A stretch of DNA of 40,617 bases from Bacteroidota bacterium (GTDB lineage Bacteria; Bacteroidota; Bacteroidia; Chitinophagales; Saprospiraceae). The stretch covers positions 1-40,617 of the forward strand of contig JBDLWG010000426.1 of assembly GCA_039804385.1 (NCBI GenBank). The letters are read 5' to 3'. Within the stretch, counting starts at the first letter, position 1. Each line of letters begins with the position of its first letter. The position numbers and the translations under genes were made by a program. The notes under the pieces were generated by a model. The model was given only the letters and a program-made list of their open reading frames with translations, did not search any database and had not been told where the DNA came from. Shown here in pieces: positions 1 through 40,617 of the stretch.

Positions 1-14
1 ATAAATCATTGAAT

Positions 15-1295
15 ATGAATATTTTAATACTCGGAGGTGGCGGACGTGAACACGCCTTAGCTTGGAAAATGAAGCAAAGTCCGCTTTGCAGAAATATATT
101 CATTGCCCCCGGCAATGGCGGAACCTCTGCACATGGAACCAATGTCCCTATCCCTATCAACGATTTTGAAAAAATTAAAAAATTTGTTTTAAAAATCGGT
201 ATTGGAATGGTGGTGGTGGGGCCAGAAGAACCTTTGGTACGCGGGATTTGGGATTTTTTCAAAGCCGATGAAGCCTTAAAACAGATTGCCATCATTGCGC
301 CGTCGAAAGCGGGTGCGCAATTGGAAGGCAGCAAGGCTTTCGCCAAACAATTTATGGCAGAAGCCAAGATTCCAACGGCGGCTTATTGCGAAGTGAACGA
401 TTATCAACAAGGCGTGGATTTTTTGAAAACCCAAAAACCGCCGTATGTATTGAAAGCCGATGGATTGGCAGCAGGAAAAGGCGTATTGATAATCAATGAG
501 TTACGCGAAGCAGAACGCGAATTAAAAGCCATGTTGGATGGGAAATTTGGTGCGGCAAGCTCCAAAGTGGTGATTGAAGCCTTTTTGAAAGGGATTGAAT
601 TTTCCGTTTTTGTGTTGACGGATGGTTCCAATTATAAAATTTTGCCAGTTGCAAAAGACTATAAAAGAGTGGGCGAAGGCGATACAGGTTTGAATACGGG
701 CGGGATGGGCGCGGTTTCGCCTGTACCTTTTGTCGATAAAACGATGATGGCGAAGGTGGAAGAACGCATCATTATTCCAACAATTCAGCATTTAAAAACA
801 AGAAATATTATTTATAAAGGCTTCATTTTCATTGGTTTGATTAGTGTAGAAGGCGAACCTTTTGTAATTGAGTACAATTGTCGATTGGGCGACCCTGAAT
901 CAGAAGTCGTGATTCCGCGTTTGCGCAATGATTTGGTCAAATTGTTTGATTTGTTGGATAAAGGGCGATTGGCAGAGGCGAGCATTTTGCAAGACCGTCG
1001 GACGGCTACAACCGTCATGTTGACGGCGGGCGGCTATCCGAATGATTATAAAAAAGGCGATGTGATTACCAATATCCCGAAAAATGAGTCGGCATTGGTA
1101 TTTCACGCGGGTACACACCCGCTGCCTGATGGCAAATTGGTTACAAATGGCGGACGCGTCATAGCGGTGACGGCTTTGGGGACGGATATTGAATCCGCAT
1201 TGGCGATTTCCAATCAAGTGGCGCAACAAATTCAGTTTGAAAATAAGTATTATCGAACGGATATTGGCTTAGATTTATTAATGGAAAAAGTGTAG
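15..1295 (+). CDS. purD: phosphoribosylamine--glycine ligase (GAR synthetase)
   Basis: The N-terminus MNILILGGGGREHALAWK and the ATP-grasp body (KADGLAAGKGV, IEYNCRLGDPE, GGRV) are classic PurD. The track ORF opens at a TTG at 9, but the ATG at 15 gives the usual N-terminus. Confidence 0.95.
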   Translation: MNILILGGGGREHALAWKMKQSPLCRNIFIAPGNGGTSAHGTNVPIPINDFEKIKKFVLKIGIGMVVVGPEEPLVRGIWDFFKADEALKQIAIIAPSKAGAQLEGSKAFAKQFMAEAKIPTAAYCEVNDYQQGVDFLKTQKPPYVLKADGLAAGKGVLIINELREAERELKAMLDGKFGAASSKVVIEAFLKGIEFSVFVLTDGSNYKILPVAKDYKRVGEGDTGLNTGGMGAVSPVPFVDKTMMAKVEERIIIPTIQHLKTRNIIYKGFIFIGLISVEGEPFVIEYNCRLGDPESEVVIPRLRNDLVKLFDLLDKGRLAEASILQDRRTATTVMLTAGGYPNDYKKGDVITNIPKNESALVFHAGTHPLPDGKLVTNGGRVIAVTALGTDIESALAISNQVAQQIQFENKYYRTDIGLDLLMEKV

Positions 1296-1321
1296 GTGAA
1301 ATTGGAACAAATTATAATAAA

Positions 1322-1858
1322 ATGGAAAGTAATTTTGGTTGGTTTGAAATCATTGTAGGGGTTGTTGGCGGTGCTTTTTTGTATTTTTACAAACTAAAGT
1401 CTGATGCAAAGGCTTCTAACAATGAACCTGCGGAAGATTTTAGTCGTTTAGCACCGATTTTGCAGCCGATGCGTTTGCGGGTTGATGCGAAAGGAGATGG
1501 ACATTTTGGAGCTTCGCGCACAGGACATGCACACGCAGGTGCGGATTTTTTATGTAAAAAAGGTCAAATTGTGCTTGCGCCGATGAGTGGACTCATTGTG
1601 CGTCAAGGCGTTGCGTATTCCAATGATGTAACCTATAAAGTGGTGGTATTGAGCAATCCGAATGGATATGAAGTTAAAATGATGTATTGCACGACTGATA
1701 AAGTGGGGCAACAAGTTAAGCGCGGCGAGCCGATTGCGATTTGTCAAGCGATTGCAGAAAAATATGGTGCGCCGATGCAGAATCATATTCACCTCGAAAT
1801 CCGAAAAAAGGGTGAATTATTAAATCCAATGGATTATATGGATTGCGAGAATGTTTAA
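1322..1858 (+). CDS. M23 (LytM-type) metallopeptidase domain protein with N-terminal TM anchor
   Basis: Has an HxxxD motif (HAHAGAD) and an HxH motif (HIHLEIRKKGELLNP), typical of peptidase M23. The N-terminus is hydrophobic (FGWFEIIVGVVGGAFLYF). Confidence 0.8.
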   Translation: MESNFGWFEIIVGVVGGAFLYFYKLKSDAKASNNEPAEDFSRLAPILQPMRLRVDAKGDGHFGASRTGHAHAGADFLCKKGQIVLAPMSGLIVRQGVAYSNDVTYKVVVLSNPNGYEVKMMYCTTDKVGQQVKRGEPIAICQAIAEKYGAPMQNHIHLEIRKKGELLNPMDYMDCENV

Positions 1859-1882
1859 GTTAATCCGTTTTAGTGAAAAAAG

Positions 1883-1999
1883 TTATCCACATTTTATGTT
1901 AATAACTTTAAACAGGAAAAGCACCTAATTCATTGTTGTTCAATGATTTAGGTGCAATTTTGTTATTAAAACAAAAAGTTATCCACATAGTTATCCACA
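1883..1999 (+). promoter_or_regulatory. cluster of three perfect DnaA boxes (TTATCCACA) in one orientation
   Basis: Exact TTATCCACA occurs at 1883-1891, 1979-1987 and 1991-1999. Each sits in the same context, AAAAAGTTATCCACAT. I saw no other perfect copy in the window. Confidence 0.6.
1921..1966 (+). terminator. intrinsic terminator downstream of the M23 peptidase gene
   Basis: GCACCTAATTCATTG-TTGTT-CAATGATTTAGGTGC forms a 15-bp stem with one mismatch. It is followed by the T-rich AATTTTGTTATT. Confidence 0.6.
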
Positions 2000-2152
2000 T
2001 TTTCTTGAAAAATGCTTCAAAAAAAAGAATGGGGTTTTAGGTAACAGTCGAACCATTTCTTATGATGCTTCGTATAAGGCAAGTTTTTTAATTATATTAA
2101 AAACCTGCATGCAACATCTTAATAAAAATCATGCCAAATTCAAAAAAGCATC

Positions 2153-2191
2153 GTAGGTTTCGGAAACCTTCAAGGTTTCCGAAACCTACGC
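2153..2191. repeat. palindromic hairpin between convergent genes
   Basis: The sequence is CGTAGGTTTCGGAAACCTTCAAGGTTTCCGAAACCTACG. An outer pairing GCATCGTAG (2148-2156) / CTACGATGC (2200-2208) is also possible. Confidence 0.6.
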
Positions 2192-2295
2192 AGTTCCCGA
2201 CTACGATGCGTATGCATAAAAAAAACGCTTTATCGGCGAACCGACAAAACGCTTTGATATGTGAAAAATGACACTCAGTGTTTCTTTGGTTCCTT

Positions 2296-3003
2296 TTAAT
2301 TTTTAGCAGGTTTCGCCTTTCTATCAGACGCTACATTAGAATTGGAATCCATATCTTCCCGCGTTTTGCGCAAAACAAGGGTTTCTTCTTCCTTATCCCG
2401 AACCAAAACCAATTTGTAAATGCCTTCTGGAAAACCTTTCATGTCGATAGCAACCGTATTCAAGCCATTGATAAGGCGTTGTGTGCGTTGCATGACGGTT
2501 TGGTTTTGCGTGTTTTTGACCAAGCAAGTCAATTCACCTTCCGCCGCCGCGTCCAATGTCACTTCAAAACCTTTGTTAGAAGCCTCTGACGACATTTTAA
2601 CGACAACCATTTGATTTTCCATCACTTTTTTGACCGAAATCGGGTCTGTGTGACTCGCTGTACCATCATTATCGACTTGTTTCAAGCGATAATAGATTTT
2701 TTGACCATTGGCAGCAGCATCCAAAAAGTTGTAAGCCTTCGCTTTACGGGAAGTACCCGCGCCGCGCACCGTTCCAACTTGTTGAAAATCAATGCCATTC
2801 TCAGAACGCTCCACCGTAAAAACGGAATTATTCGTTTCGGTCGAAGTCCCCCAAGTCAACATCACGCCTACGCCAAACTCTTGACCCGTCAAGACTTTTT
2901 CATATACGCAATCCGCTTGTGCAGTTGGGTTTGCGGTGAAAGCAGCCGCTAACATCAAAAATGCTTTGCCCAAACGGGCGAACGAGTGGTTCGTTGTTCT
3001 CAT
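2296..3003 (-). CDS. secreted hypothetical protein (signal peptide; beta-rich)
   Basis: Signal-peptide-like N-terminus (LGKAFLMLAAAFTANPTAQA). The C-terminal part (GIYKLVLV...) loosely resembles a T9SS-type sorting domain. No catalytic motif recognised. Confidence 0.55.
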   Translation of the reverse strand: MRTTNHSFARLGKAFLMLAAAFTANPTAQADCVYEKVLTGQEFGVGVMLTWGTSTETNNSVFTVERSENGIDFQQVGTVRGAGTSRKAKAYNFLDAAANGQKIYYRLKQVDNDGTASHTDPISVKKVMENQMVVVKMSSEASNKGFEVTLDAAAEGELTCLVKNTQNQTVMQRTQRLINGLNTVAIDMKGFPEGIYKLVLVRDKEEETLVLRKTREDMDSNSNVASDRKAKPAKN

Positions 3004-3364
3004 ATTTTAGGTTTTTGAATGATGAACTACAATGGTTTTGATATGTTTGATAACGTTTTAGGTTACAATCGGTTTTGTTAAAAAAAAGTGTTTTGATTCG
3101 GTTGCTACGGTGCAAACATCGCGCCGACAGGAATTTTTGTTTCACTGAATTTTTGATTTTTGTGACGTTAAATCAACGTTAAAAGGTATTAAAGTCTTCT
3201 TAAAAACGGGTTTTGGTTGTTTTTTGGGCTTAATTTAGCGTTCTATTGGAAGTATTTCATTTTTTGACGGTATGAAATGCTGTTTTAAAAATCCTTTTAG
3301 AGGACAATCTTTGTTTTTCAATCTTTTGTTTTTCAATGGATTATAACTTTAAAAAAATAATTTT

Positions 3365-3910
3365 ATGAAAATTTTGAATACGCTTATGAGTATGGCTTTG
3401 ATAGCTTGTCTTGGCACAAGTTGCAGCCCTGTTTTACACCCTTTTACCGCCAATACATTGCACGATGTGAGCAATTCGGACGATAATTTGAAGAAAATTC
3501 AATTTTATCTCTCCGAAGATGTGGTGATTTACCGCGATGCAACCCATGCAAAAGGTGACATTATTGCTGGAAAAATTAAAATCGTGCAAGGGCGCGAAGT
3601 GGAAGAAGTGCGGATTCGCAGAGGTACACCTGGCGTGTTTTTATTTCGCGTGAAGGATGATAAATTTGCGGTGAGTTTCGATGAAGGCAGTGATAAACGC
3701 TATTTGACTTTCGGACCGAATCCAAAACGCGGTGGAACGTATGTTTTATTGGCAACGGATTGGCAAGATAGACAAGGCAAAGTGCATTATGACGATAAAG
3801 TGTATTGGGCGGCGGGCGCGAGTGCTTTTGCGGCTTTGATGGTGGATTTGGATAAAGTGCGGAAAACAGAAACCTTATCGCGGGTTGCAGGCGGACGAAA
3901 AATACAATAA
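3365..3910 (+). CDS. hypothetical lipoprotein
   Basis: N-terminal signal with a lipobox-like LIAC/GTSC. No recognisable domain. Confidence 0.6.
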   Translation: MKILNTLMSMALIACLGTSCSPVLHPFTANTLHDVSNSDDNLKKIQFYLSEDVVIYRDATHAKGDIIAGKIKIVQGREVEEVRIRRGTPGVFLFRVKDDKFAVSFDEGSDKRYLTFGPNPKRGGTYVLLATDWQDRQGKVHYDDKVYWAAGASAFAALMVDLDKVRKTETLSRVAGGRKIQ

Positions 3911-3995
3911 TTTGCAGATTATGATACCATTGGAACGCGGATAATGCGTTCCAATAGTGTCCATTTAAGTAGTTAAAATTTAAATACCCGACAAC

Positions 3996-4028
3996 AACGT
4001 TTGGAGGGTTTTAAACCCTCCAAACGTT
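3996..4028. repeat. REP-like hairpin, TTTGGAGGGTTT-AAACCCTCCAAA family (copy 1)
   Basis: AACGTTTGGAGGGTTTTAAACCCTCCAAACGTT lies between convergent genes. It probably acts as a bidirectional terminator. Confidence 0.7.
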
Positions 4029-4051
4029 ATACTATCTTGAAAATCAACTAC

Positions 4052-5155
4052 TTATTCAAATAATATATTATAATTTGTCGTTCTGCCACCTGCATCTTCT
4101 TTTTTCAATATCTTTTTTTGGATTAAATCTTGAATATCGCGCAATGCCGTGTCATTAGAACTTTTTGTCATTTTAGCCCATTTCGCCGCCGTTAATTTCC
4201 CTTCAAAAACGCCCAAAAGTTTGTTCAACATCATTATTTGGCGTTGATTGAGGATGGTCTTAGCCTGTTTATCCCAGAAACGCGCTTTTTGCAAAACCCG
4301 ATTCAAAATAACCTCACTGTCTTGCAAGGCGATGTTTAGACAGGCCAAAAACCATAAAAGCCATTCGGTTAGATCCAAATCACCCTTTTGCGTTTTTTCC
4401 AAAATCTGGTAATATTGTTTGCGTTGCAACTGAATTTGAGCCGACATACTGTAAAAACGTTGCAAAACACCATCTGCTTTGGACAATTGCATATCCGCAA
4501 TCGCCCGCGCCATCCGTCCATTCCCATCCTCAAAAGGATGAATCGTCACAAACCAAAGATGCGCAATGCCTGCCTTTAAAATCGGATCCAGTACCTGTGT
4601 TCCATTAAACCATTGCAAAAAAAGACTCATTTCGGATTCCAATCTATCGGCAGCAGGGGCTTGAAAATGCACTTGCTCCTGCCCGAATGCGCCCGAAACG
4701 ACTTGCATCGCGCCCTTTTCATCTTTTCGCCACTGTGCAACTGCTATTTTATACATGCCACTTCTGCCTGTCGGGAACAATGCCGCATGCCAATCGAACA
4801 ACCGTTCACTCGTCAAGGGGCTTTGAGTGTTTTGAGTTGCGTCCAACATCATTTGCACGACTCCTTCGATATGCCTATCCGAAGGAATCAAACCATGAAT
4901 TTCCATACCCAATTGCCGCGCAATCGAAGAACGTACTTGCTCAGGTTGCAAAAATTGCCCTTCAATTTCATTGGTTTTGACAATATCGACCGTCAATGTT
5001 TCCAAAAAAGCCTCTTGTTGGAAGGCAAAACCAAGCATTGACATCTTGCTAATGAGTTTTCCTTGCAAATAGCGGACCGTACTTAATGGCGTAATCAAGG
5101 CATTATTGTCCCATGAAAAAGTTGCCCAATTTTTTTGTTGATGAATGTAGCGCAT
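4052..5155 (-). CDS. Fic family protein (class II, auto-inhibited AMPylase-type) with C-terminal wHTH-like tail
   Basis: Fic active-site motif HPFEDGNGRMARA. There is an upstream inhibitory-helix motif [S/T]xxxE[G/N] = TNEIEG. The N-terminus MRYIHQQKNWATFSWDN is typical of Fic proteins with an N-terminal DUF4172-type domain. The track ORF extends to 5224, but that extension is encoded by a palindromic hairpin. Confidence 0.85.
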   Translation of the reverse strand: MRYIHQQKNWATFSWDNNALITPLSTVRYLQGKLISKMSMLGFAFQQEAFLETLTVDIVKTNEIEGQFLQPEQVRSSIARQLGMEIHGLIPSDRHIEGVVQMMLDATQNTQSPLTSERLFDWHAALFPTGRSGMYKIAVAQWRKDEKGAMQVVSGAFGQEQVHFQAPAADRLESEMSLFLQWFNGTQVLDPILKAGIAHLWFVTIHPFEDGNGRMARAIADMQLSKADGVLQRFYSMSAQIQLQRKQYYQILEKTQKGDLDLTEWLLWFLACLNIALQDSEVILNRVLQKARFWDKQAKTILNQRQIMMLNKLLGVFEGKLTAAKWAKMTKSSNDTALRDIQDLIQKKILKKEDAGGRTTNYNILFE

Positions 5156-5184
5156 GTTCTTTTTTTTAATGCGGCAAATATACG

Positions 5185-5217
5185 CCTTAATCTCCGCAAA
5201 ATTTGCGGAGATTAAGG
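5185..5217. terminator. perfect 16-bp-stem hairpin separating the SRPBCC gene from fic
   Basis: The sequence is CCTTAATCTCCGCAAA-A-TTTGCGGAGATTAAGG, immediately 3' of the SRPBCC stop codon. Confidence 0.55.
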
Positions 5218-5227
5218 GATTCATTCG

Positions 5228-5677
5228 TTAAAAAAGGGTTTTTAATTGTTGGGTGCGGTACTCGAAAATGGCTTTCACACGCGGTTCTATAAACCATTTG
5301 TTGATAATCGGCTCTAAAAACCAACCGGGCGATAGAAATTGAACGCGGTCGGTCATTAAAACATGGTCGCCTTTGTCTTCAAATCGGTGTTCGTGATGCC
5401 AAATTCGATAGGGACCCGATTCTTGTTCGTCCACAAATCGATAGGGCGGTTCATAAGCCGTAATCCGAGTGCGCCACTTGAAGGGGATGCCCGAAAGTTT
5501 GATTTTGTAATCAATTTGCGCCCCTTTCTGCATGTTTATTGGCAGTGGAGTCATGATTTTGAACTCCAATTCTGGCGGCGTGAGCTTATTCAAATTCTCG
5601 GCACGACTAAAAAAATCAAAAACTTCTGACAAAGGGCGATTTAAACGCGTTACAGTTTCTAAAATATGTATTGCCAT
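5228..5677 (-). CDS. SRPBCC (START/Bet v1-like) superfamily protein
   Basis: At 149 aa, the N-terminal pattern (PLSEVFDFFSRAENLNKLTPP) and the later WHHEHRFE segment resemble SRPBCC/cyclase-dehydrase family proteins. Call is by recollection only. Confidence 0.55.
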   Translation of the reverse strand: MAIHILETVTRLNRPLSEVFDFFSRAENLNKLTPPELEFKIMTPLPINMQKGAQIDYKIKLSGIPFKWRTRITAYEPPYRFVDEQESGPYRIWHHEHRFEDKGDHVLMTDRVQFLSPGWFLEPIINKWFIEPRVKAIFEYRTQQLKTLF

Positions 5678-5954
5678 AATTGATTGTAATTCAATCGTTT
5701 AAAAATAAAATATTATAAGTATGATAGCGTTTGAAGGATTTTGAAATCTTCCAAATGGTAAATACACACACTTAAAAGGAGTAAAATGCTAAATCCTAAT
5801 CAAATCTTTTTTTCACACCTTGTTTTTTGAGGTTATTTGAGTTTACAATGGTACAAAGTTAGGGATAAAAATCGACCCACTTGCCCAAATAGATTTTTAG
5901 GTTGCACATCCCTTGTGTACTCTTTTTGCTTTTCAATTTCAAACGAAAGCAGTG

Positions 5955-5987
5955 GAAAAAAGTGCGGCAAGTTACAACTTGCCGCAC
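5955..5987 (-). terminator. intrinsic terminator of purA
   Basis: GTGCGGCAAGTT-AC-AACTTGCCGCAC forms the stem. On the minus strand it is followed by TTTTTT (the A-run at 5956-5961 on the plus strand). Confidence 0.8.
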
Positions 5988-6032
5988 TTTGAAGATGCGG
6001 AAACTAAAAATCGACCAATAAAGTGGGGCGAT

Positions 6033-7325
6033 TTAAAAAATTTCAAAATGCTTAGGCAATGTAATCAATTTTTCCCGTTCTGGACCTGTTGAAACGATGG
6101 TAATCGGAACGCCCAAATACGCCGCAATTTTATCCAAAAACGCAACCGCCTGTTTTGGCAAATCCTCTAAATGCGTGATGCCTTCCAACGATTGTTCCCA
6201 ACCTTTTACGGTTTCATAGACGGGTTCCACAGGGATTTCCGTTATATCATACGGCAAATCCGTATGTGTATCTCCTTGATACTTATAACGTGTCGCCAAT
6301 CGAATGCCTGATAAACTGTTTAAAACATCCATTTTAGTCACCCCGATTTGCGTCACTCCATTCAACATGATGGCATATTTCAATTGAGGCAAATCAATCC
6401 AACCACATCGCCGCGCACGCCCTGTCGTCGAACCAAATTCTGCCCCTTCTTTGCGCAAAAACGCGCCCATACTATCGTTCAATTCCGTCGGAAACGGGCC
6501 TGAACCGACCCGCGTACAATACGCTTTCGTGATGCCAATCACTTCGCCCACCGCCGTCGGCGCAACGCCAAGACCACTACATACGCCCGCCGTAATCGTA
6601 TTGGAAGAAGTTACAAACGGATAAGTGCCAAAATCGACATCCAGCATGGAGCCTTGCGCCCCTTCCGCCAAAACGCGTTTACCTTCACGCAAAGCATCAT
6701 TGATATAGTATTCACAATCAATGAGTTGCAACGATTTTAAGGTTTCCAACGAAGAAAACCATTTAGCTTCTTCTGCTTCTAATGGAAAATCATATAACGC
6801 AGGATATATTTTTAATAATTCTAAATGCTTGTTTTTCAATCGATTATACTTATCCAAGAAATTGGGTAACAAAATGTCGCCAACCCGCAAACCATTACGC
6901 CCCGTCTTATCCATGTAAGTAGGTCCAATCCCTTTCAACGTAGAACCAATTTTTTCTTTGCCTTTCATCGATTCACTCGCTGCGTCTAACAAACGGTGTG
7001 TGGGCAAAATCAAATGTGCTTTTTTCGCCACAAACAAACGTTTCAAAAACGAAACTCCTGTTTCTTTCAATAAATGCAATTCTTTTTCGACGGTAATCGG
7101 GTCAATCACCACCCCATTTCCAATCACATTTATCAAGTTTTCCCGAAAAATACCAGATGGAATGGTATGCAATACATACTTTTTACCACCAAATTTTAAC
7201 GTATGTCCCGCATTCGGACCGCCTTGAAACCTTGCCACGATGTCATAACGCGGCGCGAGATAATCCACAATTTTACCTTTTCCTTCGTCGCCCCATTGGA
7301 GACCAAGTAATACATCTACTTTCAT
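6033..7325 (-). CDS. purA: adenylosuccinate synthase
   Basis: MKVDVLLGLQWGDEGKGKIVD P-loop, GIGPTY and GTTGRARRCGW motifs. Full length, 430 aa. Confidence 0.97.
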   Translation of the reverse strand: MKVDVLLGLQWGDEGKGKIVDYLAPRYDIVARFQGGPNAGHTLKFGGKKYVLHTIPSGIFRENLINVIGNGVVIDPITVEKELHLLKETGVSFLKRLFVAKKAHLILPTHRLLDAASESMKGKEKIGSTLKGIGPTYMDKTGRNGLRVGDILLPNFLDKYNRLKNKHLELLKIYPALYDFPLEAEEAKWFSSLETLKSLQLIDCEYYINDALREGKRVLAEGAQGSMLDVDFGTYPFVTSSNTITAGVCSGLGVAPTAVGEVIGITKAYCTRVGSGPFPTELNDSMGAFLRKEGAEFGSTTGRARRCGWIDLPQLKYAIMLNGVTQIGVTKMDVLNSLSGIRLATRYKYQGDTHTDLPYDITEIPVEPVYETVKGWEQSLEGITHLEDLPKQAVAFLDKIAAYLGVPITIVSTGPEREKLITLPKHFEIF

Positions 7326-7348
7326 ATTTTATTGATAATTAATGGTTT

Positions 7349-8047
7349 TCAAATACTTTTATTTTTAATATTTTTATTAAGCTCCGCACAAAACGCCAAA
7401 AAATAAGCAAAAGATGGAATGTCATTTGTTTTTACCGTTCTTTGGATTAATTGATGTAAATATGCTTTTTCTGTAACGCTTCGAGGATTTTTCTTTGTAT
7501 ATTGAATATTGCGTTCAGATAATAGTTCTTTCAAATAACATTCGTGAAATTGGGCTGTTGTTTCAAATTCATCAAAATTAGGCATCCGTTCAGGGTCTTG
7601 TTTAGACACATCATAAAAATTTATGTATGTACGTAAATCAGGGCTATGTGGATTTCTTTTGAAAACTTTTGTATTGCCCAAAAGCCATGTTTCAATACAT
7701 TTATTTTGAATGATTAGGATAAATTGAGTTTTTTCCATAAGCACAACCCTTTGCGAAGTCATAAAATCCATCACTTCCTGTTTCCGTTCTTCAACAGAAG
7801 CCTCATCCGAATCCAGACAGATTACAAAATAATCGAAATTACCCATCTCATTCACATCACAAATGGCATTCGTAAGATGATTGTGAAGCAAAGACGGGAA
7901 CCCATTACCACTAAACATATAATAGTTATTGGAGACCGCTTTATGAGGGTCATCCACTTCCATTAAGAGTGGAACCAGTTCAGCAAGCCATTTAGGATAG
8001 ACTTTTTTCTCGGTTCTCTTGCCTTCTACTAAAAAATACACGTTCAT
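7349..8047 (-). CDS. RloB-like / Toprim-like protein (AbiLii-like partner of the upstream ATPase)
   Basis: N-terminal FLVEGKRTEKKVY matches the EGxxTE pattern of RloB. Also has an acidic DxD (ICLDSDE, D79/D81) and QNKCIETWLLGN, which resembles the RloB SNPcFElWlLlH segment. Its start overlaps the ATPase stop codon in an ATGA. Confidence 0.7.
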   Translation of the reverse strand: MNVYFLVEGKRTEKKVYPKWLAELVPLLMEVDDPHKAVSNNYYMFSGNGFPSLLHNHLTNAICDVNEMGNFDYFVICLDSDEASVEERKQEVMDFMTSQRVVLMEKTQFILIIQNKCIETWLLGNTKVFKRNPHSPDLRTYINFYDVSKQDPERMPNFDEFETTAQFHECYLKELLSERNIQYTKKNPRSVTEKAYLHQLIQRTVKTNDIPSFAYFLAFCAELNKNIKNKSI

Positions 8048-9201
8048 TGTTGTTCGGTACCTGTTTGATAGGCTTCTAATTGCATTAATTGCATAAATGC
8101 ATCATGCTTAGATTTCCCCAAATTAAATTCGGAAGCGTTATGCGTGCGCACCACACCTGCATTTCGAGTCACTAATTTCCAATTATCAAAATGAATATTA
8201 TTGATAATATACGGATGATGACTCGTTAAAATGAATTGCAATTTCCGTTTCGATTTGAGCATATCGCTTGTCAATTCATCAATACAATTGATGCCTAAAC
8301 TGTTTTCAAATTCATCAATCAGAAAAACAGTTCCTTCTGAACACAAATAGAGTTCGCTGATATGCATAAGCGTTCGATACATGCCCGATGAAATCCTATT
8401 TTGCTGAATCCACTTATCAACGCCCGCCTCTTTGATTTGCAAAAAAGGATATTCCTTGAAAAAATCAGGCATATCTACATCTCTAACCTCTAAGGGAGCT
8501 ACTTTCAAATCCGTCACTTGTGGAAAAATAGCTATAAATCGCTCTTTGATAATATTAAATAATTTTTTATCTATCTTAGCAATTAGAAAAAGTTTTAGAC
8601 TGGTTTCCAAATTGCCTTCTTGGATTTTAGCTATTGTATTATATTTTTTTGCCAATTGATTCGCATTCAGCATCATTACTCGAAACGTTCCCGACGCTTG
8701 CATCGAATTAGATTGCTCACTAAATGACAGTTGATTCAAACCTAAATGAGCTGGCTCAATCAGATTTTCGGCTTTTAGCAAATTAAGCACGCTTTCATAT
8801 TGTGAAAGTTTAATGGTTTCTTTACCCTCAAATATGATTTTACCTGCATCTCTGTCAATAATTTGTTTGCCATTTCTAAACAATTTTTCAAAAACGATTT
8901 TGGGTTTGTCTTTTTGTTTTTCATCATCGTCATCATCTGCAAAAAAAATAGATGTATCTTTCACTTGAAAAGCACCTTCCCAAATATAATTTTCATCATG
9001 AATTGTTTGAAAATCAAAACGCCATTGAACTCCATTGATAGATTTCCCAGAACTTATCTCATGAATCGCCATAATAGCCCGAAGTATCTGCGTTTTACCA
9101 ACGCCAGATGCACCAACCAAAAGCGTGAGTTTTTTGAGTTCAAAAGGCTCTAAACGCCACCCACGAGATTTGTCTTCAAATTGAATACTATTAATTTTCA
9201 T
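8044..9201 (-). CDS. AAA_15/AAA_21-type ABC-like ATPase (RloA/AbiLi-like)
   Basis: Walker A GASGVGKT (K36), Walker B/D-loop VFLIDEFENSLG and an H-loop-like ILTSHHP. Translationally coupled to the RloB-like gene. Confidence 0.75.
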   Translation of the reverse strand: MKINSIQFEDKSRGWRLEPFELKKLTLLVGASGVGKTQILRAIMAIHEISSGKSINGVQWRFDFQTIHDENYIWEGAFQVKDTSIFFADDDDDEKQKDKPKIVFEKLFRNGKQIIDRDAGKIIFEGKETIKLSQYESVLNLLKAENLIEPAHLGLNQLSFSEQSNSMQASGTFRVMMLNANQLAKKYNTIAKIQEGNLETSLKLFLIAKIDKKLFNIIKERFIAIFPQVTDLKVAPLEVRDVDMPDFFKEYPFLQIKEAGVDKWIQQNRISSGMYRTLMHISELYLCSEGTVFLIDEFENSLGINCIDELTSDMLKSKRKLQFILTSHHPYIINNIHFDNWKLVTRNAGVVRTHNASEFNLGKSKHDAFMQLMQLEAYQTGTEQQ

Positions 9202-9247
9202 GATTTTGCTATTTTAAAAGCACAAAGTTAGGTTGTTTTCTCTTTTT

Positions 9248-9748
9248 TTAATCGTTTAATAAAAAATCTCCTTGCCGATGATAATCGCGCTCTTTCTGAC
9301 AAGCGTGACATAAACCATATAAGTTTAAAGAATGATGTGTAATTTCAAAATTCAAAATGTCTCCCATCATTGTTTTGATATTTTGGATGCGCGGGTCACA
9401 AAACTCCGTCACGGTGCTGCACTGCGTGCAAATCACATGATCATGTTGTTTAAATCCAAACGATTTTTCATATTGCGCCAAATTTTTGCCAAATTGATGT
9501 TTTTTGACCAAATCGCAATGCACCAAGAGTTCCAACGTGTTGTAAACGGTGGCACGACTGACCCGATAACTCTGATTTTTCATATGGATATACAGGGCTT
9601 CTGCGTCGAAATGGTCATCGCGCCTATAAATTTCTTCAAGAATGGCGTAGCGTTCTGGCGTTTTGCGACACCCTGTTTGTTCAAGGTGCGCCGTGAAAAT
9701 ATCGCGGACTTCCCGAATAATATCGGCTGCTTTTTGATTGGTCGGCAT
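9248..9748 (-). CDS. fur: Fur family transcriptional regulator
   Basis: wHTH region [20 protein letters not shown] and a C-terminal CHAC metal-site motif. Length is typical. Confidence 0.9.
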
Positions 9749-9833
9749 ATGCGCTTTTTGATTTTACCGCAAAAATACATTATTTTTGAAAGATTAAAGC
9801 GATAAAGTAGTTCAATTGAAATAACCTATCCAA

Positions 9834-9865
9834 AAGGTCGGCGAGGTTGCAACCTCGCCGACCTT
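9834..9865 (-). terminator. hairpin terminator downstream of the aminotransferase gene
   Basis: AAGGTCGGCGAGGTTGCAACCTCGCCGACCTT, with a T-run after the stem on the minus strand. Confidence 0.65.
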
Positions 9866-9930
9866 GATTCAATACGAATACGTTGATTATCAATGAGTTG
9901 CATTTTGATAGTTTATTTCGATTCAACTAC

Positions 9931-11259
9931 TTAAATTTGTGATGCATAGCGTTTCGCTTTGACAAAAGCACTGAATCGTTCCATCGCTACTTTCAAATCG
10001 GATTTTGAAATATATGGGAAAACCATTCTAAATTGTCCCTGTTTGGTGTGTCCAAAACCAGCTCCGGGCGTGAGCAAGATGCCTGTACCGCGATAAAAAG
10101 CTGTCCAAAAAGCCACTTCTGCTTCGGGCGTATTGGATTCTAAAAATTCGGATAAATCCAACCAAACAAATAAACTCCCATACGATGGCACATAAGGCAA
10201 TTTTAAATTTTTCAAATATCGAACTACCACCACATAAGATTCGGTCAAAGCGCGTTGATTGCGTCGAATGTAATCATCCATAAAATCGTCATCTTCCATC
10301 AACATTTGCAACAACCATTGCGTATGATTGGAAATCGTATGTCCTAAATTAATATTTTGATACGCTTTTATAAACGTTTCGTTGTGGGAATAAACCAATC
10401 CAACTCTAAATCCAGAAATCCCAAAATCTTTCGATAAGGCATACCAATAATGCAAATACGGGCTTTTTTTAAGCTCCATTAGTTGCGCAAATGATTGAAA
10501 ATCAATTCTTTTCGCATAATCATTTGCAATTTCGGGATGATGCGTATTGATTAACGATAAGCCATAAATCTCATTGACGACCAAATGAATTTCTTTTGAA
10601 ATGCACCAATCCGCGATTTTTTCTAATTGTGCCGTTTCATAAATGCCACCTGTTGGATTATCAGGATGGGTCAAAACCAACATTTTAAAACATTTTCCTG
10701 CTTTTTGAAGGTCTGCAAGGGCTTTTTCTAAGTGTGGAATATCCAGCAATAGTCCATTTTGAAGGTCTGCCAACTCATGATGCGTAATTAAATCATATCT
10801 TTCTAATCCAGATATACTGCCAATATCGTTTTTATAAACAGGATAACAAGGCGCGGGAAAGACCGCTACATCACCTGCATCGCCGAGAATAAACGCAGTC
10901 ACTTCAATCACGCCTGTTGCGCCCGGCGAAATCCCCATTTTATCAGGGTCAATCGGGCATTTTGTTAAAAATTTGGATAAAAAATGCGCCAATGCCTTCC
11001 TAAATGGCGGCAAACCCAAAGTGGAAGTATAGCCCGCAACCCAATCTGGAATCGGTTGCGTCCTTGAAATGCTTTCCAATTTCGCTTTCAACATCGCCCA
11101 ACTCAACTTATTTTCAGCTACATTGAGGGGGAAACCGCCATTTGGATTGTCATGTTCATGGTAAATATTTTCAATTGCCTCAAAATAGAGGTTCAAATCG
11201 ACGCGCATCACCGTTTCGGATGCTTTTTCGCCGCGTTTCGAGAGGGTAATCGGATTCAT
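9931..11259 (-). CDS. PLP-dependent class I/II aminotransferase, ACC-synthase-like subfamily
   Basis: NVAENKLSW near the N-terminus, NPDNPTGG, and the PLP-lysine motif SKDFGISGFRVG. Confidence 0.85.
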   Translation of the reverse strand: MNPITLSKRGEKASETVMRVDLNLYFEAIENIYHEHDNPNGGFPLNVAENKLSWAMLKAKLESISRTQPIPDWVAGYTSTLGLPPFRKALAHFLSKFLTKCPIDPDKMGISPGATGVIEVTAFILGDAGDVAVFPAPCYPVYKNDIGSISGLERYDLITHHELADLQNGLLLDIPHLEKALADLQKAGKCFKMLVLTHPDNPTGGIYETAQLEKIADWCISKEIHLVVNEIYGLSLINTHHPEIANDYAKRIDFQSFAQLMELKKSPYLHYWYALSKDFGISGFRVGLVYSHNETFIKAYQNINLGHTISNHTQWLLQMLMEDDDFMDDYIRRNQRALTESYVVVVRYLKNLKLPYVPSYGSLFVWLDLSEFLESNTPEAEVAFWTAFYRGTGILLTPGAGFGHTKQGQFRMVFPYISKSDLKVAMERFSAFVKAKRYASQI

Positions 11260-11263
11260 ATTT

Positions 11264-13042
11264 TTATTTATCTATCCATAATTTATGATTTGGAGAAAAG
11301 ACCGCAATTGCGTCTTCAGCAATATTTTCAATGGTTAACTCATCCGTTCTACCAAAATTCCCTTTTAATTCTCCTTCCTCAATCATCGTTACAATATACT
11401 GAAATCGAACGCCCTGTTGTTGCAAAGTGGCAACAAAATGATACAATGCAACAAATTGAGATTTATCCATGCCATCAAAAATGCCATCATGGAGCAAAAA
11501 GTGAGGAATTTTAATACTTTGACTAATTGCATGAAACATTATTGCTATGTCATATACCAAAGTCCGTCCTTTATTCCAACCTTTGGATTCATCTTTATCA
11601 AAAGAAATATCTATTTTAATTTTATCGATGCTATCTTTGGAGGTAATTGAAAAACCAGAGCTTTGACTATGTGGGTAAAGTTGGTTATAAACTTCCGAAA
11701 ATATTTTTTCAAACCCATTGATATTGTCTTGAATACCATTGATAAAAGCATTCATTTTTAAACTAATATCAGCATCTCGCTTCTTATAAGAAAGTTTTTC
11801 TAATTCTAAATCTTTAAACATTTTGATTCTACTTTCTAAATGGGCATACTCTTGTTCTCGCGCTGCCAAATAATAGAAAGCCTGTGTCAAATCGGTAAAT
11901 GCTTCCTTCGATTTTAACAATAAAAAAAAATCGCGCCGTTGTTTATCCAAAACTTGTATTTTCTTTTCATTGGTTTGAACCTCCATTTCGAGTGTTTGTA
12001 TCTCTAATTTTAAAAATTCTTCTCTGGATTGTGCCAATTTTTTTCTAAAATCAATCGCTTCTATTAATGAATGTTGTACAATTTGACTTAATTGCTCATT
12101 TAACTCCTTATAAAGTTTTCCAATATCTCGAATGGTATTTTCACTAAGTACATCTTTCAATTCAAAACTCTCTTTGTAAGTTGTAATTTTTTTTTGATTC
12201 CAAAAATTCTGTTCCGACAATGCTTTTATTTGTCCTGTTAGGTTATTCAGTTCTACTTCTACGTTTTTATGATGTTCTGCCAATTTAAAAGCATCAATAG
12301 CGATTTTACTCTTTTTAATATCATTTTTTAATTTACTTAATTGACTATCAACCTGTTTTATATCTAAATTATAATTCTTTTCAATAAATTTGCGGATTTG
12401 AATCAGAGCCGTTTGTCGTTCATGAACTTCTTTTTGAAGCTCAAAATTTTCGTAAAGTAAGGTATTATCCAACCCCAAAAGTAAAAAATGATATGGATTG
12501 AGTTCACATAATTTGCTTGTCGGTATAAAATGGATCGGATCCGTAAATTCCCCTTTCGCTTTTTTGTGGACTTTAAGAAAAAAAGCCATGAAATTCCGAT
12601 ACCATTTTTCTAATGCAACTCCTTCATAAGCACTATTCTTAAACATCAATTGAAAAAGAAACGATTTTGCATCTTTTAAAAACAGTTGGTTCAAACTATT
12701 ATTTAAACCAATAAGCACTTCTTGTGAAGTCAGCACATTTCTTTTAATCATATAAAGATTATCATCCACTTCAAACTCCAAAACAATTAGATATTTTTCT
12801 AATCTATTTTTTTCTTTATATAATCTTGAATTTTTAGTACTAAAATCCGCTAATAAACAAAAATCTATTAAATCCGCTACCGTTGATTTTCCCAAACCAT
12901 TTAAAGGCTCTTTGCTATCACTTTTATCTTTTTTACCAAAAATAAAGTTAAAACCTTCCTTAAAGACAATCGTGTGAGGATGTTCTCGTTTGCCAGAACG
13001 GAACAATCCAAAGGGTTCACTATAAAGTCTTTTCAGAAACAT
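11264..13042 (-). CDS. coiled-coil ABC/SMC-like ATPase (DUF2326-like; ABC-3C ATPase component)
   Basis: N-terminal P-loop PLNGLGKST (K52). A heptad-rich K/E/L/Q insert of about 250 aa follows. The C-terminal head half carries HFLLHDGIFDGMD (Walker B/D-loop, about aa 514-526). Its start shares one nt with the stop of the 76-aa ORF (TAATG). Confidence 0.75.
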   Translation of the reverse strand: MFLKRLYSEPFGLFRSGKREHPHTIVFKEGFNFIFGKKDKSDSKEPLNGLGKSTVADLIDFCLLADFSTKNSRLYKEKNRLEKYLIVLEFEVDDNLYMIKRNVLTSQEVLIGLNNSLNQLFLKDAKSFLFQLMFKNSAYEGVALEKWYRNFMAFFLKVHKKAKGEFTDPIHFIPTSKLCELNPYHFLLLGLDNTLLYENFELQKEVHERQTALIQIRKFIEKNYNLDIKQVDSQLSKLKNDIKKSKIAIDAFKLAEHHKNVEVELNNLTGQIKALSEQNFWNQKKITTYKESFELKDVLSENTIRDIGKLYKELNEQLSQIVQHSLIEAIDFRKKLAQSREEFLKLEIQTLEMEVQTNEKKIQVLDKQRRDFFLLLKSKEAFTDLTQAFYYLAAREQEYAHLESRIKMFKDLELEKLSYKKRDADISLKMNAFINGIQDNINGFEKIFSEVYNQLYPHSQSSGFSITSKDSIDKIKIDISFDKDESKGWNKGRTLVYDIAIMFHAISQSIKIPHFLLHDGIFDGMDKSQFVALYHFVATLQQQGVRFQYIVTMIEEGELKGNFGRTDELTIENIAEDAIAVFSPNHKLWIDK

Positions 13043-13272
13043 TATTTTTTTAATTTAATTGTAAAATTTTGTATATCAATAATTTGGGTTAACCACAAAA
13101 AAGTCAACGCATTATAATATTGATTTAATGAAATTTCTTTTTGAAAACGTTGCTTGATATGTTGAAACAAAGTTTCAATATTATAGTCTTTTTTTTTCAA
13201 AGACGCTATAATATTTGCCCCTACTACCATGGTACATTTGTGTAGGTGCTCATGCTTGTTCGGTATAAACAT
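13042..13272 (-). CDS. 76-aa helical adaptor (ABC-3C middle-component-like)
   Basis: Small ORF wedged between the effector (2-nt gap) and the ATPase (1-nt overlap). Its size and position match the middle component of ABC-3C systems and LmuC/DdmB of Lamassu. Confidence 0.6.
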   Translation of the reverse strand: MFIPNKHEHLHKCTMVVGANIIASLKKKDYNIETLFQHIKQRFQKEISLNQYYNALTFLWLTQIIDIQNFTIKLKK

Positions 13273-13274
13273 AG

Positions 13275-14324
13275 CTAAAATAAAGATAACTGTTTTTCTT
13301 CTATTGTTTTTTCACCAATGTAACAAAATTCAAAGAAACAAAATATAATTGCTTTAGCATTCGCTTGATAATGAGGATTCAATCGTTTATGCGCTTGCAA
13401 AAGCCCAAGACTCAGTAATTCAACCCACTTAACGTCTTGAATCGGCGTTTCAGGGTCTGTAGTTCCTCGAATTTGACAATAATTTTGTTGTATAATTTCT
13501 TTTAAATCAATAATTTTACTCTCTTCGTCCAATATTGAAAGATAATTATTCACCAATTGCTGTTTATCCCAAGTATTGATAATCATTTCCGATACTCGTT
13601 TTCGTTGCGGTTCTGGAAAATTGATAGGTACTTTAACTTTCAATTTGGTGAACGCAAGGGAAATAGCAATTTCCGAAGCACGGCTCACTTTTTTGGGAGT
13701 ATTCTCTAATAAATGGTCAATAATATCGTCAATAATGCCTAAATCTGCTATTGAATCGTCCAAACCACTATAACTGACACTCATTTTTTGACTCATGTAA
13801 GTATAGAGCGCCTCTACATAATCGGCTTGCGCATCTTTTAAAAGGGCAGACAAATCACTATGGTCAATAATATGTTTATCTTTGTCAAATTCAAATGATT
13901 TCTTAACCGTTTTATCAAAATCCGCCCTCGGATATGATTTTTTTCCACGATACATCAATACATAGAGGGTATTATAACCCTCTTTTAAACTTTTATTCAT
14001 AAAGCCGCGAATAGAATGATGTATCTTTTCGGAGCTATCTTCGGAAGTGATTTGAACTGCAATTTTCAAATCCCAATCTCCTAAATCTGCGCCCTCATAT
14101 TGAGGTTCATTTGCAGTATTCAACCCTTTTAACTGCCAACCCAAAAAAAGGTTTAACAAACCCCGATAAAATTCTTCAGCATCTTTATTGGAGTCAAAAT
14201 AACCTGCACGATTGGAAAAAGTGGCTCCTCTTTCTAAGGTGTGCAACCATTTAATAATCTCATTTTTATATTCACTTATCCTGTACATGGCAGCAAAGAT
14301 ACTATTTTTGATATAATCAAGCAA
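13275..14324 (-). CDS. putative effector of the three-gene cassette (SMEK-like N-domain + helical C-domain)
   Basis: First gene of the cassette. The N-terminal segment FYRGLLNLFLGWQLKGLN...GADLGDWDLKIAVQITS resembles, from memory, proteins annotated as SMEK-domain. The start is uncertain: TTG at 14324, or ATG at 14288 (MYRISEY). Confidence 0.55.
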   Translation of the reverse strand: MLDYIKNSIFAAMYRISEYKNEIIKWLHTLERGATFSNRAGYFDSNKDAEEFYRGLLNLFLGWQLKGLNTANEPQYEGADLGDWDLKIAVQITSEDSSEKIHHSIRGFMNKSLKEGYNTLYVLMYRGKKSYPRADFDKTVKKSFEFDKDKHIIDHSDLSALLKDAQADYVEALYTYMSQKMSVSYSGLDDSIADLGIIDDIIDHLLENTPKKVSRASEIAISLAFTKLKVKVPINFPEPQRKRVSEMIINTWDKQQLVNNYLSILDEESKIIDLKEIIQQNYCQIRGTTDPETPIQDVKWVELLSLGLLQAHKRLNPHYQANAKAIIFCFFEFCYIGEKTIEEKQLSLF

Positions 14325-14390
14325 TTATTTTAATTGTAAAAAACAAATTTTTTATAATTAAATACTATTTTATAAATTTTGTTTTATATT

Positions 14391-14503
14391 TTTGAATTAG
14401 GAATGAAGGATTTTTAGGAATATAAGGACGAATTGCTTAATTGTTTGCAGAAAAAATCAAGCAATGCATCCTTATATTCCTAAAAATCCTTTATTCCTGA
14501 TTC
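14391..14503. repeat. long inverted repeat, GAATTAGGATTTTTAGGA family (copy a)
   Basis: The arms are GAATTAGGAATGAAGGATTTTTAGGAATATAAGGA (from 14394) and TCCTTATATTCCTAAAAATCCTTTATTCCTGATTC (to 14503), with 2 mismatches in 35. The element ends 3 nt before the stop codon of the upstream membrane-protein gene. Confidence 0.8.
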
Positions 14504-14505
14504 CC

Positions 14506-15669
14506 TTATTTTTTAACTTTATTATAAAAATCTGCCCACATTTTCGCTGCTGTTTCTCGACCGCCCATGCCAAACGCCACAGCTATCGCAACTGCCACAG
14601 AACCAATCAATAACGTAAACGCTAAACTTACAATATCATTTGCAATGCCCATAGAACGCAAGCCCATAGCGATAAAAAGTGCCATTGCCGCAACCCGTGC
14701 AATCGATGCCATAAAACGACTTTCTTCATTTTTAGCCATCGCGCTGAAAATTTGATTCGACGCAAACGTTCCCGCAACGATAATCGCCAAACCTAATGCA
14801 ATCTTGCCGCAAAGATGCAAAATTCCAGTCATTAAACCACTCAAATGGCTCAAACCTAATTTTTCCATCCCTGCCATGGCACCACCTAAGACGATAAATG
14901 CAAACAAAAAGTTAGAAGAGGTCTTTGCAATGCTGAAATCAGCTCCAAACAAATCGGTCAAGCCTAATTTTTGACCCAATTCATCCGTTTTCAAAGAAGT
15001 CAATAAATCGCGCAACAACGTCGATAAATATTTTCCACCAATATAAAAAACCGTTATCAATACGACTGCTGCAATAATATTTGGAATAGCGTTGATAAAC
15101 GTATTCAACATATTTTTAGCAGGCTCCGAAATCGCTGTAATTTTCAACGCGTCCAAAGCCGCTATCAAAACGGGGATGAAAATAAATATAAAAACAATCT
15201 GTTTTACCAACTTCATCACATTAAATTCAGGCGAAACATTGAAACGCGTCATCAACGGCTGGAAAAAATCGCTGCTCATGCCCACCACATTAGAAGCCAA
15301 AGTCGCCAAAATATAACCGACATAACCAATAATGCCTGCCGCAATCACATTCGGAATGAAGGCAAAAAACTTACTTGCCATGTTTTTAAGCGGTTCTAAC
15401 ACATTGCTTACACCCATCATTTCCAAAACAATCATCAAAACCATCAAAACCAATAGGTAATAAATAAGTTTGCCAATCGCTACTTCGGGGCGCATGCCAT
15501 CCGCGCCCAAATTAAGTTTTGCAGTCAGCCCAGAACGGCTAATCATGCGAACCACTAAACCGCGCACTAAATCGGCTACAATCAAGCCGACACATAAGGT
15601 GACAATCGCTCCTAATACGCCTGTAAGATGTCCGGAGATGCTTGTCAAAAAGTTTGTTACGTACTGCAT
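14506..15669 (-). CDS. polytopic membrane protein with repeated TM-helix modules (mechanosensitive-channel-related?)
   Basis: Multiple hydrophobic helices. The N-terminal pattern VLGAIVTLCVGLIVADLVRGLVVR resembles the 'conserved TM helix' repeat seen in MscS-related proteins. Confidence 0.5.
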   Translation of the reverse strand: MQYVTNFLTSISGHLTGVLGAIVTLCVGLIVADLVRGLVVRMISRSGLTAKLNLGADGMRPEVAIGKLIYYLLVLMVLMIVLEMMGVSNVLEPLKNMASKFFAFIPNVIAAGIIGYVGYILATLASNVVGMSSDFFQPLMTRFNVSPEFNVMKLVKQIVFIFIFIPVLIAALDALKITAISEPAKNMLNTFINAIPNIIAAVVLITVFYIGGKYLSTLLRDLLTSLKTDELGQKLGLTDLFGADFSIAKTSSNFLFAFIVLGGAMAGMEKLGLSHLSGLMTGILHLCGKIALGLAIIVAGTFASNQIFSAMAKNEESRFMASIARVAAMALFIAMGLRSMGIANDIVSLAFTLLIGSVAVAIAVAFGMGGRETAAKMWADFYNKVKK

Positions 15670-15771
15670 AATACTTTTTTTTTAAAGTTTAAACAAATGA
15701 ATCCCAATGCTTTAAGAAGACCTATAGTCTTTTAAAACGCTATTAGTTGTTAGTTGGAAAAAAGATTAATC

Positions 15772-16440
15772 TTAGTGCTGAATCACAATACTTTCGATGG
15801 ACTGATGTTGGAGTTCGCCCATCCGTAATTTGGCAGCCGCAGCAGTCGGGTACGCGCCCGCGCTTAAACGATACAATTTGCCATCTTTATGAATACTCAA
15901 GTTTTTTAATGCGTAACTTTGTAAAGCCGATTTTGCATTTTTTTCATCCGAAAAACTCCCAATGACAACATAATGCAAACCTTTTGTCGGCGCAACTTCC
16001 ACATTCAAGACCTCTTTTACTTTTTCTACGCCTTTGCTCGCAATACCCGCATCCACAGGAATCGTTTTCGGCACTATTTTGACAGGCGCAACTGGTTTTA
16101 CAGGCGGCGCAATAGTCACATTAGCACTTTTCGGGATACTTGCAATGGCAGGAGTTACGGCTTTTGGAGCAGGTTTGATAGGCTCGACCGTTTTTACAGG
16201 GGTGCTATTCGTCGGTACAGCAGTCGTCGGATTCGACAACGGTGTTGCAACAGGCGAAACCATGTCTGGAATGTTGTGGAGCGAATCTTGGAGAACAACT
16301 ATGTCGGATTGAACAGGCGATTTGGTTGCGAGCGAAGCCTGTTTTTGCGGTTTATAGTAATTCACATAGTAATTTAACGCAACTAATGTTCCAATGATAC
16401 CTAATAAGGTCATCACGGCAAGGCTGGTGATACTTTTCAT
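15772..16440 (-). CDS. SPOR domain protein (TM anchor, Pro-rich linker, C-terminal SPOR)
   Basis: N-terminal TM segment and a P/A/V/K-rich linker. The C-terminus HYVVIGSFSDEKNAKSALQSY...YRLSAGAYPTAAAAKLRMGEL is SPOR-like. Confidence 0.7.
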   Translation of the reverse strand: MKSITSLAVMTLLGIIGTLVALNYYVNYYKPQKQASLATKSPVQSDIVVLQDSLHNIPDMVSPVATPLSNPTTAVPTNSTPVKTVEPIKPAPKAVTPAIASIPKSANVTIAPPVKPVAPVKIVPKTIPVDAGIASKGVEKVKEVLNVEVAPTKGLHYVVIGSFSDEKNAKSALQSYALKNLSIHKDGKLYRLSAGAYPTAAAAKLRMGELQHQSIESIVIQH

Positions 16441-16557
16441 AATGTTGGTTTGTAAGCGAAGCTAATATATTTCCCGTACTGTCTGTGACGCAAAGATACA
16501 CAAAAGTCACGTTTTAAACTTGGATTTTTGGGATTCTTTCTTGTTTTTCATTGAAAA

Positions 16558-16645
16558 AACTTTCGCAAAGTGTCTTTTTTATAAAATTTGTCATGGACTG
16601 AGAAAATTTGTTTTAAAATAATTAAAAAAGACACTTTGCGAAAGT
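16558..16645. repeat. 25-bp inverted repeat with 37-nt loop between the anti-sigma and SPOR genes
   Basis: AACTTTCGCAAAGTGTCTTTTTTAT (16558-16582) pairs with ATTAAAAAAGACACTTTGCGAAAGTT (16620-16645). Outer pairing GGATTCTTT/AAAGAATCC extends the structure. Confidence 0.7.
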
Positions 16646-16666
16646 TGTACGTCAAAGAATCCAAAT

Positions 16667-17890
16667 TTAATCTTTCCAATTATTCAATTTTTGAGTTGCT
16701 TTTCTTTGAAATTGCAATTTTTCAGCAACAATGCGTTCTAACAATGCTTTTGCTTTCACTTTATCGCCCGTTTGCAAATAGGCATCTGACAAATACCACA
16801 ATGTATTTTCATAAATACTGCTCTCGCCCAAAGGCTGCTGTCCCAAAACTAAATTAAAACCTGCAATCGCTTCTGTATAACTTTTTTGTTGATACGAATT
16901 ATAAGCATTTTGATATAATGCTTGCGTTGTATTCATAGAAGCATTCGGTGTAACTTTCGCTTTTTTAGTAGGATAACCTGTACTTTGCGCTTGCTGATTT
17001 GCCGCACCTGCGTAACCCCCATTCGGTTCATAAACAGCTGGCGGTGGTATGGCTGCTGGTGCTGGCGCAGTTGGTTTGGTAATCACAATATCTTTAGTGG
17101 TTCGCGCTTCTGCCGACTTTCCGTCTTGTGTTTTTTCAATTTTTATATTGCCATAACGAGGTTTTTCCATAGAAAAATCTGCAATAGGCGACTCAACTTT
17201 GTTTTTCTTTGGATACCCATCTGCAAGTTCTCCTCCAATGGAAGTCCCTAACCCATCTGTTTTTGATTGATTCAAATCACTTGGAGGTGCAGATTCATTA
17301 TTTTGAGTCGGATTGGGTGCAACCGTTTTAGAGGCAATAGCTCCATCAGGTGCTTTTTTCGGTGGCAAAGCCGCCCCACTTGGCGCATTTTTACCTATCA
17401 CACTGGATGGCGCAGCAGGTGCCACAGGCGCGGCAGCAGCCATATCTTCAACAGCAGCAGGCATGGCTTCCATAGCTTCCATAGCAACACTTGGAGGGGT
17501 TTCTTGCAACTTATAACTATTTTGCGTATTATATTGCCAAATTCCCAAAGTCATAATGCCCGTTAAACCTGCCGCCGCAGCCCATCGCACCCCGCGTGTC
17601 CCAATCGTCCATCGTGGATTGGGCGTTGGCGCAATCGTAGGTGTATCCACTTGAATTGTCCAATTGGATTGAATTTTTGCGTCGATTTTCATTTCCACCC
17701 GCGACATAACTGATTCAAAATCAACCATATCTGATGACATTACACCTTCCATCGCGTCTGTACACAGAGGACAGCGCAACAAATGGCGGTCAATCCATCG
17801 CATTTCCTCCAAGTTGCAATCATCTTGGACGTAGCGCGAAAGTTGGTCTTGCGAAAGACAATCTTCATCGGCGGGTACGATGTTATTCAT
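16667..17890 (-). CDS. anti-sigma factor (zf-HC2) with TM segment, low-complexity region and C-terminal TPR-like domain
   Basis: HLLRCPLC matches Hx3Cx2C. Central TM segment (WAAAAGLTGIMTLGIW) and an A/P-rich region. Lies directly downstream of the ECF sigma gene. Confidence 0.75.
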   Translation of the reverse strand: MNNIVPADEDCLSQDQLSRYVQDDCNLEEMRWIDRHLLRCPLCTDAMEGVMSSDMVDFESVMSRVEMKIDAKIQSNWTIQVDTPTIAPTPNPRWTIGTRGVRWAAAAGLTGIMTLGIWQYNTQNSYKLQETPPSVAMEAMEAMPAAVEDMAAAAPVAPAAPSSVIGKNAPSGAALPPKKAPDGAIASKTVAPNPTQNNESAPPSDLNQSKTDGLGTSIGGELADGYPKKNKVESPIADFSMEKPRYGNIKIEKTQDGKSAEARTTKDIVITKPTAPAPAAIPPPAVYEPNGGYAGAANQQAQSTGYPTKKAKVTPNASMNTTQALYQNAYNSYQQKSYTEAIAGFNLVLGQQPLGESSIYENTLWYLSDAYLQTGDKVKAKALLERIVAEKLQFQRKATQKLNNWKD

Positions 17891-17922
17891 TTTTTTATTA
17901 ATTTAAATCATTGAATGTGAAT

Positions 17923-17987
17923 GGTTTGAATTAGGATTTTTAGGATTAAAAATCCTAAAATAATCCTAAAAATCCTAATTCAAAACC
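17923..17987. repeat. inverted repeat, GAATTAGGATTTTTAGGA family (copy b)
   Basis: GGTTTGAATTAGGATTTTTAGGATTAAAAATCCTAAAATAATCCTAAAAATCCTAATTCAAAACC. It overlaps the sigma-factor stop codon (17980-17982). Confidence 0.8.
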
Positions 17988-18540
17988 TATCTTTCGATAA
18001 TAGTTTTTTCAAATTTAATTTACCATTTTGAAGATGTGTCTTCACCTCAGCCAATCCAAAACCCGTTTGAACCACAATTTGTTTATAAGACATTTCTTTC
18101 AAATAAAATAATTCTAAACACATTTTTTGCTCACTGCGCAAACCAAACAAACCTTTTTCTAATTTTTCAAACAAAACTTCTTGTATCATCTTATCATCTA
18201 AATCATCTGTCGCGGTTTCTTGTTGCGGCAACGTTTCGGGATACTCCACTGCAAGCCCCGCTTTGCGCAATTGCATCAAACAATGATTGCGCGCCACCAT
18301 GTAGAGCCAAGATTTGAACTGATTCGGTTCAGACTTCTTTAAATCAAGATGCAATTTTTCAAAAATTTCCATAACCGCATCTTCTGCATCGTTGGTATTT
18401 TTGAAATATTTAACACATACGCCATAAACCAAATGTTTATATCGTTGGAATAACGCGCCCACCGCCCGCACATCCTGTGTGGAACGGTAATGGCTAATTA
18501 ATTCTTGGTCGTTCAGCAAATTTAGACGTTCATCCAACAT
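17980..18540 (-). CDS. RNA polymerase ECF-type sigma-70 factor
   Basis: Region 2 (YKHLVYGVCVKYF, AEDAVMEIF) and region 4 (LFYLKEMSYKQIV) patterns. 186 aa, paired with an anti-sigma gene. Confidence 0.85.
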   Translation of the reverse strand: MLDERLNLLNDQELISHYRSTQDVRAVGALFQRYKHLVYGVCVKYFKNTNDAEDAVMEIFEKLHLDLKKSEPNQFKSWLYMVARNHCLMQLRKAGLAVEYPETLPQQETATDDLDDKMIQEVLFEKLEKGLFGLRSEQKMCLELFYLKEMSYKQIVVQTGFGLAEVKTHLQNGKLNLKKLLSKDRF

Positions 18541-18709
18541 AATTCTTTGACACTAAGCGATTTGTGCAATTGGCAATCTCGTTTTTTTTTAATTTCCGAA
18601 GCAAAGTTAGCGATTTTATTGATTTTTAAAGCGAAAATTTTTGAAAACGAAATACCTTTGCAAATACCTTTCAATTAAATTTATAGAGACAACTATTTAT
18701 TAAAATAAT

Positions 18710-20059
18710 ATGAAAAAAATACTCTTATTCAACTTATTGTTAATCAATTATTTCGCTCATGCTCAATTAATTTCGGGTCCAATGCTTGGTTACATTGAGC
18801 ACCGAGAAGCATTGATTTGGTTGGAAGTCGCGCCAACGATTCGTTCTGCCGAAATTCGTTTTTGGGCGCAGGATAAACCCTCAGTTAAAAATAATGTTCG
18901 GTACACAGGTACTTTGGGCAAATCTTATAATCCCATTAAGTTGGTTTTAGAGCCATTGGAAATGAATACGACTTATGAATATGAAATTCTTTTGGATGAT
19001 GCCGTGATGCAAGTTGCTTTTCCCACTCGTTTCAAAACCAAAGAATTATGGGAATGGCGCAAAGATGCTCCTGATTTCAACTTTTTGTTTGGCAGTTGTG
19101 TGTATATTAATGACTCCATTTATGACCGTCCAGGCAGACCTTATGGCAGAAATCCTAAAATTTTGGAAACCATGGGCAATATTCCAACCGATTTTATGAT
19201 TTGGGACGGCGATAATGTGTATTTGCGGGAAGCGGATTATAGTTCGGCGGCGGGCATTTCCTATCGATATAGTTATAATTTCAAAACGCCCGAAATGCAA
19301 AAATTGCGCGGCACTCGAGCCAATTATGCCATTTGGGATGACCATGATTACGGACCGAATGATAGTGATGGCAATTATGAATTAAAGGATTATACATTAA
19401 AAACATTTAAAAACTATTGGGGCAATAAAACGTTTGGTCAACCAGACCATGCGGGGATTTATTCCAAATTTAAATGGAGTGATTGCGAATTTTTTCTAAT
19501 GGATGACCGTTATTATCGGTCTGCGAACAATTTGCCCGATAGCATTGGGAACAAACCCAATAAAAATAAATTGTTTTATGGAAAGCGACAATTAGATTGG
19601 TTAAAAAGTAGTTTATTGAGTTCGGAGTCGGTTTTCAAATTCATTGTGACGGGCGGACAAGTGTTAAATCCGATGGCAGATAAAGAATGTTTTTATTTTT
19701 ACCCTGCGGAATGGCATGAATTGATGGATTTTATTGCTGAAAATGGCATTGAAGGCGTTATTTTTCTCACAGGAGACCGCCATTTTAGCGAATTGATTCG
19801 TTATCAGCCTAAAAAAGGGTATCCTTTATACGATTTCACCTGTTCGAGTATCACCTCTGGCATCCATGATATTCGTAAAAAACCTGAAATGAAAAATCCT
19901 GCCCGCGTAGCAGGTTCGTTGTTATTGGAAAATAATTTTTCTAAAATCAGCATTTCAGGCGCGAAAAAAGATAGAAAAGTGACGTTTGAAACCATTGATA
20001 TTCATGGAAAAGCGCGGTGGCAACATTCGATTCATCAAAAAGAATTAAAAAATCCTTAA
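18710..20059 (+). CDS. PhoD-like alkaline phosphatase / metallophosphatase
   Basis: Signal peptide, plus metallophosphatase motifs IWDGDNVY, IWDDHDYGPND and LTGDRHFSE. Confidence 0.8.
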   Translation: MKKILLFNLLLINYFAHAQLISGPMLGYIEHREALIWLEVAPTIRSAEIRFWAQDKPSVKNNVRYTGTLGKSYNPIKLVLEPLEMNTTYEYEILLDDAVMQVAFPTRFKTKELWEWRKDAPDFNFLFGSCVYINDSIYDRPGRPYGRNPKILETMGNIPTDFMIWDGDNVYLREADYSSAAGISYRYSYNFKTPEMQKLRGTRANYAIWDDHDYGPNDSDGNYELKDYTLKTFKNYWGNKTFGQPDHAGIYSKFKWSDCEFFLMDDRYYRSANNLPDSIGNKPNKNKLFYGKRQLDWLKSSLLSSESVFKFIVTGGQVLNPMADKECFYFYPAEWHELMDFIAENGIEGVIFLTGDRHFSELIRYQPKKGYPLYDFTCSSITSGIHDIRKKPEMKNPARVAGSLLLENNFSKISISGAKKDRKVTFETIDIHGKARWQHSIHQKELKNP

Positions 20060-20060
20060 T

Positions 20061-20552
20061 ATGAAAGTAGATTTTAGTTTTTTCTTAAAAAAATTTCCAG
20101 AAGCGGCTTTGCCCGTTTTGCTCTCGGAAGGGGCGCATCATGATTTTGCTAAAGAAAATGAACCCTTGCCAACTGCCGCAATTACGCAATATATCGCTCG
20201 TTATGAAGCGGTTGAACCTGATGAATTTACAGAATATGTTCCTTGTTTTCGCCTGCCGACTAAGATTGGGTTGAATGATTCGGTGCAAGCAGTCGTCTAT
20301 TGGAAAGCAGGCTTGTTGAATTATGATTATGTATTGGCGACTTACAATGCTAAAACAGGAGCCATGATTGATAAAAAAGCGATTGCAGGCATGAAAGTCG
20401 TGCAAGATGTGGTCAAACAAATTGTAGCAACGATTGATGCAAAACGATTTATCTACATTGCGGAAGGCGATATTAAAAACAATCTGGATTTCGACGCAGA
20501 TGCAACCCGTATGCGCCAAATGGAGATTTTAGAAAATGGTATCATCGAATAA
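20061..20552 (+). CDS. hypothetical protein, tightly coupled to the PhoD-like gene
   Basis: The ATG lies 1 nt after the PhoD stop codon. No signal peptide or motif recognised. Confidence 0.5.
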   Translation: MKVDFSFFLKKFPEAALPVLLSEGAHHDFAKENEPLPTAAITQYIARYEAVEPDEFTEYVPCFRLPTKIGLNDSVQAVVYWKAGLLNYDYVLATYNAKTGAMIDKKAIAGMKVVQDVVKQIVATIDAKRFIYIAEGDIKNNLDFDADATRMRQMEILENGIIE

Positions 20553-20619
20553 CGTAAATCAACGTCGTAAATCAACGTCGTCGAGGTTGAAACTTCGACG
20601 ACGTTATCATTCATTAACA

Positions 20620-20853
20620 ATGAAATATAGTTTATTATTTTTTATAATATTTTTCCAATGGGCTTGTAATACGGATAGTTCGATTAAAATAGATTCATCC
20701 ATGCGCCGCCGTATTGACACGACAACTTCGCGCCAAATCAATTTACTTTCCGCTCAAATGGATGCGTATTGTCGAGACAGCAGTGCCGCTTTGATACAAC
20801 GCGCCGCCGATTCCATGTTGGCAGTGCGGCAAAAAGAAGTTTTAAACAAATAA
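20620..20853 (+). CDS. small hypothetical lipoprotein
   Basis: The internal start MKYSLLFFIIFFQWAC gives a lipoprotein signal. The longer track ORF (from 20536) reads through a hairpin/direct repeat at 20553-20598. Confidence 0.5.
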   Translation: MKYSLLFFIIFFQWACNTDSSIKIDSSMRRRIDTTTSRQINLLSAQMDAYCRDSSAALIQRAADSMLAVRQKEVLNK

Positions 20854-20893
20854 TGGTAGTCGGGAAATTTATTTCCCACTTACAAGTCATCAT

Positions 20894-21202
20894 ATGAAAA
20901 ATAAATTACTTTTAAATGGACTTTGCCTTTGGCTAACAGGTTGCGCCAATGATGAAGCAGCAAAAGAGGCTTTGGTGCAAAAAGAAATTGCAGTAGCTGT
21001 CAAGGCGTATCGGGAACAGCGTTTGAAAGAATGTCGTGAAAATATATATGAAAAAGCGAATCTTATCGCGGATTCTATCTTGATTACGCGAGCAAAAATG
21101 TTGTCACCGAATGGTTCTATCGCGCCGAAACCTGTAAAACCTGTGAAGCCGACGTTGAAAGAAGATTTGGATAGCGTTGAAGTGAAACCACTTTTTCGAT
21201 AA
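20894..21202 (+). CDS. small hypothetical lipoprotein
   Basis: Signal peptide with lipobox LTGC. Confidence 0.5.
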   Translation: MKNKLLLNGLCLWLTGCANDEAAKEALVQKEIAVAVKAYREQRLKECRENIYEKANLIADSILITRAKMLSPNGSIAPKPVKPVKPTLKEDLDSVEVKPLFR

Positions 21203-21347
21203 TATGCATTTCCTACATGATTTGTAAATAGATTCGAGCATAACTTGCTTCAAGTTTCAAACTTGACGCAAGTTTATTTCCTAGCGTAGGAGATATGTTT
21301 GAATCAAGAAAAACGGCACATTATTTTTAACTTAAAAATCAAACATA

Positions 21348-22007
21348 ATGAAAACCAATGTTTTAAGTTGGATTGTGTTGGTACTATTGGGATGTAATTC
21401 CGATGGAACACAACCTAAAACGGCATCATTAGCCACCACCGAACTGACCGTCCCCGCCGAACCTAAAGGTTTCCCTGCTGCACCGACAGCATTGAGTGCT
21501 GGACTGAAAGCGATTCGCCCTGCGGATATTCCAAAACATATTCCAAAAGGTTTGATTATGAAATCCTTTGTTCAAGGCAATTTGAATGGAGATGATATTG
21601 AAGACGTGTTGGTCATTGCCGAAAATCCTGCGGATAAGGACGCTGCAAGACAGGTACTCGTTTTGGAAGGACAAAAAGATGCGACTTTAAAAGTAGCCGA
21701 TTTGGGCACCCAAGCAGCTTTGTGTGCGCAATGTGGTGGGATGATGGGCGACCCTTTTCAAGAAGCTCTTATTTTAAAAGACAATTCGTTTCGATTGGAT
21801 TTTTTTGGTGGAAGTCGTTGGAAATGGGCGCGTACTATTGATTTTCAATATGATACCAATAGTAAAAAATGGTTATTGGTTCGAGATGAATACAATACAC
21901 ATGATGGGGCAAATATTGATAAACCTACTCAAAAATTGAGAACGCCACAGGATAAAGGTTTTGTCAAAACGCCTTTGGCAACTTTTGATGCAAGTAAAGA
22001 CCAATAA
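21348..22007 (+). CDS. hypothetical lipoprotein
   Basis: Signal peptide with lipobox LLGC. No domain recognised. Confidence 0.55.
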   Translation: MKTNVLSWIVLVLLGCNSDGTQPKTASLATTELTVPAEPKGFPAAPTALSAGLKAIRPADIPKHIPKGLIMKSFVQGNLNGDDIEDVLVIAENPADKDAARQVLVLEGQKDATLKVADLGTQAALCAQCGGMMGDPFQEALILKDNSFRLDFFGGSRWKWARTIDFQYDTNSKKWLLVRDEYNTHDGANIDKPTQKLRTPQDKGFVKTPLATFDASKDQ

Positions 22008-22008
22008 G

Positions 22009-22392
22009 CTAAAACTTGCGAATCATTTTGCGAATGCCTTTTTCAATTTCGGTGTAAGGTAGGATTTCTTTGGCGGTGTATAAAATCATAAACGCATAAC
22101 CACCCGATTCTGGTTCAGGCATTAAGTGCTTGATTTTGAATTGGTTATGCAATTGAGTTTGGTGCAAGCGATAGGCTTCACTCACCCGCCGCCGAATGAG
22201 ATTGCGGTCAACAGCCCGTTTAAACGTCTTTTTCGGGACGCTGAAACCGCATTGTACAACGGCGATGTTCGCAGGAATGACAGATTTAGCCCACACCAAT
22301 CGCAACGGATAGCAACTGTAGGATTGCGCGCCCTTGAAAAGTGCCGCAATGATTTTTCGACTTTTGAGCCTTTCGGCTTGTTCGAGCGCCAT
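22009..22392 (-). CDS. rnpA: ribonuclease P protein component
   Basis: 127 aa and basic. RLKSRKIIAALF ... KKTFKRAVDRNLIRRRVSEAYR matches the RnpA RNR motif region. Lies downstream of rpmH. Confidence 0.85.
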   Translation of the reverse strand: MALEQAERLKSRKIIAALFKGAQSYSCYPLRLVWAKSVIPANIAVVQCGFSVPKKTFKRAVDRNLIRRRVSEAYRLHQTQLHNQFKIKHLMPEPESGGYAFMILYTAKEILPYTEIEKGIRKMIRKF

Positions 22393-22402
22393 TCAATTGT
22401 TT

Positions 22403-22561
22403 TTGGAATTAGGATTTTGGGGATTTTTAAATTTTTTTTAGCTGTTCTAACGAATAGAACCTATTTAATTGATACAACCTTTGGAGGGTTTGAAACCCTC
22501 CAAAGGTTTGATAACCAATTAATTTAAAAAAATCTAAAAATCCTAAAAATCCTAATTCAAA
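22403..22561. repeat. composite nested palindrome in the rpmH-rnpA spacer (GAATTAGGATTTT family copy c enclosing a GGAGGGTTTGAAACCCTCC hairpin)
   Basis: Outer arms are TTGGAATTAGGATTTTGGGGATTTTTAAATTTTTT and AAAAAAATCTAAAAATCCTAAAAATCCTAATTCAAA. The inner hairpin AACCTTTGGAGGGTTTGAAACCCTCCAAAGGTT lies at 22476-22508. Confidence 0.8.
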
Positions 22562-22574
22562 TAGCTCAAATCCA

Positions 22575-22730
22575 CTATTTCAAGGATCTTTCATCGGAAA
22601 CGGTTAATTTCCAACGACCTTGAGCGCGGCGGCGCGCTAAAACTTTGCGTCCATTTTTAGTCGCCATACGAGTTCTGAAGCCATGCTTGTTAACTCTTTT
22701 TCTACGGGAAGGCTGAAATGTTCTTTTCAT
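22575..22730 (-). CDS. rpmH: 50S ribosomal protein L34
   Basis: Hand translation of the minus strand gives [51 protein letters not shown] (51 aa). It is below the ORF-track length cut-off, and the L34 signature is canonical. Confidence 0.95.
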
Positions 22731-22839
22731 CGAAACGTATTTTTTAGAATATTTTTTTCAAAAATTGCCCGCAAAGATAATTTTTATCCTGCTAAAAACC
22801 AACTTTTTGAATTATTTTTAATCAAAATTGTCCTTAAAA

Positions 22840-23832
22840 ATGAAAAATTTATGTTTTTTTATGTTTTTAATGCCTTTTTCTGCGATTTGTACTGTCCATT
22901 GCGCCAATCCTAAAATTGTTGCTACGACTTCCATGATTGCAGACATCGCCCAAAACATCGCGGGCAATCGATTGAAAATTGATTGCATCTTGCCGATTGG
23001 CAGTGACCCGCATTTGCATGAACCGACTCCGAAAGATGCGCAAATGGTTGGAGAAGCGCAGTTGGTGTTAGTCAATGGCTTGACTTTGGAAGGTTGGATG
23101 AAAGAATTAATTGAAAATTCGGGTACAAAAGCCAAAATTATCACTTGTACCATAGGCATTGATGCGATTGTGAGCGAACAATTTCACGGGAGCGCAGACC
23201 CACATGCTTGGATGCAAGCGATAAATGGTATTATTTATGCTCAAAATATTTGTAAAGCCTTATCAGAGTTAATTCCTACAGAGTCAGCATTTTATGAAAA
23301 TAATTTAAAACAATACATTCAAAAATTGACGGAATTAGACCAATTTATTCAAAAAGAAATTGCGTCGATTCCTGCGAAACGACGTGTTTTGGTTACTTCA
23401 CATGATGCTTTTCATTACTATGGAGCGCGTTATGGTTTGCAATTGGAAGCCGTACTTGGGACTTCAACAGATGCGGATGTGCAAACTTCGGATATGGTGC
23501 GTTTGGCAAAAGTGTTGGTGACGACAGGCGTTCCCGCATTGTTCATTGAAAGTACGATTAATCCTAAATTGTTACAACAAATTGCGGCAGATAATCATGT
23601 GGTAGTGGGCGGTAAATTGTTCGCCGATTCGCTTGGCGATACCGTCGCAGCAACGTACATCGACCTGCTACGACACAATACAATCGTGATTGCCACCGCT
23701 TTGAAGCAAGATAAAACATTGACAACCAATGATTTGCATGCTATTCAATTACCAAAAGGAGCGTTTAGTTTCTGTTTAATCCTTTTTTTGTTGACAGTCA
23801 GTGGATCCTTTTATAGATTGAGCCGCGTATAA
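22840..23832 (+). CDS. metal (Zn/Mn) ABC-transporter substrate-binding protein, ZnuA/TroA family
   Basis: Metal-ligand segments SDPHLHEPTPKD and ADPHAWM, and SHDAFHYY. The ATG at 22840 gives a signal peptide. The C-terminal tail is hydrophobic (FSFCLILFLLTVSGSF). Confidence 0.8.
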   Translation: MKNLCFFMFLMPFSAICTVHCANPKIVATTSMIADIAQNIAGNRLKIDCILPIGSDPHLHEPTPKDAQMVGEAQLVLVNGLTLEGWMKELIENSGTKAKIITCTIGIDAIVSEQFHGSADPHAWMQAINGIIYAQNICKALSELIPTESAFYENNLKQYIQKLTELDQFIQKEIASIPAKRRVLVTSHDAFHYYGARYGLQLEAVLGTSTDADVQTSDMVRLAKVLVTTGVPALFIESTINPKLLQQIAADNHVVVGGKLFADSLGDTVAATYIDLLRHNTIVIATALKQDKTLTTNDLHAIQLPKGAFSFCLILFLLTVSGSFYRLSRV

Positions 23833-23852
23833 ATAACTGGTAACATGGTTAT

Positions 23853-23938
23853 ACCGTTTGGAGGGTTTGAAACCCTCCAAACGGTTATTATACGAAACAA
23901 GTTTATAGCGTTTGGAGGGTTTCAAACCCTCCAAACGG
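23853..23938. repeat. tandem pair of REP-like hairpins, TTTGGAGGGTTTGAAACCCTCCAAA family (copies 3 and 4)
   Basis: ACCGTTTGGAGGGTTTGAAACCCTCCAAACGGT lies at 23853-23885 and CGTTTGGAGGGTTTCAAACCCTCCAAACGG at 23909-23938. Each is followed by TTATTATACGAAA, giving a 56-bp period. They sit between convergent genes. Confidence 0.85.
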
Positions 23939-23966
23939 TTATTATACGAAATGAGTTAGCTGGGAA

Positions 23967-24353
23967 TTATTGCCGCCTGCTAAATTTTGCCCTCATTTTT
24001 TTCTTAAATTTTTGATATTCAACGTATTGCACTTCTGTGAGGATGGGTTTTAGTTCACCATCTTTCTCTTGGCTGAGTTTTTCCATTTTCGCGCCCGTGC
24101 TTGACCAATCGCCTGTATTCAGTCCTTCTTCGGAAACTTCTTTGCGTTTTTCGGCGTATTTAAGTGCAATGGGAGCAATTTTTTTTGCTTGTTCGCCCGT
24201 CAAACTCAAATCTTTAGTCATCATTTCGACTTCTTTTTCGGCTAATACTTTGGGTTCGGGCATTTTAGGCGCACTGTCTTGTGCGTGTAATGTATTCATT
24301 ATCAATGCAAAACAAGTGCATATAATCGTGAATATTTCTTTAATTCGGTTCAT
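23967..24353 (-). CDS. secreted helical protein with LTxxQ-like motifs (Spy/CpxP-like?)
   Basis: Signal peptide, K/E-rich helical sequence, and LSLTGEQ and LTEVQ motifs. Confidence 0.45.
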   Translation of the reverse strand: MNRIKEIFTIICTCFALIMNTLHAQDSAPKMPEPKVLAEKEVEMMTKDLSLTGEQAKKIAPIALKYAEKRKEVSEEGLNTGDWSSTGAKMEKLSQEKDGELKPILTEVQYVEYQKFKKKMRAKFSRRQ

Positions 24354-24471
24354 TATGAAGTTTTGTTTTTTGTTACGAAATATAATTGGTTACGACAACA
24401 GCGCAAAGAAAAATACAATCTTTTAAATTTCAAGCACTTTTTGAAAATTTGACCATAAAATGACATTTCAG

Positions 24472-24534
24472 ATTTAGGAGTCGGGAAATTTATTTCCCGT
24501 GATTCGCGGGAAATAAATTTTCCGACTCCTAAAT
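24472..24534. repeat. 63-bp palindrome in a divergent promoter region (GTCGGGAAATTTATTTCCC family)
   Basis: ATTTAGGAGTCGGGAAATTTATTTCCCG-TGATTCG-CGGGAAATAAATTTTCCGACTCCTAAAT forms a 28-bp stem with one mismatch. Related single units occur at 20858-20880 and 32200-32220. Confidence 0.8.
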
Positions 24535-24645
24535 TTGTGATTTAAATAAAAACCTATTATATTTGCTTTCTGTCTTTCCCGATTTTGAACGAGAAACAGA
24601 CTTAATCAATTTATTCTTTCACAACAAAATGATAATCAACGTATT

Positions 24646-25407
24646 ATGGGTGCGAAAAAACGCATTGCGGAAACGCCTATCTCGGAGAAAATGACTTCCT
24701 CGAATCAAAAAACGCGCAAACAATGGACTAAAATCAAGGGTGAAAACGCTTGGACGATGTTCAAAGTGATTGCAGAATTTGTAGATGGGTTTGAAAAACT
24801 CAACTCTATCGGACCTTGTGTATCGATTTTTGGCTCGGCACGCACGAAACCTGGCAGTCCTTATTACGAATTGGCAGTGGCGATTGCCCGCAAAATGACG
24901 GACGAAGGTTATGGTGTGATTACGGGCGGCGGGCCTGGCATCATGGAGGCTGGTAATAAAGGAGCAAAATTGAATCAGGGCGTTTCAGTCGGTTTGAATA
25001 TTGATTTGCCGTTTGAGCAACATCATAATCCGTATATTGATGACGATAAAAGCCTTGACCACCGTTATTTTTTCATTCGCAAAGTGATGTTTGTGAAATA
25101 TGCCCAAGCTTTTGTGGTTTTGCCGGGTGGTTTCGGGACGATGGACGAACTTTTTGAGGTTTTGACCTTGATTCAAACTCGAAAAATTACAAAAGTGCCT
25201 GTGATTTTAGTTGGTACGAAATTTTGGACAGGTTTGAAAGATTGGTTTAAAAACATTATGTTTGAACAAGAACATAATATTAGTGAAGCAGACCTTGATT
25301 TATTGCCTATCACGGATGATGTGGAAGAAGTGGCGCGGATTATTGACGCGTTTTACAGTGACCCGAATAATCCTTTCAATATTTTGAAACCCAATTACGA
25401 GTTATAA
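24646..25407 (+). CDS. LOG family (TIGR00730-type) nucleotide phosphoribohydrolase
   Basis: GGGPGIMEA and PGGFGTMDELFE motifs. Confidence 0.85.
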   Translation: MGAKKRIAETPISEKMTSSNQKTRKQWTKIKGENAWTMFKVIAEFVDGFEKLNSIGPCVSIFGSARTKPGSPYYELAVAIARKMTDEGYGVITGGGPGIMEAGNKGAKLNQGVSVGLNIDLPFEQHHNPYIDDDKSLDHRYFFIRKVMFVKYAQAFVVLPGGFGTMDELFEVLTLIQTRKITKVPVILVGTKFWTGLKDWFKNIMFEQEHNISEADLDLLPITDDVEEVARIIDAFYSDPNNPFNILKPNYEL

Positions 25408-25410
25408 ATT

Positions 25411-25445
25411 AAAAAAAGGAATCAAGCATTTGCTTGATTCCTTTT
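25411..25445. terminator. bidirectional hairpin terminator between the LOG and rhomboid genes
   Basis: AAAAAAA-GGAATCAAGCA-TT-TGCTTGATTCC-TTTT, between convergent genes. Confidence 0.75.
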
Positions 25446-25471
25446 CAATTGCTTCATTCCTAATTCAATGC

Positions 25472-26245
25472 TCAAACATCCGTTGAACTCGTGTACCAAG
25501 TCCCGAAATACGGATTGTCATTTTTGCGCGCTTCCCACTCGCGCAACTGTCGTTCTTCCTCTGCTTGTTGTCTTTCAGCAATGGTTTGTTCAAACACATC
25601 GCGGGTGAAAAAATATTGTTTTGCCTCTTCGGTCTGCATATCGCGGGTCAATTCGCTGATTTCCAATTCTTCTTTGTAATAATAGGCTGCAAATATGCCC
25701 ACAAATCCGCCTATCAAATGACTTTGCCAACTAATATGATTGATTTCATTTTCCAATGAAGGTGCAATCCCTTGAAACATGCCGCCATAAATTGATAAAA
25801 CGAGCAATGCCAAAAGGATGGAATACGCGCTTCGCCGAAAAACGCCATTCCAAAATACAAACGATAACATCGCGTACACGACATAACTCGCCCCAATATG
25901 ATAGGCAGGATTTGCAAAAACCCACACTAACAATCCACTTACAAAGTACATTAAGACCATACTCCGTACCGCAACTCGTGGATAAAAATAGAAAATGGCT
26001 AAGGATAAGACGAAAAAAGGGACAGTATTCGCCGCTAAATGCCCCCAACCGCCGTGTAAAAACGGCGCGAAAAGGATGCCGCCCAATCCAATAGGCGTGC
26101 GCGGCAAAATGCCCCAATCGCCTAAATCTAAACGCAAACCGTATTGCGCAATATGTACCAACCAAATTGCCGCTACGAAAAGCAACGGAAATACTAAACT
26201 TTTGGACAAGTGCCGATTTTCGGCGGGGGTCATCGAAGTTGGCAT
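25472..26245 (-). CDS. rhomboid family intramembrane serine protease
   Basis: FLHGGWGHLAANT (HxxxxHxxxN), GASYVVYA (GxSx catalytic Ser) and SHLIGGFVG (catalytic His). Has a charged C-terminal extension. Confidence 0.85.
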   Translation of the reverse strand: MPTSMTPAENRHLSKSLVFPLLFVAAIWLVHIAQYGLRLDLGDWGILPRTPIGLGGILFAPFLHGGWGHLAANTVPFFVLSLAIFYFYPRVAVRSMVLMYFVSGLLVWVFANPAYHIGASYVVYAMLSFVFWNGVFRRSAYSILLALLVLSIYGGMFQGIAPSLENEINHISWQSHLIGGFVGIFAAYYYKEELEISELTRDMQTEEAKQYFFTRDVFEQTIAERQQAEEERQLREWEARKNDNPYFGTWYTSSTDV

Positions 26246-26552
26246 AGGTTATAAGGGCGATTTACATCCGCCTTCTTTTGTTTTTTAAAAACGTTGTTTT
26301 GAAAAAGGTTCTATTGGGTTTTCATTTGAAATTCCAACAAAAATGCACTCTTTTCAACCTTTTCAAAAACAGGAGAAGTGGATATTGTGACAACAATATT
26401 TTCATATCAGACGGCAAAATAATAGTTTTAGTACAAATGGGGTACATTTTTAGAGCCTTTTTTTGTTATATTTTTTTATTGTATGAGCAAAACTTTTTTA
26501 TATCCAAAAACTACCTTTTTGTGGTTATAAAATCCGAATTTAAAAAGTAGGA

Positions 26553-26701
26553 GGACTTTACGTAAGTGTTCGCAAAGTCCCCCATTTTATAGGGACTTTA
26601 CGAACACTTACGTAAAGTCCCTATAAAATGGGGAACTTTACGAACACTTACGTAAAGTCCCTATAAAATGGGGGACTTTACGTAAGTGTTCGCAAAGTCC
26701 C
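26553..26701. repeat. four-unit palindromic repeat array, GGACTTTACGTAAGTGTTCGCAAAGTCC family
   Basis: The units lie at 26553-26580 (forward), 26592-26621 (reverse), 26631-26661 (reverse) and 26671-26701 (forward). They are linked by CCCATTTTATAG / CTATAAAATGGG. The last base abuts the stop codon at 26702. Confidence 0.85.
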
Positions 26702-28351
26702 TTATTCTAAGACAATTTTTCCTTGTTTTCGATGCCCGTTATCATCTTCCAATTGATAAATATAAACACCTCCTACTAGCGTATTTCGTTGAATATCAAT
26801 GCTTTCTCCTCCTAAAAAAGATTGCACGCTTTGCACTTCTCGACCATTCAAATCAAATAATCGCAACCTGCATCGCCCTATCGTTGCTGTATGCCAAGTC
26901 AAAGTCGTTTTATCCGACATGGGATTCGGTGCAATCGTCACTTCCTTACCCACCACAGGCAAATCGACTGCGGCTGTTGGCAAGCCTGTCGTATCGGTCA
27001 AATACATGACGATTAAAACCATCATTTCATCATTAGAAGTGGGTCCGAAATGCACCGCAGTCGTACCATAATTCCGCCAAGTGGCTTGGTGGATAAAACC
27101 AGGATTCAAGGCAATCGGCAAAAAAGGTTCGTAATAACGGATCGGAATATGCCGATAATCAAAACTGGGTGCGGAACAACCTGGAATCCCATTGGAACAA
27201 GCTGCATCATATAACAGTTCCCCTTTTGTTCCATTCGCCAACCGCCGAAAAACTTTATAACCTGTTCCATATTTATGCGTATGCCCCATCACCCCCCAAG
27301 TATAAATCTTCCCTGTCCCTAATTGAAGACTGGCTTCTGCGGTAATCGTCTGGTTATTGGCAGGAATATTCAAATTTGTATTTGCCAAAAGCAAGGAACG
27401 CATTTCCTGCCGCGCCGTTCCCACAGGTTGTGTATAAACATTCACAAAGGCTTCTGCCTTATAAACATGAGTCGCATCGTAATTAATATAATGTGAATTG
27501 AGGTCTAAAACGCGTCCTGCTTCCCATTTGAAAGCGGTTTTAGGAGGCAATCTCAAATCAGTCGGCTCTTGAACGGCAGCTGAAACCCCGACATTGCTAT
27601 GATTGGGGTCTAATCGCAAGCCGTCTGGCACGGCACTTCCACCATTATTGGTAAAATTGTAAATAATAAAGTGGTGGGAATAATTGGCAAACAAAAAGTT
27701 TAAACGATTGACTTCTTTGGTTTGGGTCAAGTTTAATAATTCATGTTTTTGATAATATTCGAGTTCAGACCCTATGCGACCTTGTGGCGCGAGAAAAAAG
27801 GGTCCCATTTTGATTTGAAAACCTTCTGTTGCCGCAGGTGGCGCAGGTGCACCTTGTGGAAAAGCGGCTAAAGCCCGCCCTGTCGTATCGTAATACGCCC
27901 GAACCAACCCTTCTGGAACCGTCGTATTTTGATTTGCACCATATAAAATCCATTGACGGATAAACTCTTTCTCGGTATTGGTCAAACTGATGCCTGAACG
28001 CGGCATACTCGCTCCTTCATTCGCGCCAAGCGATAAAGTTGTTTCTAAACCATTGTTGATTTTATGAAACAAAAAACTCATATCCGCCCGCCCTGGATAC
28101 ACTAATTTGTAATTTTTAGCGGCGGCGGCAGCATTGGAAGGCGTTTTATTCAATAAATTGTTGAAAACGGCGATTTTTTTATTCGCCAGAGTTGCGCCAC
28201 TACCTTCCAAATCCAAATTACCCGAATGCACTGCATTGCTATGGCATGAAACACATTTTGTTTGAAATGTGTTGTAAATGGTATTGAAAACCTGTCCTTT
28301 CGTATCCGAATGGCTACTCCATAATAATATAAATATTAAAACCTTTTTCAT
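26702..28351 (-). CDS. secreted cytochrome c - PHM-like copper monooxygenase fusion with T9SS C-terminal sorting domain
   Basis: Signal peptide and a CVSCH haem-c motif followed by GNLDLEG. The copper-ligand pattern is HH (226-227), H287, HTH (357-359) and DEMM (441-444), with spacing like peptidylglycine alpha-hydroxylating monooxygenase. The C-terminus (IAPNPMSD...GVYIYQL...GKIVLE) is T9SS CTD-like. Confidence 0.65.
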   Translation of the reverse strand: MKKVLIFILLWSSHSDTKGQVFNTIYNTFQTKCVSCHSNAVHSGNLDLEGSGATLANKKIAVFNNLLNKTPSNAAAAAKNYKLVYPGRADMSFLFHKINNGLETTLSLGANEGASMPRSGISLTNTEKEFIRQWILYGANQNTTVPEGLVRAYYDTTGRALAAFPQGAPAPPAATEGFQIKMGPFFLAPQGRIGSELEYYQKHELLNLTQTKEVNRLNFLFANYSHHFIIYNFTNNGGSAVPDGLRLDPNHSNVGVSAAVQEPTDLRLPPKTAFKWEAGRVLDLNSHYINYDATHVYKAEAFVNVYTQPVGTARQEMRSLLLANTNLNIPANNQTITAEASLQLGTGKIYTWGVMGHTHKYGTGYKVFRRLANGTKGELLYDAACSNGIPGCSAPSFDYRHIPIRYYEPFLPIALNPGFIHQATWRNYGTTAVHFGPTSNDEMMVLIVMYLTDTTGLPTAAVDLPVVGKEVTIAPNPMSDKTTLTWHTATIGRCRLRLFDLNGREVQSVQSFLGGESIDIQRNTLVGGVYIYQLEDDNGHRKQGKIVLE

Positions 28352-28418
28352 GCGAAAAAAATTATTTGTAAATAATATGATAATAATGTGTGAATAATTA
28401 TAACAAATGGCACCTCTA

Positions 28419-28555
28419 AGGAACGTGAAATAAATAAAGTATCACTTTATTAAAAACCCGAAAAGAGCGAAAACAAAAATTTTTTTTGCAAAAAAATTTC
28501 TTTTTCGCTCTTTTCGGGTTTTAAAAGTGATACTTTATTTATTTCATGTTCCTAA
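28419..28555. repeat. imperfect palindrome of about 137 bp upstream of the monooxygenase gene
   Basis: The left arm AGGAACGTGAAATAAATAAAGTATCACTTTATTAAAAACCCGAAAAGAGCGAAAA pairs with TTTTCGCTCTTTTCGGGTTTTAAAAGTGATACTTTATTTATTTCATGTTCCT. The centre is A/T-rich. Confidence 0.8.
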
Positions 28556-28693
28556 GTTGATAAGGATTGGATTTACGTTGCGTAAACCCAAAAAATCCAA
28601 GTTTAAAAAAATATCAACTTTTCATTGACTTTTAGCATCCTAATGACTATTAATATATAAACAATCTTTATTCCACTACTCAAATTATTTTGT

Positions 28694-28843
28694 ATGAAAA
28701 AATTATTTTTATTAGCACTATATTTTCTATTGATATTCAATACAAAACACCTTCATTTAACTCATTATCCGAGTTCAAAAAAGATAAATGCTGATTGGGC
28801 AACCGTCCAAGAAGATGCTAAAAGTAAAGCATGGGTCAACTGA
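28694..28843 (+). CDS. possible 49-aa secreted/membrane micro-protein
   Basis: The ATG-initiated ORF reads MKKLFLLALYFLLIFNTKHLHLTHYPSSKKINADWATVQEDAKSKAWVN, with a hydrophobic N-terminus. A canonical plus-strand terminator lies downstream. There is no homology evidence. Confidence 0.3.
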   Translation: MKKLFLLALYFLLIFNTKHLHLTHYPSSKKINADWATVQEDAKSKAWVN

Positions 28844-28896
28844 AATATAAAACGAATTTGAATGTATTAATATTTTTCAATATTGGATTTCTATTT

Positions 28897-28931
28897 GCCT
28901 CATACCGACGCGTAGTATGAGGCTTTTTTTT
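28897..28931 (+). terminator. intrinsic terminator (plus-strand orientation)
   Basis: GCCTCATAC-CGACGCGTA-GTATGAGGC is followed by eight T. The T-run overlaps the helicase stop codon on the opposite strand. Confidence 0.75.
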
Positions 28932-31266
28932 AATTCAATATCTGCAATTTGGCATAATTCAACATAATTTTTTTGGGCGCATTTTCCGCGCCTTTAAACC
29001 GAATCGTCGCAACGCGCCCACTACCTGTACCTTCCACACCCAATACTTCGCCTTCTCCAAACCGTTGATGCAGCACCCGCAAACCTGGCAATATCGTACT
29101 CGGCGCGGCAGGTTTGAAATTCGCAAGGTCGATGCCAAGCGGCGGAGCCAATCCTGGCTGCATGCGTCCATTGCCAATGCCCATGCCCGTCACCCGCGAC
29201 CGCCCATCTGAAACGGTTGCTTCTTTTTCTTTGAAACCGTCAAAATGTTTTGGATTGATTTCATTCAAAAAGCGACTCGGTGCCGTATGTTGTAACGCCC
29301 CAAATCGGTAACGTGTTGCTGAAAAACTTAATGTTAAGAACAATTCTGCCCGTGTAATCGCCACATAAAACAAGCGGCGTTCTTCATCCAAACCTTGCGG
29401 CGTATCTTTCGCCATCAGTGATGGGAATAAATCTTCCTCCATGCCTGTTACAAAAACCGATTTATATTCCAAGCCTTTTGCGGAGTGAACGGACATTAAA
29501 GTTATCACATCTGCTTGTGGATCATTCAAATCTGCGTTCGTTACCAATGCAATATTTTGCAAATACGTTGGTAACGTTTTGTCTAAAATAATCAAATCAT
29601 CTTGGACTTCATCGTCATCACAAAATTCGGCAATCGCATTTAACAACGCATTGATATGTTCCATCCGCCCCAAACCTTCAATCGTCGTATCTTGTTTCAA
29701 TTTGTCTAACAATTGCGATTGTTTCACCACATATAACGCAATTTCATGTGCCGAACCGCGTTGAGCGCGTTGTATAAAATTTTCAATGAGTAACGCAAAA
29801 CCCGTTATCGCCGTCCGTTCTCGCGGCGTTCCGGGATATTCGCGCAGGGTTTCCCACATAGATTTGTTCAAACTATTCGCCAACATCGCAATTTTCCCAA
29901 TCGTCGCATCGCCAATCCCGCGTGCCGGATAGTTGATAACGCGTTTCAATGCCTCATCATCGCGCTGATTCACCACCAAACGCAGGTATGCTAACAAGTC
30001 TTTTACCTCTTTTCGGTCGTAAAACGAAGTGCCACCATACACCCGATACGGCAGATTTGCTCGCCGCAAAGCCTCCTCAAAAGCCCGCGATTGTGCATTG
30101 GTGCGATACAAAATAGCGATTTCTTTGTTTGCCAAGTGATGCCGATTTTTATGTTCAAAAATCGAATCCACTACCCGTTTTGCCTCCTCTTGATCATTAT
30201 TCGACTTGATAGCCGCAATCAATTGCCCTTCTCCTCTGTCCGTCCAAATCGATTTTTGGATTTGTTTCCGATTATTTAAAATCACCTCATTTGCCGCATT
30301 AACAATATGTCCTGTGGAACGATAATTTTGCTCTAATTTAAACGTTCTCAATTGTTTAAAATCGCGTTCAAAATCTAATATATTGTCAATCGTCGCGCCG
30401 CGAAACGCGTAAATCGATTGTGCATCATCGCCTACGACACAAATATTATGCAAACTGCCCGCATAATCCGACAATTTTCGCAAAATCGCATATTGCAATT
30501 GATTGGTATCTTGAAACTCATCCACTAAAATGTATTTAAATTTTTCTTGATATTTTTTACAAACGTCAGGATGCTCCGATAACAACGTGTAAAATTGATA
30601 CAATAAGTCATCAAAATCCATCGCACCTGCTTGTCTGCAACGCTTTACATATTCTGAATAAATTTTATAAATAAAAGGTCTTCGCGTAGTGGTATCCTGC
30701 GCAATGAGTTTGGTACTGACATCCAAATATTGCCGCATGCGGGCTTGACGCTCATATGGCAATCCTGCGATTTGCGCATCCGTCATTTCCAAGGATAATC
30801 CATAGATTTTAGGGGTAATCAAATTGCTTTTCGCCGAAGAAATGCGGGTCAAAATGGCATTTTCATGGTAAGCATCTTTGTCAAAACTCATTTCTTTGAT
30901 AACCGTGCGCAATAAACTTTTCGCATCATCGGTATCATATATTGAAAAATTGCTTGGATAACCCAATTTTTCGGCTTCACTGCGCAGAATCCGAGCAAAA
31001 ATCGAGTGAAAAGTCCCCGCCCAAACACGTTGTCCTCTATCGCCAATCACTTTGGCAATCCGTTCTTTCATTTCTCGCGCCGCTTTATTGGTGAACGTCA
31101 GCGAAAGAATTTCGGCAGGAGGCGCACCTTGTTCGATAAGATACGCGATGCGATAGGTCAAAACGCGCGTTTTGCCAGAACCAGGACCAGCCACAACAAG
31201 GACAGGTCCATCTGTTGCGGTCACGGCAGCGCGTTGACGGTCATTGAGGGAATCGAGATACGACAT
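28930..31266 (-). CDS. UvrD/PcrA/Rep family ATP-dependent DNA helicase
   Basis: Motif I AGPGSGKTRVL, motif II VDEFQDTN, and later helicase motifs (VHSAKGLE, YVAITRA). Has a C-terminal Tudor-like tail. The ATG at 31266 (MSYLDSLNDRQ) fits better than 31287. Confidence 0.9.
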   Translation of the reverse strand: MSYLDSLNDRQRAAVTATDGPVLVVAGPGSGKTRVLTYRIAYLIEQGAPPAEILSLTFTNKAAREMKERIAKVIGDRGQRVWAGTFHSIFARILRSEAEKLGYPSNFSIYDTDDAKSLLRTVIKEMSFDKDAYHENAILTRISSAKSNLITPKIYGLSLEMTDAQIAGLPYERQARMRQYLDVSTKLIAQDTTTRRPFIYKIYSEYVKRCRQAGAMDFDDLLYQFYTLLSEHPDVCKKYQEKFKYILVDEFQDTNQLQYAILRKLSDYAGSLHNICVVGDDAQSIYAFRGATIDNILDFERDFKQLRTFKLEQNYRSTGHIVNAANEVILNNRKQIQKSIWTDRGEGQLIAAIKSNNDQEEAKRVVDSIFEHKNRHHLANKEIAILYRTNAQSRAFEEALRRANLPYRVYGGTSFYDRKEVKDLLAYLRLVVNQRDDEALKRVINYPARGIGDATIGKIAMLANSLNKSMWETLREYPGTPRERTAITGFALLIENFIQRAQRGSAHEIALYVVKQSQLLDKLKQDTTIEGLGRMEHINALLNAIAEFCDDDEVQDDLIILDKTLPTYLQNIALVTNADLNDPQADVITLMSVHSAKGLEYKSVFVTGMEEDLFPSLMAKDTPQGLDEERRLFYVAITRAELFLTLSFSATRYRFGALQHTAPSRFLNEINPKHFDGFKEKEATVSDGRSRVTGMGIGNGRMQPGLAPPLGIDLANFKPAAPSTILPGLRVLHQRFGEGEVLGVEGTGSGRVATIRFKGAENAPKKIMLNYAKLQILN

Positions 31267-31489
31267 TTTGGTATGTTTTTTCTGCACAAATGGAATAAAG
31301 GTACAAAGAAAACAAAAAATTTTGATTTAGATTGTAGGATTTTGTAAAAAATAAGGGATGCGCAAGTCTATTAAGCCTTTTAGTATGGATTTTAAATTGC
31401 TTTTTATTGCTTTATAATTTGGTTAAATCTGCTTTCTCAAATGCGATTGAGGCTATTTATAAAACGATGATTGCACGGCATTTCCCAAT

Positions 31490-32041
31490 TTAGAGCATCA
31501 ATGTCATTAAAGGAATATCGCTTTTTTCAAACAAATTGCATAAAAATTGGAATCCGCCTAAACTTAAATATAAACAAATAGTCCAAATAGTTGAAATTCT
31601 ATATACATTTTTCGCCCCATTTTCGGTATTATTTTGAATAAAAACCAAACCTGTCGCTGCACATATCGCAAACATTACTAATAAAAATAAACTGCTTTCG
31701 CAACCCAAACGGGCATATTGCGCCGCGCAAAAAGCACTAATCAGCGTTCCCAAAAGGCTGAAAAGCCAATAAACAACGGTCGTATCGGTATTGCGCATTT
31801 TAAGATGCGTCCAAAAACAAGCAGATTCGGCATCCAATCCGCGAATTTGTTGCCCAAGCGACAACGTAAAACTATTCAAACACGCAACGGCTATAAAAAA
31901 TAGAAACCCTTTCGCTCCATCTGCACAACTTTGAGTATAGGCAATCGCGGCAAAACTGGTCATCAATATCAAAAACGTGTGCATCCAAAAGGATAAATGA
32001 ACGTTTTGTCCTTTATAAATTTGTCTTAAAAATGGAATCAT
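31490..32041 (-). CDS. hypothetical polytopic membrane protein
   Basis: About 5-6 hydrophobic segments. No motif recognised. Confidence 0.45.
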   Translation of the reverse strand: MIPFLRQIYKGQNVHLSFWMHTFLILMTSFAAIAYTQSCADGAKGFLFFIAVACLNSFTLSLGQQIRGLDAESACFWTHLKMRNTDTTVVYWLFSLLGTLISAFCAAQYARLGCESSLFLLVMFAICAATGLVFIQNNTENGAKNVYRISTIWTICLYLSLGGFQFLCNLFEKSDIPLMTLML

Positions 32042-32453
32042 TGGCTGTTCGCTTTAAAAAAAGGTTTCTCATGTAATTTTTTAATGCAGTAGCGTAGCAA
32101 ATAATTTAAACCAAAAAAGCAGATTGAAATCGTTTTTTATTTTTATTTAAAATTTAATTTTAATCAATGTCTAAAAACGAAATAAGATTTGCAATAAATG
32201 TCGGAAAATAAATTTCCCAACTTCAACGGCTTCAATCTGCCCTAATCTGCTAAACACTTTGCTCCACTGCTTTCAAGACAATTCAATAGCATCTCAAAAG
32301 CCCTGTTGAGACTTTTAAGTGGATTGGAAGTAACATCAACATTTTTGGAATATGTCGGCGGCTTCAGCTCCATGAATATTGAAAGTGGGGTGAAATTAAC
32401 TTTGTTTTATATTTCAGTAAAAACGATATGACCAATGCCGTGCCAAAATGCAA

Positions 32454-33971
32454 CTAAATTGTTGTAAAATGTAAAATTTCCTCTACGTACTGTCGATGAT
32501 TTGCCAAACGCGGCACTTTATGTTGCCCACCATATTTGCCTTTCGACGATAACCATCGATGAAAAGTGCCTTTCGGCAACGATTGCAAGGCTAACCTATC
32601 CATGGCTAACCCTTTAAACCGCTTGGCTTCATAATCAGAGTTGACTTTTTGCAAATTATTGTCTAATAGATTATTAAAAGTTTCAATATCAGTGGAAGGC
32701 TCTCTATCAAATTCCACTAACCATTGATGCCCGCCTTTCCCATGATTGCTAAAATAAATCGGTGCAACCGTGTATTCCGCAACCAACGCGCCCGTACTAC
32801 GACAGGTTTCTGCCAATGCAATATCCGTGTTGGAAACCATGACTTCTTCGCCAAAAGCGTTGACAAATTGATTGGTACGCCCCGAAACTTTGATTTTAAA
32901 AGGGAATTTGCTCGTAAATTGAACGGAATCGCCTGGCGTATAACGCCACAAACCTGCATTCGTCGTAATCACGATGGCATAATTTTTCCCAATTTCCACG
33001 GATTCCATGGGAATCGAGATTGGAAAGGGTTTTTCCCACTCGCTTTCGGGCAGAAATTCGTAATAAACGCCGTTATCGCAATACAATAACATATCATTTG
33101 CGCCATTTTCGCATTGTCCTGCGAAGAAACCTTCTGACGCATTATAATTCTCCCAATATATAAAATCTTCTTTTGGAATGAATTGTTTAAATTGTTCCCG
33201 ATACGGCTCAAAACTAACGCCGCCATGTCCATAACCTTGCAAATTAGGCCAGACTTCTAAAATATGAGCTTTTCCTGTCAATTCTAAAATGCGCCGCAAT
33301 AAAACCACTGTCCAAGTCGGCACACCGCCGATAATGCGCATATCCACTTTCGATAAGGCGTGCGCCATTTGTTCGATTTTGGATTCCGTATTAGGTTGTA
33401 GCGCGATTTCGAGGCTTGGGACGTATATATATTGTCCCACAGTCGGCATTTCGCCCAACATAATAGCTGAAACATCCCCCAATTTCGTCGCAGGAAAAGG
33501 CTCGAACGGTTGCAAACTGCCACCCATTAACAACATTTTCCCATCAAAAAAGGTCAAATTTGGATTTTTATCATACAATAAAGTCATACTATCCCATCCG
33601 CCTTTCAAATGTCCGCCGCGCAAGTTTTGGCGCGTCACGGGGATAAATTTGCTTTTATCGCTTGTCGTGCCGCTTGATTTTGCAAAAAAAGGCACTTGCC
33701 CCGTCCATAAAACATCGCGTTCACCATGCATCATGCGGGCAATGTCGCCTTTGAGCGTCTCATAATTTTGCACAGGTATCCGTTCTGCAAAGGTCTTGGA
33801 AGACTTAATGGATTGAAAATCAAAACGTTGTCCCCATTCCGTATGCCGATTCTGATTTAAAAACTGACGCAACAATTGTTGTTGCGTTTCGATGGGCTGT
33901 GCAGACCATTTGCGAATTTCGCGCATGCGCCATTGAAAAATGGAACGCATCGTAGAGTTGAGCCAAGCCAT
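32454..33971 (-). CDS. GH3 family (acyl-acid amido synthetase-like) protein
   Basis: SSGTTSDKSKFIPVT adenylation motif. Length and N-terminus are typical of bacterial GH3 auxin-responsive-promoter family proteins. Confidence 0.8.
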   Translation of the reverse strand: MAWLNSTMRSIFQWRMREIRKWSAQPIETQQQLLRQFLNQNRHTEWGQRFDFQSIKSSKTFAERIPVQNYETLKGDIARMMHGERDVLWTGQVPFFAKSSGTTSDKSKFIPVTRQNLRGGHLKGGWDSMTLLYDKNPNLTFFDGKMLLMGGSLQPFEPFPATKLGDVSAIMLGEMPTVGQYIYVPSLEIALQPNTESKIEQMAHALSKVDMRIIGGVPTWTVVLLRRILELTGKAHILEVWPNLQGYGHGGVSFEPYREQFKQFIPKEDFIYWENYNASEGFFAGQCENGANDMLLYCDNGVYYEFLPESEWEKPFPISIPMESVEIGKNYAIVITTNAGLWRYTPGDSVQFTSKFPFKIKVSGRTNQFVNAFGEEVMVSNTDIALAETCRSTGALVAEYTVAPIYFSNHGKGGHQWLVEFDREPSTDIETFNNLLDNNLQKVNSDYEAKRFKGLAMDRLALQSLPKGTFHRWLSSKGKYGGQHKVPRLANHRQYVEEILHFTTI

Positions 33972-34109
33972 GTTCAGATAGTTTTGTTTTAAAACATTGG
34001 TTGCGATATAGTTACTGTTAAAAAAACATTTAAAGGTAAATCGAAAGTTTTAATTTCCAAAAATTATTTATCTTTCGGGATTATTTTTTTTAGAATCAAA
34101 TCCTAAGCA

Positions 34110-34562
34110 ATGAAAATTTCTTTTAAAATCAATGGTCAAGAGACGACACTTGATGTGGATCCGCAAATGCCTTTGTTGTGGGCGGTGCGCGACGAACTCA
34201 AATTGACCGCCACTAAATATGGTTGTGGCAAGGCATTATGCGGGGCGTGTACGCTGCATGTCGATGGTGACATGTTGCGTTCTTGTTCAATACCAATTGA
34301 ATACGCATCTGGAAAAAATGTAACAACATTGGAAGGTTTGCCCGAATCGCATCCTGTCAAACAGGCTTGGATGGAGTTGCAAGTGCCGCAATGTGGCTAT
34401 TGTCAACCTGGTTTTATGATGGCAGCTGCCCATTTTTTGCAAATCCATCCCAATCCGACGGATGCGGATATTCAAACCAATATTACCAATATTTGTCGTT
34501 GTGGTACGCAATCGCGCATTTTGAAGGCGGTGAAACGGGCAGCAGAACTTTCTAAAAAATAA
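34110..34562 (+). CDS. (2Fe-2S)-binding small subunit of a molybdenum hydroxylase (IorA-like)
   Basis: CGKALCGACT and CGYCQPG cluster motifs. 150 aa. Confidence 0.85.
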   Translation: MKISFKINGQETTLDVDPQMPLLWAVRDELKLTATKYGCGKALCGACTLHVDGDMLRSCSIPIEYASGKNVTTLEGLPESHPVKQAWMELQVPQCGYCQPGFMMAAAHFLQIHPNPTDADIQTNITNICRCGTQSRILKAVKRAAELSKK

Positions 34563-34572
34563 GAATTGAATC

Positions 34573-36738
34573 ATGACAGAGGATAAAAAAATAAATTCGC
34601 GCCGCAACTTTTTGAAACGCGGAGCGATTGTATTGGGCGGTTCGATGGTTGCAAGCTATTTGGGTTGCAATCCGATGCGTCGATTTGTGGCGCAAACGGC
34701 GGAAGGCATGGATTTACCTGCCGATATTTCGTCGTTTAATCCTGATTTCTGGTTTCAAATCCTGCCTGATAACCTTGTTTTGCTCAAATCTCCAAAAGTT
34801 GAGATGGGACAAGGCATTTTCACAGGTTACGCGATGATGGCGGCGGAAGAATTGAATGTTTCGATGGAGCAAATGCGTGTCGAACATGCGAATACCGCGA
34901 GTGGGATTGAGGACGCGTTAGGGACGGGCGGCAGTAATTCGACCCTTTCTTTGTTCAAACCCATTCGGGAAATGGCGGCAACGTTGCGCGAAATCTTAAA
35001 ATTGGGAGCCGCAGCGATTTGGAAAGTGCCTGTGACGCAAATTACCACCCAAAATGGCGTTTTGCAATCAGGTGCTCAAAAAATGACTTTTGCCGAATGC
35101 GTCGCTGCTACAAAAAAATGGACGATTCCCGAAACGCCTGCATTGAAACCTGCAAGTGAATTTAAATACATTGGAAAAGATGTCAAGCGTATTGATTTGA
35201 AAACCAAAGTAATGGGTACGGCTCAATACACGATTGACAGCCATTTTCCGAATATGGCTTATGCAACGATGTTGCCATGTCCCTATTTCAAGGCGACTTT
35301 GAAAACGGTGAATACCGCCGCCGCCGAAAAATCGCCTGATGTGTTGAAAGTGGTGCAAAAAGATGGTTGGGTCGCGGTGGTTGCCAAAACGCAATATGCA
35401 GCATTGTCGGCGGCGCAAAAACTCGAAGCCACTTGGGATGTGCCTCAAATGTTGCAACAAGCGGAATTAGAAGCCATGGTTACGGTCGGCAAAGGTACGG
35501 AAGTCAATGTTCAAAAAGTGGGCAATGCCAAATCCGTGTTGGAAAACGGTTCTGGAAAAGTGTATAAACAGGCTTTTCGCACTCCGTTTGGAACGCACGC
35601 GCCGATGGAAGTGAATGGAACAGTGGCACATGTGACGAAAGATATTGCGATTATTGTGTTGGGGACGCAACAACCAAGTATTACTAAATCATTGGTTGCC
35701 AAAGCATTAGGCATTAATAAAAAAATGGTTGATATTCAAATCCCTTTTTTAGGTGGTGGTTTTGGGCGCAAAGGCATGATGGGCAATGTGGTGGAAACCG
35801 CACAATTGTCACAAATCATGGGCAGACCTATCAAGATGATGTTTACGCGGGAACAAGAGTTTCAAAATTCTTTTTATCGTCCTTTGACGCACCATGTTTT
35901 GAGTGCCAAAATCGGCGAAAATGGTGATATTCAAGCGATTACACATGACCAAGCAACCCCTGATGAAGTATTGAAATTCGTCACAGGAAGTACGTTACCC
36001 TTGAAATTATTGGGCGCGGATTTCATTTCGGCAGGACACGGAGCCAGTTTGTTATACAATATTCCGAATAAATCAGCAACCGTTTGGGGAACGGAAATTC
36101 CAATGCCCGTAGGTATTTGGCGGGGAGTCGGGATGTATCCGAATACGTTTGCGGTTGAATCTTTTATGAATGAATTGGCGCACGAGACGAAAAAAGATGC
36201 TTTGGACTTCCGAATGGGCTTATTGACGGATGTAAAGGATTCGATTGCGCAACGCACCAAGAAAGTTTTGGAAGTTTTGAAAGAAAAAAGTGGTTGGACG
36301 ACTGCCAAACCTGCGGGCGTTGGACGGGGCGTTTCCATTGCCAATGACCGCAAAAGTATTGCAGGTTCGGCGGTAGAAGTGGCAATTGTGGAAGGCAAAA
36401 TCAAGGTTTTGCGGGTGACCCAAGTGTTAGATGTGGGCATGATTTTGAATCCAGAAGGCATTCGGTCGCAGATGGAAGGTTGTGTGATGATGGGCATTAG
36501 TGGCGCGTTGTACGAAGAAGTGACGGTCAAAGATAGTCAAGTTTCCATGAGCAATTTCCACGAATTTCCAATGGCAACTTTGGCGGATGTGCCTGATATT
36601 CAAACGATTATACTTGCGAATGCGCAGGAACCATACGGTGTAGGGGAACCACCACTCGCACCGATTGCTCCTGCGATTGCGGGTGCAATCTTGGATTTGA
36701 CAGGGAAAATGCTGCGACAATTGCCTTTGAAAATTTAA
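34573..36738 (+). CDS. molybdopterin-binding large subunit of aldehyde/isoquinoline oxidoreductase (IorB-like), Tat-exported
   Basis: Twin-arginine signal SRRNFLKRGA. Its size and pairing with the 2Fe-2S subunit fit. Has GGGFGRK and a C-terminal GVGEPP motif. Confidence 0.8.
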   Translation: MTEDKKINSRRNFLKRGAIVLGGSMVASYLGCNPMRRFVAQTAEGMDLPADISSFNPDFWFQILPDNLVLLKSPKVEMGQGIFTGYAMMAAEELNVSMEQMRVEHANTASGIEDALGTGGSNSTLSLFKPIREMAATLREILKLGAAAIWKVPVTQITTQNGVLQSGAQKMTFAECVAATKKWTIPETPALKPASEFKYIGKDVKRIDLKTKVMGTAQYTIDSHFPNMAYATMLPCPYFKATLKTVNTAAAEKSPDVLKVVQKDGWVAVVAKTQYAALSAAQKLEATWDVPQMLQQAELEAMVTVGKGTEVNVQKVGNAKSVLENGSGKVYKQAFRTPFGTHAPMEVNGTVAHVTKDIAIIVLGTQQPSITKSLVAKALGINKKMVDIQIPFLGGGFGRKGMMGNVVETAQLSQIMGRPIKMMFTREQEFQNSFYRPLTHHVLSAKIGENGDIQAITHDQATPDEVLKFVTGSTLPLKLLGADFISAGHGASLLYNIPNKSATVWGTEIPMPVGIWRGVGMYPNTFAVESFMNELAHETKKDALDFRMGLLTDVKDSIAQRTKKVLEVLKEKSGWTTAKPAGVGRGVSIANDRKSIAGSAVEVAIVEGKIKVLRVTQVLDVGMILNPEGIRSQMEGCVMMGISGALYEEVTVKDSQVSMSNFHEFPMATLADVPDIQTIILANAQEPYGVGEPPLAPIAPAIAGAILDLTGKMLRQLPLKI

Positions 36739-36834
36739 AGGTTTGAATTAGGATTTTTAGGGTTGTTTGGATTAAGGCAGGATTGAAATCCTATCTCAAT
36801 CCAAACAATCCTAAAAATCCTAATTCAAACCTTT
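36737..36834. repeat. inverted repeat, GAATTAGGATTTTTAGG family (copy d)
   Basis: AAAGGTTTGAATTAGGATTTTTAGGGTTGTTTGGATT ... AATCCAAACAATCCTAAAAATCCTAATTCAAACCTTT. It starts inside the iorB-like stop codon. Confidence 0.85.
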
Positions 36835-37306
36835 ATAGCAACTTAAATGATTTAAATATCATTTACAAACATTAACATATTATTAAAAACCTATCTCGCA
36901 TTATGGCGTTATCTTTGGACGCATGATGGAACAAGCTCGAACAAACAAAATAAGGCTCTATTCGATAAAGGTATTCCCTTTCTAAAATATCGATTCTTAC
37001 GACATAATCTTTTGGTTTTCAGCCAAATACACCTTCATTCGTGAATTATTTATTACAATTTTTCAATATATAATTTAAAAAAATCTTAAAAAAGAGGGTA
37101 CTTATTGTATTTATTTTCGTCTAAATCAAACAAAATAGGTATAATTTTGCAACCAATAATCGCTAAGAAAAATCCTCTTTTTGTATTTTTTTTGAAATAC
37201 CATTATTATTGACCTATATTATTTCAATCGCGGAAAAATAGTCATCCATATTTTTTTGTTGTGAGACAAAGAGGGGATTTGGGACTTTGAAACGCCAAAT
37301 TGCATT

Positions 37307-38191
37307 ATGAGTATGAAGAGTTTAATGTTAACAGCAGGCTTATTATTAAGCGGCATAAAAGTATGTATCGCGCCTGAGCAATCCCAAACGGGAGCGATAA
37401 GTGTGCCTGACCCCGCTGCTTCGGCATTGGATGAAGCGCGGAAATTGTTGCGCAAAGTGTATCCATTGGGCGCATTGGGCGAGATGGTGGGGCTTGACCC
37501 GACTTTTGAAAGCATGGTGGGCAACCCCGTCACGATGACTCGCGACCAAGTGCGGAGTTATTTGGCTGCGGTGAATATCCAAGAAGCAGATTTAGGTGGG
37601 AATCTGGATATGGCTGTGAGCAGTACGTCGGAAGGGAGTCAAGCGAAATATTTTGTGATTCATGATACCAGTTTTCCGACTTATGGGAATAAAAGTTTGC
37701 CGAGCGAAATCAATTCAGCGTCTTGGCAATTCAATAATTTCCGTCAATGGCGGAATAATAAAGTGACACATGCTTTTGTGAATCGAATGGGTGAATCCAT
37801 TACCGTAACCGATTTTAGTCAAGGCGTGATGGCGACCAAATACGAAATTCGCATGTTGGAAGAAGCCAAATCAAAAGGATTGTTTATACATATTGAGTTG
37901 ATACAGCCGCGTCACCGCGATAAACGGTATTGGAAAGGCAATGATATTGCTTCGCCAACGCCTGGTTTTACGGATGGGCAATATCGTCGATTGGCATTGT
38001 TGTACATCACGGCGAGCGTCCGCAAAGGCAGCTGGTTGATTCCTGGTTTCCACTCGTGTGTGGATCACGGGATTCGCAACAAGCATGATGACCCACAAGG
38101 TTTTGAATTGGACAAATGGATGCGGGCGTTATTGACAACGGTATCGGATATTTCCAAACCAACAGCAGCAAAGACAGGTTCTCCAAAATAA
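37307..38191 (+). CDS. secreted N-acetylmuramoyl-L-alanine amidase-like (Amidase_2/PGRP-like) protein
   Basis: Signal peptide. The YFVIHDTSFP, THAFVNR and FIHIELIQP segments resemble the Zn-amidase_2 fold pattern. Call is by resemblance only. Confidence 0.45.
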   Translation: MSMKSLMLTAGLLLSGIKVCIAPEQSQTGAISVPDPAASALDEARKLLRKVYPLGALGEMVGLDPTFESMVGNPVTMTRDQVRSYLAAVNIQEADLGGNLDMAVSSTSEGSQAKYFVIHDTSFPTYGNKSLPSEINSASWQFNNFRQWRNNKVTHAFVNRMGESITVTDFSQGVMATKYEIRMLEEAKSKGLFIHIELIQPRHRDKRYWKGNDIASPTPGFTDGQYRRLALLYITASVRKGSWLIPGFHSCVDHGIRNKHDDPQGFELDKWMRALLTTVSDISKPTAAKTGSPK

Positions 38192-38240
38192 AAAGCGAAT
38201 TAGAAACGCCTACGGAAAAACTTTTAAAATAATATATAAT

Positions 38241-38397
38241 TAAAAAAGGAGGACTTACGTAAAGTCCCCCTTTTTTAATTATATACGATTTAAAAAAGGG
38301 GACTTTACGTAAGTCCAAATTAAAAAGAGGGACTTACGTAAAGTCCCCTTTTTTTAATAATATACGATTTAAAAAAGGGGACTTACGTAAAGTCCCC
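38241..38397. repeat. two 80-bp tandem repeats carrying four GGGGACTT(T)ACGTAA(A)GTCCCC hairpins
   Basis: The hairpin cores lie at 38251-38267, 38298-38316, 38327-38348 and 38377-38397. Two are flanked by A-runs and T-runs. They sit between convergent genes and end 6 nt before the stop codon at 38404. Confidence 0.85.
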
Positions 38398-38403
38398 GAC
38401 GGA

Positions 38404-40617
38404 TTAATGCTGTATTACGACTTTGCCATAGGTGCGTTGTTGATTGGCTTGATTCAAAATATGTATCATATAAACACCTGATTGCCAATTTTTTGTATCT
38501 AAATCCACCTCTCCGCTTGCGTCCAATGATTGAACCCTTTTGCCCACCGCATCGAAGATATTGACCTTATAGGTTGCCCCTTGTTTCAATTCCAATCGGA
38601 AAAAGTCATTGGCAGGATTGGGATATAATTTCACGTTGGAAATATCGGCTGCTGTTTTATCCATATAGACCGTTGCTTCAGGCAACCAACCAAAATCGTT
38701 CCGCGCTAAACCGCCCGGAATCCCATTCCCGCCAACCACCATCACGCGAGCAACATCCACCATGTGTTTGACCACTGCATTTGCCGTATCGCGTACCGTT
38801 TGCGATAAGCGGGCAATGGGTACCAATAGATTTTCAGCCGCATTCAACTCCTGATTGCGCAGCCGATTCAAGGCTGCATCTTGTTGGATTTTAACATTTC
38901 GATACTGACCATCGGCGAAAACGATGGTATTTTGTGCCATGAGGTCCGTTTGTTGATTGTTTTCAGGAGAACGCAAGGTCAAACCACCACAATTTTGAAT
39001 CGACCCATGATTGGGGTCTGTAATCACGGCTCCATTCCACCAATTCGGTTCGTTGATGTGCAAATTGCCAGTCCAAGGGGTTGCAGCACTGCCTGTACAC
39101 GTCGTTTGCCGAAACGACCAATACGGATTAACGGTGGCATTACTTGGAACGAAACCACTCCAGTAACTGCCCTGCAACCATAAATCACTTGGATTACGGC
39201 ATTTGAAAGTGGATTCAAAAAAGCGGCTGTCGGTTGGCAAAAAGGAATTTCGAGTGAACAGATTCGTTCTGCCGCCGCGTGCATACATGTTGAATAAAAT
39301 ATCGTCCCCGCGAATCGCCGTTAAATTATCCAACATCCGGGCGCAATCCATATAAATCATTCCCCAATCTAAACCATAGGCATTGTTGACTCCGCCATTT
39401 AAGTGAATGCCCGTTGCACACGTTTGAATGCTGGCATGGTCATACATCGTAATATTGTGATTCCAACTTTCGGTTGCTTGAATGCCTGTTTCATACTTAT
39501 CAATCAAACTATTATCGTATAATTCGGTGTGAACGACATTTTTAACCTTGACCGCAGTACCTGTGTAATTGCCGCGCATCGTTGTAATATTATGAATATC
39601 AACCCAATACGCATATGAAACATCCAGCCCGCCACCATTAACAGTACAATGATTTAATTCCACGATGAAAGCCCGTTCCGCCCGAATCACATTGGCATTG
39701 AGAAACGTGCATGTGAGAAACCGAACATTCACGCGTTGATTGGCGGGTCCCCAGCCGTATTCTCTGGGAGCCGTTCGATTGGCAGGTTCTTTGAGTTCGA
39801 CGGCAATCGCTGAATTTAAGAAGGTGCAATTGTTAAAAACAAACTCGTTTTGTTCGGGTCCGTCCAAGTAGATAAATCGGCTCGGTCCCGTCGAATAATC
39901 ATCAAACGTAACGTAACTCGCCCGAATGCCGCCCGTTTTGCGCACGATGATGTGATTCGGTGTATTGCCAACGTAACCCGCTTCGCGCTCGACTAAACCA
40001 TTTTCAAGGGTCAAGGTGCGGGCATCTGGGATGATAATGCTTGCTTCGCGGGCAATTTGAATCATGCGTTGGCTCGGATGCGTGCCATTGACGCGCCAAT
40101 CAGTGTTCATGGTCAGTACATTATCCTTCTCGAAACGGATGTAGCCCGTGCCTGAGAGATTCGGTTGACCGTTGATGACCAACTCGCCGCCTGCTTGAAT
40201 GGTGATAATGCCATTATTGGCAATATTGGAACCTGCTTCGAGTATTAATTTGCCTCCATTTTCCACTATGATTTTAGACGCATTATTTAATTGTACACTA
40301 CCGCCTGCTCGAATTGTAATGCTGCTACCAGCAGTGACGTGTAAAACACCCTCCCGTGAATTATCACCTAATCGCAATTGACCACCATTTTCAATGAAAA
40401 TATTAGCTCCACAATTCGATGTTTTGACTACAAAAGTACTTGAAACGGTATTATCCTGATTCAAATAGCCAGTCGCACCCGTTTGATTGATTACTAAACT
40501 CCCTCCATTTACAACACTTAGGCTATTGAGTAAATTTCTGTATTTACCAAAATTATACACAGCACCATTATTATTGGGCAAAGTACCCACTAATTCAAAA
40601 GCCCGATTCGCTTCACT
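38404..40617 (-). CDS. secreted right-handed beta-helix protein with T9SS C-terminal sorting domain (5' end outside the window)
   Basis: Repetitive NGG/xNGGxL turns (ENGGQLRLG, ENGGKLILEAGSNI, QAGGELVING). The C-terminus is KLYPNPANDFFRLEL...GVYMIHIL...GKVVIQH. The reading frame stays open to the window edge, so the GTG at 40590 is probably not the start. Confidence 0.7.
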   Translation of the reverse strand, partial: SEANRAFELVGTLPNNNGAVYNFGKYRNLLNSLSVVNGGSLVINQTGATGYLNQDNTVSSTFVVKTSNCGANIFIENGGQLRLGDNSREGVLHVTAGSSITIRAGGSVQLNNASKIIVENGGKLILEAGSNIANNGIITIQAGGELVINGQPNLSGTGYIRFEKDNVLTMNTDWRVNGTHPSQRMIQIAREASIIIPDARTLTLENGLVEREAGYVGNTPNHIIVRKTGGIRASYVTFDDYSTGPSRFIYLDGPEQNEFVFNNCTFLNSAIAVELKEPANRTAPREYGWGPANQRVNVRFLTCTFLNANVIRAERAFIVELNHCTVNGGGLDVSYAYWVDIHNITTMRGNYTGTAVKVKNVVHTELYDNSLIDKYETGIQATESWNHNITMYDHASIQTCATGIHLNGGVNNAYGLDWGMIYMDCARMLDNLTAIRGDDILFNMYARGGRTNLFTRNSFLPTDSRFFESTFKCRNPSDLWLQGSYWSGFVPSNATVNPYWSFRQTTCTGSAATPWTGNLHINEPNWWNGAVITDPNHGSIQNCGGLTLRSPENNQQTDLMAQNTIVFADGQYRNVKIQQDAALNRLRNQELNAAENLLVPIARLSQTVRDTANAVVKHMVDVARVMVVGGNGIPGGLARNDFGWLPEATVYMDKTAADISNVKLYPNPANDFFRLELKQGATYKVNIFDAVGKRVQSLDASGEVDLDTKNWQSGVYMIHILNQANQQRTYGKVVIQH

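What the first reader, a model, noticed from the sequence alone, without database searches (positions are those of the whole stretch)
7349..9201. AbiL / RloA-RloB-like split-OLD pair (AAA ATPase + Toprim-like) inserted between fur and purA
**Seen.** Two ORFs overlap in an ATGA.
- The 385-aa protein is an ABC-like AAA_15/21 ATPase, with GASGVGKT, VFLIDEFENSLG and TSHHP.
- The 232-aa protein carries the RloB/Toprim-like hallmarks: FLVEGKRTEKKVY (E8), DSD (D79/D81) and QNKCIETWLLGN.

The pair is conspicuously AT-rich. It fills the space between fur (46-nt spacer) and purA (23-nt spacer).

**Established knowledge.** ATPase plus RloB/DUF4276/DUF4435 Toprim pairs are the split form of OLD-family nucleases. 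They underlie AbiL (AbiLi/AbiLii) and, in a related form, PARIS (AriA/AriB).

**Inference.** This is an abortive-infection-type defence pair. It has a known architecture but is an unstudied Bacteroidota variant with compact proteins.
Basis: partly seen in the sequence, partly recalled or inferred. Interest (0 to 1): 0.65.

Follow-up and report, generated by a model that had tools for sequence, protein, structure and literature searches.

The report
Mobile ATPase–Toprim nuclease defence cassette
A self-contained two-gene cassette (an ABC-type ATPase plus a small Toprim-like nuclease, the AbiL/HEC-01 kind of presumed anti-phage module) sits inside the fur–purA operon of a freshwater Bacteroidota bacterium, and wild populations carry it intact, with the nuclease gene deleted, or not at all, so it is a real but ordinary accessory module.

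Summary
Two minus-strand ORFs (385 aa at 8044-9201, 232 aa at 7349-8047) overlap in ATGA. They lie 46 nt after fur and 23 nt before purA, at GC 0.34 against 0.41-0.43 for the flanking genes.

- **ATPase:** an intact ABC ATPase (AAA_21). Its closest folds are PtuA and SMC/Rad50 heads.
- **232-aa protein:** belongs to a coherent family annotated only as "hypothetical protein" (788 clusters at 50% identity). It matches RloB and DUF4276 only below Pfam thresholds. It keeps the Toprim catalytic pattern (E8, D79-x-D/E81, E119) on a β-α-β-α-β-α-β core. Foldseek found no significant match.
- **Mobility:** the pair travels as a unit through unrelated chromosomal sites, small plasmids in three phyla and one inovirus-like contig.
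- **Empty site:** none of 160 fur/purA loci from relatives contains it.
- **Population variation:** freshwater metagenomes hold empty-site alleles with breakpoints at 7348/7355 and 9248, and recurrent deletions that remove the Toprim core while sparing the ATPase.
- **Expression:** metatranscriptome contigs cover the pair and its junctions.

Most likely it is an AbiL/HEC-01-type ATPase-sensor and Toprim-effector module with toxin–antitoxin-like logic. Defence itself is inferred, not shown. It is a new member of a known kind.

The parts
7349..9247 (-). The whole inserted cassette: 46-nt leader, ATPase gene and Toprim gene up to its own stop codon (1899 nt).
   Evidence: - Empty-site joints 7348->9248 (run X1) and 7355->9248 (run X9) in freshwater metagenome contigs.
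- Homology with cassettes elsewhere (L001, L091) starts at the fur stop codon and ends about at the Toprim stop.
- GC 0.340 against 0.41-0.43 for the flanking genes.
9202..9247 (-). Cassette leader. It holds TAACTTTG at 9223-9230, a candidate Bacteroidota -7 promoter box (TAnnTTTG) 29 nt before the ATG.
   Evidence: - The leader is conserved in L001, L091 and L092.
- A TAnnTTTG motif lies 21-39 nt upstream of the ATPase start in L001, L005, L006, L008 and L091, out of the ten cassette upstream regions scanned.
- The promoter consensus itself is from my own knowledge and was not tested here.
8044..9201 (-). 385-aa ABC ATPase (AAA_21), the presumed sensor and restrainer.
   Evidence: - Motifs: Walker A at 9091-9114, signature SSGM at 8380-8391, Walker B/D-loop at 8293-8328, H-loop at 8212-8226.
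- Pfam AAA_21 6e-15, above cut-off.
- PADLOC AbiLi 1.6e-22, and in 31/31 family members.
- All four motifs are invariant in 31 homologs.
- AF2 model pLDDT 84. Foldseek top hits are retron and Septu PtuA and SMC/Rad50 heads, down to E about 1e-12.
7349..8047 (-). 232-aa Toprim-like protein (RloB/DUF4276 superfamily), the presumed nuclease effector.
   Evidence: - Catalytic candidates: E8 (8024-8026), E13 (8009-8011), D79-S-D81 (7805-7813), Q114..E119 (7691-7708).
- Invariant in 63 diverse family members: E8, G9, E13, W20, G49, D79, E119, P152. Position 81 is D in 33 and E in 30.
- Pfam hits are sub-threshold: DUF4276 8e-5 and RloB 2e-4.
- Family-wide Pfam hits: RloB 33/63, DUF4276 27/63, OLD-like_TOPRIM 2, Toprim 1.
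- PADLOC AbiLii hits 41/63 members.
- AF2 model pLDDT 94 with a beta-alpha x4 core and a C-terminal helical domain.
8044..8047 (-). ATGA stop/start overlap, suggesting translational coupling.
   Evidence: - Seen.
- The same 4-nt overlap occurs in L001, L003, L006, L008 and L090.
7368..7916 (-). Segment missing in a common natural allele: an in-frame 549-nt deletion that leaves a 49-aa remnant without the DxD and E119 residues.
   Evidence: - Joint 7367->7917 with 4-nt microhomology in DNA runs X1, X2, X3, X6, X7 and X14, and in RNA run X25.
9248..9748 (-). fur, the upstream flank (not part of the cassette).
   Evidence: PF01475 at 1e-28.
6033..7325 (-). purA, the downstream flank (not part of the cassette). 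The spacer 7326-7348 belongs to the host.
   Evidence: - PF00709 at 2e-163.
- Empty-site alleles keep 7326-7348.

Best explanation
The segment 7349-9247 is a horizontally acquired, self-contained two-gene module that is not fixed in the population. It is of the 'ABC ATPase plus separate Toprim nuclease' kind, like AbiL, RloAB, HEC-01 and Mad3-Mad4.

**Shown here**
- It is an insertion into the conserved fur-purA unit.
- It carries its own conserved leader.
- The two genes always travel together and are usually overlapping.
- Both keep their catalytic residues.
- The locus is transcribed in situ.
- Wild populations hold intact, Toprim-deleted and empty alleles.

**Inferred mechanism**
- The ATPase (probably an oligomer, as in PtuA and AriA) binds the Toprim protein and keeps it inactive while it surveys the cell.
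- A phage-derived cue changes the ATPase state and frees or activates the Toprim nuclease.
- The nuclease cuts a nucleic acid using the metal-binding residues E8, D79, D81 and E119.
- The target may be tRNA, by analogy with AriB and P2 OLD, or it may be DNA.
- The result is growth arrest of the infected cell (abortive infection).

This amounts to toxin-antitoxin-like logic, with the Toprim protein as the costly or toxic part.
For: **Insertion**
- fur lies directly upstream of purA in 47/80 genome loci and 41/80 metagenome loci of relatives. Most gaps are 9-130 nt, and none holds the pair.
- Empty-site contigs join 7348 or 7355 to 9248 with 16- or 11-nt fillers, giving 39-41-nt spacers.
- Further contigs break exactly at 7348.
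- The insert has low GC and GC3.

**The pair is a unit**
- The same ATPase-then-Toprim order occurs in ten different contexts with unrelated neighbours, with a 4-nt or 1-nt overlap or a gap of 1-29 nt.
- Identities of the two proteins to the window fall together across loci: 81/76, 61/57, 60/56, 50/52, 37/31, 27/34 %.

**Domains**
-, as listed under parts.

**Toxin-like effector**
- Three independent natural deletions (7367->7917, 7710->8059, 7400->8060) remove the Toprim core but keep at least 380 of the 385 ATPase codons.
- The joint 7367->7917 recurs in six DNA runs and 7710->8059 in two. 7400->8060 was seen in one run (X2, depth 4, shorter side 23 nt).
- No ATPase-only deletion was seen.

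**Expression**
- Ten metatranscriptomic runs hold parts of the pair.
- RNA contigs span the gene overlap (8005-8197), the fur/leader/ATPase junction (9217-9367 plus 9077-9231), and ATPase-delta-Toprim-purA (8339..7917|7367..7263).

**Literature**
- DUF4276 and RloB are Toprim-superfamily nucleases found in defence systems (PMC12065111).
- AbiL and MADS3-4 pair an ABC ATPase with a TOPRIM protein (PMC11464382).
- AAA proteins neutralise TOPRIM/RloB toxins in NetFlax pairs (PMC10440598).
- AriB and P2 OLD are tRNases (PMC12409363; bioRxiv 10.64898/2026.07.10.737580).
Against: - No experiment exists on this family.
- The one tested HEC-01 representative (ABC ATPase plus TOPRIM) gave no defence in E. 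coli.
- The Toprim assignment rests on sub-threshold profile hits, motif positions and predicted topology.
- Foldseek against PDB and BFVD gave nothing significant: best PDB E 0.014, and an 'RloB-like protein' only at E 0.013 with TM 0.33.
- A PDB sequence-profile search gave nothing.
- A Proteus plasmid carries an intact Toprim gene next to a frameshifted ATPase. This argues against strict neutralisation, unless it is a sequencing error.
- The immediate flanks are housekeeping genes, not a defence island, although DUF2326 and SMEK genes lie 2-5 kb away.
- Metatranscriptome contigs are unstranded and may include carried-over DNA.
- The empty-site evidence rests on one contig per run, with 21 and 53 nt on the shorter side.
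Confidence: 0.62

Rival explanations
1. It is a purely selfish addiction (toxin-antitoxin) module. The Toprim toxin and ATPase antitoxin stabilise whatever replicon carries them and have no dedicated anti-phage role.
For: - The pair occurs on small plasmids (about 10-15 kb) next to replication genes and a RelE/ParE pair.
- NetFlax classes AAA + TOPRIM/RloB pairs as toxin-antitoxin systems.
- Natural deletions hit the Toprim gene and spare the ATPase.
- HEC-01 gave no defence.
Against: - Here it is chromosomal and is being lost outright in part of the population (empty alleles), so it does not enforce its own retention.
- AbiL, the best-matching PADLOC model for both proteins, is a proven abortive-infection system (PMC13064643).
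- Toxin-antitoxin and abortive-infection roles are not mutually exclusive.
Confidence: 0.2
2. It is a weapon in competition between mobile elements. Carried by plasmids and filamentous phages, it excludes rival elements rather than protecting the cell from lytic phages.
For: - Divergent copies occur on an inovirus-like contig with Zot (L093) and on plasmids of three phyla.
- PARIS and OLD are themselves carried by satellites or prophages.
Against: - Only 1 of 2.9 million viral contigs and 1 of 50,697 phage records hold a relative.
- Most copies seen are chromosomal with no mobile-element genes nearby.
Confidence: 0.1
3. It is a host housekeeping function tied to fur/purA, such as iron-responsive nucleic-acid processing or repair.
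For: - It is co-oriented with fur and purA, with no terminator between them.
- RNA contigs run across both junctions.
Against: - It is absent from all 160 fur/purA loci of relatives.
- Its closest homologs (81-84% identity) sit in unrelated contexts.
- It varies between present and absent within one population.
- Its base composition is foreign to the flanks.
Confidence: 0.03
4. It is a decaying, functionless remnant of a past transfer.
For: - Several deletion alleles and empty alleles coexist in the wild.
Against: - The window allele has two intact ORFs with every catalytic residue that is invariant across 63 family representatives for the Toprim protein and 31 homologs for the ATPase.
- Intact contigs of 2.0-2.6 kb are the only form in runs X4, X5 and X8.
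- The family is under clear purifying selection (mean column identity 65-70% among 50-80% relatives).
Confidence: 0.05

Closest known systems
AbiL (AbiLi + AbiLii) of Lactococcus plasmid pND861
   Same: - Bicistronic: an ABC ATPase followed by a small RloB-type Toprim protein.
- AbiLi is the best PADLOC model for the ATPase (1.6e-22; 31/31 homologs).
- AbiLii is the most frequent PADLOC model for the Toprim family (41/63 members).
   Different: - Similarity is detectable only by profile.
- The AbiLi match covers profile positions 73-268 of 326.
- The window Toprim protein is below the RloB gathering score.
- tblastn of the 232-aa protein found no Lactococcus plasmid.
- The AbiL mechanism itself is unknown.
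HEC-01 (PADLOC candidate: ABC ATPase HEC-01A + TOPRIM/DUF4276 HEC-01B)
   Same: - Same two-gene architecture.
- Same protein sizes.
- Same predicted conserved metal site.
- HEC-01A and HEC-01B models hit both proteins weakly.
   Different: - HEC-01 was defined as embedded in Hma systems. This copy sits between fur and purA.
- Hits are weak (HEC-01B 4.7e-4).
- HEC-01 showed no defence in E. coli.
PARIS (AriA + AriB)
   Same: [quoted passage not shown]
- Toxin-antitoxin-like sequestration logic, which serves as the template for the mechanism proposed here.
   Different: - AriB is DUF4435, about 35 kDa. The 232-aa protein has no DUF4435 or AriB hit.
- AriA is about 53-55 kDa with IS1 and IS2 insertions.
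- The 'AriA' hit here is to a model with the same length and the same match coordinates as Pfam AAA_21 (1-304 of 304), so it looks generic.
MADS Mad3-Mad4 and Campylobacter RloA-RloB
   Same: - An AAA_15/21 ATPase next to a DUF4276 (Mad4) or RloB protein.
- The mad3 model hits the ATPase at 2.5e-10.
   Different: - Those pairs are parts of larger methylation or type I restriction-modification loci.
- Here there is no methyltransferase or restriction-modification gene in the flanks.
- No mad4 hit was reported for the Toprim protein.
P2 OLD / Gabija GajA (class 1/2 OLD nucleases)
   Same: - The combination of an ABC ATPase with a Toprim domain using a two-metal acidic site.
   Different: - Those are single fused polypeptides, with GajB in Gabija.
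- The OLD-like_TOPRIM Pfam model hits only 2/63 family members, at E 0.003.
- OLD and GajA do not appear among the 50 listed structural matches of the ATPase.
Septu / retron PtuA
   Same: - The closest solved fold for the ATPase (Foldseek E about 1e-12).
   Different: - PtuA partners with the HNH nuclease PtuB, not with a Toprim protein.

Membership tests
AbiL | Two adjacent co-oriented genes: an ABC (AAA_15/21) ATPase followed by a small Toprim-type protein. | tested here: met
   ORFs at 8044-9201 and 7349-8047 overlap in ATGA. AAA_21 matches at 6e-15, above cut-off.
AbiL | The first protein matches the AbiLi model. | tested here: met
   PADLOC AbiLi at 1.6e-22 is the best of 77 models, and hits 31/31 homologs with best E 3e-24. 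The match covers only profile positions 73-268 of 326.
AbiL | The second protein is an RloB-family (PF13707) / AbiLii protein. | tested here: not met
   - RloB scores 22.1 bits against a gathering score of 31.5.
- AbiLii scores 6.5e-6 (24.9 bits), and the best stretch is listed as residues 3-202 against profile positions 31-83 of 170.
- Family-wide, RloB hits 33/63 members (best 3e-9) and AbiLii 41/63 (best 8e-9).
- This makes it a borderline sister family.
AbiL | An abortive-infection phenotype that requires both genes. | not testable with these tools
   Needs phage assays.
HEC-01 | An ABC ATPase plus a DUF4276-type TOPRIM partner. | tested here: inconclusive
   - DUF4276 scores 23.4 bits against a cut-off of 30.2.
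- HEC-01B scores 4.7e-4 and HEC-01A 1.8e-11.
- Family-wide, single HEC-01B models hit up to 22/63 members, and the best E-value over all HEC-01B models is 5e-8.
HEC-01 | Embedded within an Hma (helicase-methylase-ATPase) system. | tested here: not met
   The flanks are fur and purA. No helicase or methylase lies within 5 kb.
PARIS | The effector is AriB (DUF4435 Toprim). | tested here: not met
   - No DUF4435 or AriB hit in Pfam or PADLOC for the window protein or for 63 relatives.
- No hit to PDB AriB chains with the family profile.
OLD class 1 / Gabija | ATPase and Toprim fused in one polypeptide, plus a UvrD-like GajB in Gabija. | tested here: not met
   - The ORFs are separate.
- The best 150 family representatives are 163-254 aa, so no fusions were seen.
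- No helicase gene is adjacent.
Toprim superfamily (fold level) | A conserved Glu after beta1 and DxD after beta3 on a beta-alpha-beta-alpha-beta-alpha-beta core. | tested here: met
   - E8 follows strand 2-7.
- D79-x-D/E81 ends strand 73-79.
- E119 follows strand 108-114.
- All are invariant in 63 sequences.
- The AF2 model has pLDDT 94.
Toprim superfamily (fold level) | Significant structural match to a solved Toprim domain. | tested here: not met
   - Foldseek against PDB found 0 hits at E <= 0.001.
- In BFVD, an 'RloB-like protein' appears only at E 0.013 with TM 0.33.
Septu (PtuAB) | The ATPase is partnered with the HNH nuclease PtuB. | tested here: not met
   The partner has no HNH hit. 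Only the ATPase fold resembles PtuA.

The most novel reading that the evidence does not exclude
This is a distinct, widespread ATPase-Toprim system (788 clusters at 50% identity, all seen annotated only as 'hypothetical protein') with its own trigger and target. Because it is spliced into the fur-purA transcript, its dose would follow iron and Fur status. Its effector would be costly enough that wild populations repeatedly delete it while keeping the ATPase. That would give a natural, trackable case of balancing selection on a defence toxin, and of the fur-purA junction acting as a recurrent landing pad for small abortive-infection or toxin-antitoxin cassettes.
Probability: 0.12. Interest if true: 0.6.

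Novelty: new member of a known kind. Interest (0 to 1): 0.38.

Why it matters
**For annotation**
- A coherent family of about 230-aa proteins falls between Pfam RloB and DUF4276.
- Every database and record name seen for it is 'hypothetical protein', and the window protein has no NCBIfam match.
- It should be recognised as the Toprim partner of an AAA_21 ATPase.

**For biology**
- The architecture is already known (AbiL, RloAB, HEC-01, Mad3-4), so the find does not change the picture of defence systems.
- It offers an unusually clean natural data set: precise cassette boundaries, empty-site alleles, and several independent effector-only deletions coexisting in freshwater populations, together with in-situ transcripts.
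- This pattern supports the unproven idea that the Toprim partner is the toxic effector and the ATPase its keeper.
- AbiL-type systems have no known mechanism. A well-behaved, compact member could serve as a model.

Tried and rejected
- **Foldseek, PDB and BFVD:** the high-confidence Toprim model gave no significant match. I could not confirm the fold by structure search, and no coordinates are available for my own superposition.
- **PDB sequence-profile search with the family alignment:** only noise.
- **phmmer of the ATPase against PDB:** only weak CcmA and PtuA hits.
- **NCBIfam:** no family for the 232-aa protein.
- **Flanking direct or inverted repeats, target-site duplications or att-like sites around 7349-9247:** only chance-level short repeats. 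No integrase or transposase lies nearby. The insertion mechanism stays unknown.
- **Near-isogenic empty site in assembled genomes or metagenome contigs:** the closest PurA is only 66-68% identical. The empty site came instead from run-level contigs.
- **Phage carriage:** essentially absent.
- **Sigma-70-type promoter and terminator scan:** at chance level, with no terminator between fur and purA.
- **A housekeeping role linked to fur/purA:** considered and rejected on distribution.
Full report
**1. The observation**

- The ORF listing gives two minus-strand ORFs, 8044..9201 (385 aa) and 7349..8047 (232 aa).
- The ATPase stop TGA and the downstream ATG share ATGA at 8044-8047.
- The fur stop (TAA, 9248-9250) lies 46 nt before the ATPase start. 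The Toprim stop (7349-7351) lies 23 nt before the purA ATG at 7325.
- GASGVGKT, VFLIDEFENSLG, TSHHP, E8, D79-S-D81 and QNKCIE all translate at the expected places.
- fur and purA are unambiguous: PF01475 at 1e-28 and PF00709 at 2e-163.
- The pair has GC 0.340 and GC3 0.289. fur has 0.411/0.425 and purA 0.429/0.413. Only 6% of equal-sized windows in the contig are as AT-rich.

**2. The ATPase**

- It passes Pfam AAA_21 (6e-15) and is below cut-off for AAA_15.
- In PADLOC the best model is AbiLi (1.6e-22). Weaker hits go to a generic AriA model, HEC-01A, PtuA, NsnB and mad3. AbiLi is hit by 31 of 31 homologs.
- Walker A, the signature SSGM, Walker B with E297, the D-loop and the H-loop are invariant in 31 homologs of 57-84% identity.
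- An AlphaFold2 model (pLDDT 84) matches best the PtuA ATPases of retrons Ec78, Ec83 and Eco7 and of Septu, then SMC and Rad50 heads, down to E about 1e-12.
- It is therefore a defence-type ABC ATPase. 'Split OLD' is only a loose description.

**3. The 232-aa protein**

- It has no NCBIfam family.
- It scores below Pfam gathering thresholds for both DUF4276 (23.4 bits, cut-off 30.2) and RloB (22.1 bits, cut-off 31.5).
- It belongs to a tight family. 380 clusters at 90% identity were found by word search; every name shown for them is 'hypothetical protein', and most carry no name. An exhaustive profile search found 788 clusters at 50% identity with E <= 1e-3, of which 354 have E <= 1e-30. The best 150 are 163-254 aa long.
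- In 63 diverse representatives (31-54% identical to the query) the invariant residues are E8, G9, E13, W20, G49, D79, E119 and P152. Position 81 is always acidic (D in 33, E in 30). Q114, C117 and W121 are nearly invariant.
- Scanned one by one, 33/63 hit RloB (best 3e-9), 27/63 hit DUF4276 (best 2e-8), 4 hit DUF3226, 2 hit OLD-like_TOPRIM and 1 hits Toprim.
- In PADLOC, 41/63 hit AbiLii, and single HEC-01B models hit up to 22/63.
- The AlphaFold2 model is very confident (pLDDT 94). Strands are at 2-7, 41-46, 73-79 and 108-114, each followed by a helix, and then comes a helical C-terminal domain.
- E8 follows strand 1, the DxD motif ends strand 3, and E119 follows strand 4. This is the Toprim arrangement described for DUF4276 and RloB in PMC12065111.
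- Against this, Foldseek found nothing significant in PDB or BFVD, and a PDB profile search found nothing.
- I therefore place the protein in the Toprim superfamily, as a sister family straddling RloB and DUF4276. It is not a formal member of either.

**4. The pair is a mobile unit**

- In every context retrieved, the ATPase precedes the Toprim gene, with a 4-nt or 1-nt overlap or a gap of 1-29 nt. The neighbours differ each time:
  - ftsY-like and Mqo genes (L001);
  - D12 methyltransferases in Hugenholtzia roseola (L003);
  - DUF5677 and clpX (L005);
  - valS (L008);
  - PDDEXK_2 (L090);
  - GIY-YIG (L091).
- Even the closest homologs (81-84% identity) are not next to fur or purA.
- The family also sits on plasmids of Bernardetia, Nostoc, Planktothrix, Methylovorus, Proteus and Acinetobacter, annotated 'hypothetical protein' next to an 'AAA family ATPase'.
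- A 34%-identical pair lies on an inovirus-like contig with a Zot gene.
- It is otherwise almost absent from phage collections.
- Identities of the two proteins fall in step across loci.

**5. It is an insertion, and not a fixed one**

*Relatives*
- fur directly upstream of purA is the rule in Bacteroidota: 47/80 species genomes and 41/80 metagenome loci. Gaps are mostly 9-130 nt, and none holds the pair.
- Longer gaps hold other things. One is a STAS-like ORF of about 115 aa.
- In Mucilaginibacter-type genomes the gap holds a different two-gene cassette, DUF6922 plus the AbiEii toxin (PF08843 at 1e-16).
- The junction therefore accepts small abortive-infection or toxin-antitoxin cassettes repeatedly.

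*Cassette boundaries*
- The closest PurA is only 66-68% identical (uncultured Saprospiraceae), so no near-isogenic genome exists in the collections.
- The sequence is nevertheless present in at least 24 freshwater runs.
- Laying their contigs on the window shows a joint 7348->9248 in run X1 (16-nt filler) and a joint 7355->9248 in run X9 (11-nt filler, depth 10.9, 53 nt on the shorter side).
- In these alleles the fur stop codon is joined to the purA spacer by 39-41 nt, as in relatives.
- Further contigs break exactly at 7348.
- The cassette boundaries defined this way (7349-9247) coincide with the limits of homology to cassettes elsewhere.
- The 46-nt leader, including TAACTTTG 29 nt before the ATG, is conserved in L001, L091 and L092. 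A TAnnTTTG motif lies 21-39 nt upstream in L001, L005, L006, L008 and L091, out of the ten cassette upstream regions scanned.
- That this motif is the Bacteroidota -7 promoter box is my own knowledge and was not tested.
- No flanking repeats or recombinase genes explain the insertion.

**6. Effector-only deletions**

- A 549-nt in-frame deletion (joint 7367->7917, 4-nt microhomology) recurs in DNA runs X1, X2, X3, X6, X7 and X14 and in RNA run X25. It leaves a 49-aa stub lacking D79, D81 and E119.
- Two other alleles remove the Toprim core but keep at least 380 of the 385 ATPase codons. The joint 7710->8059 occurs in X6 and X14. The joint 7400->8060 occurs in X2 only, at depth 4 with 23 nt on the shorter side.
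- Runs X4, X5 and X8 show only intact contigs of 2.0-2.6 kb.
- No allele lacking only the ATPase was seen.
- This asymmetry is what one expects if the Toprim protein is costly or toxic and the ATPase restrains it.
- It is circumstantial evidence. A Proteus plasmid with a frameshifted ATPase and an intact Toprim gene is a counter-example, or a sequencing error.

**7. Expression**

- Ten metatranscriptomic runs hold parts of the pair.
- RNA contigs span three junctions:
  - the gene overlap (8005-8197);
  - the fur-leader-ATPase junction (9217-9367 overlapping 9077-9231);
  - in the delta-549 allele, ATPase-stub-spacer-purA (8339..7917|7367..7263).
- No terminator is predicted between fur and purA.
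- The cassette is thus read as part of the fur-purA transcript and probably also from its own promoter.
- Caveats: the contigs are unstranded, and carried-over DNA cannot be excluded.

**8. Mechanism**

*Shown*
- The two-gene unit, its intact catalytic residues, its mobility, its presence/absence and effector-loss polymorphism, and its transcription.

*Inferred*
- The analogies are PARIS (AriA sequesters AriB until a phage protein is sensed; PMC11464382), NetFlax AAA-TOPRIM pairs (PMC10440598), and AbiL (abortive infection, both genes needed; PMC13064643).
- By these analogies, the ATPase oligomer holds the Toprim nuclease inactive and releases or activates it on infection.
- The nuclease then cuts tRNA (as AriB and P2 OLD do; PMC12409363; bioRxiv 10.64898/2026.07.10.737580) or DNA (as described for GajA of Gabija, from my own knowledge and not checked here). 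Growth stops.
- I put about 0.6 on this overall, about 0.95 on 'accessory mobile cassette', and only a slight preference for RNA over DNA as the target.
- The main rival is a purely selfish toxin-antitoxin module (0.2).

**9. Comparison and novelty**

- The architecture equals AbiL, RloAB, HEC-01 and Mad3-4.
- Formal membership fails for RloB/AbiLii (below cut-off), HEC-01 (not Hma-embedded), PARIS (no DUF4435), OLD and Gabija (not fused, no helicase) and Septu (no HNH).
- It works like these systems and is best called a new, unannotated member family of the ABC-ATPase plus Toprim kind.
- A specialist would not be surprised by the gene pair. The population-level allele series is the most useful extra.

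Noticed in passing
window 11264-13042 (-) and 13275-14324 (-): A second likely defence islet lies in an AT-rich stretch (GC 0.27-0.33), about 2 kb upstream of fur. It holds a 592-aa DUF2326 protein (PADLOC PDC-M68B 3.8e-58, with an LmuB-like N-terminus) and a 349-aa SMEK_N protein (PF21941 1.8e-34, matching the N-terminal part of Argonaute-associated 'Aga_REase-PNTD' models).
   Followed up: partly
L021:4121-5001 (Mucilaginibacter sp. dw_454); also L068, L102, L104: In these genomes the fur-purA gap (about 920 nt) holds a different overlapping two-gene cassette: DUF6922 (5.6e-21) plus the AbiEii nucleotidyltransferase toxin (1.1e-16). The fur-purA junction seems to be a recurrent landing place for small abortive-infection or toxin-antitoxin cassettes in Bacteroidota.
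   Followed up: partly
L012:4632-4982, L014:4610-4957, L039:4657-5004, L060:4654-5001, L023:4656-4997: In several Bacteroidota lineages the 380-460-nt fur-purA gap encodes an ORF of about 115 aa that looks like a STAS / anti-sigma-factor antagonist. This is judged by eye from the sequence and was not scanned.
   Followed up: no
window 9805-9932 and 5959-5990: - A 128-nt palindromic element lies upstream of fur. It has 30-nt terminal inverted repeats (87% complementary) around a perfect 16-bp GC-rich hairpin.
- A perfect 15-bp hairpin lies downstream of purA.
- Metagenome contig depth over both spikes to 340-2500, against about 20 in the flanks, with many divergent loose ends.
- This suggests a highly repeated REP- or MITE-like intergenic element family.
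- Neither element is part of the cassette boundaries.
   Followed up: partly
window 4052-5224 (-): A 390-aa DUF4172 + Fic/DOC protein, a possible toxin-like AMPylase, lies 0.8 kb downstream of purA.
   Followed up: no
L093:1-6991 (IMGVR_UViG_3300031931_000045): An inovirus-like contig (Zot protein 4e-34, DUF2726 protein) carries a divergent copy of the pair: a 375-aa ATPase and a 228-aa Toprim protein, 27% and 34% identical to the window proteins.
   Followed up: partly
L094 (Proteus terrae plasmid NZ_CP152081.1) 3803-5669: The ATPase homolog is split into two annotated CDS by a frameshift, while the Toprim gene is intact. The Toprim gene also appears twice in the 10-kb record, which may be an assembly duplication.
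   Followed up: no

Follow-up and report, generated by a model that had tools for sequence, protein, structure and literature searches.

A SMEK-MC6-DUF2326 gene cassette in an uncultured Chitinophagales lineage as a probable horizontally acquired ABC-3C/short-Lamassu-type defence system

Does a compact, AT-rich block of three genes in an uncultured Chitinophagales (Bacteroidota) lineage represent an undescribed defence system or a member of a family already known? The block occupies positions 11264-14324 (3.1 kb) of the window, the whole 40,617-nt stretch of DNA that was analysed, and ORF calling on the window resolved it into three tightly coupled genes on the minus strand. A preliminary description had read these as co-directional, translationally coupled ORFs without stating the strand, and this layout was confirmed. 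A 2-nt gap (13273-13274) separates the 349-aa and 76-aa ORFs, and nt 13042 is common to the stop codon of the 76-aa ORF and the start codon of the 592-aa ORF (TAATG). The AT-richness noted at the time is borne out as well, with a GC content of 0.312 in the cassette against 0.401 in the remaining window. GC3 is likewise lower, at 0.24-0.29 in the cassette genes compared to 0.37-0.43 in the aminotransferase, Fur and MscS-like genes. Scans for sigma-70-type promoters and for terminators at the cassette gave no excess over the shuffled expectation, and the window contains no Rfam family match and no tRNA. The features of the locus are as follows.

11264..13042, minus strand: Rad50/SMC-like ABC ATPase of the DUF2326 (YydD) family, 592 aa (PF10088, PADLOC, AlphaFold2)
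11486-11488, minus strand: D519 of the ATPase Walker B (FLLHD519-G520)
11678-12463, minus strand: helical coiled-coil insert of the ATPase, aa 194-455 (AlphaFold2)
12887-12889, minus strand: Walker A K52 of the ATPase
13042..13272, minus strand: middle component (adaptor, LmuC-position gene), 76 aa, ABC-3C MC6 family (PF20293)
13275..14324, minus strand: ORF of 349 aa (ORF list)
13275..14288, minus strand: effector gene (LmuA-like), 337 aa with the most likely start (Pfam/NCBIfam SMEK_N, homologue lengths)
about 13278-13808, minus strand: helical C-terminal domain (CTD) of the effector, predicted to serve in docking
about 13845-14261, minus strand: SMEK_N PD-(D/E)xK/Mrr-type nuclease domain at the effector N-terminus
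14289..14393, minus strand: AT-rich non-coding leader, presumed promoter region, within the segment missing from close relatives
14394..14503, no strand assigned: long palindrome lying between the cassette and the MscS-like gene, 53-nt arms, 4-nt loop

The largest gene product was examined by profile, alignment and structure searches. It belongs to Pfam DUF2326 (PF10088, 1.8e-19, 70.3 bits vs a cut-off of 28.7) and is covered over its full length by the PADLOC model PDC-M68B (3.8e-58); the PADLOC LmuB model matches its N-terminus only (aa 19-154, 1.8e-11). The P-loop LNGLGKST with K52 and the Walker B D519 within HFLLHDGIFDGMD, both picked out in the preliminary description, are present, and residues N48, G51, K52, H518, D519, G520, F522 and D523 are invariant in 71 ATPase homologues. 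Across 125 family representatives H518 is nearly invariant and the Walker B reads HD[G/S/N], with position 520 being Gly in 88, Ser in 21 and Asn in 11 of the 125, and never Glu or Gln. The sequence lacks a CxxC zinc hook. In the AlphaFold2 model (pLDDT 88), an all-helical insert of about 260 aa (aa 194-455) divides a Rad50/SMC-like head, which agrees with the split ABC head proposed earlier. Foldseek matched this model to the YydD model 9a6c_A (1e-22), to SMC (8e-12) and Rad50 (1e-11), and to three independent LmuB structures (9hqx_B, 1e-10; 9ux7_A, 2e-10; 9uxh_F, 2e-9), such that the LmuB structures match the ATPase no better than Rad50 or SMC do. PDB sequence and profile searches with the ATPase returned no match to a Lamassu chain.

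The 76-aa protein matches Pfam MC6 (PF20293, 1e-10, 41.9 bits vs a cut-off of 27.2), and a gene for about 74-80 aa fills the middle position in nearly all homologous loci. A 54-sequence MC6 alignment begins at M1. Because the family opens with MLIPxKHE at the first residue, the earlier 76-aa reading is correct and the 62-aa call in a JGI annotation is a truncation. MC3/LmuC is more than twice as large as MC6. The only further resemblances of MC6 are weak winged-helix-like matches (HTH_12, 0.0094; Fur wHTH, 0.1), and neither its profile nor its sequence retrieved LmuC or any other Lamassu chain from the PDB.

The effector had been given as a 349-aa protein. That ORF exists and reaches a TTG at 14324, but the start is most likely the ATG at 14288, yielding 337 aa, because 59 of 59 homologues are about 337-345 aa long and cover 97% of the 349-aa ORF. 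Its N-terminus contains SMEK_N (Pfam PF21941, 1.8e-34; NCBIfam, 2.9e-19), and the PADLOC model Aga_REase-PNTD1-PNTD2 matches aa 17-182 (5e-32). Among PDB sequences it matches the Mrr domain of the Mrr-APAZ pAgo partner of Kordia jejudonensis (26bh_D, E = 3.9e-14); DNA cleavage is reportedly mediated by SMEK-APAZ (PMC10810196). Residues E50, D80, Q91, T93, S94 and K100 (349-aa numbering) are invariant in the effector alignment, and the nuclease motif set is intact in the window copy. By hhalign, the CTD shares homology with the C-terminal regions of effectors that bear different heads (99.6%, 5e-24) and with a protein consisting of a CTD alone (97%, 6e-11), the stretch common to differently headed effectors being the C-terminal 170 aa or so. 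The window effector itself matches neither PDC-M68A at E <= 1 in PADLOC nor any Pfam CTD model; only sibling proteins score, weakly, against CTD10 (1e-6) and CTD11 (0.012), so that the link from the window effector to these two Pfam models is indirect. Foldseek with the whole two-domain effector model (pLDDT 77) gave no significant match.

Homologous loci were drawn from viral and metagenome scans and from contig look-ups. Of roughly 70 loci whose upstream sequence is long enough, nearly all keep the effector-MC-ATPase order, and the recovered loci read as a CTD-bearing gene, an MC gene of about 75 aa and a DUF2326 gene. The 65 unique first genes comprise 7 with SMEK heads, 26 with different heads, Cap4/SduA-like and Mrr among them, and 28 that are CTD-only; three others gave no CTD match and one was cut by a contig edge. 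This comparison of sequences shows effector heads swapped modularly on a conserved CTD across the homologous cassettes. One locus, L097, has a split ATPase. A 79%-identical cassette lies within a type I R-M operon, with hsdM on one side and hsdS/hsdR on the other, while others adjoin integrases, a resolvase or IS elements, with HicA in one setting and a conjugative-transposon-like region in another. The top Pfam families in 108 neighbouring ORFs were N6_Mtase (9), Eco57I (8) and Phage_integrase (7). Cassette homologues are scattered across phyla; plasmids yielded two distant ones and cultured phage genomes none.

The cassette is accessory. Close relatives at about 95% nucleotide identity (members of the 90% cluster) have an apparent empty site, and the preliminary suggestion to compare synteny thus found a trio that is not syntenically conserved. 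At 90% identity the ATPase cluster holds 2 sequences vs 6 for the neighbouring aminotransferase, and the cassette recurs at 99.9% identity in three other samples. The leader at 14289..14393 lies inside the segment missing from close relatives and arrived together with the cassette. No cassette lies near the aminotransferase orthologues of 76-79% identity; these are weak evidence on its absence, since their surroundings show no conserved synteny whatever. A first metagenome scan with the aminotransferase found no locus, and a scan of genome contigs found one, ending at the cassette boundary. The window copy is inserted bare among housekeeping genes, and no mobility genes, tRNA or integrase are found near it. 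It was acquired horizontally, and the distribution of such cassettes is mobile. In another sample, part of a neighbouring AbiL-like module is deleted.

The palindrome upstream (inverted repeat I1) is 89% complementary and folds as RNA at -59.5 kcal/mol (z = -13.6). Related-strain contigs from six samples stop within its counterpart. We considered it as a part of the mobile cassette and rejected this: its core does not occur outside the same-strain locus, and the empty site has a variant of it. It is host context outside the system and borders the variable segment on the upstream side. A 7-nt TAAAAAT is present at both insert ends; in DNA this rich in A and T, we do not take it for a target-site duplication.

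To which known system does the cassette correspond? [quoted passage not shown] ABC-3C predictions seeded the published Lamassu set, in which SMEK is listed as a short-Lamassu effector type (PMC12663957). The defining ABC-3C features are all present in the window, namely a DUF2326 ATPase, MC6, a headed CTD effector and coupled gene order. MC6 and the DUF2326-type ATPase match directly, the order of effector, middle component and coiled-coil ABC ATPase is the same, and a variable N-terminal effector head sits on a conserved C-terminal domain; nothing substantive differs, with the window CTD scoring below all Pfam CTD models. The family assignments proposed in the preliminary description were all recovered by profile searches, as DUF2326, MC6 and SMEK. 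Its view of the system as undescribed stands only in part: our literature search found no experiment on a DUF2326/MC6/SMEK system, nor on the DUF2326/MC6 subtype, but ABC-3C is now treated as belonging to the Lamassu superfamily, for which structures and a mechanism are available.

Short Lamassu is represented by the Vibrio cholerae DdmABC and Salmonella LmuACB systems (PDB 9hqx, 9uxh). Like the cassette, it follows a three-gene plan in which a Rad50-like ATPase (about 600 aa, no zinc hook) is joined by a nuclease effector of the PD-(D/E)xK superfamily that carries a docking CTD; its Walker B is divergent too, and it likewise occurs in mobile or defence-island surroundings. The parts differ. 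DdmABC combines Cap4 with CTD7, MC3 and a Rad50-like ATPase, whereas the cassette combines SMEK with a CTD10/11-like domain, MC6 and DUF2326. The 76-aa MC6 has no detectable sequence similarity to solved LmuC, and the CTD-bearing effectors have none to solved LmuA chains in the PDB. The Walker B of short Lamassu is hhhhD[Q/S/T/E] compared to HDG in the cassette and HD[G/S/N] in its family, Ser alone being common to both. The PADLOC candidate system PDC-M68 resembles the cassette in its ATPase, and sibling effectors with the CTD of the window effector match PDC-M68A (1e-24 to 5e-35), but PDC-M68A models a Cap4/SduA-like head that the SMEK effector does not match. YydB-YydC-YydD of B. subtilis, the namesake of DUF2326, provides the best structural match (9a6c_A, E = 1.3e-22, TM 0.53) at only 17% identity. 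The title of entry 9a6c describes a YydD-YydB integrative model from cross-linking MS and deep learning, and a literature search for YydB/C/D as a defence system found none. The SMEK-APAZ partners of short pAgo (Kordia jejudonensis) share the SMEK/Mrr-type nuclease head alone. The C-terminal half of the cassette effector is an ABC-3C-type CTD rather than APAZ, its sensor is an ABC ATPase rather than an Argonaute, and the adjacent genes encode MC6 and DUF2326; identity as a short pAgo SMEK-APAZ system was thus ruled out.

Judged by its sequence, then, the cassette is a well-identified member of a known family, the ABC-3C/Lamassu anti-phage and anti-plasmid systems, with a predicted function, and not a new system type. 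We consider it likely that it is a horizontally acquired ABC-3C/short-Lamassu-type defence cassette of a subtype combining a SMEK nuclease, MC6 and a DUF2326 ATPase. Cryo-EM structures and an activation mechanism for DdmABC/LmuACB were published in 2025, and in the Lamassu mechanism LmuA is sequestered, DNA ends are sensed and the effector oligomerises (PMC12663957; PMC10586767; PMC11707656). By analogy with these systems, we propose that two copies of the Rad50-like ATPase would pair via their coiled coils, and that the 76-aa MC6 and the effector CTD would dock on the head-distal coiled coil, holding the SMEK nuclease monomeric and inactive. The ATPase heads may survey DNA and sense ends or aberrant replication structures from phages or plasmids. 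ATP binding and slow, non-canonical hydrolysis, involving K52 and a Walker B HDG lacking the catalytic Glu/Gln, would free the effector, which could then oligomerise through its CTD and assemble active PD-(D/E)xK sites. The predicted outcome is non-specific DNA degradation that would abort the infection or eliminate the plasmid.

The same features may be read differently. The DUF2326/MC6 clade could be a branch of the Lamassu superfamily that works by a mechanism of its own, with the ATPase-MC6-CTD core as an ATP-binding switch or DNA-blocking clamp and the nuclease heads secondary, because of the HD[G/S/N] motif with its invariant His, the winged-helix-like 76-aa adaptor unrelated to LmuC and the absence of an enzymatic head from about 43% of loci. 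As a statement on the clade we regard this as unlikely. For the cassette itself, the corresponding view that the architecture is the same and the working different, with ATPase, MC6 and CTD as the functional core, an ATP-binding switch or DNA clamp, and with the nuclease head optional and not the only output, strikes us as improbable. It would accommodate a Walker B lacking Glu/Gln after the Asp next to a nearly invariant H518, the 28 of 65 first genes without an enzymatic head, an MC6 so much smaller than MC3/LmuC and without detectable similarity to it, and the missing zinc hook. Such traits, however, fit variation known in short Lamassu, where Haudiquet et al. describe a diversified Walker B, zinc-hook loss and an effector-less clade (PMC12663957), and the nuclease motif set of the window effector is intact. 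A main role in mobile-element competition or maintenance, by plasmid elimination or addiction instead of phage defence, is a very unlikely reading. Homologues do occur in integrative islands and a conjugative-transposon-like region, another lies in an 11-kb mobile element of C. botulinum (PMC10868621), and the related DdmABC eliminates plasmids (PMC10586767). Against this, the window cassette stands bare between housekeeping genes and R-M genes are the commonest neighbours; the two roles are in any case not mutually exclusive.

Two further readings have next to no probability. That the ATPase is a housekeeping repair paralogue of the SMC/RecN/RecF/SbcC type with two accessory proteins could draw on its Rad50/SMC-like fold and a weak Pfam SMC_N match (E = 0.031, 14 bits against a cut-off of 40), yet the profile search that the preliminary description had called for returned no RecN/RecF/SMC repair-family match in NCBIfam. 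The apparent absence of the cassette from relatives about 95% identical, the cluster of 2 sequences vs 6 for the aminotransferase, the scatter across phyla, the low GC and the coupling to a nuclease effector with swappable heads all speak against it as well, and it is effectively refuted. It is just as hard to credit that the cassette represents the decaying remains of a defence system that no longer functions. The partly deleted AbiL-like neighbour and the split ATPase of L097 would suit this idea, but all three ORFs are intact, every family-invariant residue is present and the copies in three other samples are 99.9% identical.

The probable ABC-3C/short-Lamassu-type cassette opens no new system class. 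It is a clean, intact example of its subtype with an apparent empty site in relatives, and its SMEK nuclease head is one that Argonaute-based and SMC-like sensors have in common. As such, it is suited to asking whether the activation model of 2025 extends to systems with a 76-aa adaptor, with a Walker B devoid of a catalytic carboxylate or amide, and with SMEK in place of the Cap4 nuclease.

The three genes of the cassette all lie on the minus strand, and their open reading frames (ORFs) were called as follows.

13275..14324, minus strand: effector ORF, 349 aa
13042..13272, minus strand: middle-component ORF, 76 aa
11264..13042, minus strand: ATPase ORF, 592 aa

The first two ORFs lie 2 nt apart and the last two overlap by 1 nt at TAATG, in agreement with the three coupled ORFs of the preliminary description. 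The block is also as AT-rich as had been noted, with a GC content of 0.312 against 0.401 in the remaining window and a GC3 of 0.24–0.29 against 0.37–0.43 in the flanking aminotransferase, Fur and MscS-like genes. The start giving 76 aa is the real start of the middle gene. Since all 59 homologues of the effector are about 337–345 aa long and cover 97% of the 349-aa ORF, its start is most likely the ATG at 14288, which would yield 337 aa; residue numbers below follow the 349-aa ORF.

The cassette had been taken for an ABC-3C or Lamassu-like system, and profile searches bore this out by matching SMEK_N, ABC-3C middle component 6 (MC6) and DUF2326. The ATPase matched DUF2326 in Pfam (PF10088, 1.8e-19) and PADLOC PDC-M68B over its full length (3.8e-58), while the PADLOC LmuB model matched its N-terminal ~135 residues only (1.8e-11). 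In its AlphaFold2 model (pLDDT 88, pTM 0.72) the ABC head is interrupted by helices at aa 194–455. The best Foldseek match of this model was the integrative model of Bacillus subtilis YydD-YydB (9a6c_A, 1.3e-22), followed by an SMC head (8e-12), Rad50 (1e-11) and the Lamassu LmuB structures 9hqx_B (1e-10), 9ux7_A (2e-10) and 9uxh_F (2e-9). We considered whether the protein might be a housekeeping SMC, RecN or RecF paralogue, and NCBIfam returned no match to any of these. A CxxC zinc hook was sought in the ATPase and is absent. K52 of the P-loop and D519 of Walker B, both singled out earlier, are present and invariant across 71 homologues. The Walker B motif (window 11486-11497, in the aa 516-519 region) reads FLLHDG and is hhhHD[G/S/N] family-wide; among 125 representatives of the DUF2326 family, H518, which precedes the aspartate, hardly varies, and the aspartate is followed by G in 88, S in 21 and N in 11, but never by E or Q. 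Drawn from 1.84 billion 50%-identity representatives, the family numbers 2434 at E ≤ 1e-3, 1629 at 1e-10 and 747 at 1e-30. ATPase homologues are spread over Chitinophagales, Cytophagales, Bacteroidales, Desulfobulbaceae and Planctomycetes.

The 76-aa protein is MC6 (PF20293, 1e-10, over the Pfam cut-off), and its similarities beyond its own family are weak ones to winged-helix domains. The N-terminal head of the effector is SMEK_N (Pfam PF21941, 1.8e-34; NCBIfam, 2.9e-19). Residues 21–159 matched 26bh_D (3.9e-14), the solved "Mrr domain" in the pAgo partner from Kordia jejudonensis, and the top PADLOC match, an Argonaute-associated REase model, was confined to the N-terminal 170 residues. Because E50, D80, Q91, T93, S94 and K100 are invariant in the effector family, we infer a PD-(D/E)xK-type active site, which these residues would fit. 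DNA cleavage has been reported to be mediated by SMEK-APAZ proteins (PMC10810196). The last ~170 residues of the effector aligned in hhalign with the C-terminus of a 290-aa Dyadobacter protein bearing a different head (99.6%, 5e-24) and with a Parabacteroides distasonis protein of 191 aa, which consists of little more than this C-terminal domain (CTD) (97%, 6e-11), and each of their genes lies upstream of MC6 and DUF2326 genes. On these sequence comparisons, the docking module of the system is predicted to be the effector's C-terminal half. Profile searches with MC6 or the CTD found no Lamassu chain in the PDB.

The architecture of homologous loci was surveyed at 88 loci, retrieved by searching viral and metagenome contigs with the ATPase profile, and in additional contig look-ups. 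The order of CTD-bearing gene, middle component of ~75 aa and DUF2326 gene was found at nearly all loci with sufficient upstream sequence. The 65 unique first genes comprised 28 with the CTD only, 26 with other heads, 7 with SMEK, 3 without a CTD match and 1 truncated at the end of its contig. Among the other heads are Cap4/SduA-like endonucleases, as modelled by PADLOC PDC-M68A, and one Mrr_cat. Pfam CTD10 was reached by seven first-gene proteins (1e-6) and CTD11, weakly, by three SMEK effectors (0.012). Swapped heads on a fixed CTD are the pattern that defines ABC-3C/Lamassu effectors.

Three further observations were made on these loci. The CTD-only first genes (28/65) encode ~170–200 aa without an enzymatic head (e.g. 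loci L009-L011, L017, L018, L036, L041, L043 and L047) and may be counterparts of "Clade O", the short-Lamassu clade that lacks effectors (PMC12663957). The 95-kb metagenome contig Ga0209164_1000469 carries two complete DUF2326/MC/CTD-effector cassettes ~33 kb apart, both with a 321-aa effector whose head is not SMEK.

22018-35787: locus L083, first cassette copy on Ga0209164_1000469
54756-68525: locus L084, second cassette copy

At locus L097 (196-1912) the DUF2326 ATPase is in two ORFs (HMM positions 1-165 and 182-558), which probably reflects either a pseudogene with a frameshift or an error of assembly.

The window's organism is a Chitinophagales bacterium, and contigs of its relatives were compared across the insertion site. 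A palindrome separates the cassette from the MscS-like gene.

14394-14503: palindrome, arms 53 nt, loop 4 nt, 89% complementary

Its RNA fold has a free energy of −59.5 kcal/mol (z = −13.6), it matched no Rfam family, and its role may be that of a terminator, insulator or recombination hotspot. Related strains have variant palindromes at this position, and the contigs of six samples break inside. The contig L001, from the metagenome-assembled genome (MAG) of a close relative, is 94–98% identical to the window in nucleotides, with an aminotransferase 99% identical in amino acids. The contigs bearing the MscS-like gene in this relative and five other samples end within the palindrome, just past the stop codon. 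The first bases of contig L111 (aminotransferase-Fur-purA) are the exact reverse complement of a palindrome arm, 23 nt before the ATG (nt 40-42) equivalent to that of the 442-aa aminotransferase (a 445-aa call begins at nt 31). Identity of the relatives to the window picks up exactly at 11264, the final base of the ATPase stop codon. The simplest reading is that the relatives show an empty site and that ~3.1 kb, an AT-rich leader and the three genes, is in the window's strain only; we infer the adjacency at this site, because all the relatives' contigs break inside the palindrome. A trio conserved in synteny as a core was the competing reading, against which stands this apparent empty site in close relatives. 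The 90%-identity cluster holds 2 sequences for the ATPase versus 6 for the aminotransferase. Orthologues of the latter at 76–79% identity are without the cassette, but synteny is not conserved there either. As only 4 nt separate the ATPase stop codon from the aminotransferase ATG (window 11259-11264) and no terminator-like site was found between them, transcription of this housekeeping gene in the window's strain probably comes from read-through out of the inserted cassette.

Two further segments of the window vary among strains.

7349-9201, minus strand: second, separate defence-type module of two genes overlapping by 4 nt, GC 0.345
4052-5224, minus strand: ORF with DUF4172 (2.9e-29) and Fic/DOC (3.3e-16)

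The module encodes a 385-aa AAA_21 ATPase (PADLOC AbiLi 1.6e-22, AriA 3e-17) and a 232-aa RloB/DUF4276-like protein (AbiLii 6.5e-06). It is missing (window 7356-9247) from L001 and L111, where purA comes immediately after Fur, and sample L003 has a 545-nt deletion in it (7372-7916). The Fic/DOC gene lies in a ~1.2-kb segment (window 3916-5112) missing from L001, which brings the strain-specific insertions of conflict-type genes in 10 kb to three.

Homologous cassettes lie among mobile and defence genes. In the closest foreign relative (locus L005, 3898-13828; ATPase 79% identical), the cassette is enclosed by a type I R-M operon, with hsdM on one side and hsdS/hsdR on the other; here one defence system is nested within another. 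The Candidatus Electronema cassette is surrounded by integrases, a resolvase and IS1, that of Dyadobacter has HicA nearby, and that of P. distasonis is accompanied by RteC and DUF3876 in a region resembling a conjugative transposon. Among 108 large ORFs adjoining cassettes at 21 loci, the commonest Pfam families were N6_Mtase (9), Eco57I (8), Phage_integrase (7) and Prim-Pol (4). In C. botulinum, DUF2326 and MC6 have been described on a mobile element of 11 kb (PMC10868621).

The preliminary description had called the system functionally undescribed. The literature searched yielded no experiment with a DUF2326/MC6/SMEK system, and PADLOC lists the ATPase family only as the candidate PDC-M68. 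The claim was nonetheless overstated, as ABC-3C, predicted in 2020, is now treated as type II Lamassu or as belonging to the Lamassu superfamily (PMC10586767; bioRxiv 10.1101/2025.06.23.660979), and the 2025 Lamassu classification, seeded with ABC-3C predictions, names SMEK as a short-Lamassu effector (PMC12663957). The solved short Lamassu has the stoichiometry LmuA1:LmuB2:LmuC1; in vitro it binds dsDNA ends and in vivo a phage replication origin, and defence needs Walker A. LmuA is proposed to leave the complex upon ATP hydrolysis and to tetramerise through its CTD, the tetramer being the proposed active nuclease for non-specific DNA degradation (PMC12663957). By analogy, the cassette would work by the same logic with SMEK as the nuclease; its parts list, modularity and context were seen directly, and each biochemical step is carried over from the solved complexes. 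Whereas DdmABC combines Cap4 and CTD7 with MC3 and a Rad50-like protein (PMC11707656), the cassette combines SMEK and a CTD10/11-like domain with MC6 and DUF2326, and its FLLHDG departs from the published short-Lamassu Walker B consensus, hhhhD[Q/S/T/E]. Because of these differences in effector, middle-component and ATPase families, in MC6 size and in Walker B, there is room for a mechanism of the DUF2326/MC6 clade distinct from those of the solved systems, which we consider unlikely; the same differences fit the picture of short Lamassu as having a diversified Walker B, a lost zinc hook and lost components. The cassette offers a test case for the reach of the Lamassu mechanism.
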